NCBI RefSeq assembly: GCF_964213995.1
Contig: NW_027590142.1
Location: forward strand, 930,001-994,000
Length of the DNA: 64,000 nucleotides
Direction: 5' to 3'
Source of the DNA: Mustelus asterias
Taxonomy: Eukaryota
Under the pieces are notes generated by a model. It made no database searches. It had not been told where the DNA came from and worked only from the letters and a program-made list of their open reading frames with translations. Below, piece after piece: positions 1 to 64,000 of this stretch. A program made the position numbers and the translations under genes. Position 1 is the stretch's first letter, and every line of letters begins with the position of its first letter.

Positions 1-110
1 CGGGCCTGATGTCTTTCAGTTCCGCTCTGAGATCCAGTGTCCCAGAGCAGTCCAGCTCTGCAGTCTCCAGCTCCCCGTCATATCAACCATCAGCTCCGGG
101 CAGCAGAGCG

Positions 111-153
111 ATGGGAATTCTTCTCGTTTTCAGCCTGTGTGTCTATTTACCCA
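111..153 (+). CDS. NARTCR: NARTCR V leader exon (MGILLVFSLCVYLP)
   Basis: ATG at 111, hydrophobic signal peptide, phase-1 donor GTGGGT at 154; splices in frame to the AG at 301-302. Confidence 0.88.
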
Positions 154-302
154 GTGGGTACTGATCACACTAAACTATATTGTGTGGATTGAATATAAAG
201 CTGCCCCAGTCCATCCCAATTACAGACACTGTCTGGGGTTTTAGCCCCGTTGTGTGGTTCAGCTCTGATGATCCTTTAAACTCTCTTGTGTTTAATTTCC
301 AG

Positions 303-591
303 GATCTTTCAGTCAGTCAGTGACACAGAGCCCGGCAGCGGTGACCAGGAAGGAATGTCAGTCCCTCACCATCACCTGTGTTTTCTATGGTGGATTCTAC
401 GCTCGTGCTTTGGAGAGGGCGGAATTCTTCAAACAAACACAGACCGGAACGGAGCGGGAGTGGATCTCCGGCGGAGGGAGATTTGTTGTGTCGGTGAATA
501 AAGCAGAAAAGAAATTTTCGTTGGAAATTCGGGATGTGAGAGTTGAAGACACCGCCACCTATTTCTGTAAAGCTCATTACAAAGGAGACGG
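303..591 (+). CDS. NARTCR: NARTCR V exon (IgNAR-like V domain)
   Basis: QSVTQSP...KECQSLTITC...EREWISGGGRFVVSVNKAEKKFSLEIRDVRVEDTATYFCKAHYKGDG. VNAR-type short FR2/CDR2 region, extra FR1 Cys (356-358), followed directly by an RSS. Confidence 0.92.
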
Positions 592-629
592 CACAGTGAT
601 GGGCCTCGGCTTCCCATCATACTAAAACT
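592..629 (+). other. RSS of NARTCR V (22-bp spacer)
   Basis: CACAGTG 592-598, spacer 599-620, ACTAAAACT 621-629. Confidence 0.88.
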
Positions 630-983
630 CTCACTGAAGATTTTCACATAAACAAATGAAAAAGCGGAGTTAATCTTCCCTGAAACCCGCACAGTTCCAT
701 CGCACACCGTCAATCCCACAGTCACGTTTATAATGAGGATTTGATTATTACCGTTAACATTCTGAGTGTTTTAAACAAGGAGTGTGTGCGGAAGCTGACA
801 TCTTTCCCGGGTTAGGTGTTGATGAATGAAGAATGGAAATGACTGATCCCAGTTACAAACCCAAACAAAAGATGGGATCATCGTCTCTCAGCTGGAACTG
901 GGAACCGCAGTCCCCGCTGTTTAATTAATGTCCCTACATCTCACACAGTATCTGGGGTTTTGATGCTAAATTATAACACTGTG

Positions 984-1000
984 TAAATGGTTAGGAGAGT
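984..1000 (+). CDS. NARTCR: NARTCR D segment TAAATGGTTAGGAGAGT with 12/12 RSS
   Basis: 5' RSS GGTTTTGAT(956-964)-12-CACTGTG(977-983); 3' RSS CACAGTG(1001-1007)-12-GCAAATACC(1020-1028). Only one frame (KWLGE) is stop-free untrimmed. Confidence 0.9.
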
Positions 1001-1377
1001 CACAGTGAAAAGAAGCTGAGCAAATACCTGTGCACAATTACAATATACATTCGCAGGGCCCAGAGAGAGAATTATGGATTGATGTTATTAGCGCTGCAAT
1101 CTGGATTAATTACATTGCACTTTCCATCACTCACATCTTTCTTTGATATTTTTCTCAGTTAATATGAAGCGACTATCTCCTCCCTGGGGATATTTACTGA
1201 GAACGCGGGGCCTCAAAAAGAACAGTTTGAACCGACAGAGACTTCAAAACATTGAATAATATTTATTGATTTAAATCCCCCGAATAATTGGGAACTTCCA
1301 AATGACTGTGATGATTTCCCGTCAAGTTGAGTAGTCGGTAGTTCTTGTACGGGGAGACTGAGATCGGTATCACTGTG

Positions 1378-1429
1378 TACAAATGGTATGATGCCGATGG
1401 CTCAGGGACGGTGGTGACTGTCACAGCCG
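1378..1429 (+). CDS. NARTCR: NARTCR J segment (YKWYDADGSGTVVTVTA)
   Basis: RSS AGTTCTTGT(1340-1348)-22-CACTGTG(1371-1377); NAR-like DGxGT motif; phase-1 donor GTAAGT at 1430. Confidence 0.92.
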
Positions 1430-3624
1430 GTAAGTGACTCCAAACCCCGCCGTGTTACAAAATGTCTCGTTTAACGTTCACCGTCATTTTATTATCGTGA
1501 TCTGTATCGTTTCAGTCCAATGGATACGGATAAGGATCTGTTTACAGATCCGTTACAGATTTTGATTTGGGAGCAGGACGTGATTTAGGAGTCGATCCAG
1601 GTCAGCCCTGGGGAAAGCGAGTGTGAGACCTGATGCAGAAGGCGGTCAGCGCTGTAGGGATAGTGGTGGTTGTGGGGATGGAAGTGGAGGGGTGGGGGGT
1701 GGATGGGCTGTGATGTGAGGGTTGACAGTATTTGGGTCATTATTAGTTTAACGGGCACATCGGGGTTAACATCCATATCAAGGGCTTTCACTATCCTGAT
1801 AGTTTATAACAAATTATCGGCACTCTGGAATCCACCTTCGGTGTTAATTGTGACCGAGGGAGATCTGCCTGTCTCGAACAGCCCGGCACTGGGATCGCAG
1901 AGCTCTCTCCTGGGCAGTAGACTGAAGTCCCTGCCGTGTAATATGAAGAAGCTACCGGTTGAATGAGATCAGTGCCACCGCGGACAGTTCATTTAACCGC
2001 AGCAGTTCATCCAATAACTGTCCCGGGAGACAAATAGAATAAAAGAGACAACGGACTTCAGACATTAGAGACTCTGTTTAGTTCCAGATTGTATTTTTCA
2101 ATAGAGAAATCAGTTACTGAAATTAGTGAAATTGTACCTGACATTCCTCTAAACATCCTCCATATAACCAATCACTTTCCTCATTTTCTACCGTCAAAAG
2201 AGGCATAATTTAAAATGAAACTAAATCCCCCACACACGAAAACACGTTTGTTTGAAATTAATATAACTGGAGTTTTACCCTTTTTATACTGAAATATTAA
2301 ACTAAACTGACTTAAACCTATACTTTATTTCTAATGTCCAAAAACACTGAAGAGATTAGTTAAACTACCTTTGTTTCCTGACAGTTGTCATTTACAGAAG
2401 AAAATAAATACATCAATCCGAATCAATTCAAAAAGGGAGAGCCAGAATGTGGATCTCGCTGTCACATTGAATGTTTGGAGCAGAGGCGAGTGGTACATTT
2501 ATGGGAAGACTCGAAAATACTGAAGGGAGAACAGAATAGACCGACAGAGTGAGCTGGATAGAAATGGCCAATTAGATTTCTGAAGGGTGAGGCTGGTCGG
2601 GTGTTTCTATGCAGACATCAGTGAGTTAGGCCGAATTGCCTGTTCTTCTGCCGTTTCTATACAATGTAAAATTTAGAGAAAATTCCGCCCAGAGACCGCA
2701 GAAGAGAATCAGTTAAAGAGCAAAAAAAGAATTGAACTTGTCAGAGAGCCAGAAGAGGCAGTTCCCAGTGAATAACTGTAAAACCACTGCAGAAACTGAA
2801 CGGAATAAACCCAACTGACAACTGAGAGACTTTGGGAGAACTTTCCACGATTGCAACGAACCCAAACAGCGCAAAATAAATGTTGAAACCAAATAAAACT
2901 GACTGTAAATAGTTCTAAGTAAAGAGAAAAGGAGAAAAAATGTTCCTGATAGTTCGATAGCAGAAGAAAACCAAATAGATGAACAAACAGAGATTCCCGG
3001 GAGGTGTTAAACAGATATAAATGAATGACATTTGAGCACCGATGTTCAACATCATTCCATCCCCATTGGAGCTGATGGATCACAGTCATTCCCTGTTGGA
3101 TCTTGCTGTGCGCTACGACGTAACGCAGCTGGGTTAGTCACTTGGAACGGATTGCCTCACTGGTAATAAAATGTTCCCTCGTGTTTGTCTCTTAGGAAGG
3201 GAAATAGAAAGTGAAATGTAACATACATCATTGAATCATAGAGTGCAAAAGGGTGACATTCGGCCCCTCGAGTAGATGCAGCCCTTTATAAGTGAAATCC
3301 AGTTCTTCCCCTTCGTCATGAATTTTCCCCATAACCCTGTTTTATTCCTGTTCCGGCGCTTGACTATTCCCGTGTGTTTGTCACTGTTGATTCAGCTCCC
3401 ACCATCTATTCCGACATTGCATTCCAGACCGTTGGATCTTGTTGTGTAAAGAAAACCTCATTTTCCACTGGTTTACAATAATAATAACAGTGAATACAGT
3501 TCCATCAGATTTAAAGTGATAATAACACCGAATAAAACTGAGCTACTCCCGCAATTGACACATTCCCCTGGTAAACAGTGACTGAACCACAGAAGAAAAC
3601 GCTGTTTCTTTTTTTATCCTCCAG

Positions 3625-3930
3625 ATTCTAGTTCCCTGGTGTCGAAAAATCCGCCTCTCCAAACCTCTGCTGCTGGTGACACGGTTGCTTTAAGCTGTGA
3701 ATATTCAGGTCTCTGTCAGTACACAGTACACTGGTACAGTCAGCCCCCAGGGCAGGCTCTGAAATACCTGCTTCAGACACACACTTCAGGAGAGGAGAAT
3801 AAAGAAAATGCTGCCGGGGGGAGAATTTCTGCTTCTATCGATTCTGCCGAGAAAATCAGCTGGTTAAAGATCTCCAAACTGGAACTGAGCGATTCCGCTG
3901 TGTATTACTGTGCACTGAGTCAGAGCACAG
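3625..3930 (+). CDS. TRDV: Leaderless NARTCR-supporting TCR-delta V exon
   Basis: Acceptor ttttatcctccAG ends at 3624, in frame with the NARTCR J donor. DSSSLVSKNPP...LSCEYSGLCQYTVHWY...DSAVYYCALSQST; CDR1 Cys at 3714-3716; no leader exon seen in 1430-3624. Confidence 0.92.
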
Positions 3931-4104
3931 CACAGTGATACAGAACATGGAGAGAGCTGTACAAAAACCTGGACATGGTGAGTATTACAGACACAGTGAT
4001 ACAGAACACAGAAAGAGCTGTACAAAAAAATGAACATGGTGAAAATCACAGACATAGTGATACAGAACACAGAGAGAGCTGTACAAAAACCTTAAAATGG
4101 TGAG
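3931..4104 (+). repeat. Tandem 61-bp repeat, each unit carrying a 23-spacer RSS (three copies)
   Basis: CACAGTG(3931)-23-ACAAAAACC(3961); CACAGTG(3992)-23-ACAAAAAAA(4022); CATAGTG(4053)-23-ACAAAAACC(4083). Confidence 0.95.
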
Positions 4105-4690
4105 GTCTGCAGTGAGTAAACTGTTAGAAGGTATTCTGAGAGACAGGATCTACAGGCATTTAGAGAGCACGGACTAATAAGGGAGAGTTACCATGGCTTT
4201 GTGAGTGGAAAATCATATCTCACGAAATTGATTGAATTTTTTGAAGGAGTAACCAAGATGGTAGATGAGGACAGTGCAGTGGATGTTGTCTACATGGACT
4301 TTAACATGGTACCACATGGTGCATTGCTGCATAAGGTTCAATCTCACGGGATCCACGGCGAAGTAGCCAATTGGATGCAAAATTGGCTTGATGAGAGAAG
4401 ACAGGGGGTGGTTGGAAAGGGTTGTTTTTCAAACTGCAAAATAGTCCAGAGTGCATTTTTCTCACTCAGAGGCTGGTGAGTGTCTGGAAAGATCAGCCAG
4501 AGGTAGTAGTGGAGGCGGGGACAATTTTTACTTTTAAAAAGCATTTAGACACTTCCATGGGTAAGATGCGTATAGAGGGATATGGGCCAAATGCGGGCAA
4601 TTGGGACTAGCTTAGTGGTAAAACCTGGATGGCATGGACAAGATGGGCCGAAGGGCCTTTTTTCAACGCTGTAAAGCTCCATGACTCGAG
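4105..4690 (+). mobile_element. CR1 LINE fragment (RT part and 3' tail, internally deleted)
   Basis: ORF 4201-4479 with SYLTKLIEFFE...VDVVYMDF; CR1-type 3' end. Confidence 0.85.
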
Positions 4691-4959
4691 AGCATTAACA
4701 CCCCAGTACCGCAGGAGGAAACTGTTACATTGGTATCAACTCATCCTGAATCATGCTGGAACCAACGTCTTGGCAAATCACATAGCGAGGGCTGCAGATA
4801 TGGCATTTAACTGAATAATGGGGCAGGGGGAGACAAGGACCTGTTGCATGAAAAATTTTTAAAAATCGACGATGAAGGAGAAGGTTGGACTGCAGGTGAG
4901 CGAACATGAAGGCACAGAACATGTGAACATCATATTGCACCAAAATCGTGCAAGAATAG

Positions 4960-6451
4960 GGAAATTTGAAAACAGAACAAACTTCAGGGCTTTGTATCTT
5001 TGAATGCATGAAACATTCTGAATAAAATTAATGAGTTAACAGCACAATTAGAGACAAATGGACATGACTTAGTAGTGATTTCTGAAGTGTGGTTGCAATG
5101 AAAACCAGATTTTGGAATTGAAGATCCAAGGGCGCTCAATACTTCAGACGGATAGACAGAAAGGAAAATGAGATGGTGGAATAATGTATATGTCCCCAAA
5201 CAGTCGGTCTGTAGTTGGGCACAGGAGAAATAAGGAAATTTTGGGGGCTTGTGAGAAAGGTATTGCAATAATTATGGATTATTTTAATATGCATATACAT
5301 TGGATTTAACAAATTGGCAAGGCTAGCCCCGAGGGAGAGTTCACTGAATGCATTAGGGATTGTTTGCTGCAACAATATGTTGTGGAACCAATTAGAGAGC
5401 ATTCCAATCGTGGATTTCCACCCTCTGTGGTGGACAGGGCTCTTAGCCATGTCCGACTCATCTCCAGGGCTACTGCTCTCAGCCTCTCTCCTCCCTCCCA
5501 GGACCAGGATATTGTCCCCTTTGCCTTCGCTTTTCAGCTCATCAACCTCCTCATTAAAAGAATTATCGTCCGCCATGTTTGCCAACTCCAGCATGACGCC
5601 ACCATTCAAGCTATCTTCCCGTCACTCTCCCTGTCAGTACTCCACAGGCACCGTTGCCTCCGGGACACCCGTGTCCACTTCTTCATCACACCTAACAACT
5701 CACCTATCGCCAATGGCAATCGTAGAAGATGCTGCGCCTGCCCCTTCACCTGCTCCCTCCTCGGCATCCCAGGGCCCAAACATTCTTTTCAGGTGAAGCA
5801 ACGCTTCATATGCACTTCCTTTAATCTGGTCCATGGCATTCGCTGCTCCGATGCGATCTAATCTACATTGGAGAGTCAAATGCAGACTGGTTGAACGCTT
5901 TGCAGAATACCTATGGTCAATCTGCAAGCAGGACCCAGACCTTTCTGTCGCTTATCATTTGAACACACCATCCTGGTTGCCTCTCCACAGGTCATTTCTT
6001 TGTTTTGCAAAATTCCAGTGAAGCCCAATGGAAACTGGACGAACAGCATCGCATCTTCAGATGAGGCACTTTACAGACTTCTGGGACTGAACATTGAGTT
6101 CCACAAATTCAGAGCATGACCTTTCGCCTCCACCTCCACTCCCTTTCCATTTATATTATCTAATTTCTTCTTTTCATCATACTCGTCCATTTTTATTACT
6201 TTATTTTCTTATTTTTAGTTTTCAACTTCTGAAATCTCGTTTTCAACCCTGCTTCATCTCTCCCCCAAACCCATCCTCCCCATCCCAATAGGGACAACAG
6301 TTGCATTCACATACTCTGCAATCTCTGTTTTGCCATTTATCCATCGCAATCTCTTAATGGACACTCTCAGCACCATTCTCAGCCTTTATCATCACATTTA
6401 CATTCACGTTGTTATTCTCTCTATGCCATTCGTTTCAAGTACATACCCCCG

Positions 6452-6483
<32 letters not shown>

Positions 6484-7852
6484 CCACCACCAGAAAACAA
6501 ACCCACCCTCCCAGTACAAATCTTGTCTCGGTTTCCTTGTCTTCAGCTCTGAGGAAGGGTCATCCTGACTCTAAATGTTGGCTCGATTCTCTCTCCACAG
6601 ATGCTACCAGACCTGCTGAGAGTTTTCAGCATTTTCTGTTTTTCTTTCAGATTCCTGCATTTGCAGTACTTTGCTATTATTATAGAGAGCAGAAGATTCC
6701 GGATTTGGTATTATGTAATGAGCAGGGATTAATTAATGATCTCATAGTTAAGCATCCTCGAGCGAAGAATGATCTTAGCATGATTTAATTCCAAATTCAG
6801 TGTGAGGACGAGAAACTCAAGTCCCACACTAGACTTCTAGTGTTAAACATAGGGATTTACGTAGGCATATGGACAGAATTGGCCCGATTGGACTGGGCAA
6901 GCAGACTGAAAGGTAAGACAGTTGATGATCAGTGGCAAATGCTGAAGGAGGCAAACAATTCCTCCCAGCTAAAATACATTGGTGAGACGAAGAAAGATTG
7001 TAAGAGGGGAAGAAACATCCATGGCTAAGCAAGGAAGTTAAAGATAGCATAAGGAGAATATCTAATGCATACTATATTGCAAGGGCCAGTGGCAGACTGG
7101 AAGATTGAGAAACTTTTAAAGATCAACAAATGGTTACTAAAAAGTGAGAAAAAGATCAATGTTAAATTGTGAAAGAAAACTCGCACAGCGTTAAAAGAAC
7201 GTGTAGCAAAGGCATTTGTAAGGATCTAAAAGTGAGGAGTGGAGCTAAGGTGATTGCTGGACACTTGGAGTATTCCACTGGGGAGTTAACAGTGGGGAGA
7301 ACAGAAAAGGTGGAAACGCTTAATCGATATTTTGCCTCAGTTTTCACGCTGGACAACACGAGTACCATCACAATAGTAACAGATAATGCAGAGGTAATAG
7401 AAAGGAAGGAATTTCGAACAATCACGATCAATAGGGAAAACGTGTTGATTGAACAATTGAGATTGAAGGTAGTCAAGTTCCCAGAGCCAGATGGCTAATA
7501 TCTTATTGTCTTAAAGGAACTGGTAGTGGGGATAGTGGGTACATTGGTTATAATAATCCAAAATGTCCTGGATGCGTGAAATGTTCCCGTGGGTTGGAAT
7601 AAATGATAATATAAAGCCGATATTCAAAAAGAGAGGGAGGCAGAAGGTATCAAACTAGACACCTACTAGTTTGAGATCTGTCTTTGGAAAATTGTTAGAA
7701 TCCAATATTAAGATTGTAGTAACGGAACATTTAGAATGCCACAAGGCAATTCATTAGAGTCAGCATTGTTTTAAGAAGGGCAAATAATTTTGACTAATTT
7801 GCTAGAATTCTTCGAAGATGCACCAATTAAAGTGGACAATGGGGATCCTGTA
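4960..7852 (+). mobile_element. Old CR1 LINE (endonuclease to RT), host of the Penelope and ERV insertions; resumes at 18444-18500
   Basis: Degenerate ORF2 motifs (EPIRE / DLVLCNE, ETLNRYFASVFT); ...GGGGATCCTGTA (7852) continues as GATGTG... after the ERV. Confidence 0.8.
5402..6682 (+). mobile_element. Penelope-like retroelement 3' fragment (degenerate GIY-YIG endonuclease and terminal repeat)
   Basis: RGFPPSVVDRAL, CTSFNLVHGIRC and RLVERFAEYL...VAYHLN motifs; flanked by a 9-bp direct repeat TAGAGAGCA (5393-5401, 6683-6691). Confidence 0.8.
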
Positions 7853-8557
7853 TGAAGATGGGAATGGGTTAATGAACTTTGTAACACTTAAACATTGAGA
7901 CACGAGCTCTGTGATTTTGTGAGAAACACTGTAGAGCTCATGTTTACGTTAGGGCTCAGTGTTTTCATGTCTGTGGAATTTGTTTTCATGTATCCAAACC
8001 AGATAAGAGAGACAGCTGTCCTTGCTGTTCCCAGCTAATTGCGTATCAGGAATGTGGCTAAGCAGAATTAGCTAAGCAGACTCCATTTTATGTTCCTTTC
8101 TATTATATACCTTTGTTTAACACGGTGGAGCTGACATGTATACCTTCTGTCATCGTATAACAATAGATTCATATATATTCATTATATGCTGTTCATCCAC
8201 ACTATTTATACTGATATAAATTGCGACATAGGCACCTGTATCTTACTTAACCTGTTGGTGCAAACTTATAATCTTGTGTGATGGATAAACAACGCACAGG
8301 TGGCGACAAAACAGACATTCGCAGCCTTGAGGATGGCCACGGTTACACGGGAAAGACGGAACTGCCGAGACAGCAATAATCGTGGGAAGATGAGGACGTG
8401 ACCAGGGGTGAAAATATATGTATAAATGTTTGCTCTTGACCTGAATTCAGTAAGAAGTCTGAGACCGTGTTAGGGAGACCTCTTCCACAATTGTGCAAAT
8501 AAACCAATGTACTTTGACTCTAAAACTAGTCTCAGAGATATTATTTTACCTACAACA
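7853..8557 (+). repeat. ERV 5' LTR (705 bp)
   Basis: TGAAGATGGG...CCTACAACA; TATAAA 8421-8426, AATAAA 8498-8503; directly repeated at 17736-18443. Confidence 0.93.
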
Positions 8558-8559
8558 AT

Positions 8560-8577
8560 TGGTGCCGAAACCCGGGA
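8560..8577 (+). promoter_or_regulatory. Primer binding site, tRNA-Phe
   Basis: TGGTGCCGAAACCCGGGA, complementary to the 3' 18 nt of vertebrate tRNA-Phe, 2 nt after the LTR. Confidence 0.9.
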
Positions 8578-9099
8578 TCTGATTACCGCTCCGGTCGAAT
8601 GGCCACGACCGGGACACCGGAATAGATTACCGAACTTAATACAGTGGGTCAAAGTACAGTGGGTGATCATCTGTGATGAGAGATTGTCTGAACTAATGAA
8701 AGATGGCTGAACTGATCACATATGGACAAGGAGGCAATTGACTCTAACACCCAGCCTTAGATTGAATGTTAAGCGGTGAAATCTCCCACGCTGAGAGCAG
8801 GATTTGAAATGGGTGTTAGGGTCTAGAAAAAGGTTGCCTGAGGTGTGACGTTCAGACGTGAGTGAGAAAGAAACTGTCGGAGTGATCGCTGGAGTTGAAG
8901 GAAAAGCCTTCATGTGAAAGCCGGCTTAATAAAAGTATAGTATAAGTGGTGGTACGGAGGGATCTGATCACCCCTGACAGGTATCACCGAACTCGGATAA
9001 GAGCAACCTAGGAGGGGGAGAGTGTGAAAGGAGAATAGAAGACTCCAGGTGGTTAGTATAAACTTATCGATGTTATGGCGGGACAAGGACAATGGGGGG

Positions 9100-10064
9100 C
9101 CCCGGGGTCCCTGATAAACGAATATATGGCTAAGAGGGACAAAGTCATTAAACAGATGAACAAAGGGGGTGGGATTTAGACCACCGACTAGACCAACAAC
9201 GAAAATGGTTGAAAAATGAAAAGAAAGACAGAAAGACGGAATAATTGAATAGGTCGCAGTCTTGGGTAAGAAATGGGCTGATGACAAAGCGAAAAGAGAA
9301 TTAGAAAATAGAAACTAATGTTTAGAGGACCCCGGCTGGGGATCCTTGCCTCCCTATGGGCCGGTCGTAGAACCCACGGCACCAGTGGGAGACCCCGATG
9401 AGGAAGAGGTCCATGATCTCGGCCCATAACTCGGGGCGGGACATTACAGAGTCCCACTGCCCGATACAAACCCTTCACCCCAGGAGAAAGACAACATGTT
9501 TTGGCATCTCTGGGAAGGCTCCATTTACATTTGCAGGATATACACCAGTTGATACGGGCCGCTTGCCCACAGGATAAGTGGAGACTGAGTTACGGAGCGG
9601 GTAACGCACCAACCAATTGGTCCAGAATTACCCATATTAAACATTAAAGGGGTGAAGGAGCCTCCGAATTTGGGGAGCGACTCTTTCGAGTATACCATGA
9701 ATGTTCGGGGATGCCCAAAACTGCCCGAACAGAGAGAGCCTTTTTACAAGCATTTAAAGATGGGCTGTCGCCAGCTCACCAAAAAATCCTTAAAATGGGA
9801 GTTCTCAATACCCAGACTTATGATGAATTAGTAGAATGGGCATCTGGAATTAGAGACGGACCAGATGAGAAACCATACCCAGAAATAAAAGAGGAAAATG
9901 TTAGTGCAAACAGTGGAGGAGCTAAACCAAAGGATGCGTGCTATAATTGTGGGAAACCGGGTCACTTTGCCAGAGTCTGTGGGGTTCCAAAGGGAGGTAG
10001 AAGGAAGGACCCTGCCGGCCAGTTTTGCAATAAGTTGGGGGGGGGTGATGCAGAGGGGCAATAA
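9100..10064 (+). pseudogene. gag: ERV gag remnant (CA and NC with a CCHC zinc knuckle)
   Basis: ORF 9711-10064 contains CYNCGKPGHFARVC; upstream MHR-like GE..SEFGERL; broken by stops and frameshifts; start approximate. Confidence 0.8.
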
Positions 10065-12639
10065 GGGGCCCCCGCAAGTTAGGGTAGGAAGGAAGGTAGA
10101 ATCTACGTGTCTGCACTGGTAGGGGAGCCTCCAAATCCATCACTGACCTACCCTTACCCATAACGAATAAAATGATCTATGTGAAAGGAATTAACGGACA
10201 AAACACCCCTGCCTACTAAAGAGAAACAAGACAAAGAGGATAGGAGTATTCTTAATACATCAGTTAGCTGGACTAATTGAGCAAGATAAAGAAAAGATTA
10301 GAGAGTTAGAATCCAGAAGAAGGGAACAAGAGAAACAAAACCACGTATTAGAAGACAAGCAATGGAGAGGGGAAAGTGCTCCTCTATCTCCTAATGAGTC
10401 CATACAACAGGGACCAACCGCTCCTCCAGAGGAGTAGGAAGTGCTAGAACACAACTTAGTGCCAACACCCCGAAGGGGAACAGATGCGCAGCCAAAAGCA
10501 AATTATAAACCCTTCACCCAGTTTAAAACAGAGACTCAGAGGGAATGCTCCCACTTACTGGAGCAGAATTACCACAACAAAACAGTTAAGAGGGGGGAAG
10601 AATGCACGCAGAAGAGGGATCAATGTATGTGATAATGAGGGAAACCCTAAGACTTGGGTAATGTTGAAATGGGAATGTGAGAAGAATGAGAAGGACAAAA
10701 GAGATAGAGCAGAACAGGAAAGACTGCAAAGGAAAGATAAAAACCCGGAAGTATCTGGCTTGCCAATGTTGTTGCAAACTACCGATACAGATGAACAGGA
10801 GGGGGATTGGTGGAATCGACCCAGTGTAGATAATTACCAGAAATCTAAGGTAGCCGTCATTGCCCCGATTATAATAACGCGCCAGTGCCGCTGCAAAGAC
10901 AGAAGGGACTCAAATCAGGTAAACTTGGTTCGCTTGAAGCATGATCGAACAAAGAGGGGAGTAAAGGGTCAAAAGGAAACAAGCTGTACGATTCTGTCTG
11001 GTACAGAGTGAGACAGAGAGGATGTAATTGTGCAATCGAGAGCCTCATGTGATGGAATAGTGTATAGCAGATCAAAGTGAATTGCTTCTCTGTGTGCGAG
11101 TTTAATAAATTATTTTCGGGGAAGTGTTAAAACTGTGAGAGATTAAAGTGATAAGATTTCTTGAATTTACTTCTGTTTTGAATTTAATTACAGTTTGGAA
11201 GACAGAAGAATAAAAGCGAATGTTAATCAACGTTCTGTATTGTCAAGTGTTTTACTTTCATCGCAGTTTCAGATGTTAAGTTTGAATGAATGTTGGAAGC
11301 TTCCATGTGTATCCATATTTAACAAAGTGGATGTTTTGTTGTTGTTTGCTTTAATGTTTTAATGTTAAGGAAGGAGTTAAACCTTGGAAGGACCATGTGC
11401 TCTTTCCTTTGACTTGAAGTTGAAATTATAAAAGAGTTAGTTGAGAGAAGAAAATAAGTAAATTTGTGGAGAAGTAGAAAAGCAGGAACAAAAGAATGAG
11501 GTGAATATATTGTCTATGCGTCAGTTTAAAGTATATCAAGTTCGTGAAATGAATCGTAGTTCTGATTACTCCAAGTTCCAGCGGGAGATTAATTGATTAA
11601 AACCTCAGTTGTCAATGCAGATAAAGATGTTGTCATTGAATATGTTTAATCTGCATTTGTTGCCAACCATTGAACACCATGATCTGTTGGAACTTGAGTT
11701 GCCAGTTAGTTCTAAATAACATTTGGACCAATATGAAATGCAAGGCTTGTATGATGTTGTTTCGTTAACATGCAACAAATTACATCATCTGACATTGACG
11801 ATAGTTCTGGCTAGCCCATCCAGAGGAAAACCTGACTACAGTACTAACTTCTGGAGACCAATACCAATACAAATTGCCCAGTAAGAATACAGTATTAAGA
11901 TCCACAGAATAAAGTGATTTACGAACGTCTGATAGTTTAGTATTCTGCAACTGGTTAAAATTATAAACTGCCTTTAGAATTTCATGTGCCATCTATTATT
12001 CAAGGTTTCCCAAATATAAAAACACTGCAGAGCTTAAAGACTAGCCAGTTAAAAATCAAACCAAAACATTTCTAATCAATTAACTATTGTTATTGTTATA
12101 TGTATTGTGCCTGTTATTTTTCTAAAAATGCAGGGATTTTAATCTGGAACTCAGTTTAAAAATAGACAAGACATAAATTAAAAGGGTTTGGATATCACAG
12201 TTATGATATGTAAAGTGGCATGATATAACTGCCGCTCGATTATTATACAGTATAAGCACTGCCATGTAGACCCGAGAATAAAATCAAATCCTGAAAGGCC
12301 TTAACCAGTTTTATGGTATATATTGTGTATTGATAAAACATAATTCTGTAGGAGAAAAGGCGATTTATTCCAAGCTAAATGTTTGTGTTTTAGTGGTACT
12401 TTGTGAAGTACTATAATGCTTATGCGCAACCAAATTATCAAAATAAATCTAATGTAAGAATACATCACATAAAACTCAGAGCTGTATGGCATGTGATTTT
12501 AATGGAGAAAGCGATGTCTTTTGATAGGATTATATACAAATGAATGGATGTCCAGCTGCAGCCAGTGCAAAGTGTAATTTGATTCAAACTGAGCTTTCTA
12601 TGGAAGGGGGACATGTAATTAAATGTATAATGCACGAGC

Positions 12640-13052
12640 TAAAGCCATACAGACATTGGGAAAAATGTGGACAAATGTATTGCCCACCATACTAACCACA
12701 AACGGGATAACCGGATTAACCCCTTATGAACTAATGACAGGACGGGTGATGCAATTACCAGAAAACATCGTAACAGGTGGGACTGATGTAGGTCCGCTCA
12801 AAGATAAAATCAGGAGATATGATTTGGAACTAAGCACCCAACTAAAAGGAATGTGCAAATTGGTAAAAGATAATCAGGAAATAAGAGACGCAGAGAGAGA
12901 TCTTGAAATGCTCCCTGACGTCCCAACAGTGCGACGTCCTAGTGAAAACACTACCTGACAAACCAGGGTTTGCACCAAAATGGAATGGGCGATATGAAGT
13001 TATAATTAGTGGAGTCACCTGTGCCTCATAGACATAAGAGGGAAAGGTATAT
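12640..13052 (+). pseudogene. pol: ERV integrase C-terminal remnant
   Basis: WTNVLP..TGLTPYELMTGR and a GPY/F-like PKWNGRYEV motif; continues (IWKH) after the CR1 at about 16095. Confidence 0.75.
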
Positions 13053-16000
13053 AAGAACATAAGAAATAGGAGCAGGAGTAGGCCATCTAGCCCCTCGAGC
13101 CTGCCCCCCCATTCAACAAGATCATGGCTGATCTGAAGCGAATCAGTTTCACTTACCCGCCTGCTCCCCATATCCCTTAATTCCCTTATCGATCAGAAAT
13201 CTATCTACCCGTGATTTAAACTTATTCAACGAGGTAGCCTCCACCACTTCAGTGGGCAGAGAATTCCAGAGATTCACTATCCTCTGAGAGAAGAAGTTCC
13301 CCCTCAACTCTGTTCGGAACCGACCCCCACTTATTTTGAGGCTGTGCCCTCTCGTTCTGGATTCCCTTCCAAGTGGAAAGAATGTCTCTACCTCTACCCT
13401 ATCCAGCCCCTTCATTATCTTATAGGTCTCTATAAGATCACCCCTCAGCCTTCTAAACTCCAACGAGTACAGACCCAATCTGTTCAATCTCTCCTCATAA
13501 GCTACACCCCTCATCTCCGGTATCAACCTGGTGAACCTTTTCTGCACTCCCTCCAAGGCCAATCTATCCTTTCCCAAATAAGGGGACCAAAACTGCACAC
13601 ATTACGCCAGTTGCGGCCTCACCAGTGCCTTGTATAGTGGCAGCAAGACCTCCCTGCTTTTATATTCTATCCCCCTCGCGATAAAGACCAACATTCCATT
13701 CGCCTTCTTGATCACCTGCTGCACCTGCAGACTGAGTTTTTGCGATTCGTGCACAAGGACCCCCAGGTCCCTCTGCACAGTAGCATGATGTAATTTTTCT
13801 CCATTTAAATAATATTCCAATTTACTATTATTTCTTCCAAAGTGGATAACCTCACATTTGCTGACGTTATATTCCATCTGCCAGATCCTCGCCCACTCGC
13901 TCAGCCTATCCAACTCTCTCTGCAGACTTACCGCTTTCCCATTCATCTTCGTGTCATCAGCAAACTTTGATACCCTACACTCAGTCCCCTCCTCCAGATC
14001 ATCTATGTAAATGGTAAACAATTGAGGCCCCAGCACCGATCCCTGCGGCACGCCACTCGTCACCAACTGCCAACCAGAAAAGCACCCATTTATTCCAACT
14101 CTCTGCTTCCTGTTAGATAGCCAATCCCCAATCCAAGCCAACACATTACCCCCAACTCTGTGTACCCCAATCTTCTGCAGCAACCTTTTGTGAGGCACCT
14201 TATTGAATGCCTTCTGGAAATCAAAAAACACCACATCCACTGGTTCCCCTCTGTCAACCGCACGAGTCACATCTACATAAAAATCCAGTAAATTCGTCAA
14301 ACACGACTTTCCCTTCATGAATCCATGCTGCGTCTGCTTGATTGAACCATTCTTATCCAGGTGCTCTGCTATTTCCTCTTTAATGATGGACTCCAGCATC
14401 TTCCCAACTACGGACGTCGAGCTAACCGGCTTGTAGTTACCCGCCTTTTGTCTACTTCCTTTTTTTAAACGGCGGCATAACAGTAGCTGTTTTCCGATCA
14501 GCCGGCACTACCCCAGAGTCCAGCGAATTTTGATAAATAACTACTAACGCATCTGCTATTACCTCAGCCATTTCTTTCAGTACCCTGGGATGCATTCCAT
14601 CCGGGCCTGGGGACTTGTCTACCTTCAGTCCCATTAGTCTACCAAGCACTACCTCTTTAGTAGCAGTAATCGTATTAAGGACCTCAACTCCCACCATTAA
14701 GGACCTCACCTCCCTCTCGATCTCTAATATTCGGTAAACTATTTGTGTCTTACACCGTGAAGACCGACACAAAGAACTTATTTAAAGTCTCAGCCGTTTC
14801 CTCGTTTTCCATTATTAAATCCCCTCTCTCGTCCTCCAAGGTTCCAACATTCACTCTAGCCACTCTATTCCTTTTTATATATTTGTAAAAACTTTTACTG
14901 TCATTTTTTATATTTTGAGCTAGTTTAGTTTCATAATCTATCTTTCCTTTCTTCATCGCTTTCTTAGTCGTTCTTTGTTGTTTTTTTAAAGTTTTCCCAA
15001 TCCACTAATTTGTTTTCATTTTAATACTCTCCTTTATTTCCTTCGTTATCCATGTCTAGTTATCCCTTTTCTTACAGTCCTTCTTTATCACCGGAATATA
15101 TTTTTGCTGAGTACTTTAAAAAATCTCCTTAAAAATCCTCCACTGTTCCTCAGCTGTCCTACCTACCAGTCTGCTCGCCCAGTCTACATTAGCCAATTCC
15201 GCCCTCATCTTATCGTACTCCCCTCTGTTCAAGCAGAGGACACTGGTTTGGGACCCTACTTTCTCACCCTCCATCTGTATCAGAAATTCAACCATATTAT
15301 GATCACTCAACCCAAGAGGATCCCTCGCCAGAAGATCCTTAATTCTACCTGTCTCATTACACAGTACCATGCCTAAGATAACTCGCTCTCTCGTAGGTTC
15401 TGTAACATGCTGTTCAATGAAACTATCCCGACAGCATTCTAAGAACTCTTCCTCAAGCACTCCATGTCCAATTTGAGTCGACCAATCAATATGCAGGTTC
15501 AAATCCCCCATGATTATTGCCATTCCGTTTTTGCACGCATCCATTATTTGCTTGTTTGTAGCCCTTCCCACCTCTAAGTTATTATTTGGGGGCCAATAGA
15601 CCACGCCTACCAGTGTCTTTTCCCCTCTACTCTTCCTTATCTCCACCCACAACGATTCCACGTTTTGCTCCTTAGAGCCTATGTCGTCTCTCACTACCGT
15701 CCTGGTATTATCCTTTATTAAAGAGCTACCCCACCTCCTTTTTCTACCTCTCTATCCTTCCTAAATGTCTGATACCCGTGGATATTCAGCTCCCAGTCCC
15801 GGTCACCATGCAACCACGTTTCTGTGATGGCCACTAGATCATAGTCATTTGTATGGATTTGTGCCATCAAGTCATTTACTTTGTTTCGAATGCTTCGTGC
15901 ATTCAGGCAAAGTGTCTTTATGCCAGTCTTTATCTGGACCCGGTTGGTTGAAACGCTACTAACATCTCCCGAGCCCTCTACTCCTTTAACTAGTTGAATG

Positions 16001-16094
16001 TCCTCAACATTAACCTGCACTTGTACTCTCTCCTTTACCTTCGATTTTGTAATTCCCCTTACCCCTGCACCCTCCCCCCGATTTAATAGTTTAA
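13053..16094 (-). mobile_element. CR1 LINE, near-complete ORF2 (frameshifted), inserted in the ERV
   Basis: Minus-strand ORFs 15718-16020, 15116-15694, 13602-14399 (VPQGSVLGP, KFADD) and 13149-13598; short repeat tail at the left end; ATAT junction duplication. Confidence 0.93.
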
Positions 16095-16261
16095 ATATGG
16101 AAACATTAAACTCTGCTGAAAGAATATGCTGAAACTAATTGGGAAAATATGTGATATACTCCCATTGCAGGAATGTACAGACAACGACTGACCTCCAAGC
16201 AAGCTGAACGGGTTCGCGGGAAGTTGTATAACGGTCGCGCGGGTTATTAGTAAGAGATAAG

Positions 16262-17684
16262 ATGCTTTTCACGCTGCTTCTCACGACCCTGGCCCTGTCA
16301 ACAATCGCGGGAAAGTATAGATGGAATTATGAGGATTTAGGGGTAAAGCACAGTGATCATCTCTGTAATGATGACTCTGTCTATTGTATGAACACCTTTG
16401 TGTATATGTCTTATCTGTATGCATCACAATCGAATCTGAGCAAGTGCTGGGTCTGTTCACACATTCCCATGCACGGAAGAAAGGGAGGAATTCCTTTATT
16501 CCCTATCCCTTTATCAGCTCTGGAAATAAAGAATGTATTTTAAATCAGAATGGAACCCAGGAATGGAAAAGGAAACTACATTTAAAACCCCATCGGGTAC
16601 CACCATGCAGGACACGTTTAATATCAGCAACAGTGATGTTGTTTTCGGGCTAGGGGGCGGAGGGTGCACTTTATCGACCTTTAAGAAATATTACCAACCC
16701 AGCTACGACAGATCAGGATCTCCACCCTACTTCGTTGTGAAAAATCAACAAAGGGGATCTACCTGCCTGACAAGAAATGGAACGATACCTGCTGGCCGTC
16801 GCTACTGTATACAAGAGACTGATATCACGAATGACACTTGGGCCATGGTACAGGTCACAATCCAGTGCCCCACAGCCACCGTCCCGGTTAGTCTCTCCTC
16901 CGCTTATGTGAGCAGGATGACTGCATATAATGGTACCTATTTTGTCTGTGGAACCAATGCCTATCCATGGCTTCCCTGGAATTGGGCAGGATCATGCTAC
17001 TTGGCATATGTGGTGCCTCATATTCACCATTACACTGACTTACGGGACCACCCCGAGATACACCTGCTTAGGGCTAAGCGAGCCATTAGTGAGACAGAAC
17101 GGTTCTTCATGATAGCCTACCCACTTTATGGGACAGAAAAGGCTGCACAGGAACTGATACGGATGGCCTCGACCCCAGAGAGAATTGCAAATGAGACTAA
17201 AGATGGGTTCGAGGAGGTGAGCACGGCCATCTCTGAAATATCAGCAGAGGTCGTAGCTATTCGGACTGTGGCGTTACAGAACCGATTGGCACTCGATTAT
17301 GTGCTCGCCTCCCAAGGAGGAACATGTGCTATAGTTGGCTCCGAATGCTGTACGTATGTTCCCGATGCTTCGGAGAATATAACTCGCTTGGCAGATCACA
17401 TTAAACGTGTGGCGAAAACAATGCAGGATGAGGGGAACCAATATCACAATTATAACCCTCCGGGATGGCTGGGGCAATGGTTTGGGTCGTGGTGTGCATA
17501 GCTGATGCATGGATTGATTGTATTAATTGTAATTGTAATTACCGGCTATGTTTGTATGGCATTGTTGAACACCTGTTGCAAAATAGGAACAGCACGGATT
17601 ATGCCGGGCACAAGTGTACAGGCAGAGGGGGCAGACCACCTGACAAAGGAGGTAGGCCCATTCGCTGGTAACATATGGTTCTGA
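16262..17684 (+). pseudogene. env: ERV env, gamma-type; one frameshift near 16535 and a premature stop at 17499-17501
   Basis: Signal peptide, CWVC, furin site RAKR, ISD LQNRLALDYVLASQGGT, CX6CC (CAIVGSECC). The TM helix LIVLIVIVITGYV follows the TAG in frame; natural stop 17682-17684. Confidence 0.92.
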
Positions 17685-17735
17685 ATTGGTCATGGGGCCA
17701 TGTTTGGACCATGTTGTCCGACCAACAGGGGAGAG

Positions 17736-18443
17736 TGAATACGGGAATGGGTTAATGAACTTTGTAACACTGAAGCATTGAGACACGAACTCTGCAATGT
17801 TGTGAGAAATACTGTGGAGCTAATGTTTACGTTAGGGCTCGGTGTTTTCATTTCTGTGGAACTTGTTTTCATGTATCCAAACCAGATAATTGAGACAGCT
17901 GTCCTTGCTGTTCCCAGCTAATTGCGTATCAGGAATGTGGCTTAGCAGAATTAGCTAAGCAGACTCCATTTTATGTTCCTTTCTATTATGTACCTTTGTT
18001 TAACACGGTGGAGCTGACATGTATTCCTTCTGTCATTGTATCACAATAGATTCATATGTATTGATTATATGCTATTCATCTATCCTATTTATACTGATAT
18101 AAATTGCTATATACGCTCCTGTATCTTAGTTACCTTGTTTATGCAAACTTATAGTCTTGTGTGATGAATAAACAACGCACAGGTGGCGACAAAACAGACA
18201 CTCGCAGCCTTGAGGATGGCCACGGTTACACGGGAAAGACGGAACTTGCCGAGACAGCAATAATCGTGGGAAGATGAGGACGTGACCAGGGGTGAAAATA
18301 TATGTACAAATGTTTGCTCTTGACCTGTATTCAGTTAGAAGTCTGAGACCGTGTTCGGGAGACCTCTTCCACAATTGTGTGCAAATAACCCACTGTACGT
18401 TGACTCTACGACAAGTCTCAGAGGTATTATTTTACCTACAACA
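17736..18443 (+). repeat. ERV 3' LTR (708 bp), preceded by a polypurine tract
   Basis: Direct repeat of 7853-8557; AGGGGAGAG immediately upstream. Confidence 0.93.
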
Positions 18444-19123
18444 CTGTAGATGTGAGCTAACTTTACTTTCAGAGGACGTTTGTTGAGGTACCGCGCCTTG
18501 AAATGAAAGAGTGTGTCTGTGTGTGTGTGTGTCTGTTTGCTTGAAATAAAGAGAGGGTCCAACAGAGGGAGATGGCTGGAAGTGGGAGACTCTGTCTGTG
18601 TCTGTGCATGTATGCTTGTGTTTGAGTATGACTCTCTTCTTGCGAATCTCGCCTTTTCTCTGCAAGTTACCTTCTGCACCATGTGGCTATTTAATGATCG
18701 CAGCCTTGTTTCTGCAGTGTCCTTCTGAAAAGATTTCAGAAGTAACTACTATCCTCCAAAGCAAAGCAGGAAATTGCTGATGGAGAATTTCTTATTTCTT
18801 CCATCAGGTGGCAGGAAAGCCTACTAAATGTCCACCCCCACCTCTTGGTCTCACTGTTTCACTGTCCTCGATCACACTGTTATCTCTCAATGTCAATGCC
18901 TGTATCAATGTGCTCCGTCTCACTTTCATTACAGTCGACACCGTGACAACCCAGTCTCAGTCGGTGCTCCTAATTCCAGCTTCTTAATTGATTCATTCAG
19001 TAGCTTTTTCAATTATTGTTGCCTTCTCCATTGACTCCACTCTTGTTAGCTATGTTTTGGTAACACCTCGTGTACAAACAAGCTGGATTTATTGTTCCTA
19101 TTTCGGTGGAAGCCTAATAACTG

Positions 19124-19157
19124 CACTTCCTCTTCGGTTCTGCTCCTCACTATAAAG
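19124..19157 (+). promoter_or_regulatory. Candidate V promoter: ETS/PU-box and TATA
   Basis: CACTTCCTCTT (reverse complement AAGAGGAAGTG) at 19124 and TATAAAG at 19151, 60 nt before the leader ATG. Confidence 0.5.
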
Positions 19158-19210
19158 AAGCAAGTCAAGATATATTGCACTATTCTAACCATTGCAAATA
19201 CAATTTGCAG

Positions 19211-19262
19211 ATGGATCACCCACGAGAGTTAAATGTTTTCATTCTAGCAGCAATCATCTCAG
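19211..19262 (+). CDS. Probable leader exon of the divergent TCR V (MDHPRELNVFILAAIISG)
   Basis: ATG at 19211, hydrophobic core, phase-1 donor GTGAGT at 19263, in frame with the acceptor ending at 20836. Confidence 0.72.
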
Positions 19263-19389
19263 GTGAGTAACACTTCAGATTCGCATTGATTACCTCGCAA
19301 TAAAAACTTTTATTCTTCCACATTTAATGTTGCTTTTTGGAGAAAAACTAGAGCAATATTCGCAGTTGTTGAATTGGCGGCATTTTGAC

Positions 19390-19670
19390 ATAATGTTTAG
19401 CATTGCTGCCTCACAGCGCCAGGGACCCGGATTCGATTACCGGCTTGGGTCACTGTGCAGAGTCTGCATGTTTCTCCCATGTCTACATGAGTTTCTTCTG
19501 GGTGCTCTGGTTTCCTCCTGCAGTCCGAAAGATGTGCTGATTAGGTGCACTGGCCGTGCTGATCTCTCCCTCAATGTAACCGAACAGGCGCTGGAGTGTG
19601 GCGACTCGGGGATTTTTACAGTAACTTAATTGCAGTGTTAATATAAGCCTTGTGACACTGATAAATCAAC
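19390..19670 (+). mobile_element. tRNA-derived shark SINE (HE1/V-SINE-like)
   Basis: Head TTAGCATTGCTGCCTCACAGCGCCAGGGACCCGGATTCGA; related copies elsewhere in the window. Confidence 0.75.
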
Positions 19671-20836
19671 TTAACTGAATTATTCTCATTGATTTCCTTT
19701 CAGGAAATTATTTTACATTCTTATATTTAATGTTGATCTTACGAGACAAGTGCACAACAATATTATTGGCGACTGATTTTTTTTAATGATTGGAATTTTA
19801 CAAATAGTTGTTTAAAAGCTTCAGCAGTGAGAAAAGGCAAACCTATCATAGATTTGAACAATTCACCAAACACATATTCGACATGCCTTCCAGACCCAAA
19901 ACATCCAGCACTTGGAAGGAAATTTGCTGCTGATGGACACGAAAAGCATCGCCCGCAGTATTCCCTCCGATCCACACACATCCATGAAGCTAGAATCACC
20001 TTTCTATGACTGTCGCTGTGTTAAAACCATTGGGGACATCACCTTCCCTCTGAAAGTACTGTTGAGTGTACCTTGTGCATCTGCACACGCAGCACTCCAG
20101 GAAAACAGTTCCACACTCTCTTCTCAAGGGCGGCAAATTAGCATGGGCAGAAATCCTGGCTCAGTCTCGCGACTCTCATATCCCAGGACAGAATAAATCA
20201 CAGAGTCGTTAGTGTGGGATTTAGGCGAAGCCTTTTTATTTCCTTAAGTGAATGGTGAGAACGTGGAACTGTTGAACATGGAATATGTGACGTGAACGGT
20301 GTTTATGTATTTCAGGGGGCTATCGGGTGGAGAGAAAGAGTAATAGGCGGCTCATCTCATAGTGTGGGAAGAAGTGGGGTTGGGGTGAAGAAACGCCAGC
20401 AAAAGCCCATGGGCCGAATGGCCTGCTACTGCGTTAACAAATTTGAAATGATTCCATCTAATTAAAAACATGGCCTGTTATCAACTCAAATTCTATCCCA
20501 CGCCTCATTAGGTTTTGGATACATGTTGCAGATATTGACCTAGCCAGATCTTAAATCTCCAAGTCTCTGGCCAGGCGGCACACCAAGAGGCTGGAGACGC
20601 ATCACCCTGCGCCTGCAGCACCGCCCTCCAGCTCAGCTTCGTGCAATGGTACTGATGCACTCACAGGGCAAAATCGCGACTGCTGGCTACCTCCAAGGGC
20701 AGCACGATGCCTACAGGCGGAACTGGGGCCGCCCTCCATTGGGCCCACGATCCTCCCCCTCCCCCGCGCCTCCCCAGTTTCAAATCGACATAGTGCCTGG
20801 AACCTCCACTTAATTCTAATTTTCTCTACCCTTCAG

Positions 20837-21156
20837 GTAGCCTGGCTGCATCCGCAGTCATACACCAGCCAGAGGCAGAAGTGATGGTCCAGCAGGGAGC
20901 CACCACGACAATCACCTGCTCCTACACAGAGGTGGAGAGGGCTTGCTTGGTCTGGTACCGGGAACCTCTCCACCCAGCCATGGGAGGGAGTCCCGAGTAT
21001 ATTCTCGTCCGCTGCACCGACGGTTTCAGCGACAGCGCCACATTTTCCAGGCGTCGCTTTTCCTCCTCCCTGAGCAAAACTTACAGAAGCATCAGTCTGA
21101 CAGTTGCACCCGTGACAGCTGAGGACTCCAGGAAATACTTCTGCGTCTTAAACACA
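20837..21156 (+). CDS. Divergent TCR alpha/delta-type V exon with two extra Cys and a 23-RSS
   Basis: AVIHQPEAEV...ITCSYTEVERACLVWYR...PEYILVRCTDG...RRFSSSL...VTAEDSRKYFCVLNT; RSS CACATTG(21157)-23-GCATAAACT(21187-21195). Confidence 0.85.
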
Positions 21157-21289
21157 CACATTGGCACATTCCGGGCAGCAGTCTCTGCATAAACTGCAGG
21201 TTCCTCTCCCAGGCAATGGAAGGTCTCGGCATGATGTGTAGTCCCATTGTCCAATGTCGGTGTTGTAGAATTGCAGCATCAACACAGGG

Positions 21290-21740
21290 ATAGACAGGCA
21301 AACAGATGTGAATTAGATTCTTAGACACATCAGCTGATTCAGTAACACATAAAACAGATATATGGTCACTGGACAGCTAACAAGATAGATTGATAGACAC
21401 AGGAACTGATGCATTAACACACAAGGCAGAAATATGGTCACCGGACAGTTAGATAGATGTATAGACACACGAACGGATGAATTAACAGAAAACAAATAAA
21501 TGGTCACTCGATAGTTAAATGGATAGATTCATAGACAGAGCTAGACTAACATACAAAACATATACACGGACACTAAGACGTTAGATAGTTTGGAGCCACA
21601 TCAACTGCTGGACGAGCAGGCAAAATGGATACATGGTGACTAGCTTACTTGAAACTAACTTACAGGTGATGAACATACAAATAAGCAGGAAGGCACAGTG
21701 TGATCAGCTCTGAACAACAGATGGATACACGCAGACTTTT
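21290..21740. repeat. Degenerate minisatellite (period about 65-72 bp)
   Basis: Recurrent ACATAAAACAGATATATGGTCACT...GATAGAT-like units near 21345, 21417, 21485, 21548 and 21615. Confidence 0.6.
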
Positions 21741-21754
21741 AGACATGATGAGAG

Positions 21755-23380
21755 ACTACGAAGGATGTGATTACACTAGAGAGGGTGCAGAGGAGACTCA
21801 CCAGGATGTTTCCTGGGCGAGATCGTATGAGCTATGAAGGGAGGCTGGTTAGGCTGGGGTTGTTTTCCTTAAAGCAGAGATGTGGGGGGGGGGGGGGGGG
21901 AGGGGGGGACCTGATTGAGGTCTACAGAATTACGAGGGATATAGATATTGTGACTAGGAAGGGACATTTCCCCTTAGTAGAGAGGTCAATAACGAGGTGA
22001 CATAAATTGAAGGTAGGGGGCAGCAGATTTAGTGGTGATTTGGGGTCAAAGCACTTTCATCCAATGGGTGGTGGGAATCTGGTACTGACTGCCTGATGAG
22101 ACGGCGACCCCTCACAACATTTAAGCAGCATTCAGGTGAACACTCGACACGCCGTAGCATGCAAGTCTACGGACCAAGTGCTGGGAAATTCGACTAGAAT
22201 AGCTGGGTGTTTGGTGATCCTCAACCACAGTTCTTGCGTGCAGATTGGAATGTCGCCTTTCGTATCCAGTGGACAGCGGCCAGTGGCAATGTCGGCCAAG
22301 GATTTGCGTCGCCTTGACTTTCCCCAGTACAATGCCCATGGATTGAAAACAGGATTCTGTGTGTGTGTGTGTGTGTGTGTGCCTGTGTGTGTTAGGATGT
22401 GTCTGTGTGCGCGGCGCAGTGAGTTCTGTCAATTACTTGTCACTATCATCATGACCATTGACATTGTAATTGATGCCGCTTCCCGCTGCTGCTGTGGATA
22501 AATTTAAATCCAAGCTAAGCACAGCTGCTGATCGTTCCGCACAGTTGGATATGAGGCACCTCAGTGACCCTTTTTTCAATGTGGATTGTAACACAAACAG
22601 GTTATTTACCAGGCTTGGGTAGGATTGGATTAATCAACGTTGTGTCAGTCCATCGGCCATCTCGGCCTCTGCACACAGTACAGCTGGAACCAATGTGTGT
22701 GAGGTCCTCAGCACAAGGACAAGAGTCATTTTGTTTTCACGAAGACTATTGCACTTATTCCCTTAGCATATTGCTGGCGTGATCCGACTGAGTGCCACTA
22801 TTGCTAAGGGTAAGGGGCGAATCTCGAGGTGCTAGAGACAGGAATCAAATTTGCTGCATAAATGAACATTTGTAACATTGAAATGATTCAAGCCTTGGCA
22901 CTTGCTGCTAATAGAGAAGGCACCATTATTAATGGTTCTAAAGATTGTTATTTATTGCAAGTTCTGGTATTGTTCTTGCAAGAATACTATTGTTGTTGCA
23001 AAGGGACATTGGTGTCCTCCCACACCAGTTACTGAAAGCAAGAATGCAGCGTCAGCAAGTAGTTAGAAAGGCATATGCTATGTTGGCCTTCATTGCAAGG
23101 ATGTATTCATACAGCTGTATCGGGCCTTGGAGAAACCATACCTGGAGTATTGCATGCAGTTTGGTCTCCTTATCTAATAAAGGATATACATACCATAGAG
23201 GGATTGCAGCAATGGTTGACCAGACTGGTTCCTGGGAGAGAACGATTGTCATATGAGGAAGTGATTGAGTCTACTGGGCCAATGTTCACTGAAATTTAGA
23301 TGAATGAAAGGGCATCTCACGGAAACGTATAAAAGTCTAAAAGAGCTGGACAGCCAGATGCAGGGATGTTGTATTCCCTC
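21755..23380 (+). mobile_element. Two CR1 3' fragments (21755-22290, 22995-23380) separated by a (TG)n tract and unique DNA
   Basis: LERVQRRLTRMFPG and VVRKAYAMLAFIAR translations. Confidence 0.7.
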
Positions 23381-23714
23381 TGAAACGATTATTAATAACC
23401 CACAAGTGCATAGAACCAATGATCGTGTCTTCAACACACACACACACATCTGTGACACAGATTGGTGAGTAAAGGATCTTTTCAGTCTGCGATATTCGAT
23501 GGTGATTCCTGCCCTTTTATGCAAACTTTACAACATGCATGAAATCCATTCCATTTCTCCTCCTTTTCTTGGCCATAGCCAACAATGTTAATCAGTCTAT
23601 TGGAGGATTCCATATGCAGAGTGGGTTGACAATTCTCCCAATGCCTCGTGTGTGCGTGTGTGTTTGTGTTTTCCACTGTGCCTCAACTCAGTGGTGTTAA
23701 ACCGGCAGGAGTCA

Positions 23715-24010
23715 TCATAGAATCCCTACAGTGCAGAAGTCTGCACCCAGATCCACAACCCGCCCTTTCCCCTAACTTCGCCAATCAAACAATCTAAACG
23801 TCTTGGGACACTAAGGAGTAATTGAGCATGGCCAATCCACCAAAACTTCAGACATGTTTGGACTATGGGAGGGAACCGGAGCACCGAGAGGAAACTCACA
23901 CACACACGGGGAGACCGTGCAAACTCCATATAGTCAGCCAAGGCTGGAATCGAAACCTGTTCTGTCGTGTAATGCGGCAGCAGTGTCAACCAATGTGCTA
24001 CCGTGTCGCC
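23715..24010 (-). mobile_element. tRNA-derived shark SINE
   Basis: Reverse complement of the SINE head (GACACGGTAGCACATTGGTTGACACTGCTGCC) with a CR1-type tail. Confidence 0.7.
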
Positions 24011-24682
24011 CTTCACCATGACTGATGTCTCTCTAACTTTAACAGATGTCAAGTTGGAAGTATCGCTGACGCAGTCAGAGGCAGAGATGGGGCTCCCAGG
24101 GTAGTTCCTGCCCCTAGCCTCCAAAACCAGTTGCTTCGACCTCAGTGGCCAGTGGCCATATTAGAACCAGAAGAGTACCGGGAAGAGGCAGGACCAGCTA
24201 AATATCCAACAGTGAGGAGTCTGAAGGAAGAGTCACTGCTTCCAATGACCTTACACACAATATATTTGCTTTCGATGTCAGGAGGGTGACGATGGAGGAC
24301 ACCCTGCTTATGTCAGTGCACAGCTAACACAGTGAGGCTAAAGCAACATGAAATCGGTCACCTAGTGAAACAATATTCCAAATGGTAATGTTAACGGGAA
24401 CATCAGGAATAGGGTTCAATTCATCGTGAGTAACAGTGAGTCTGTGCAGACTTAATTAACAATGAAGATTTGTTGACGCCCATTCTGTATTAAGGTGGGT
24501 GTCATCATGTGATGACAGCGTCTTCCATTCCAGGCAGCCAATAGTCGTTGTCTTGTCAAGGCCTTCCCCCTCCCATTGCACAAATCCTTGTGACTGACGA
24601 TCAGAATCTAACGATCAGCTTAGTACTTTGTTCAGTGAGTGACTGGGGGTTCTGTCGGGGTGTCTAATTTAACACAGGCTCC

Positions 24683-24734
24683 ATGAGCATGATGCTAGCG
24701 ATATTTCTCTGTGTGTTCCTTGTCATCTTATCTT
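24683..24734 (+). CDS. Leader exon of the IgH-like V (MSMMLAIFLCVFLVILS)
   Basis: ATG at 24683, phase-1 donor GTGAGT at 24735; shark IgH-type leader ending CVQS after splicing. Confidence 0.9.
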
Positions 24735-24853
24735 GTGAGTAGTTGGATATTATCAGAAAATTTGCACAGTTTCTGTTGGACATCAATCATTCCCTGTGGA
24801 ATGACACAAACTGGATTCACCTCACCATAATTATTGTTTCTTCCCTTTAGCAG

Positions 24854-25158
24854 GCGTCCAGTCGGATGTGGTGTTGACCCAGCCAGAGGCAGAAACGGGG
24901 GTAGTAGGGCAATCCCTGACCCTAACCTGTAAAACCAGCGGATTTGATCTTGGGAGCTACACCATGCTCTGGTACCGGCACAGTCCTGAGACGGGACTGG
25001 GATGGCTGCTTTGGTACAATAATGAAAATAGAAACGATTACAATCAGCAGCTTGGTGGACGATTCATTGCATCCAAGGACCTTTCCAACAACGTATTCGA
25101 TCTCTCTGTCAGCACGTTAACAATAGCAGACAGCGCGACGTATTACTGTGCACAGCAG
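24854..25158 (+). CDS. Immunoglobulin heavy-chain-like V in the TCR-delta locus (IgHV / TAILV type) with a 23-RSS
   Basis: DVVLTQPEAETG...LTCKTSGFDLGSYTMLWYR...GLGWLLWY...RFIASKDLSNNVF...DSATYYCAQQ resembles shark IgM VH; RSS CACACTG(25159)-23-ACAAAAACC(25189-25197). Confidence 0.9.
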
Positions 25159-26454
25159 CACACTGATATAGATCACATCCAGACTTGTACAAAAACCCAC
25201 AAGAGGAATTGCAGCCATTTCCCTGCTTTTCTTTCCATTCATGGGATGCCCATCCTTAATTTTCCATGAATTGAATGGTTTCTTAGGTCATTTCAAATGG
25301 TGCTTGAGAGTCAACCGCATTGTTGCGTGGATATGCCGTCACATGTAAGCAAGATCAAGTAAGGAAGGCAGATTTCCTTCCATAAAACGACATTCGTGAA
25401 TCAGATTATTCTTCACGACAATCGACAATGGTTTCATGGTCATCATTAGATTTTTGCTTTCAGATTTTTATTGAATTCAAATTTCAGCATCTGCCTTTGT
25501 GGGATTCAAGCCCCATTTGCACAGTAATTATTCCATTGCTCTGTGGTTCTTATGTGGAACTTGCTACCACAGGGAGTAACTAAGGCAAATCGCACAGATG
25601 CATTTAAGGCGAATCTAGTTAAGCATACGAGGGAGAAGGAAACCTAAAAATATATTGATCGGATTGGATGAAGAGCATTGGAGGAAAGGCCATCCGCGGC
25701 AATAATATCAGTATGTTGGAACGACCGAAAGACCAGCGTCTGTGTGTCGATTCTATGAGTCGATGTTTCTGTTGCATTGATGAGTGCGTTCTGTTCACTG
25801 TGCCACCAGAGAGCATTGGGAGAGCAATGACAATGAGAGCATTGACAAATACATAGATTAGCTACCGTTTTTTCTTCCACTATTGAGCAAAGGTATACAC
25901 GCGAGACGAATGAAACAACCGAGAAGCGCGACTGACCCTTCCTGTTCCAGTCTGACAGAATTACACAGAGCTGTTGGTGAAGGACACTCACGCGGAGTTC
26001 AGGCCAGATAGCTGATCATTGAATGTGGATGCACCCTGTGAATCTTGACCAGGACCAGAATAGACGAAAGAAAAGCAAGTTTCTCCTGAAACTGAGAAAT
26101 TCGAAAGGTTATTCCTTACTGCTAAACATGCGGATTATGTATTGAAACGTTTCTGATTGTCAGACGCAATGTGACAATGTGTGCTCTTCACTAATACTAA
26201 GTAACTGAAAGCAGCAGATTATTTCGATGGCTATTGAGATAATCATTGTCGCAGTGTGAACTTACGTTCGCTCACAATAGTGGGTCCATGCGCATCCTTT
26301 TAGCCACATGCTTAATGTTAATTTCACATGGCGCATATTTCATGCACGGTTGTTTCAAACATAAAAACTGCGCAAATACCTGCTCACAAAGCTGTTTTGA
26401 TTTGCCCAGGATGGAACAATACAACAAAACTTGCAAACATTGCTTCCTTCATAC

Positions 26455-26925
26455 CATCAAATGGTTAGAAGTGGGGATCTCTGCTTATGACTGCACAATG
26501 CTTAGCATCATTCGCAACTCCTCAGATGCCGACGCACTCTATGTCCAAATGCAACAAGACCTGGACAATATCCAGGCTTGAGCTGGCAGGTCACAACAAA
26601 ACATTTAAGCTGCACAAGTGCCAGGCAATGACCATCTCCAACAAGAAAGAGTCGAACAGTCGCCCTTAAAAATTCAACCGCATTACCATTACTGAATCTC
26701 ATTCAACATTCCCCTCCAAGCTTCTCACCATCCTGGCTTGGAAATGTATCACCATTCCTTCATTGTGGCTGAGTCAAAATCATGGGACTCCCTCCCTCGC
26801 ATCACGGTGGGTGTAATTACACCACATGGACTGCAATGGTTCAAGTTGGTACTTCACCGCCACCTTGGACAATAAATGCTTCGCGACCCAGTAACACGCA
26901 CAAACCTATAAATAAACAATAAAAA
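26455..26925 (+). mobile_element. L2/CR1-group LINE fragment (deleted RT and 3' tail)
   Basis: QMQQDLDNIQA, KCQAMTISNK; tail GGACAATAAATGCT; same family as 50640-52445. Confidence 0.65.
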
Positions 26926-27279
26926 GTTGGAACATGAAATTCTTTGCAAACGAATCTCTCATACCCTCCACCTTATCTCAGATTTTGTACTTTATTTTCT
27001 TCCCGCTTTGCCCATTCAGTTGCTCAAAGCCTATTAGATTTCTAACTCTCCTGATGCAAGGTCACAGTCAAAAACTGGGAACTCTCTTTCTATCTCCAAA
27101 CTGTTGTCTGACCTGCTAAATATTCCCAATATTTTCTGCTTCGATTTCAGATTTGGTCGTGCACACCAGATTCATAGAATCACTAAAGTGCAGAAGCAGT
27201 TATGAGGCCCATGAAATCTGTATCGACTCTCTCACAGACTATCCCTTGCCATCCCATGCAACCCAACGCATTTCCAACG

Positions 27280-28080
27280 CAGGTTGTAGCGAAAGGTCAA
27301 CTTAATATGAGTTAGGTCCATTCAAAGGTCTGACAGCAGCAAGGAAGAAGCTGCTTTTGAGACGGTTGATACGTAACCTCAGACTTTTGCATCTCTTCTC
27401 GACGGAAGAAGGTGGAAGAGAATATGCCCTGGGTGCGTGTGGTCCTTGATCATGCTGGCTGCTTTGCCGAGGCAGTGGGAAGTGTAGACAGAGTCAAAGG
27501 ATGGGAGGCTGGTTCGCGTGATGAACTGGGCTTCGTTTACGATCGTTTGTAGTTTCTTGTGATCTTGGACAGAGCAGGAGCAAGCCGTGATAGAGCCAGA
27601 AAGGATACTTTCTATGGTGCACCTCTAAAGGTTGGTAAGAGTCGCAGCGGACATGCCGAATGTCCTTAGCCTCTTGAGAAAGTGAAGGCGTTGGTGGGCT
27701 TTTTTTAACTGCAGCCTCGGCGTGGAGAGATAAGACGGGTTGTTGGTGATCCGGACACCGAGAAACCTGAAGCTCTTGAGTATTTCCACTTCATCCCGTT
27801 GATGTAGACAAGGGCGTGTCTTCCATCACGCTTCCTGAAGTCGATGACTAGGTCATTTGTTTTGTTGACACTGAGGGAGAGATTATTAGCATCGCATCAA
27901 TTCACCAAATTCTCTCTATCTTTCCTGTGCTCTGTCTAATCATTGTCTGAGATCCGCCCTACTACAGTGGCGTCTCAGCAAAGTTGCAAATCGAGCTTGA
28001 GGGGAATTTGGCCACAGAATCTTAGGTGTATGAGGAGTAAAGTAAGGGGCTGAGGACACAGACTCGTGTCGAGAATAATG
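27280..28080 (-). mobile_element. Rex1/Babar-like LINE 3' fragment
   Basis: The minus strand encodes degenerate FA(DD)..VVGRISDND..E.RK..ENLVN motifs; PQGCVLSP-like sequence near 28060. Confidence 0.65.
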
Positions 28081-30253
28081 AACACCTTGAATATATTCCA
28101 TTCTCAACGAAAGTCATCACTCAGGAAACATCCAACACCCATCCATGTCTCACCCTTCAGAGCAAAGCTATGTAAGAATAACATCCTGCAATTATGTGTG
28201 GAGTCTTGAGAAACTGAGCTGACACAGAATATTCGCCATCCAAATTCGTATTTATATGGAATACCCAAGGAGAGATAATTGCATTGGCAGGAAGGCAGGT
28301 GTCAAAATCACGCAGATTTAAATGATTTGCACTCGTTTCTGGTTGTTCAGGAGCCAAATAGTTAGAGTGGGGGAGCCGGTTCGTTAGTGATTTTCAAAGG
28401 GGAGTACGTTCAGTATTTACAATGTCAACATTGTAAATATTATGTGTTAATTGCAGGGAGGTGGAAACATGTCGAAAAGGGGTTGAGTGATGGAATCTTC
28501 CATCCTGGTAGAACAGAAGGTTTATAGGAAGAACATCACTTAGGACTTCATCTCCATTTCTGATCTCATCCTGACCTAACAACATGTGTCCGCTCATTGA
28601 TGGTTGTGGGTTTTCAATACTGGGATATGGGCAGTTGATAGCCCACTGGTATTGACACTAGATTAGCGACTCAAGGACCCAGGTTACTAAGTCGGGCGGG
28701 TACCCAAGTTCAAATCCGAACAAGGCAGATGATGAAATTTGAAGTAAATAAAAAAACCATTGAGACCATTGTCGATTGTTGTCAAAACCCATCTTGTTTA
28801 CTAATGCCCTTTTAGGGAAGGAAATGTGCCTAAATGTGACTCCAGAAACACAGCAATATGGTTGACTCTTAAAGGTTTCTGGTCAATGGTTGCCCCCAGG
28901 ATTTTCCAGCTATGAAAGAAGCATTTCGATGACCACCTGACACGCATTATATACAAGGTTATGGACCAAGAGCTGGAAGATGTGATTGGAATGGTTACAT
29001 GTTTGATGGCTAGCACAGACAAGATGGGCCGAAGGTCTGTAGAAGTTTATGACTCTTTGACTAACTCGACAGCTCCCCTTTCAAATCAGCCACGGGACAT
29101 TAAACGCCCAACAGACAAGGCAGATTATTTGATACCTCATCTAAACATTGATGAGTGATATTGCAGAACTTCCTCAACACAAACAGAAAATGCTAGAAAA
29201 TCTCACAGCTCTGACAGCATCTGTGGGGAGCGAATAGTGCACACGTTTCGAGTCTAGATGACCTTTCGCTAGCTCTGACGAAGGGTTCTCTAGGCTCGAA
29301 GCAAAAACAGAAAATTCTGGAAAATCCCAGCATCTGTGGAGAGAAAATTGAGTCAAGGTTTTGAGGCTGGATAACAGAACCAAGCTTACCTGATCTGACT
29401 CCAGATGCACAGCAATGGCTTGCCATCTGGAATGATCTAACAATTGTCCGGTTTCTCCTACAGTCCGAAAGACGTGCTGGTTAGGTGCCTTGACCATGCT
29501 AAATTGTCCCTCAGTGTACCCGAACAGGTGCCAGAGTGTGGCGACGGGGGGATTGTCACAGTAACTTCACTGCAGTGTTAATGTAAGCCCAGCTGTTGCA
29601 CTAATTAATAAACTTTAAACAATCCATTCAATTCAGGGCAATTAGGGATGTGAGCGAAGTCCTCACCCCTTGAGATGATAAATAAAACCAAAACCGATTC
29701 ACCTACTTCTCATCAAATCCTTCGATGGATGCCCTTCTCAACGTCTCTGGAATCGTCTCCAACCTGTGTTCTTTTTCAATCTGTTGTTTCTATAGTTTTT
29801 GCCTTTTGAAAGTGCCCCTAATTCTTTTCGCCCCTCAATCCGCAACTGTGCCTTCAATTGCCTTCTTCCTGAGCTGGGGAATTCTCGAGGTTAATTCCTC
29901 ACCTTCCCGCCTGCCCGCCCCCCCTCCCCCAATCCCCCCTCCCTCATCCCCGCCCACTTTTCCACCTCAGCTTCCTTACCTCCGTTCTTTTAACAATTTT
30001 CCTGAAAAATTACCCCAACCGCAGAACATCCTGCTGGTTATCTAACCCCTACAGGTGTGCTGTGCCAAATATTTTTAGCCAGTGCTCATGTGAAATCACA
30101 TGGACGGTTTTAATCGGGTGCGTTGCTTCATGGGAGTGGAATTGATAGTTGCATCAATCAGCGACATTCTGCTGTCGCAGCTGAGATGATACATGCGACA
30201 GCAGTAGCAGCAACAGCTGCTGAAGAGTTTTTGTGCTGGCATGTATCACTGTG

Positions 30254-30268
30254 GGGATATCGTGGGAC
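30254..30268 (+). CDS. TRDD: TCR-delta D segment GGGATATCGTGGGAC (12/23 RSS)
   Basis: AGTTTTTGT(30226)-12-CACTGTG(30247-30253); CACAGTA(30269)-23-GCAATAACC(30299-30307); open in all three frames. Confidence 0.93.
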
Positions 30269-30392
30269 CACAGTAGTTGAATCTCCCTTCACGCCCGTGC
30301 AATAACCTCACAGCCCACAGGAGAACACCAAACTCTCTCAACAGCACACTCCCAGCACCACAATGGATCTTGTTATGGAATCAACGGGTGTG

Positions 30393-30455
30393 TAACGTAT
30401 GGAGAGACTGCAAAGCTCATCTTCGGCAATGGAACCAGGCTGATTGTGGAACCCA
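30393..30455 (+). CDS. TRDJ: J-delta (TYGETAKLIFGNGTRLIVEP)
   Basis: GGATCTTGT-12-GGGTGTG RSS, FGxG motif, donor GTAAGT at 30456. Confidence 0.9.
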
Positions 30456-31544
30456 GTAAGTAACTAATCCTGGATAATGATCACTCAACATATTATTTTC
30501 TCCCTATCACTTCATTGAGACAGACAGTCGCTGTGTTATTTCAATTATCACTTGTTCTATAGACCGGGTGAGGAACTCTCATTGGGAATCCAAAGAGCAG
30601 CTTCAATGGACATTGAGATGGAGCAGATGAAATCTTTTTTGATTCCACAATTCACGATTGTTTCCTTAAAACATTTAATTGGCCTTGAATCATAAAAACC
30701 CACTTGGGTAGCGAGCAAGGAGATGTGTTAATGAAATGTTTGTGCGTAATGCAATTAAATGACACATTGATAGATAGTTAGAAGAGGCACGCCCCGATAG
30801 AGTCATAGAGATAGACAGCACCGTAAAAGTCGCTTCAGCCTAACGAGGGGCAGAGATAGCGCAGACAGGAAGACACGTATCCCCATTTTAGAGGGATCAA
30901 TGAGCAGTGTTCTTTTGGTGGGGGTGGGGGGGGATGCATTGATTTAAGGCAGGGATAGGCGATTTGGAGGGAATGTGACGAGAACCTTTTCGTCCTAAGG
31001 GTGACAGAAATCTGGAACTCACTGTCTGAAAGGGTGGTGGTGACAGAGACCCTCACAACATTTAAGGAGTGTTTGGTTATGCGCTTTTGATGCCATATCA
31101 TACACGGCAATGGACCAAGTGCTGGAAATGGGATTAGAAAAGTCAGCTGGTTTATCTTTGGCCGGGGCAGACACGATGGGCCGAAGAGCCTTTGATATAC
31201 TGTAGACTTCTATTCTATTCCCTTGTGGGAGAGTCTAGGACCAGAGGCTAAATCCCAGAATAAGGGGTTGCCGATTTAAAGAGAGAGATGATGAAGAATT
31301 TCGTCCTTCAGACGGTACCGAATCTGTGGACTTCGTTACCACAGAGGGATGTATAGGCTGTCGTTAAGCATTTTCAATGCTGGGATAGACAGATTTTTAA
31401 TCCGCAAGGAAATCGAGGGTTATGAGGACACTGGAGTTGAGGATTATCACATCAGATCAGTCGTGATCTCATTGAATGATGGGTGAGCCGAATGGCCTCC
31501 TTCTGCTCAGGGAGAAGTATCGGGGAGATGGAAAAAGCGAATCA

Positions 31545-31860
31545 GAGAATCCGACAGTGCAGAAGGAGGCCATTCAGCCCATCGAGTCTGCACTGACCAC
31601 AATCCCACACATGCGCTATCCCCATAACTCCACATATTTACCTTGCTAATCCCCTGACACTACGGTCAATTTAGCTTGGTCAATCAACCTAACCCGCAAT
31701 CTTTGGACTGTGGGAGGAAACCGGAGCACCCGGAGGAAACCCACGTAGACACGGGGAGAACATGCAGACTCCACACAGAGAGTGACCCGAGGCCGGAATT
31801 GAATCCGGGTCCCTGGCTGTGAGGCAGCAGTGCTAACCATTGTGCCACTTTGCCGCCCTC
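31545..31860 (-). mobile_element. tRNA-derived shark SINE (HE1-like)
   Basis: Minus-strand head GGCGGCAAAGTGGCACAATGGTTAGCACTGCTGCCTCACAGCCAGGGACCCGGATTCAATTCC with a CR1-derived tail. Confidence 0.8.
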
Positions 31861-32119
31861 CGTCAATTTCTTGTCCAAATATTGTGCTCTTTAAAATATG
31901 TTTAAAAAAACAGTGGGAACTAAGTCTGTGTGTGTGTGGGGGGGTGGGGGGGGGGGGTGGGGGGGGGTGGTGGGGAGGGGGGTGGACAGGGAGGAAATGG
32001 TTATATTTGGTTCGGGAGGGAAGCTAATTAAAAAGAGTAATAATAACTCAAAGTGAATGTAAGCTAGACCTGGGTTCATGTGGCTGGGTCGATATTTTGT
32101 AGTAGTTGTTACAACTGTG

Positions 32120-32178
32120 CTATGGTGGAATTGTGAAGCTTGTCTTTGGCGAAGGGACAAAACTCACTGTGGAGCCCA
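32120..32178 (+). CDS. TRDJ: J-delta (YGGIVKLVFGEGTKLTVEP)
   Basis: ATATTTTGT-12-AACTGTG RSS; donor GTAAGT at 32179. Confidence 0.92.
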
Positions 32179-32591
32179 GTAAGTCCTCAACTATTTTCCA
32201 CCATGACCTATTTACAGTAGGGGGACAATTGAAAATTACACTTCGAATATATATCACCAAATCATGTTTTTTGTTTCAATCGGTATCTACTTTTGGGGAT
32301 GAGAGGTAATATAATGGCCATTAATAACGGGGAGAGGTCCTGTGCCGTATGTGTGAAAGTCCCTGCCCCTGAGCCAGAAAAGCCGGGTTCGAGTCCTAAT
32401 CAATGTACTTGATGGCCAAGGAAGGTGAGGCACTGGTGGTAAGAGTGGGAGAGATTCCTGCTCAGCCACGTTTGATATGGAGCGTGGCTTCCTCGATCTC
32501 TAAGCCCCTGGCAACAGTATAGTGACCTGCTCCAGAAATAACTAGCTCTGAAAACAGATCAATTCTGCCTTTGTGCACCATTGGGTGCAGT

Positions 32592-34453
32592 AAGGGAATT
32601 AGAAGTCACGAGATGTTCTTGGCAGGCAGCATTAAGGAGAATCCTAAGGCATTCTATTCATACGTTAGGAACAAAAGAGTTGTCAGGGAGAAAATCGGTC
32701 ATCTCAGGGACAAAGGAGGGGAATTATGCTTAGAACACATGGGAATAGGGGAGATCCTAAATGAATACTTTGCATCGGTATTCACGAAGAAGAGGGGCGT
32801 GTTAACTGGGAGTGTCTCGGAGGGAGGTGTTGACCCGCAAGAGAAAATCTCCATTACAAGAGAGGAAGTGTTAGATTTTTTACGGAACATTAAAACTAAC
32901 AAAGCCCCAGGGCCTGATGGCATCTATCCGCGACTGCTCAGGGAGACAAGAGATGAAATTGCTGGGCCTCTGACGGAAATCTTTGTCGCTTCTTTGGACA
33001 CGGGTGAGGTCCCTGAGGATTGGAGGATAGCGAATGTGGTCCCGTTGTTTAAGAAGGGTAGCAGGGATAACCCAGGAAATTATAGGTTGGTGAGCTTGAC
33101 GTCCGTGGTAGGGAAGTTGTTAGAGAGGATTCTTAGAGACAGGATGTATGTACATTTAGAACGGAACAATTTCATTAGTGACAGACAGCATGGTTTTGTA
33201 AGAGGGAGGTCGTGCCTTACAAATTTGGTGGAGTTTTTTGAGGAAGTGACAAAAACGGTTGATGAAGGAAGGGCCGTGGATGTCGTCTATATGGATTTCA
33301 GGAAGGCATTTGACAAAGTCCCACATGGCAGGTTGGTTAAGAAGGTTAAGGCTCATGGGATACAAGGAGAAGTGGCTAGATGGGTGGAGAACTGGCTTGG
33401 CCATAGGAGACAGAGGGTAGTGGTCGAAGGGTCATTTTCCGGCTGGAGGTCTGTGACCAGTGGTGTTCCGCAGGGCTCTGTACTGGGACCTCTGCTATTT
33501 GTGATATATATAAATGATTTGGAAGAAGGTGTAACTGGTGTTATCAGCAAGTTTGCGGATGACACAAAGATGGCTGGACTTGCGGATAGCGAAGAGCATT
33601 GTCGGGCAATACAGCAGGATATAGATAGGCTGGAAAATTGGGCGGAGAGGTGGCAGATGGAGTTTAATCCGGATAAATGCGAAGTGATGCATTTTGGAAG
33701 AAATAATGTAGGGTGGAGATATACAATAAATGGCAGAGTCATCAGGAGTATAGAAACACAGAGGGACCTAGATGTGCAAGTCCACAAATCCTTGAAGGTG
33801 GCAACACAGGTGGAGAAGGTGGTGAAGAAGGCATATGGTATGCTTGCCTTTATAGGACGGGGTATAGAGTATAAAAGCTGGAGTCTGATGATGCAGCTGT
33901 ATAGAACGCTGGTTAGGCCACATTTGGAGTACTGCGTCCAGTTCTGGTCGCCACACTACCAGAAGGACGTGGAGGTGTTAGAGAGAGTGCAGAGAAGGTT
34001 TACCAGGATGTTGCCTGGTATGGAGGGTCTAAGCTATGAGGAGAGATTGGGTAAACTGGGGTTGTTCTCCCTGGAAAGACGGAGAATGAGGGGAGATCTA
34101 ATAGAGGTGTACAAGATTATGAAGGGGATAGATAGGGTGAACGGTGGGAAGCTTTTTCCCAGATCAGAAGTGACGTTCACGAGGGGTCACGGGCTCAAGG
34201 TGAGAGGGGCGAAGTATAACTCAGATATTAGAGGGATGCTTTTTACACAGACGGTGGTGGGGGCCTGGAATGCGCTGCCAAGTAGGGTGGTGGAGGCAAG
34301 CACGCTGACGTCGTTTAAGACTTACCTGGATAGTCACATGAGCAGCCTGGGAATGGAGGGATACAAACGATTCGTCTAGTTGGACCAAGGAGCGGCACAG
34401 GCTTGGAGGGCCGAAGGGCCTGTTTCCTGTGCTGTACTGTTCTTTGTTCTTTG
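32592..34453 (+). mobile_element. Young 5'-truncated CR1 LINE with an uninterrupted RT frame
   Basis: 602-aa ORF 32571-34379 (VPQGSVLGP, KFADD); (TTCTTTG)n tail. Confidence 0.95.
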
Positions 34454-34651
34454 TATGTCCTTTGTGTTATAGAATCGTATAAGATCCATTGTTCCTCTTT
34501 TGGCGTAAATAAATTTTAAGATGAACTCTTCGCACACCATAACAGCTTTCAAGGCAACTAGTTAATCTTCCAGTTTCCTTGCTATGTGTATTAGCCAGAA
34601 ACTGAATGACCTTATGCATTGGTCGCTTTCTGCTGGCAATGTGTCACGGTG

Positions 34652-34717
34652 CTTATTACCATGACGGTAGTTAGAAACTCACTTTTGGCAGCGGAATCCA
34701 ATTGACTGTTGTGCCAA
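34652..34717 (+). pseudogene. TRDJ: Pseudo J-delta (YYHDGS*KLTFGSGIQLTVVP)
   Basis: Heptamer CACGGTG 34645-34651; in-frame TAG 34672-34674; donor mutated to CTAAGT. Confidence 0.85.
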
Positions 34718-35341
34718 CTAAGTGCCAGCTGATTTGTCTTTATCCATCGATGGACTTTTCTGCTAAACCCGTGTCTGGCAAATGGTAACAAAGAGCGAAA
34801 ATAATTAATTAATTTCATGTAATAATAAATTGTGAAATTGATCAACATATCATTAGGTAGCTAAGTAGAGAGACAGAAATCCAGGGGATATAATCAGTAA
34901 ATTCGCAGACGACAGAAAAAGTGGTGGTGTGGTAAATGGAGAGGAGGAAAGCCTTACATTATAGTATGATACGGAGGGAAAATGGGCAGAGCAATGGTCA
35001 AATGGGCAGAGCAGTGGAAAATTGAAATTTAACTCTGAAAAGTGTGAGATAACACATTTTGGGAGGACTAACATGACAGGAGAATACAGCGAAGTTAATG
35101 AAATCCTGCATGGAAGGAACGTTAAACTTCTAACTATGTGTTGTACTTTTGTGAAATAGAGAAAATCAAATATAATTGGAGTTAGTTGGGAGATGGTTTC
35201 GGGGAGAAGTGCAGTTGCATTTTCCTCCTGCAACTTGAATCCGAATCTATAGTCAAAACACCAAGCAAGACAATAAAGACTTCTGGCATTACTGTTCCCA
35301 CGAGAGTAACAGATATGTTTAGCATCTGCAACGACAGTGTC

Positions 35342-35399
35342 ACCCCCACTGATGACAGGCTGATCCTTGGCACTGGAACAAAAGTCACTGTGGAACCCA
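35342..35399 (+). pseudogene. TRDJ: Pseudo J-delta (TPTDDRLILGTGTKVTVEP)
   Basis: F->L in the FGxG motif, heptamer CAGTGTC, donor mutated to ATAAG. Confidence 0.82.
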
Positions 35400-35725
35400 A
35401 TAAGCACCCTCGCAAAATGTAACGATGAAGCACTGCGGACGCAGAAAATTTGAACATTATTTACTGCGAATAAAATTCACATTTGTAAAGTGGATAGAAA
35501 TATATGTCATATGGAGCTAACAGGCTAGAAGAAGGAATTGCATTTAAATTGGTGGATGTGGGGAAATATGTTTCTGTCAAGATCTCTCCTGTCCTGGCTA
35601 TTGATGTCAGCAGAATCTGAAATTGAACTCAAAACTCAAAGTCAGGAGAAATAAAATATAAATAAGTCTTATATTTCGGCTCATCTGGTTCGGTTTAATT
35701 TTTTGTCGCATTGTGTGCAGATGTG

Positions 35726-35784
35726 CTAGCACCAGAACTTTAAAACTTATATTTGGCAGAGCAACACATTCACTATCCGACCCA
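35726..35784 (+). pseudogene. TRDJ: Pseudo J-delta (STRTLKLIFGRAT..., frameshifted)
   Basis: ATTTTTTGT-12-AGATGTG RSS; FGRA, apparent 1-nt deletion, donor mutated to ATAAG. Confidence 0.75.
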
Positions 35785-35987
35785 ATAAGACATTTAAAAT
35801 CTTCAGTTTGGATCCGGTTAGAATTTGTAATGGCTGAAGTTTCATTCAAGGATCTCAAGGGCTCTTCCCAATGTAAACTTTGTATATTGCCCTGCCCCCG
35901 AATTAGTGAGTATGCTTTATCATGTATTAAATGACATCTGCATCTTCACTCCAATGGAAGGTTTATGTCTGTGCCCTTTGCACTGTG

Positions 35988-36048
35988 CATTATGATGATA
36001 CCGTGAAGCTCACATTTGGCAGCGGCACCCAGTTGACTGTTGTGCCAA
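35988..36048 (+). CDS. TRDJ: J-delta (HYDDTVKLTFGSGTQLTVVP)
   Basis: GGTTTATGT-12-CACTGTG RSS; donor GTGAGT at 36049. Confidence 0.94.
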
Positions 36049-36300
36049 GTGAGTACGATTGGAAGTTACATTCATTTTGTTTCATGCAGATTATTTTTTC
36101 GCTTTATGGTGTCTGACAAATAGCAAGTCAGCAACGATCCAAAGTATCACATGGAACATAAGTGAAGGCATTTTGTCTGTAAGATGAGCTTCAAAAAGAT
36201 AGGGAGACAGCTAACTCAGGTCTCAATGCTTATTTAGACATGCTGTAGGTGACAGACCAATCTTTGGGCCTCAACAATATGACATGCATTGATGGGTGCC

Positions 36301-39300
36301 TCATAGAAACATAGAAACATGGAAGATCGTAGCAGGAGGAGGCCATTCGGCCCTTCGAGCCTGCTCCGCCATTCATTACGATCATGGCTGATCGTCCAAC
36401 TCAGTAGCTTAATCCTGCTTCCTCCCCAAAATCTTTGATCCCATTCGCCCCAAGTGCAATATCTTGCCACCTTTCGAATACATTCAATGTTTAGGCATCT
36501 ACTACTTCTTGTGGTAATGAATTCCACAGGCTCACCACTCTTTGGATGAAGAAATGTCTCCTCACTACCGTCCGAAATGGTCTATCCCAAATCCTCAGAC
36601 TATGACCCCTGGTTCTGGACTCCCACCATCGGGAACATCCTCCCTGCATCTACCTGTCAAGTCCTGTTAGAGCTTTGGAAGTCTCTATGAGATCCCCCCT
36701 CATTCGTCTGAACTCCAGCGAAAACAATCCTAACCTAGTCAATCTCTCCCCATACATCAGCCGCGCTATCCCCGGGATCAGCCTGGTAAAGCTTCGCTGC
36801 ACTTCCTCGGGAGCAAGAACATCCTTCCTCAGAAAAGGAGATCAAAACTGCACACAATATTCCAGGTGCGGCCTTACCAAGTCCCTGTATAATTGCAACA
36901 ACACACCCCTGCTCCTGTACTCAAAACCTCTCGCAATGAAGGCCAACATACCATTTGCCATCTTTACTGCCTGCTGCACCTGCATGCTTACCTTCAGCGT
37001 CTGTTGAACAAGGACACCTCGGTCCCGATGTATTCTCCTCTCCCAATTCACAGCCATTTAGGTAGCAATCTGCCTTCTTGTTTTTGCTTCCAAAATGACT
37101 AACCGCACATTTATCTAAATTATATTGCATCTGCCATTGTTTTGCCCACTTGCACAACCTGTCCAGATCTGGTTGAAGGGTCTCTGCAGCCTCGTCACAG
37201 TTCACCCTCCCACCCAACTTGGTATCATCTGTAAATTTTGAGATGTTACATTTTGCTCCCTCGTCCAAATCATTAATACATATTATGAATAGCTGGGGCC
37301 CCAGCACCGATCCCTGTGGCACTCCACGAGTTACAGCCTGCCAATTTGAAAATGACCTAATAATTCCTACTCCTTGTTTCCTTTCTGCCAACCAGTTTTC
37401 TGTCCTTCTCAATACACTTCCCTCAATCCCATGCACTTTAATCTTGAACAACAATCTCTTGTGCGGGACTTTGTCAAACGATTTCTGAACGTCCAAATAT
37501 ACCACATCAACTGGCTCACACTCGTTACATCTTCAAAGAATTCCAACAGATTTGTCAAGCATGATTTCCCCTTCATAAATCCGTGCTGAATCTGTATGAT
37601 CCTGCCACAGCTTTCAAAATACTCCGCTATAAGTACTTGATAACGGATTCGAGAATTTTCCCCAGTACCGATATTAGAAGACACAAACAACATGCCAAAA
37701 ATTGATGACAGGAAGGCTATGGCCGGTGAGAACCGAGAAACTATCATTATCACGAAAGAGGTAGTGATGGGCAAGTTATTGGGGCTAAAGGTAGACAAGT
37801 CTCCGGATCCTGGTAGAATGCATCCCAGGGTACTAAAAGAGGTGGCAGGAGAAATAGCAAATGCACTAGTGATAATTTACCAAAATTCGCTGGACTCTGG
37901 GGTGGTTCCCGCAGATTGAAAAACAGCAAATGTGTCGCCACTGTTTTAAAAAGGAGGTAGACAAAAGGCAGGTAACTATAGGCCGGTTAGCTTAACTTCT
38001 GTAGTAGGGAAAATGCTTGAATCTATCATCAAGGAAGAAATAGCGAGACCTCTGGATATGGATTGTCCCATTGGTAAGACGCACCATGGGTTCATGAAGA
38101 GCAGGTCATGTTTGACTAATTTGGTGGAATTCTTTGAGAACATTGCATGTGCAGTGGACAACGGGGAACCTGTGGATGTGGTGTATCTGGATTTCCAGAA
38201 GGCATTTGACAAGGTGCCGCACGAAAGACTGCTACAAAAGATAAAGGTGCACAGTGTTACGGGTAATGTATTAGGATGGATAGAGGATTGGTTAACTAAC
38301 AGAAGGCAAAGAGTGGGCGTAAAAGGGTGTTTTTCTGGTTGGCGATCAGTGACTATTGGTGTGCCTCAGGGATCAGTGTTGGGACCGCAATTGTTTATGA
38401 TTTACATCAATGATTTGGAGTTGAGGACCAAGTGTAGTGTGTCAAAATTCGAAGATGACACTAAGATGGGTGGAAGAGCAAAGTGTGCAGAGGATGCTGA
38501 AAGTCTGCAAAGGGATATAGATAATCTGAGTGAGTGGGCGAGTGTCTGGCAGATGGAGTACAATGTTGGTAAGTGTAAAGTCATCCATTTTGGTAGGAAT
38601 AACAGCAAAATGGACTATTATTTAAATGGTAAAACTTTGCAGCATGTTGTTGTGCAGAGGGACCTGGGTGTCCTTGTGCAGGAATCTCAAGGAGTTGGGT
38701 TACAGGGGCAGCAGGTAATTGAGAAGGCAAATGGAATTTTGTCCTTCATTGCGAGAGGGATGGAGTTTAAAAATGGCGAAATTATGTTGCAGCGTATAAG
38801 GTGCTGGCGAGGCCACAGCTAGAGTACTGTCTACAGTTTTGGTCTCCTTACCTGAGAAAGAATATACTGGCACTGGAGGGGGTGCAGAGGAAATTCACTA
38901 GGTTGGTTCCGGAGTTGAGAGGGTTGGCTTATGACGAGAGACTGAGTAGACTGGGGCTATACTCACTGGAATTCAGAAGAATGAGGGAGGATATTATAGA
39001 AGCATATAAGATTATGAAGGGAATAGATAAGATAAAAGCAGGGAAGGTGTTTCCAGTGGTGGGTGAAACTAGAACTAGGGGGCATAGCCTCAAAATAAGG
39101 TGAAGCAAATTTAAGACTGAATTGAGGAGGAACTTCTTCACACAAAGGGTTGGGAATGTGTGGAATTCCCTGCCCAGTGAAGCAGTTGAGGCTACCTCAA
39201 TGAATGTTTTTAAGGCAAGGATAGATACATTTTTCAACAGTAAAGAATTAAGGGTGAGTGGGCGGGTAAGTGGAGCTCAGTCCATGAAAAGATCAGCCAT

Positions 39301-40640
39301 GATCTTATTGAATGGAGGAACGAGCTCGAGGGGCCAGACGGCCTATTCCTGCTCCTAGTTCTTATGTTCTTATGTTCTTATTAGGCTTATTGGTCTATGA
39401 TTCCCTGTTTTCACTCTGCCACTCTTTTTGAATATTGGAGTGACATTAGCTACCCTCCAATCTGCAGGGACTATTCCAGAGTCTATAGAATCCTGTAAGA
39501 TGACCACCAATGCATCCATTATTTCTAGAGCCACTTCCTTTAGTACTCTGGGATGTAGATTATCAGGCCCTGCGGATTTATCCGCCTTCAATTACATCAA
39601 TGTTCCCAGCAACATTTCTCTACTGATGTTGATCTCCCTCAGTTCTTCCCTCTCACTCAATCTTGCATTCTCCAACATTTCTGGTATTTGATTTGTGTCC
39701 TCATTTGTGAAGACAGAACTAAAGTATGTATTTCAGCTAGTCAGCCATTTCTTCGTCCCCTAATATACATTCCCCTATCTCTGTCTGTAAGGTTCTACAT
39801 TATGAAACTCTTAGTATCAGCCTTTATGTTCCCTGCAAGCTTAACTTCAGGCTGTATTTTCCTCTTGTTAATCAATCCCTTCGTACTTCTTTGCTGAATT
39901 CTAAACTGCTCCCAATCCTCAGACCTATTATTGGTTTTGGCCAATCTGTATGCTTCTTCCTTGGATCGGATACTATCTCTAATTTCCTTTGTAAGCCTGG
40001 ATTGGCCCTCTTACCCATTTTGCTTTTGTGCCAGATAGGGATAAACAATTGCTGCAGTTCCCCCATGCGCTTTTTGAATGTTTGCCGTTGCCTATCCATT
40101 GTCATCCCTGTAAGTAAGTCTCCCCAATCTATGAAGGCCAAATCACGCCTCATATATTCATTGTCTCGTTTATTAAGATTCAGCACTGTCGTCTCCGAAT
40201 CAACTACTTCACTCTCCATCTTGATAAAACATTCTCTCATGTTATGGTCGCTCATCCCCAAGGTGTCTCGCACAACTAGATTGGCAATTATTCCCTTCTC
40301 ACTCCACAATACCCAGTCTAAAATGGCCTGCTCCCTCGTTGGTTCCTTCACATATTGGTGAAGGAAGCCATCCCGTATCCACTCAGGAATTCCTCCTCGA
40401 CGGCATTGTGGCTAATTTGATTTGTCCAATCAATGTGCAGATTAAAATCACCCATGATCACCGATATTCACTCATCACATGCATCTCTAATTTCGTGTTT
40501 AATGCCATTTCCAACATCACCACTGCAGTTTCGGCGTCTATATATGACACCCATCTGATGTTTTCTGCCCCTTGGTATCTCTCAACTCTACCCATACACA
40601 TTATCAGAGCTAATATAGTTTCCCACCATTGTGTTAATTT
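36301..40640 (-). mobile_element. CR1 LINE (minus strand) split by a younger plus-strand CR1
   Basis: Minus ORFs 36921-37505, 39370-39591 and 39872-40351 are colinear (NHRPISL / ISVLGKILES). Confidence 0.85.
37678..39378 (+). mobile_element. CR1 LINE (5'-truncated) nested in an older CR1
   Basis: ORFs 38013-38822 and 38801-39103; (TTCTTATG)n tail; TATTAG duplicated at 37672-37677 and 39379-39384. Confidence 0.88.
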
Positions 40641-40664
40641 CCTGGGGGGGAGGTGAAACTGGGG

Positions 40665-41005
40665 GGAGGTGATGGCCTAGTGGCAATATCGCTAGATTAT
40701 TAATCCAGGAATTTAACTAATGTTCTGGGGACCCACGTTCGAATTCTGCCACACAGATGGTGGAATTTAAATTCAAAAATCTGGAATTAAGAATCTACTG
40801 TTGACGATGAAAACCATTGTCGATTGTCGGAAACACCTATCTGGTTCAGTAATGTCCTTTAGAGAAGAAAATCTTCCGTCCTTATCTGATCTGGCCGACA
40901 TGTGCAATTTGGTTAACTCTCAATTGCCTTCCAAGGGCAATTGGGGATGGGCAATAAATGCTGGCCAGCCAACGATGCCCATGCCCCACAAATTAATGAA
41001 AAATA
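40665..41005 (+). mobile_element. tRNA-headed SINE with an L2-type tail (related copies near 25300, 28650, 50250 and 61740)
   Basis: Head GATGGCCTAGTGG...GTTCGAATTC; tail GGGCAATAAATGCTGGCC shared with the L2-like fragments. Confidence 0.65.
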
Positions 41006-41650
41006 TCTCCCTTTTGGAAAATGAGCCTGAGTAACAGCAGATTCAACTAAACGTAAACGCAACTTTCATGCTCAACATGTCTGTTTACCTCTTTGAAATC
41101 TAACAGGACTATGACAATAGGAACAGGTAATGCTGGGAAAAACCCCAGCAGGTCAGGCTGCATTTGCAAGAAGAGAAAGCTTAGCTAATAAATGAAATAC
41201 TATCCCTTGAATTGTATTTCTTTTCTGCCAGAGGTTGAGGCGTCGCTGGCAAGGCCATGCTGCAACTCTCTCATTGGCCGACCAGTTAAGCCATTTCGGA
41301 GATTGGCAGAGCAGGCACTGAGGGCTGAAGAGCCTCCCCTTGTTCATATGTTTCCTAACCTAGGCTCAGAGGCAAAATATATTTGTTGCTGGGGAAGGGC
41401 GTGGAGGGCTACATTTGACCAGTGACTATCTTGGCTCAGAAATTCTTCACGTTAATAGAATCTTAGAGCATCCAAGGAGGCTATTCGGCCCATTTAGTCT
41501 CTGATGGTGGGGAGGGGGAAGATATGCAATGTCTGATACCTGCAGCGAATTAGTGGCTGTTCCAGATTTGTCTTTGCCGCAAATTATCTGAAATCTGAAA
41601 CACCTATCTCAAGAGAAGGTTTCTTAACTGTCTGAGCAATTGTTACTGTG

Positions 41651-41700
41651 CTACAGTAAATTAACGTTCGGCAGCGGCACCCAGGTGACCGTTATACCAA
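41651..41700 (+). CDS. TRDJ: J-delta (YSKLTFGSGTQVTVIP)
   Basis: Heptamer TACTGTG 41644-41650 with a weak nonamer CTTAACTGT at 12 bp; donor GTGAGT at 41701. Confidence 0.87.
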
Positions 41701-42481
41701 GTGAGTGTGAAGTCAGTATGTTTTTTTCTTTCGTTCCACATCTCCTCTGTTATCTAGTTGTCTGTTGTAAGTAGTCTAGTCAAGCTGGGCAGAGTGCCAA
41801 TATAATATGTGGCATGCAGGCGAAGAGACTGCACGGTTTTGCGTCAGTTTTGATCCAGCTCAGCTTAGCCAGGCATTAGAGATACATGGGATAGGAGCTG
41901 GAACTGCCTCAGTAATATGATGTTGAACTGAGAAGCTGATTTGTGTCCTGTCAACGGGATAGGAAGATTCCATCCAGAGAGTTGACCCAAAAGAAAGAGG
42001 GGAGATGGGTAAGCATCATTGTTCTGTTTAAACCTTTGTAATTGTGAATTACACAGGCTTTTCATTCTCTTGGTGAAAAAGAAATTCTCCTCATGTTAGT
42101 CCCATATCCTTAGACTATGAAGCCTGGTTCTGGAACCTGCCGCCATCCTGAATCTACCCTGTCTAATCCTGCACTATGGGTTTTAATGAGATCTTCTCCT
42201 CCTGCCTCCCTTCTTCTGAACCCCAGACAATAAAATCCTAACCGACTCAATCTCCCCTCATACGTCAGTATTGCCACTCCAGAAACTGTCCAGTGAACCT
42301 TCGCTGCACTCCCCCTATAGCAAGAACATCCTTCCTCGGATATTATTTTGCATTTGTTTCTTGGTAATAATGAACTGGCTGTGGAAGCAAGTCGAATCTT
42401 AAAAACCTTAGCATGAAAAATAATCCTTACATTGCTCTTCATGTGGGTTATGTCGATTTTGTACCATCTGGTATCACTGTG

Positions 42482-42541
42482 CAAACTATGCAACCACCAA
42501 GCTTATCTTTGGCAGTGGAACCAAACTCACTGTAGAACCCA
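42482..42541 (+). CDS. TRDJ: J-delta (NYATTKLIFGSGTKLTVEP)
   Basis: CGATTTTGT-12-CACTGTG RSS; donor GTAAGT at 42542. Confidence 0.94.
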
Positions 42542-45500
42542 GTAAGTGAAACTATTTTCTGCATTTTGTGTCTGGTTATAGTTTTAAAAAGTAATGTCCG
42601 ATTCAAATACACCTGTAAAGAATCTTTGTCCTGTAATAGCTGCTGTTGAGTTGATTGGGAAGAGCAGGGGGCGAGAGGGGTGGAGTGAAAAATTAAAATG
42701 TCCTCTCACAACAGCAAATTATTAGACTCCTACAACGATGGAGGAGACCATTAGGCGCATCGCTTTTGCTTCGGGAACAGTGGAGTCATCGTCATTGTGT
42801 TTTACAGAACAGGAAGAGGCCCTGCGACCCATTGTGCCTGCTCCAGCCATTAAACCCCTATCTATTCCATCGCATTTCTCAAGACTTGGTTGCAGCCTTA
42901 TATGCTATGGCATCAATAATCTTTGGACTTGCAGAGGACCAGAGGACCAGGTCCCTCTGGTCCTCTGCACTTTCTCGCGTCCTACAGTTCATTGTGTATT
43001 CCCTTGCCTTGTGACCCCTCGCAAAATGCACCACCTCACACTTTTCAGGTTTAAATTCCGTTTGCTACTGTTCTACCTGTCTGACCAGCTCGCCCATATC
43101 GTCCTGTAATCTTTGCAAATCAGTGACATTTAATCTCACACGAAAAACATGTGAGCATCCTTGGCTTGACTTTGTGTGAAATTTGTATACGCGCTCCCGA
43201 AAAAGTGCAAATTAAATGTCTTTATTCTGTCCTCCATGAGGTAAATATGGCTCAGCTGCTGCAATGCGAAGTTTCTGTCTTGAAAATTGTTCCTGCACAT
43301 TTACTAATCACTGCAGTGAGACACCCACACTCAGCAGTCGGTTCACTTACTGGGTTCAGCATGTGACCAGTAAGGATAAGCTTATTTAATGTCATTACCA
43401 GCTCTATGATGGACAGGGAGGCAGCATCATGTGGGAAGGCAATTGAGAACATTACACTGATATAATGAATTTGCGCAGCTGAATATCCAGCTCAGCTCGT
43501 CCTAAAATTGCAGTGTCCAGTCTTTGTAGCTCCAGTAGTGTCACATTGGACTCAAAAAATCATAATTTTATTTTTATTTCTTTGATGTGGGCATTAAATC
43601 AAATCAAATCAAATCAAATCCTAATTGCCCACTGGGCAATTTCAGGTTCCACGACATTGCTTCTTGGATCCAAAACATATTTCCTTCTCCAAAGGACATT
43701 GTTGATCGAAATGGGCATTTACAACCCATGGCAGAAGTCCTTTTTCATTCGCAAACTTGGCAATAGTAAATTCACTTTCCACATCCAAGTCATTATGTAT
43801 ATTGTAAATAATTGTGACCCGAGCATTAATCGCTGAGGCACTCCACTTGTAACAGATTGTCATCCTCAAAATGCTCTTCTAATCCCAACTCTCTGTATCC
43901 TATCGATTAGCCAACCCTCTATCCATGCGAATATATTACCCCAAAAAGCATGAATTCTGAATTAGCCCTTTGTCCGAGATCATATTCAAAGCTTTTTGCT
44001 GCAAAGATAAGATACCAACCAATGAACGACAATGCTTTTTTAACGGCAATCGTCGATAGTTGCCGGAGTTTTTACTGGATGCTACACTTCGATCAATTTA
44101 TTTGAAATTACTCCAAGTGCTGGGGCGGGAATTGAACCCATTTCTTCAGGGGAATTAGTCTGGGTCTCCGTGCTGCTAATCTAATGACATTGCCATTTCG
44201 CTGCAACCATCCCACAATGTTGCATGAAGAATGTTTAGTGATAGTTTCAATCAAAAGTTTGTTACAGAGTCAGATATCACTGTGATTAATTTCGTCTTGT
44301 GATCTTTATCAAAGAATTAACATTCAGTGCCATCATCCAGCACTTTCCTTCATGGACATATATAATATAGAGAAAGATAGAAAATAGGAGCACGGGTAGG
44401 CCATTCGACACTTAGACCCTGCTCTGCCATTCGACACGACCGTGGCTGAAACTGTAACTCAACACCATACTATCCCTCACCTCATAATTCTTGACACCTT
44501 TAGAGTACAGTAATATATTTCCTTTTAAAATATATTCACTGATTTCGCATCCACAAACTTCTGTGGTCGAGAATTAGTTTCACCAGCCTCTGAGTGAAGA
44601 AATGTTTCCTCATCTCAGACTTAAATGTCCAACCCTGAACACTGAAACTTTGATCCCTTTTTCTAGACCCCACCCCGTCAAAGGAAACAACATCCCTGCA
44701 TCCAGTCTGCTCATCCCTGCTAAAATTCTGTATATTTCAATGACATCGCCTCTCATGTTCTAAACTCCAAGTGAATACAGATGCAGTCGCCTCTCCGAAA
44801 ACGACAATCCTGCCATCCTAAAAATCAGTCTGGTGTACTTTTTCTGCATTCTTTCTATTGCAAGTTTATTTTTTTCTTCGAAAGGAGACCAAAACTGCAC
44901 ACAATATTAGATTTCGTCAAAGAAGGATTGGATTTAGAAAATGTCTTAATGGAGGAAAGTGAGGTATTAAGTTGAAAAATATTTCCTGATTTCGCTCCTG
45001 AAAGTCTTAAACATTAAACATCGTCTAAAATCTAATTTGCTTAAATCTTGGACTCCCCAACCAGCAGCAAATGTTCCTGTTTATCAACCCTCTCCGTTTG
45101 GGAATGATTAAGTCACTCCTTAACTAAATTCCAGCGTTTTAGAGTTAAACATCATCTACACCGTTAATCGGGTACTCTGAACATACATACAGCTTACAGA
45201 GTAAAATTTCTTCTCCTCCTGCTCTGTTCAAGGAATTTTTAAATGCTGAATTTTAATTTTATGAAAACCAGAACAAAAATGTTGCCGGTTCTGATTGCGG
45301 ACTCTTCTTTATTTCAATCCTGATCTCAGATCTTCACATTCAAACATGAATATTAAGCTCCGAATATATTTTCGGTCTCTCAGTGTTTATGTATTCTGTC
45401 TTCTTCACCTGTCTAAAGACTTTGAATAAAGACATTTGTTGATCAATCCTTAGTCTTAGCATATGGACATTTATAACCAACATGGTTCATTGATTTTTAA

Positions 45501-45719
45501 TTCTAAGGTGCGTTAACTTACATTTCCCTGCAATGAAAACATCCATTAGTTTTATCCATTCACAAAATATTAATATTTCTTTGCAATTTGATGCTTCCAG
45601 CTATGCTGCTTACAATGCTGCATATTGTGTCATTTGCAAACTAGCATATTAAGCATTCTATCACATTCTATCATATTGTCTTAATAAATACAACTATACT
45701 GCATATCATTCTGTATAGA

Positions 45720-46553
45720 TATATCTGTGTGTGTGTATTTGTGCGTGCGTGCGTGTGCGCGTGTGTGTTTGTGCGTGAGTTTGTTTGTACGCCTGTATGT
45801 CCATACCTGCCTGTGTGACTGTCTGCGGCGTGTGTATGTATTCAAGTCTCGAATCAACATAGGAGCAGGTATTTGGCCCATCAATACTGATCGAACATTC
45901 AAACTGATCATGGCACATTCACACACATTCACACACGCACCCACCCATACAAAAGCACACACAGAAACACACAAACACACGCACACTCACATTAATATTT
46001 TGTGACACACAAGCGTAGCATTTGCCTTCCTCATTGTTTGCTGTACCTGAATGCTAGCTTTTCATGAACAGGTCTCTCGAGAAGTCAACTCTTTTCAACC
46101 TCGCATCATGCAGGTAATATTCTGTATTTCTGTTTTATTTCCCCCAACCACAGTGGATAACTTCATACTTAGTTACTTTTTATCCCATCTGCCATGTCTT
46201 TGCGCATTCACTCAGCCTGTCCAAATCTCCTTGAAGCCCCCATTGCATCCTCCTCTCCATTATGTCTGTGCCATCAGCAAGGTTTGAACTATTTTATTTG
46301 GTCTCCACATCAAGTTTCTGGGTGTGTTCCAGTCTCTGTGTTTGTTTCTGGGCATGTATGTCTCTCAGTCTGATTGTCTCTCGATCTGTGCGTGTGTGTG
46401 TATGTTTGTGTGTGTACGCCTGTGTGCCCGTACGTCCATGCTTGCCTGTGTGAGTGTCTGCGACGTGCAAAAGTATTTCAGTCTCAAAGGGACATAAGAG
46501 CAGGAGTCGGCCATTTGGCCAAAAATAATGCTCCAACTTTCAAACAGATCATG

Positions 46554-46588
<35 letters not shown>

Positions 46589-47075
46589 CACTCGCGCTCT
46601 CGCGCTCCTATTTGATTGCACAAATATGGAGCATTTGCCTTCCACATGTCTTGCTGTGCCTACATGCTAATTTTTACTGACCCATGAACAAGGACATCCA
46701 GCTCTCTCTGGCAACAACTCTGTCCAATCTCGCACTGTTTAGGAAATACTCTGCCTTTCTGATGTTTTTTTTCCGCCAGAGTGGATAACTTCACACATAT
46801 TCAGTTTTATTCCATCTGCCATGTTCTTGCCCATTGACTCAGCCTGTCCCAATTCCCTTCAAGTCCTCCTTGCATCCTCCTCACCATTAGTTGTGCTCAT
46901 CAGCAAGATTGGAAATATTTTATTTGGTCCCCAAATCCAGACTCTCTGTGTTTGTGTGTGGTGCTGGGTGTATGTGTCTCTCAATGTCTCAGTGTGTGTG
47001 TGTGTGTGTGTGGAGGGGAGGGGGTGGAGGGGCGGGGGGGGGGGGGGTATGCATGCTTCCAGATGCATGTGTGTG
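45720..47075. repeat. Diverged tandem duplication (about 630-650 bp) of a (TG)n / CR1-fragment / (CA)n unit
   Basis: GTACGCCTGT... at 45787 and 46414; TATTTTATTTGGTC near 46290 and 46916. Confidence 0.7.
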
Positions 47076-47079
47076 TCAT

Positions 47080-48750
47080 AGTGTCATAGAATCATAGAGG
47101 TTTACAACTTGGAAACAGGCCCTTTGGCCCAACTTTTTCATGGCGCCATTTTCTTAAGCCCGAAGCTAGCCCCAAATGCCTGCATTTGGCCCAAATCCCT
47201 CTAAACCCATCGTACCATGTAACTGTCCAAATGCTTTTTAAAAGACAAAATTGTACCTGCCTCTACTACTACCTCTGGCAGCTTCTTCCAGACACTCACC
47301 ACCCTCTGTGCGAAAAAAAATGCCCCTGTGGACACTTTTGTATCTCTCCCTCTCACCTTAAACCTATGCCCTCTAGTTTCAGATTCCCCTACCTTTGACT
47401 ATCTAACTGATCTATGCCCCTCATTATTTTATAGACCTCTATGAGATCACCCCTCAGCCTTCTACGCTCCAGAGAAAAAAGTCCCAGTCTATCCAGCCTC
47501 TCCTTCTAACTCAAACCATCAAGTCCCAGTAGCATCCCAGAAAATCTTTTCTGCACTCTTTCTAGTTTAATCATATCATTTCTATAATAGGGTGATCAGA
47601 ACTGTACACAGTATTCAAAGTGTGGCCTTAACAATGTCTTGTACAACTTCAACAAGACGTCCCAACTCCGATATTCAATGTTCTGACCAGTGAAACCAAG
47701 CCTGCTGAATGCCGTCTTCACCATTCTGTCCACCTGTGACTCCACTTTCAAGGAGCTATGAACGTGTACCCCTAGATCTCTGTGTTCTGTAAGTCTCCCC
47801 AACGCCCTACCATTAACTGAGTAAGTCCTGCCCTGGTTCAATCTACCAAAATGCCTCATCTCGCATTTGTCTAAATTAAACTCTGTCTGCCACTCGTCAG
47901 CCCACTGGCCCAATTGATCGAGATCCCATTGCAATCCGAAATAACCTTCCGCACTGTCCACTATGCCACAAATCTTGGTGTCACCTGCAAACTTACCAAC
48001 CATGCCTCCTATATTTTCATCCAAATCATTAATATAGATGACAAATAACATTGGACCCAACACTGATCCCTGAGGCACTCCGCTGGTCACAGGCCTCCAG
48101 TTTGAAAAACAACGTCTACAACCAACCTCTGGCTTCTGTGATTAAGCCAATTTTGTATCCATTTGGCTTCCTCACCCTGGATCCCGTGAGATTTAACCTT
48201 ACAAACAACCTACCATGTGGAAACTTGACAAAGACCTTGCTAAATTCCATGTCGACAACATCAACTACCTTCTTGGCTATCCCTTCAAAAACTCAAACTC
48301 ACAAAGCCATGCTGGCTGTCCCTAATCAGTCCTTGCATTTCTAAATGCCTGTAGATCCTGTCTCTCAAAATACGTTCCAACAACTTACCCACCACAGATG
48401 TGAGACTCACTGGCCTGTAGTTCCCAGGCTTTTCCCTGCAGCCCTTTTTAAACAAAGGCACAACATTTGCCACCCTCCAATCTTCAGGCACCTCACCTAT
48501 GACTAACAATGATTTAAATATCTCTGCTCGGGAACCCGCAAATTCCTCCCTAGCCTCCCACAATATCCTGGGATACACTTCATCAGTTCCCGGGGATTTA
48601 TCTACCTCAATGCGCTTTAAGACTTCCAGCACCTCTTTCTCTGTTATAAGTACACTCCTTAAGACATCACTATTTATTTCCCCAAGTTCCCTAACAACCA
48701 TGCTTTTCTCAACAGTAAAGACTGATGAGAAATATTCATTTAGGATCTCA
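47080..48750 (-). mobile_element. CR1 LINE fragment
   Basis: Minus ORFs 47596-48090 and 48285-48701 carry RT motifs. Confidence 0.88.
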
Positions 48751-49517
48751 CCTGATAAATGTGAGGTGATTCATTTTGGTAGGACTAATTTAAATGTGGA
48801 TTACGGGGTCAGAGGTACGGTTCTGAAGACTGTGGAGGAACAGAGAGATCTTGGGGTCCATATCCACAGATCTCTAAAGGTTGCCACTCAAGTGGATAGA
48901 GCTGTGAAGAAGGCCTATAGTGTGTGGAGTTTAAGAGCCGTGGGGTTATGCTGCAACTGTACAGGACCTTGGTGAGACCACATTTGGAATATTGTGTGCA
49001 GTTCTGGTCACCTCGCTATAAGAAGGATGTGGAAGCGCTGGAAAGAGTGCAGAGGAGATTTACCAGGATGCTACCTGGTTTGGAGGGTAGGTCTTATGAG
49101 GAAAGGTTGAGGGAGCTAGGGCTGTTCTCTCTGGAGCGGAGGAGGCTGAGGGGAGACTTAATAGAGGTTTATAAAATGATGAAGGGGATTGATAGAGTGA
49201 ACGTTCAAAGACTATTTCCTCGGGTGGATGGAGCTATTACAAGGGGGCATAACTATAGGGTTCGTGGTGGGAGATATAGGAAGGATATCAGAGGTAGGTT
49301 CTTTACGCAGAGAGTGGTTGGGGTGTGGAATGGTCTGCCTGCAGTGATCGTGGAGTCAGACACTTTAGGAACATTTAAGCGGTTATTGGATAGGCACATG
49401 GAGCACACCAGGATGATAGGGAGTGGGATAGCTTGATCTTGGTTTCAGATAAAGCTCGGCACAACATCGCGGGCCGAAGGGCCTGTTCTGTGCTGTACTG
49501 ATCTATGTTTCTATGTT
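48751..49517 (+). mobile_element. CR1 LINE 3' fragment
   Basis: PDKCEVIHFG...; ORF 48924-49436; CTATGTT tail. Confidence 0.88.
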
Positions 49518-49663
49518 CACCCGTGTGTGTGTGTGTGTATGTATATGTGTGCGCGCGCGTGTGTGTGTATGTGTGTGTGCGTTTGTGTGCATATGTGTCT
49601 ATGCATGTCCGTCTATCTGCTTATATGCCTGGGCATGTGTGCGTGTGCATGTGAGTGTGTGAA

Positions 49664-49700
<37 letters not shown>

Positions 49701-49912
49701 GGGAGAGAGAAAGAGAGGCGTCACTCCTCAGCCTTCTCTGTGCCAAGCGAAAACGCCCTAATTATCCAGTCTCAGCATTCGGTAAATTCATGGAGAAACT
49801 CACATAGGGTTAAGAGATAGAAAAAATGCGGGTCTAATCGAATGGCTCAGCAGGTTGGAGGAGTTCCCTCTGTTGGATTCTGATCATTTCCTTTTATTTA
49901 TTAAATTTTCAG

Positions 49913-50224
49913 AGGCGAAAGGCCCGGTGGAGCCTAAATTGAGCGTCTTTTACCCGCCAGTGCCACGGGGAGCCACCGGCATCGACACAGCTGCAGTATG
50001 CTTGGCCTCGGACTTCTCGCCCAACGCAATCATGCTCTCCCTGTACACGGGATCGGGCCAGGAGGTCAATGTGACAAGATCCAGTGTCCTATTGGAGAGC
50101 GGGAATTACAGGAGCTCGGGTTTTCTCTCTTTCCGCCAATCCGAGAAATCGCCAAACATCACGTGCAAGGCATTTCACGATAATCGAAATTACTCAGTAA
50201 ACATCCCGCCCACAGTTGAAATTG
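49913..50224 (+). CDS. TRDC: TCR-delta constant region exon 1 (Ig C domain)
   Basis: Acceptor ttttcAG ends at 49912, phase 1. AKGPVEPKLSVFYP...AAVCLASDFSP...VLLESGNYRSSGFL...NITCKAFH...; donor GTAAGT at 50225. Confidence 0.93.
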
Positions 50225-50639
50225 GTAAGTTTATTTTATTTTCGTTCACGTGATGTGGGTGTCGTTGGCTTGGCCAACATTTATTGCCCATCCTAAATTG
50301 CCCTTCAGCAGAGGGCATTTAAGAGTCACTTGCCGGCCAGACCATGTAAGGACGGCAGATTTCGTTCGCTGAAGGAAGTTAGTGAACCAGATGAGTTTTA
50401 ATGATAATCGACAATGGTTTCAGGGTCATCATGAAACTTTTAATTCCAATTTTAAAAAAAATGTTCAAATTTCGCAGCTGCCATCCCCAGGTCAGCATTC
50501 TGGGTCGTTGGATTACCAGTCCAGTGACAATGCCTCCTCTCAGAATGTTTTATGACAGGAAGAACTTGCACTAAATATTATCCATCCTCTTAACGACCTA
50601 AGGACTCTCGGTGTCATCGTCACTCAAAGTGTAGTCTTT

Positions 50640-52445
50640 TTGAAAGATTAGCTGACTAATGATTGACGGTCAATTATCCTAGTCTGGGGACTTCACTGCA
50701 GGAGTTCCTCAGTGTCTCAGGCCTAACCAGCTTCAGTTGCTTCATTAATCACCTTCAATCCATTGTAAGGTCAGAAGTTGGGATGTTCGCTGATGACTGA
50801 ACAATTTTCAGCACCATTCATGACACCTCAGATCTTGAAGTAGTGCATTACAAATGCACCAATAGCTGGACAATACCGAGGCTTTGACTGACAAGCTGCA
50901 AGTAACATTTGCGCCACACATGTTCCAGGCAATGACCAACTCCAACAGGAAAGAAGCTAACAACCGGCTCTTGACATTTAATGGCATTACCATGACTGAA
51001 ACAAAGAACAAAGAAAATTACAGCACAGGAACAGGCCCTTCGGCCCTCCAAGCCTGCACCGACGATGCTGCCCGACTTAACTAAAACCCCTTTCCCTTCC
51101 GGGGACCATATCGCTCTATTCCCATCTTATTCATGTATTTGTCCAGATGTCCCTTAAAACTCACTATCATATCTCCTTCCACTACCTCCCCCGGCAGCGA
51201 GTTCCAGGCACGCACCACCTTCTGTGTAAAAACTCTGCCTCGTACGTCTCCTTTAAACCTTGCCCCTCGCACCTTAAATCTATGCCCCCGAGTAATTGAC
51301 TCTTCCACCCTGGGAAAAAGCTTCTAACTATCCACTCTGCCCATGCCTCTCATAATCCTGTAGACTTCTATCAGGTCAACCCCCACTATCAACATCCTGA
51401 GGGTTAACGTTGCTCAGAAACTGAACTGGACTATCCATATAAGTGCTGTGGCTGCAAGAGAATGTCGGAGATTGGGAATCCTGTGGTGAGTAACGTATCT
51501 CCTCATCCCCCAAATTCTCTGCCCCATCCACAAGACATAATCATGACTGTGGTAGTGTATTCGCCACTTGCCTCGATGAATGCAGCTCCAATAACACTCA
51601 GACATTTGACACGACCCAGGACAAAGCAGCTCCGCTTGATTAACAGTGTGTTTATGAGTGTCACAAGTCGGCTTACATTAAAACTGCAATGAATTTATTG
51701 TGACAATCCCATAGTCGCCACACTCTGTGCCTGTTCGGGTACACTGAGGGAGAATTTAGCATGGCCAATGCATCTAATCAGCACGTCTTTCGGACTGTGG
51801 GAGGAAACCGGAGCGCCCGGATCAAACCCACGCTGACACGAGGAAAACGTGCAGACTCTGCACAGACAGTCACCCAAGCCGGGAATCGAACACAGGTCCC
51901 TGACACTGTGGGCGGGGGGGAGTGGCGGGGGGGGGGGGGCGGAGGGGAGTGGCGGGGCGTTGGGGGGGGGGGGGGTGGCGGTGCAGCAGTACTAACCACT
52001 GTCCCACTGTGCGGCTCAAGCATTAAGTACTCTATTCACAAATATCCACTTCTTCCACCACCGAAGCACAATGGCAGCAGTGTGTGCCATCCACAAGATA
52101 CACAGCAGTAACTCTCCAAGTCTCCTTCCGCTGAATCTTCCAAACTCACGACCGTTATCTTCTCGGAGGACAAGGGCAGCAGATACCTGGGAACACCATC
52201 ATCTGGACGTTACCCTCCATGTCACTCAGCATCCTGACTTGGAAATGTTTCGGCAGTTCCTTCACTGTCGCAGAGTCAAAATGGTGGAACTTCTTCCCTA
52301 ACAGCACTGTGTGTGTACGTACCGCTGACAGACTGCAGAGGTTCAAGCAGGAGACTCACAACCATCTTCTGAAGGGGGCAATTAGGGATTGGCAATAAAT
52401 GCTGACCTGCCAGTGATGTCCACATTCCGTAAATGAATAAAAATA
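50640..52445 (+). mobile_element. L2/CR1-group LINE interrupted by a CR1 tail (about 51000-51380, minus) and a SINE (about 51640-52015, minus)
   Basis: FSCFIN.L.SIVRSEVGMFADD near 50730-50800; 3' tail GGCAATAAATGCTG at 52391. Confidence 0.7.
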
Positions 52446-52931
52446 ATAAGAGCTAACTATTATAATTCAGGGCAGTGTGCAGGACCCGTAACTGCTGGTA
52501 CATCACCGAATTTAGGAACGTATTAAATACTAACCAGGGTACTGGAGAATCCCGTTCCTCTGGAGAAATGCCCTGATATCATTTAATCCACTGCAGAGCT
52601 GAAATCAGGCCTCGGTTTCACGACGTTTTCGGAAGACAGTGAAATACTGCACTGATGGAACGGCTCTGGATCCTGGGTTTTAATCCCTGATGGGGAATCT
52701 ACCCTGCACTCTTTGAACTCAGAATTGGGACGAACTAAATGGCAGAGCTACCAATGTTTCTCCGTTGTGAATAATCAAGTGAACAAGTCCAATCGTGCTG
52801 TTTGATTCTTACTTTCTTCGTGGCTTTTGGTTATGACAACAACATTATTCAAAGTGATATTGAGAACAAACATGGTTACAGTAATGTCACTTGCTCACTT
52901 AATAAGTCAAATGTCATTTTTGCCCTTCCAG

Positions 52932-52994
52932 ATAAACCTAAATGCCCTACAGGTCGAAGTGATTCCTTGACAGAATCAAGTGACACGGAAAACG
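52932..52994 (+). CDS. TRDC: TCR-delta constant exon 2 (connecting peptide with interchain Cys)
   Basis: cccttccAG | DKPKCPTGRSDSLTESSDTEN | GTATGT; 63 bp, phase 1-1. Confidence 0.87.
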
Positions 52995-53407
52995 GTATGT
53001 GCTTTATTCAACATTTATCAAAGTAAAATACTTGCAAATAGACGGATTGATAAGTGGACAAATAGGCACGGATACAGACCCGGAGATTGAATGATAAACA
53101 TATAGTGAGATGGGGAGAAATATAGATTGTCACACAGAGTGAGGGAGAGAGATATATAAATCGAGGGGGAAAGCGAGAGAGGAGGAGAGGCGGGGAGAGA
53201 GAGAGAGAAATTCAGAGTGAAAGAGAGATGAAGATAGACAGGCAAGCAGACGGTCGGACGGACGGACTGACAGAGATGGACAGACGGACGAAAGTCAAGC
53301 AGTTAGATAATGGAAAAAATATCACATTAGTGGTATACAGTTGTTTTTCAATTCAAAATGATATATCCATTAAACCAGATCTATCATTTGTTTCTCTTAT
53401 TTGGCAG

Positions 53408-53517
53408 ATCGACTGAGGGTGAACTTTTTGTCTTTGACGGTGATGGGGCTAAGAATTTTGTTTTTCAAGAGCATTGTCTTCAATGTCATGATGACGGCCA
53501 GGGTGTGGCTATTTTGA
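53408..53517 (+). CDS. TRDC: TCR-delta constant exon 3 (transmembrane, stop codon)
   Basis: DRLRVNFLSLTVMGLRILFFKSIVFNVMMTARVWLF*, with the conserved R, K and N of the TCR alpha/delta TM; donor GTAAGG at 53519 implies a non-coding exon 4. Confidence 0.94.
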
Positions 53518-55369
53518 GGTAAGGTCGGTCACCTGAATGCGTGCCAAGAAAGACAAACTGTGATGAACAATGACCATTGACGGGATCTCGCGAGGCCACT
53601 GTTAAGGCAGACGCTGAAACTAACCCGTGGAGTGAGCATTAACTTGGATGCATTTAGACAAACGAACTCTTACTCCAGTGCCCCATCCTCATCGCTTTTC
53701 ATCCCTCCCTTGCCACCGCACCACCGCCCCCCCCCCCCCCGGCCCCGCCGCCCCCCCCCCCGCCCCCGCCTGCCAACCCCCGCTCCCAATCGCAGCCTTG
53801 ACTTCTTAAACCTCTCCAGATTTTTGTTTAATTATGGGTGTCACTGACTAGCCTAGCTTTTTCCGCCCATCCCTTGGTCTTGAGCTGCGTGGCTCTTTCG
53901 GAGAGTCGGTGCAGACTCTATGGGCCAAATCGCATCCTTCTGCACTGTCGGGGTTCTTGTGCAATTGCAGTGGCTTCTGAGAATATTATTGGAGAATGTT
54001 AATGGAGACCCTAAAGATACAAGGTGTTCTTTGCTTGCTGACTCTTTGATGTGCTACTACTGTTGCTCCTTCCATTCCAAACAGAACTGCATTGGACGAT
54101 GAAATGGATTCAGGTGTGAACTCATTGACTGGGGTATCAAAATCCAGAGGCTTCCTGATCAGAAGTTCCGCTTCAAGCAATTCAATCTCGCTTGTTTTAA
54201 ATGGCGACTTAACTTTAAAAGATCCTCTTTTCGGTCACTTTTTTCCACTGTTATTTTGATTTGAAATTCGTGGTTCTGCGAAAATTCTACTGCTGATGCT
54301 ACATAAACATTTCAATTATGCATTTCAGCAACAGCGTGGAGCTAGCATTGACATGGTGTCTGCCTGCATTAGTGTCGGAGACATTTTTGAAAACAGCATT
54401 TTCAATTTTAGGACGTATAGAACTTCGATTTTTATATTCTTTGCTTAGAATAGTAGAATCCTATTCCGGAGAAAGCAGCCACTCAGCCCATAGTGACAAT
54501 GGCAGCCCTTTACAGGGCAATCTAGGTAATGGCACCTCACATGTTCCTTTTGGTTGTTTTACTCTGGTAGTTATTTTAAACATTGTATTTTAATGCATGC
54601 AATTTAAGAGCGTAAGATACGTTAAATCAGCAAGGGTCTGATCGGATTTTCATCAAACTTTTAGATTGTTGCCAAGGTGATATTCTCTCTCCCGTACTTA
54701 ATCTTGGACTCCAGATTTTCCTCCCAGTGCCACGGAGGCACCAAACCCCAGCCTGTGCATCTGGGCCCTTAGAGATAATCGAGCCACCACTTGCCGCCGT
54801 GCAGAGCTTTATCATGACACGGCATTTCACAAGTAAGATGAACAAGAGTTTTTGAACATCTCGCCATGAGCTTAGCCTAAAATCAGGTTATTGCTCTCAA
54901 GTTATTTTACAGATGGGACATTCGTACACATTTAAGATCATCCGGTTAGTCAGGGGAAGCGAGAGTTATGGTGCTAAGGTGGTAAAGTGGAGTTGAGGAT
55001 AATATCAAACCAACCATGATTTCATTGAAAGGCGAAGCAGCTCCTGTGGGCCGAATGGTCTACTTCTACTCCTCCGTCTTATGCTCTTCTGGTTCGTTAA
55101 TCACACCTTTGTGCATATCTGTCACCTTGTTATTTTTTCATATGCATCGCTTATAATATTGAATAAATTTGCAGTCTTTAATGAAGGGTGTCTTCTGCTT
55201 CTTTGTTAACGCGATGGCAAGACATGCATTTGGTTTGGTTGACAGAGAGCTCTTGTAGTCGCGCAGCACAAATGGAGGCCACTGAGCCCATCATGAGGAT
55301 ACCAGCTCCCCATGGCAGATCCCGCCAATTGGAGCCAATTTATTTTTTAAAGTCTCTCATAGCAGGAAG

Positions 55370-58300
55370 GGCTTGGCTCTTAGTGAGCAATTAATGGAGG
55401 GGTCACCTGTGGTTGTCCCCCTCCAAAACAAGTATATTGCTTTGGATAGTGTGGAGGAGGATGACTCTCCAGGGGTAAGCCACAGTGACCAGGTCACTGG
55501 CACAGAATCAGGTTCTGTGGCCCGGAAAGGAAAGAGAGGAATTCGGAGAGCAATAGTGGTGGGGGATGCGTCGGTTCGAGGCACGGATAGGCGATTCTGT
55601 GGGTGCGAACGGGACTCCAGGATGGTAGTCTGCCTACCTGGTGTTGGGGTACTGGATGTCTCCGAGCGGATAGGAGGCATATTAAAAGGGGAAGATAAAG
55701 AAACGGATGTCGTTGTACACATTGGTGCAAATGACGTAGATAGGAAGAGCAGGGGGATCGTACGAGAGCAATTCAGGGAGTTGGGAAATAGGCGAAAAGG
55801 TAGGGCCTCCAGGGTAGCAATAGCTGGGCTGCTCCCAATGTCTCGTGCCAGTGAGGCTAGGAATAGGGAGTTAATACAATTGAACGCTTGGCTAAAGGAC
55901 TGGTCCAGGAGGGAGGGCTTCATTTTCCTGGATCATTGGGAAGTTTTCAAGAGAGGATGGCACCTGTACAAGAAGGATGGGTCACAACTAAATTGGAAGG
56001 GCACGAATATCCTGGCTGGGAGTTTTGCTCGTGCAGTTCGGGTGGGTTTAAACTAATATGGCAGGGGGGTGGGGATCAAAAAATTCGATCTACAAGTGTA
56101 GAGGCTGGGGACGAGCTTGGGGCCAGGACAAGGCTGGCAAAGAAGAAGAGCACTCTGGGGGAGGATGAACTCACTGGGCCTGGAGGTCTGGAGTGCCTCT
56201 ACTTCAAAGCAAGGAGCGTAGCAGGTAAGACAGACGAACTTAGGGCCTTCATGCTTACGAAGAATTTGGATGTAGTTGCGGTGACAGAGACTTGGTTGAA
56301 AGAGAGACAGGACTGGCAGCTGAATATTCCGGGGTACAAGTGTTTTAGGCGAGACAGAGGAGGGGCCAAAAGAGGTGGGGGAGTAGCAGTATTCGTTAGA
56401 GAACATATTACAGCGGTGCAGAGGGAGGACAATTCAGAGGGGTCGTGTAACGAGTCACTGTGGGTGGAGCTCAGAAACAGGAAGGGCGCAGTCACTATGT
56501 TGGGGATATACTACAGGCCCCCCAACAGCCCAAGGGAAGTGGAAGAACGGATATGTCAGGAGATACTGGATAGGTGCAGGAAAAAATAGGGTTGTTGCAG
56601 TGGGAGACTTCAATTTCCCTGGTATAGAATGGAAATCGCTTAGAGCTGGGACTCTGAATGGGGAGGAATTTGTAAAATGCGTACAGGAAGGTTCTTTGGA
56701 ACAATATGTAGATAGCCCGACTAGAGAGGGGGCTATACTGGACCTAGTACTGGGGAATGAGCCCGGTCAGGTCTTCAAAGTTTCAGTAGGGGAACATGTG
56801 GCAAATAGTGACCACAATTCTGTTAGCTTTAGGATAGCGATGGAAAAGGATGAGTGGTGTCCCAAGGGTAAGGTGTTGAATTGGGGGAAGGCTAACTTTA
56901 GTGGGATTAGGCAGAAATTGGCAGTTGTTGATTGGGAGAGGCTGTTTGAGGGTAAATCCACAACTGGCATGTGGGAGTCTTTTAAGGAACAGTTGTTAGG
57001 GCTGCAGGACAGGCATGTGCCTGTAAAAAAGAAGGATAGGAAGGGTAGGATTCGAGAACCGTGGATAAACAGGGAAATTGAGGGACTGGTCAAAAAGAAA
57101 AGGGAGGCGTACGTTAGGTCCAGGCAGTTAAAAACGGAGGGAGCTCTGGAGGAATACAAAGAAAGTCGGAAAGAACTCAAAAGAGGAATTAGAAGGGCAA
57201 AAAGGGGTCACGAAATGTTCTTGGCAGACAGGATTAAGGAGAATCCCAAGGCATTTTATTCATACGTTAGGAACAAAAGGGGTGTCAGGGAAAAAATCAG
57301 ACCTCTCAGGGACAAAAGTGGGGAATTATGCTCAGAGCCCAAAGAAGTAGGGGAGATCCTAAATGAATACTTTGCGTTGGTATTCACAAAGGAGAGGGAT
57401 GTGTTGACTGGGAGTGTCTCGGAGGGGAGTGTTGAACCATTAGAGAAAATCTCCATTACAAGGGAGGAAGTGTTAGGTTTTTTAGAGAATATAAAGACTG
57501 ACAAGTCCCCAGGGCCTGATGGAATCTATCCAAGGCTGCTCAGGGAGACGAGAGATAAAATCGCTGGGCCTCTGACGCAAATCTTTATCTCATCACTGGA
57601 CACAGGTGAGGTCCCAGAGGATTGGAGGATAGCTAATGTGGTCCCGTTATTTAAGAAGGGTAGGAAGGATAACCCGGGTAATTATAGGCCGGTGAGCTTG
57701 ACGTCCATGGTAGGGAAGTTGTTGGAGAGAATTCTTAGAGATAGGATGTATGCACATTTAGAAAGGAATAAACTCATTAACGATAGTCAGCATGGTTTTG
57801 TGAGAAGGAGGTCATGCCTCACTAACCTGGTGGAGTTTTTTGAAGAAGTGACTAGAATGGTTGACGAGGGAAGGGCCGTGGATGTCGTCTCTATGGACTT
57901 TAGTAAAGCGTTTGACAAAGTCCCTCACGGTAGGCTGGTGCAAAAGGTTGGATCTCATGGGATAAAGGGGGAGGTGGCTAGATGGGTGGAGAACTGGCTT
58001 GTCACAGAAGACAGAGGGTGGGAGTGGAAGGGTCTTTTACCGGCTGGAGGCCTGTGACGAGTGGTGTTCCGCAGGGCTCTGTATTGGGACCTCTGCTGTT
58101 TGTGATTTACATAAACGATCTGGAAGAAGATGTAACTGGGGTGATCAGTAAGTTTGCGGACGACACGAAATTGGCTGGAATTGGCGATAGTGAGGAACAT
58201 TGTCAGAGACTACAGATGGATATAGATCGGCTGGAAATTTGGGCAAAGAAATGGCAGATGGAGTTCAAACCAGATCAATGCGAAGTGATGCATTTTGGTA

Positions 58301-59059
58301 GAGCTAATGTAGGGGGGAGCAATGCGATAAATGGCAGAATCATAAAGGGTGTAGATACGCAGAGGGACCTGGGTGTGCAATTCCACAGATCCTTGAAGGT
58401 GACGTCACAGGTGGAGAAGGTGGTGAAAAAGGCATATGGCATGCTAGCCTTTATAGGACGGGGTATAGAGTATAAAGGTTGGGATCTGATGTTGCAGATG
58501 CATAGAACGTTGGTTCGGCCGCATTTGGAATACTGCATCCAGTTCTGGTCGCCACACTACCAGAAGGACTTGGAGGCTTTAGAGAGAGTGCAGAGGAGGT
58601 TTACCAGGATGTTGCCTGGTTTGGAGGGGCTTAGTTATGAGGAGAGATTGAGTAAACTGGGGTTGTTTTCACTGGAAAGACGGAGGATGAGGGGAGACCT
58701 AATAGAGGTGTATAAAATTATGAAAGACATAGATAGGGTGAACGGTGGGAAGCTTTTTCCCAGGCCGGTGGTGACGTTCACGAGGGGTCATAGGTTCAAG
58801 GTGAGAGGCGGGGGGGAGGTTTAACATGGATATCAGAAGGACATATTTTACACAGAGGGTGGTGGGGGCCTGGAATGCGCTGCCAGGCAAGGTGGTGGAG
58901 GTGGGCACACTGGGAACGTTTAAGACTTATCTCGATAGCCACATGAACGGAGTGGGTATGGAGGGATACAAAAGAATGGTCTAGTTTGGACCAGGGAGCG
59001 GCGGGGGCTTGGAGGGCCGAAGGGCCTCTTCCTGTACCGTATTGTTCTTTGTTCTTTGT
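55370..59059 (+). mobile_element. Long CR1 LINE: ORF1 SGNH-esterase part and frameshifted ORF2
   Basis: ORF 55373-56056 (IVVGDA..VCLPG..VHIGAND); endonuclease 55888-56589; RT 56600-58824; (TTCTTTG)n tail. Confidence 0.93.
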
Positions 59060-59790
59060 TGAAAAAAGCTTCTGACTACCCACTCTGTCCATGCCCCTCA
59101 TAATCTTGCACATTTTTATCAGGTCACCCCTCAACCTCCGTCGTTCCAGTGAGAACAACGCAAGTTTCTCCAACCTCCCCTCATAACTAATGCCCTCCAT
59201 ACCAGGCACCATCCCGGTAAATCTTTTATGTACCCTCTCCAAAGCCTCCACATCTTTCTGGTAGTGTAGCGACCAGAATTGAACACTATATTCCAAGTGC
59301 GGCCTAACTAAGGTTCTATAAGCTGCAACATGACTTGCCAATTTTTAAATTCAATGCCCCGGCTGATGAAGGCAAGCATGCCGTATGCCTTCTTGACTAC
59401 CTTTTCCACCTGGGTTGCCACTTTCAATGACCTTTACACCTGATCCCTCTGCTATCAATACTCTTCAGGGTTCTGCCCTTTACTGTATATTTCCTATCTG
59501 CATTATACCTTCCAAAATGCATTACCTCACATTTGTCCGGATTGAGCTCCATCTGCCATCTCTCCGCTCAAGCCTGTAACCGAACTATATCCTGCTGCAT
59601 CCTCAGATGGTCCTCATCGCTATCTGCAGGTCTACCAATCCGCAAATCTACCAACCTTTGTTTCGTCTGCAAACTTACTAATCAATCCGGTTACATTTTC
59701 TTCCAAATCATTTATATATATTACAAACAGCAAAGTCCCAGCACTGATCCCTGAGGAACGCCACTTGTCACAGCCCTCCATTCAGAAACA
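59060..59790 (-). mobile_element. CR1 LINE fragment
   Basis: Minus ORF 58796-59341 (YRTLVRPHLEYSVQFW) abutting the tail of the plus-strand CR1. Confidence 0.85.
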
Positions 59791-60489
59791 CTTTTATTTT
59801 AGTGGTCTAACCATTATAATGCCGTCCCCCCACTCACATCCTCCCCCACCCCCACCCCCCCCCCCCCCCCCCCGCCCCACCCCCCTCCCCAACCCGCCGA
59901 AAAATATAACAACGAAAAACAATGGAAGTTAAGGTAATTCCTGATAGGAATAACGAATTGAAGAGCTAACTGGTCACCTGGAAGCGAGAAGAACCCAAAA
60001 ACGTTCCCAATACCCAAAGCGAAACGCTGCTCCTGTGCCTGGTTTGACTACATTGGCTGCAGCAGTGATTAGAGCCATTTGGAATGGGCTATAAACGTTA
60101 GCCAGGCCAGCGACTCCCACACACAATGTATTTGTTGCTTCACCCAGCGGTACGTGCATTTCCGGCAGTGCCAGAATGTATTTCCCATCCCGAATCACCA
60201 TTGAACCGCGTGGCTTGCATTGACCATGGTGTTGTACTTGAAGTCTCAGGTAGTGAACCAGATGGGTTTTAACAACAATTGACTCATGGTTCGATTGTTG
60301 AATTCCAGGTTGCTTTTATTGAATTCAGATTTCTCCAGTTGCCATGGCAGGAATTCAATCCTCATGTGTGTCCAAAGCTTTAGCCCTGGCTTTCTGGATT
60401 AATCGTCATGCCGTTACAGCACCCCTGAAGGGGGAGGGAGGAACAATTGATCATGGTGGGTTTTGTGCCCGTGTTCACCATAGAATATA

Positions 60490-60810
60490 ATAATAGAATC
60501 GTAAAAACCATACACTGCAGAAAGTGGCCGTTCGGCCCATCGAGTCTGCACTGATTCTCCGAAAGAGAAATCAACCCAGACCCTCCCCTCTGCCCACGGT
60601 CAATCCACCTAACCTGCCCATCTGTGGGCACAAAGGTACATTTTGCCATGGCCAATCTACCCAATCTGCACATCCTTGGACTGAGGGAGACCAGAGCACC
60701 CGGATGAAACCCACGCAGACACGGCGAGAACGTGCAAACTCAACACAGGCAGCCACCCAAGGCTGGAATCGAACCCGTACCTCTGGCACTGCAGAGCTAA
60801 CCACTGTGCC
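60490..60810 (-). mobile_element. tRNA-derived shark SINE
   Basis: Minus-strand head GGCACAGTGGTTAGCTCTGC...GGGTTCGATTCC. Confidence 0.7.
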
Positions 60811-62091
60811 GAGGACTCTGGATGACTTGCCCAGAGACCGCTCCCCCGAGCAACAAACCCATAAAACTTTCGTGTGACTTCTCAACCTGTACTTGATATT
60901 TTAAGAGGAATGATCCAGCTCTCTAACAGGAATGGCACAAATTACACTTCTCAGTCTCGAAGTCCATGCTCTGAATTTCCTATCAGGTGTTGATTTTCTT
61001 TTGCTTCTCGGCAGTAGGGGGGTTAATCGACTTTGGCTTGCTTATTTTGATAGAAACTGTTGAGATAAAATGATACATGCGTTCACTGCTGATTGGGGGA
61101 ACCAGGGTCTGGTTGACAAGGCGACCAACGGCAGCAGGATGTGGGCCGAGTGTGCGGTTTCAGTCAAGAGGTCGCTGAGCCTCTCAGTTTACTCAAAGAC
61201 CAGAACGTGTGGTTTAATCACCCGGGACTGGAAACTCCAGCAGCGAGGTGGCAGTTAGGCAGTGCGGGGGGAGGGGTGAGAGGCCAGATGTTGCCAACTG
61301 TCGACAAGCATGAATCTTTTCAGAGACTTTCCCAGCGACTGAAGCTGCAGTAGATTTCTGCAGACGACAGTTCCAAAGGCACACAGGCATCTGAGAGAAT
61401 AAACAATTATTTTCTTCGCCCTCTTTCCTATCTGTCCCGCAAAGGTTAAACATTCCGTCAGCTTCCACCCTCACACCGCTGGCCCCATTACCCCTCCGAA
61501 CCCCCACCTCCCCACAACAACCGCCCCCCCCGCCCAAAAAAGATCATATATGTTTCAAAAAATCATCACTCAATCTTCTGCACTCCAATGGACTCTGTCC
61601 GATCTTTCCTGTATAACCCCATTCCAACTCCCCAATTCAGTCGAGCTTCCCCGCCTTAAGAAAGAAAATCTGCGGTCTTTACGCCGTCTGGCTTTCATGA
61701 CTCCTGACACGCAGTATTGTTTATTCATTCATGGAACATGGGCGTTTATTGCCCATCTCCAGTTGCCCTTGGAGGGCAGTTGACAGTCAACCACATTGAT
61801 GTGGCTCTAGACTCACGTGTTGGCCAAACCAGGTAAGCACGGCAGATTTCCTTCCCCAAAGGACATCGTGACCCAACTGTTTTTTTTCTGACAATTGGCA
61901 ATGATTTTACTGTCATCAGTAGATTCGAAATTTCAGATATTTTTATTGAATTGTGTTTCAAACACGGGACCCCAGAACATTAGCTGAGTTTTTGGATTGA
62001 TACTCGAGCGATAATATCACTACGCCATTCCCTCCCCTGGGGAGATGGCCATTAGCAAACTGTACTGTTCAAGGGAAATTAGCAAGAGCAA

Positions 62092-62310
62092 CACAAAACC
62101 AGAAAATACTGGAAAAGCTCTGCAGCTCTGACATCATCTGTGAAGAGAGAATAGTGTTAGCGTTTCGAGTCCGGATGGCCCTGACGAATCGTCATCGAGA
62201 CTCGAAACTTTGGCTCTATTCTCTCTCCACAGATGCTGTCAGACCCACTGAGATATTCCAGAATGTTTTGTTTTTGTTTTGGATTATAGAATCCGCAGTA
62301 ATTTGCGTTT
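62092..62310. mobile_element. Palindromic Penelope-end-derived element
   Basis: The left arm is the reverse complement of the right arm, and the right arm matches the Penelope terminus at 6545-6680. Confidence 0.65.
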
Positions 62311-63504
62311 CGGACTCGCAACAATTTTTGGCCTTGCGAATAATACTCATCGCCCAATGAATGAAAATTATTGAGAAAGAATCCAAGAATTAACAAGTAT
62401 CTGTTTAACCGATTCTTCAGGCAGCAACTATTAGTGAATCAAATGAAAGTGTTGCACTCCAGTCAATCCTGTCACTCATCCGGTTCATACATTAAGGAAC
62501 GAGGCAATTCGGCCTAACGAGCGCATGCTTGCTATCTCAATGAGCTCAAAAAAACCCACTGCATTTGCCGTTGGCACATGTCCCTCTGCATGTTATACTT
62601 TCGATTTTGTAATCATTCTCTTTTGAAAGTCACCACGGAAATGTTTACTCTGGTCTTTGAGACAATGAATCCCAAACCCTAACAATTGACAATGTAAACC
62701 CGACTTGCTCATCTTCGATTCCAGGAACAGTTCTTGCTCCGTCTCTTACACGTGCGCCTTACCAAGCCGCCGTGAAATTTTAATATGTATACAGTAACAT
62801 ACAGGCTACTGAGAAGTAGGAGTTGGTCACTTCCGGCCTGCTCTGCCAGTAAATAAGATTATGGTCGATCTCATTATAAGCTTCTGCCAACACTGATCAC
62901 CTTTCACCCTCCTTGTTTACTAAGAATCTAGCTCCTTCTGCCTTTAAAAATATTGAAAGACTGCTTCCACTGCCTTCTGAGGAAGGGACTTCCAGGGGCA
63001 CATGACCCTCTGAGAGGAAAACCTCCCCACTCTTCCTCTCCTAAACGTGCGACCCCTTATTTGTAAAGAGTGCCCTTGGGGCTTCAGTGGAGCATTGCAG
63101 CAGGCTAAGGAGGGACTCGTAGGCAGGAAGAGTGAAGATGAAAACAGGTTGTGCGTTGGAATTCTCGAAATGAGCCACGCATTTCTTTTCAGGGAAGAAA
63201 CCAGCGTGAACGTAAGAGGCCAAAGTGCAGCATTTCAGACAAAAACAGGAAACGCTGCTTGCATTAAGCCAGCCAGTAACTGTGCAAGTGAGAAACCGAG
63301 TTAAGGTTTCAGATTGATGTCTTTGCATGAGGGCTGGAAGATGTAAGAGATGACGAGTTATTTATATTCTTCCGCCCTATGTGGTTGCTGCAGCCTCTCG
63401 CCTCTTGTCTCACTAAACATTTCAGAAGATAGCTAAATGTCGGCCACATTTCTCTAGGTCTTTTCTCACACATAGTCCAGGTTGTCAGCAGATTTCCTTT
63501 CTGA

Positions 63505-63920
63505 AAGAACATAAAAACTAGAAGCAGGAATAGGCCATCTGGCCCTCCGAGCCTGATCCGCCATTCAATAAGATTATGGCTGATTTTTTCATGGGCTCAG
63601 CTCCGCTTACCCGCCCGCTCACCATAACCCTGAATTCCTTTACTGCTCAAAAATCTATCTTTACCTTAAAAACGTTTAACGATGTAGCCTCAACTGCTTC
63701 ACTGGGCAGGGATTTATACACATTCACAGCCATTTACGTGAAGAGGTTCCTTCTCTACACAGTCCAAAATCTCCTCATCTTTATTTTGAGGTCTTGTCCC
63801 TTAGTTCTAATTTCATCTGCCATGGAAACAACCTCCTTGCTTCTATCTTATCTATTCCTTTTATAATTGTATGCGTTTCTATAAGAACCCCCATTTTCTT
63901 CCAAACTCCAATGAGCATTG
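63505..63920 (-). mobile_element. CR1 3' fragment
   Basis: Reverse complement of a CR1 3' UTR and ORF2 end; similar fragment at 62795-63080. Confidence 0.75.
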
Positions 63921-64000
63921 GTACAACATTGGTGCGCAGAATGTGCTTTTGCAACAACGGATGACAGTTTTCTTAAGTTCTCTATTATTCAGCCGAATTT

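Follow-up and report, generated by a model that had tools for sequence, protein, structure and literature searches.

Intact NARTCR double-V cassette in the TCR-delta region of the houndshark Mustelus asterias, and apparent multiplication of the unit that contains it

The IgNAR locus contains three D segments and J, followed by IgNAR constant exons. NARTCR, described from nurse, elephant and white shark, has a leader-V-D-J followed downstream by a supporting V-delta that lacks a leader, and the chain is assembled by two separate, independent V(D)J events (excerpts of PMC1845163 and PMC5931798). Its reported hallmarks are, for the NAR V, a leader, an a-b loop cysteine and lack of the tryptophan of the WYRK motif and, for the supporting V, the absence of a leader and a cysteine in CDR1 (PMC1845163, in excerpt). 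TCR-mu of marsupials and monotremes is similarly delta-derived, with three domains one of which is a supporting V, and is encoded by duplicated clusters of the form V-D-J-V-(J)-C (PMC7615758, in part), but it has a convergent origin from VH and not from NAR V (PMC3457774, in part). Shark IgH miniloci occur as several clusters that rearrange internally, and share with the locus described here the V-23/22, D-12 and J-22 logic over a short distance (portions of PMC2435157); they differ in having two D, one J and Ig constant exons. At the level of whole loci, elasmobranchs are described as having TCR-alpha/delta arranged in a translocon and IgH in miniclusters (PMC12227049, in part).

The window analysed here is the stretch of 64,000 nucleotides at positions 930,001–994,000 of Mustelus asterias contig NW_027590142.1 (Table 1). 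Positions 111–3969 very probably constitute an intact NARTCR cassette of working type, judging from its sequence organization, and its intact anatomy suggests that it is functional. As the initial annotation had claimed, the leader-V-D-J half has intact frames, RSSs and splice sites, with every named element found at 111–1430. The leader reaches a best 8-residue hydropathy of 3.07 and its donor at 154 keeps the frame of leader plus V open; a donor at 158 was considered and rejected because the frame breaks. The canonical cysteines of the NAR V are 63 residues apart, whereas those of the other V exons are separated by 71 and 73. The RSSs of NAR V and NAR J have spacers of 22 bp rather than 23 bp, and the order 22-12/12-22 through V, D and J is 12/23-compatible. 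The J donor matches 8/9 consensus positions, and five perfect-heptamer RSSs are present in positions 1–4000 (500 base shuffles gave a mean of 0.006 and a maximum of 1); RSSs and splice sites were scored against consensus sequences. In a toy model of NAR junctions (n=20000), 6669 simulated joins were in frame and 3438 of these, about half, were free of stops.

Table 1. Positions of the NARTCR cassette and of the other TCR-delta segments within the window.
Feature	Coordinates	Strand	Basis
NAR-type V leader exon	111–153	+	ATG at 111, phase-1 donor at 154
NARTCR V exon (NAR V)	303–591	+	VNAR-like, a-b loop Cys, Phe replacing WYRK Trp
RSS of NAR V, 22-bp spacer	592–629	+	heptamer perfect, nonamer with 2 mismatches
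5′ 12-RSS of NAR D	956–983	-	RSS scan
NAR D, 17 nt	984–1000	+	1/3 frames fully open
3′ 12-RSS of NAR D	1001–1028	+	RSS scan
RSS of NAR J, 22-bp spacer	1340–1377	-	RSS scan
NAR J	1378–1429	+	phase-1 donor at 1430
Supporting V-delta exon, leaderless	3625–3930	+	acceptor 3624/3625, CDR1 Cys
23-RSS of supporting V, perfect	3931–3969	+	RSS scan
Two more tandem RSS copies, 61-bp period	3992–4091	+	sequence repeat
Divergent V exon	20837–21156 (with degenerate 23-RSS to 21195)	+	open frame, no leader found
VH-like V	24683–25197 (leader 24683–24734, exon 24854–25158, 23-RSS)	+	RSS scan, sequence comparison
D-delta	30254–30268 (with RSS 30226–30307)	+	5′ 12-RSS, 3′ 23-RSS
Six J-delta	30393–42541	+	FGxG-type motifs at 30422, 32145, 35366, 36015, 41667, 42508
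C-delta exons, open frame	49913–50224, 52932–52994, 53408–53517	+	frame, sequence comparison

The NAR V resembles IgNAR V in its short domain and in its nearest solved structures, the best 10 of 849 matches all being shark VNAR domains (best E 4e-18). It differs from IgNAR V in that phenylalanine (Phe41 of P0001, the NAR V) replaces the tryptophan of the WYRK motif, and the locus around it does not have the IgNAR layout: there is one D, the J is predicted to be spliced to the next exon, which is a TCR V, and the only C found in the window is delta-type, with no IgNAR constant exon seen. The a-b loop cysteine is present as Cys18 of P0001 and the CDR1 cysteine as Cys30 of P0002, the supporting V. 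Among the 63 longer relatives of the NAR V that were scored, whose named sources are all sharks and rays, the a-b loop cysteine is present in 61 and phenylalanine at the WYRK tryptophan site in 63; a second V more than 50% identical to the supporting V is carried by 62, and its CDR1 cysteine is found in 60. Both cysteines are kept in 58/63, and the other five miss one or are unscorable.

White-shark LOC121270138 (P0016), which is labelled NARTCRdV in Table S1 of PMC12227049, is 77% identical in the NAR V and 81% identical in the supporting V. In a tree of 24 V rows, five of them ordinary V-alpha/delta and none of them IgNAR, the NAR V and supporting V fall in clades with support of 100/100 and 95/95 respectively, each containing P0016 and both separate from the five ordinary V-alpha/delta. 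The NARTCR identity that the initial annotation had proposed, and for which it had suggested a phylogeny, is thus upheld by the VNAR matches, the hallmark residues and the grouping with the white-shark gene. Because every NARTCR feature sought at the level of sequence is present, the cassette belongs to the known system, and it is an additional intact germline example of NARTCR, known since 2006. It is unlike white-shark NARTCR, with seven table rows spread over 8.4–17.1 Mb, in lying 26 kb from D-delta.

An NCBI model from the same species (P0003) corresponds letter for letter to the leader+V and J+supporting-V translations, and records P0036 and P0052, organized as leader-NARV-J-supportingV-J-C as would be expected of a doubly rearranged, spliced transcript, share the J-to-V junction of the cassette. 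NCBI models are automatic predictions, and the 1429/3625 splice is a predicted one. The AlphaFold model of P0003 (pLDDT 77.2, pTM 0.55) fits two V domains and yields no Cys-Cys distances, and a fold search with it returned generic two-V matches only (TM ≤0.38), which are uninformative.

The J donor at 1430 had been described as in frame with the acceptor of the supporting V, and NAR J joined to the supporting exon through acceptor 3624/3625 is indeed open in 1/3 frames. The 23-RSS claimed for this V is the first of three tandem copies spanning 3931–4091; in the second copy the heptamer is intact and the nonamer has two mismatches, and in the third the CAC is broken. The claim that the V is leaderless also holds in a sequence test, as eight open ATG-to-GT phase-1 mini-exons lie in 1436–3600 and none (0/8) is leader-like. 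The most hydrophobic of them (hydropathy 2.09) has a donor matching only 2/9 positions, and those with fair donors do not exceed 1.6, compared with 3.07 and 3.7 for two real leaders.

One gene model, P0073 from a sister copy, gives its supporting V an upstream exon matching window positions 3042–3132, as would be expected if the V at 3625 were a V-delta of the ordinary kind, served by a leader of its own, with an unrelated IgNAR-type relic as the V-D-J upstream. That exon was rejected as a signal peptide, being hydrophilic with a best 8-residue hydropathy of 1.24 (vs 3.07/3.7), and none of the eight mini-exons combines hydrophobicity with a good donor. The second V in nearly all of the NAR V relatives and the presence of a delta-type C in place of an IgNAR constant exon also argue against such a relic, and we regard this reading as scarcely credible; a supporting V that depends on the upstream leader is the preferred one.

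The cassette opens a compact unit of ~53 kb in the window, which continues through two V, a single D and six J to C-delta. The initial annotation had placed it as the cassette closest to D-delta, which stands for NARTCR cassettes, no further NARTCR V or supporting V having been found in 4100–30254 upstream of D-delta, but the V exons at 20837–21156 and 24854–25158 are nearer. The divergent V (20837–21195) is probably a pseudogene and recurs in three Mustelus asterias models, and the VH-like V and the V of catshark model P0079 share 64% identity. Among the J-delta segments, good 12-RSSs lie at 35987 and 42481, and the remaining four segments have weak ones. Identity of the C region is 58% with P0079 and 32% with epaulette-shark P0083, which we take to be alpha-type; a PDB search with C-delta gave weak Ig C1 matches only. 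No V, J or J-alpha motif was found in 53517–64000, a stretch too short to judge whether TCR-alpha lies downstream. The initial annotation had taken the window to belong to a single locus of the ordinary kind; the apparent multiplication of the unit was outside its view.

The cassette could instead be silent, an intact-looking recent duplicate that is neither rearranged nor expressed, and the many near-identical sister cassettes are in keeping with this, as are the degenerate V and weak J RSSs of the window unit. However, no exon from leader to C-delta has a stop, frameshift or broken signal and the hallmark residues are retained, and a silent copy is accordingly an improbable explanation compared with a cassette of working type.

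C-region searches and cluster look-ups recovered 15 automatic C-delta gene models from Mustelus asterias, a count of models and not of copies in the DNA. They lie on 14 scaffolds of distinct lengths, two of them on one 20.4-Mb scaffold. Over the stretch that they share, the 15 models and the window contain 13 different C sequences. Among full-length C regions 11/12 differ, by up to 30 aligned positions, and these fall into eight groups at ≤3 differences or six groups at ≤5 differences. Most of the models (11/15) are linked to a NARTCR cassette: seven include a NAR V and one a supporting V, two start with read-through of the tandem RSS as at window positions 3975–4040, and one has a gene number adjoining that of a NARTCR model on a scaffold of equal length. 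The remaining four are J+C or C-only models and are uninformative on this link. The first J-delta also differs between copies. The gene models suggest many cassette-plus-C-delta units among the Mustelus relatives, unlike NARTCR as described from other sharks.

In the C-region tree the Mustelus copies are partly unresolved, with 10/13 in one group at 90/87. Because the tree does not resolve them as one clade, their single origin is argued from distances, with at most 19 differences among the Mustelus copies and at least 51 to three other sharks. Rhincodon, Pristiophorus, Scyliorhinus canicula, Chiloscyllium and Cetorhinus yielded one C-delta model each in the searches and Heptranchias yielded two on one scaffold, one of them with a supporting V, in a comparison that is incomplete in that several species with NARTCR matches returned no C-delta model. 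The Heptranchias pair hints at a second, independent tandem duplication. Table S1 of PMC12227049 lists at most one delta-C model per species. A literature search, the coverage of which did not extend to the 2006 NARTCR paper and a 2021 review of shark Ig/TCR loci, found none that deals with TCR-delta in Mustelus or with numerous C-delta genes in a shark. Older blot data are said to indicate multiple TCR constant genes in horned shark, a possible precedent.

These observations favor, with a probability of roughly 0.6, a houndshark TCR-delta that has gone from one translocon to at least six (and up to ~15) mini-loci that have diverged, every one of them having a NARTCR cassette, D, J set and C-delta isotype to itself. 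The C groups exceed two alleles and, one diploid animal being assumed, call for no fewer than about six loci. A single translocon with C-delta copies generated by the assembly, through unpurged haplotypes or false duplications, would account for the small size of the scaffolds (13/14 are <2 Mb), for the several copies that pair at 0–2 residue differences as alleles would, and for three models that are identical over the shared stretch. It would not readily account for 11/12 differing full-length C regions in six to eight groups, more than two alleles could provide (again assuming an assembly from a single animal), or for the two copies on the 20.4-Mb scaffold and the differing first J-delta, and is unlikely as an explanation of the whole set.

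The apparent multiplication of the unit matters more than the cassette, which adds one germline example. If the mini-loci are real, TCR-delta would be of cluster type, its C isotypes up to ~18% different from one another, which would blur the divide between translocon and minicluster and would represent a natural intermediate between the two layouts. Rearrangement within a unit and the expression of one delta chain per cell would become testable questions, and T cells would meet the same multi-locus exclusion problem that shark IgH presents. Convergence of the double-V shark receptor on TCR-mu would then extend to locus layout, beside protein shape, with the difference that the supporting V of TCR-mu is germline-joined or without D, whereas that of the cassette would draw on D-delta and six J-delta in common with other V. 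The ligands of NARTCR are not yet known (PMC7615758, in excerpt), and a species with many NARTCR copies is possibly a good place to seek them.

The 12/23 rule and published accounts (excerpts of PMC1845163, PMC5931798, PMC3457774 and PMC6795676) suggest how the cassette would be used. In a developing T cell, RAG would join NAR V (22) to D (12/12) to J (22) within 1.3 kb and, as a separate event, the supporting V (23) would be joined to D-delta and a J-delta 26–39 kb downstream. One transcript starting from the NAR leader would be spliced from leader to VDJ to supporting VDJ to C-delta; because the supporting V is leaderless, the cell would, in this proposal, have to succeed at both rearrangements. 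The resulting delta chain would have three Ig domains outside the cell and two CDR3 formed independently; in it, an unpaired NAR domain binds antigen by itself and V-gamma is the partner of the supporting V. The supporting V would probably hold the NAR domain by a putative disulfide between the a-b loop and CDR1 cysteines, an interdomain bond that is given in print as a putative one.

The NAR V might alternatively skip its own D and J and join D-delta directly (22-RSS with 12-RSS), with deletion of the supporting V and a delta chain with one V as the outcome. The spacers permit such a join and the segments are only 30 kb apart, but no product of this kind is present among the records examined and the a-b loop cysteine would presumably be left unpaired; direct joining is quite improbable, and two separate rearrangements are preferred.

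Contig sets from four runs of one study, representing at most three samples, were matched to positions 1–4300 at 90% likeness. The contigs cover introns as DNA would, such that the missing 153/303 and 1429/3625 joints are no evidence on splicing, and their summed depth is not a measure of copy number. In run X3, a single contig of depth 3.5 links 592 to 994 through two additional letters, as a V-D join that keeps the 3′ RSS of D would, which is weak evidence; given the 90% likeness and the low depth, a sister cassette or an error may be its source. Partial joins, made in any order, are described for shark IgH miniloci (PMC2435157, in part). A contig in X1 joins 986 to 1396 via 25 other letters, which by eye are the J peptide of P0070; this D-to-J joint belongs to a sister cassette, whether as a somatic or a germline join, and says nothing on the copy in the window because the J that it carries is that of the sister. 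A further joint, between 576 and 1263 in X4, has an end that is not at a segment boundary.

The 23-RSS of the supporting V, the leaderless V-delta exon of the NARTCR cassette, is present in three copies with a period of 61 bp (see table). This 61-bp repeat is common to other copies of the cassette, being found in two M. asterias sister models (P0072 and P0109). The second copy looks usable; joining at this site would give a non-coding product, yet would keep the first RSS undamaged for another attempt. In X1, one of four contig sets from a single study aligned to positions 1–4300 at 90% likeness, a contig with a depth of 14 carries the D-to-J join of a sister cassette, spanning positions 986–1396, and this may represent a germline-joined DJ.

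White-shark and horn-shark models (P0004 and P0005) have a single supporting V preceded by two NAR V-J units, and the white-shark model is germline-joined according to Table S1 of PMC12227049. Heptranchias has two C-delta models (P0074 and P0076) on a single 1.7-Mb scaffold with J-region sequence in common, one of them with a NAR J and a supporting V ahead of C-delta; the pair is possibly an independent tandem duplication.

Additional features of the window
Feature	Position	Orientation	Description
Supporting-V 23-RSS copies	3926–4104
LINE-like remnant	4110–4700
Divergent V	20837–21195		open frame; four Cys; degenerate RSS
VH-like V	24683–25197		leader and 23-RSS; just 5′ of D-delta
Lone 23-RSS-like site	25764–25802	reverse	perfect heptamer; nonamer with 2 mismatches
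LINE-like remnant	56100–58900

The VH-like V resembles the TAILV/Ig-TCRd V rows of the same published table (PMC12227049), and shares 64% identity with catshark P0079 and 69% with one V in Cetorhinus P0040. A search for a J motif after the lone RSS-like site found none. No leader was found for the divergent V and its placement in the tree is unsupported; it is present again in three sister models. The two retrotransposon remnants were labeled LINE-like by eye, and the portion at 4110–4300 has a very high copy number in the aligned contig sets.
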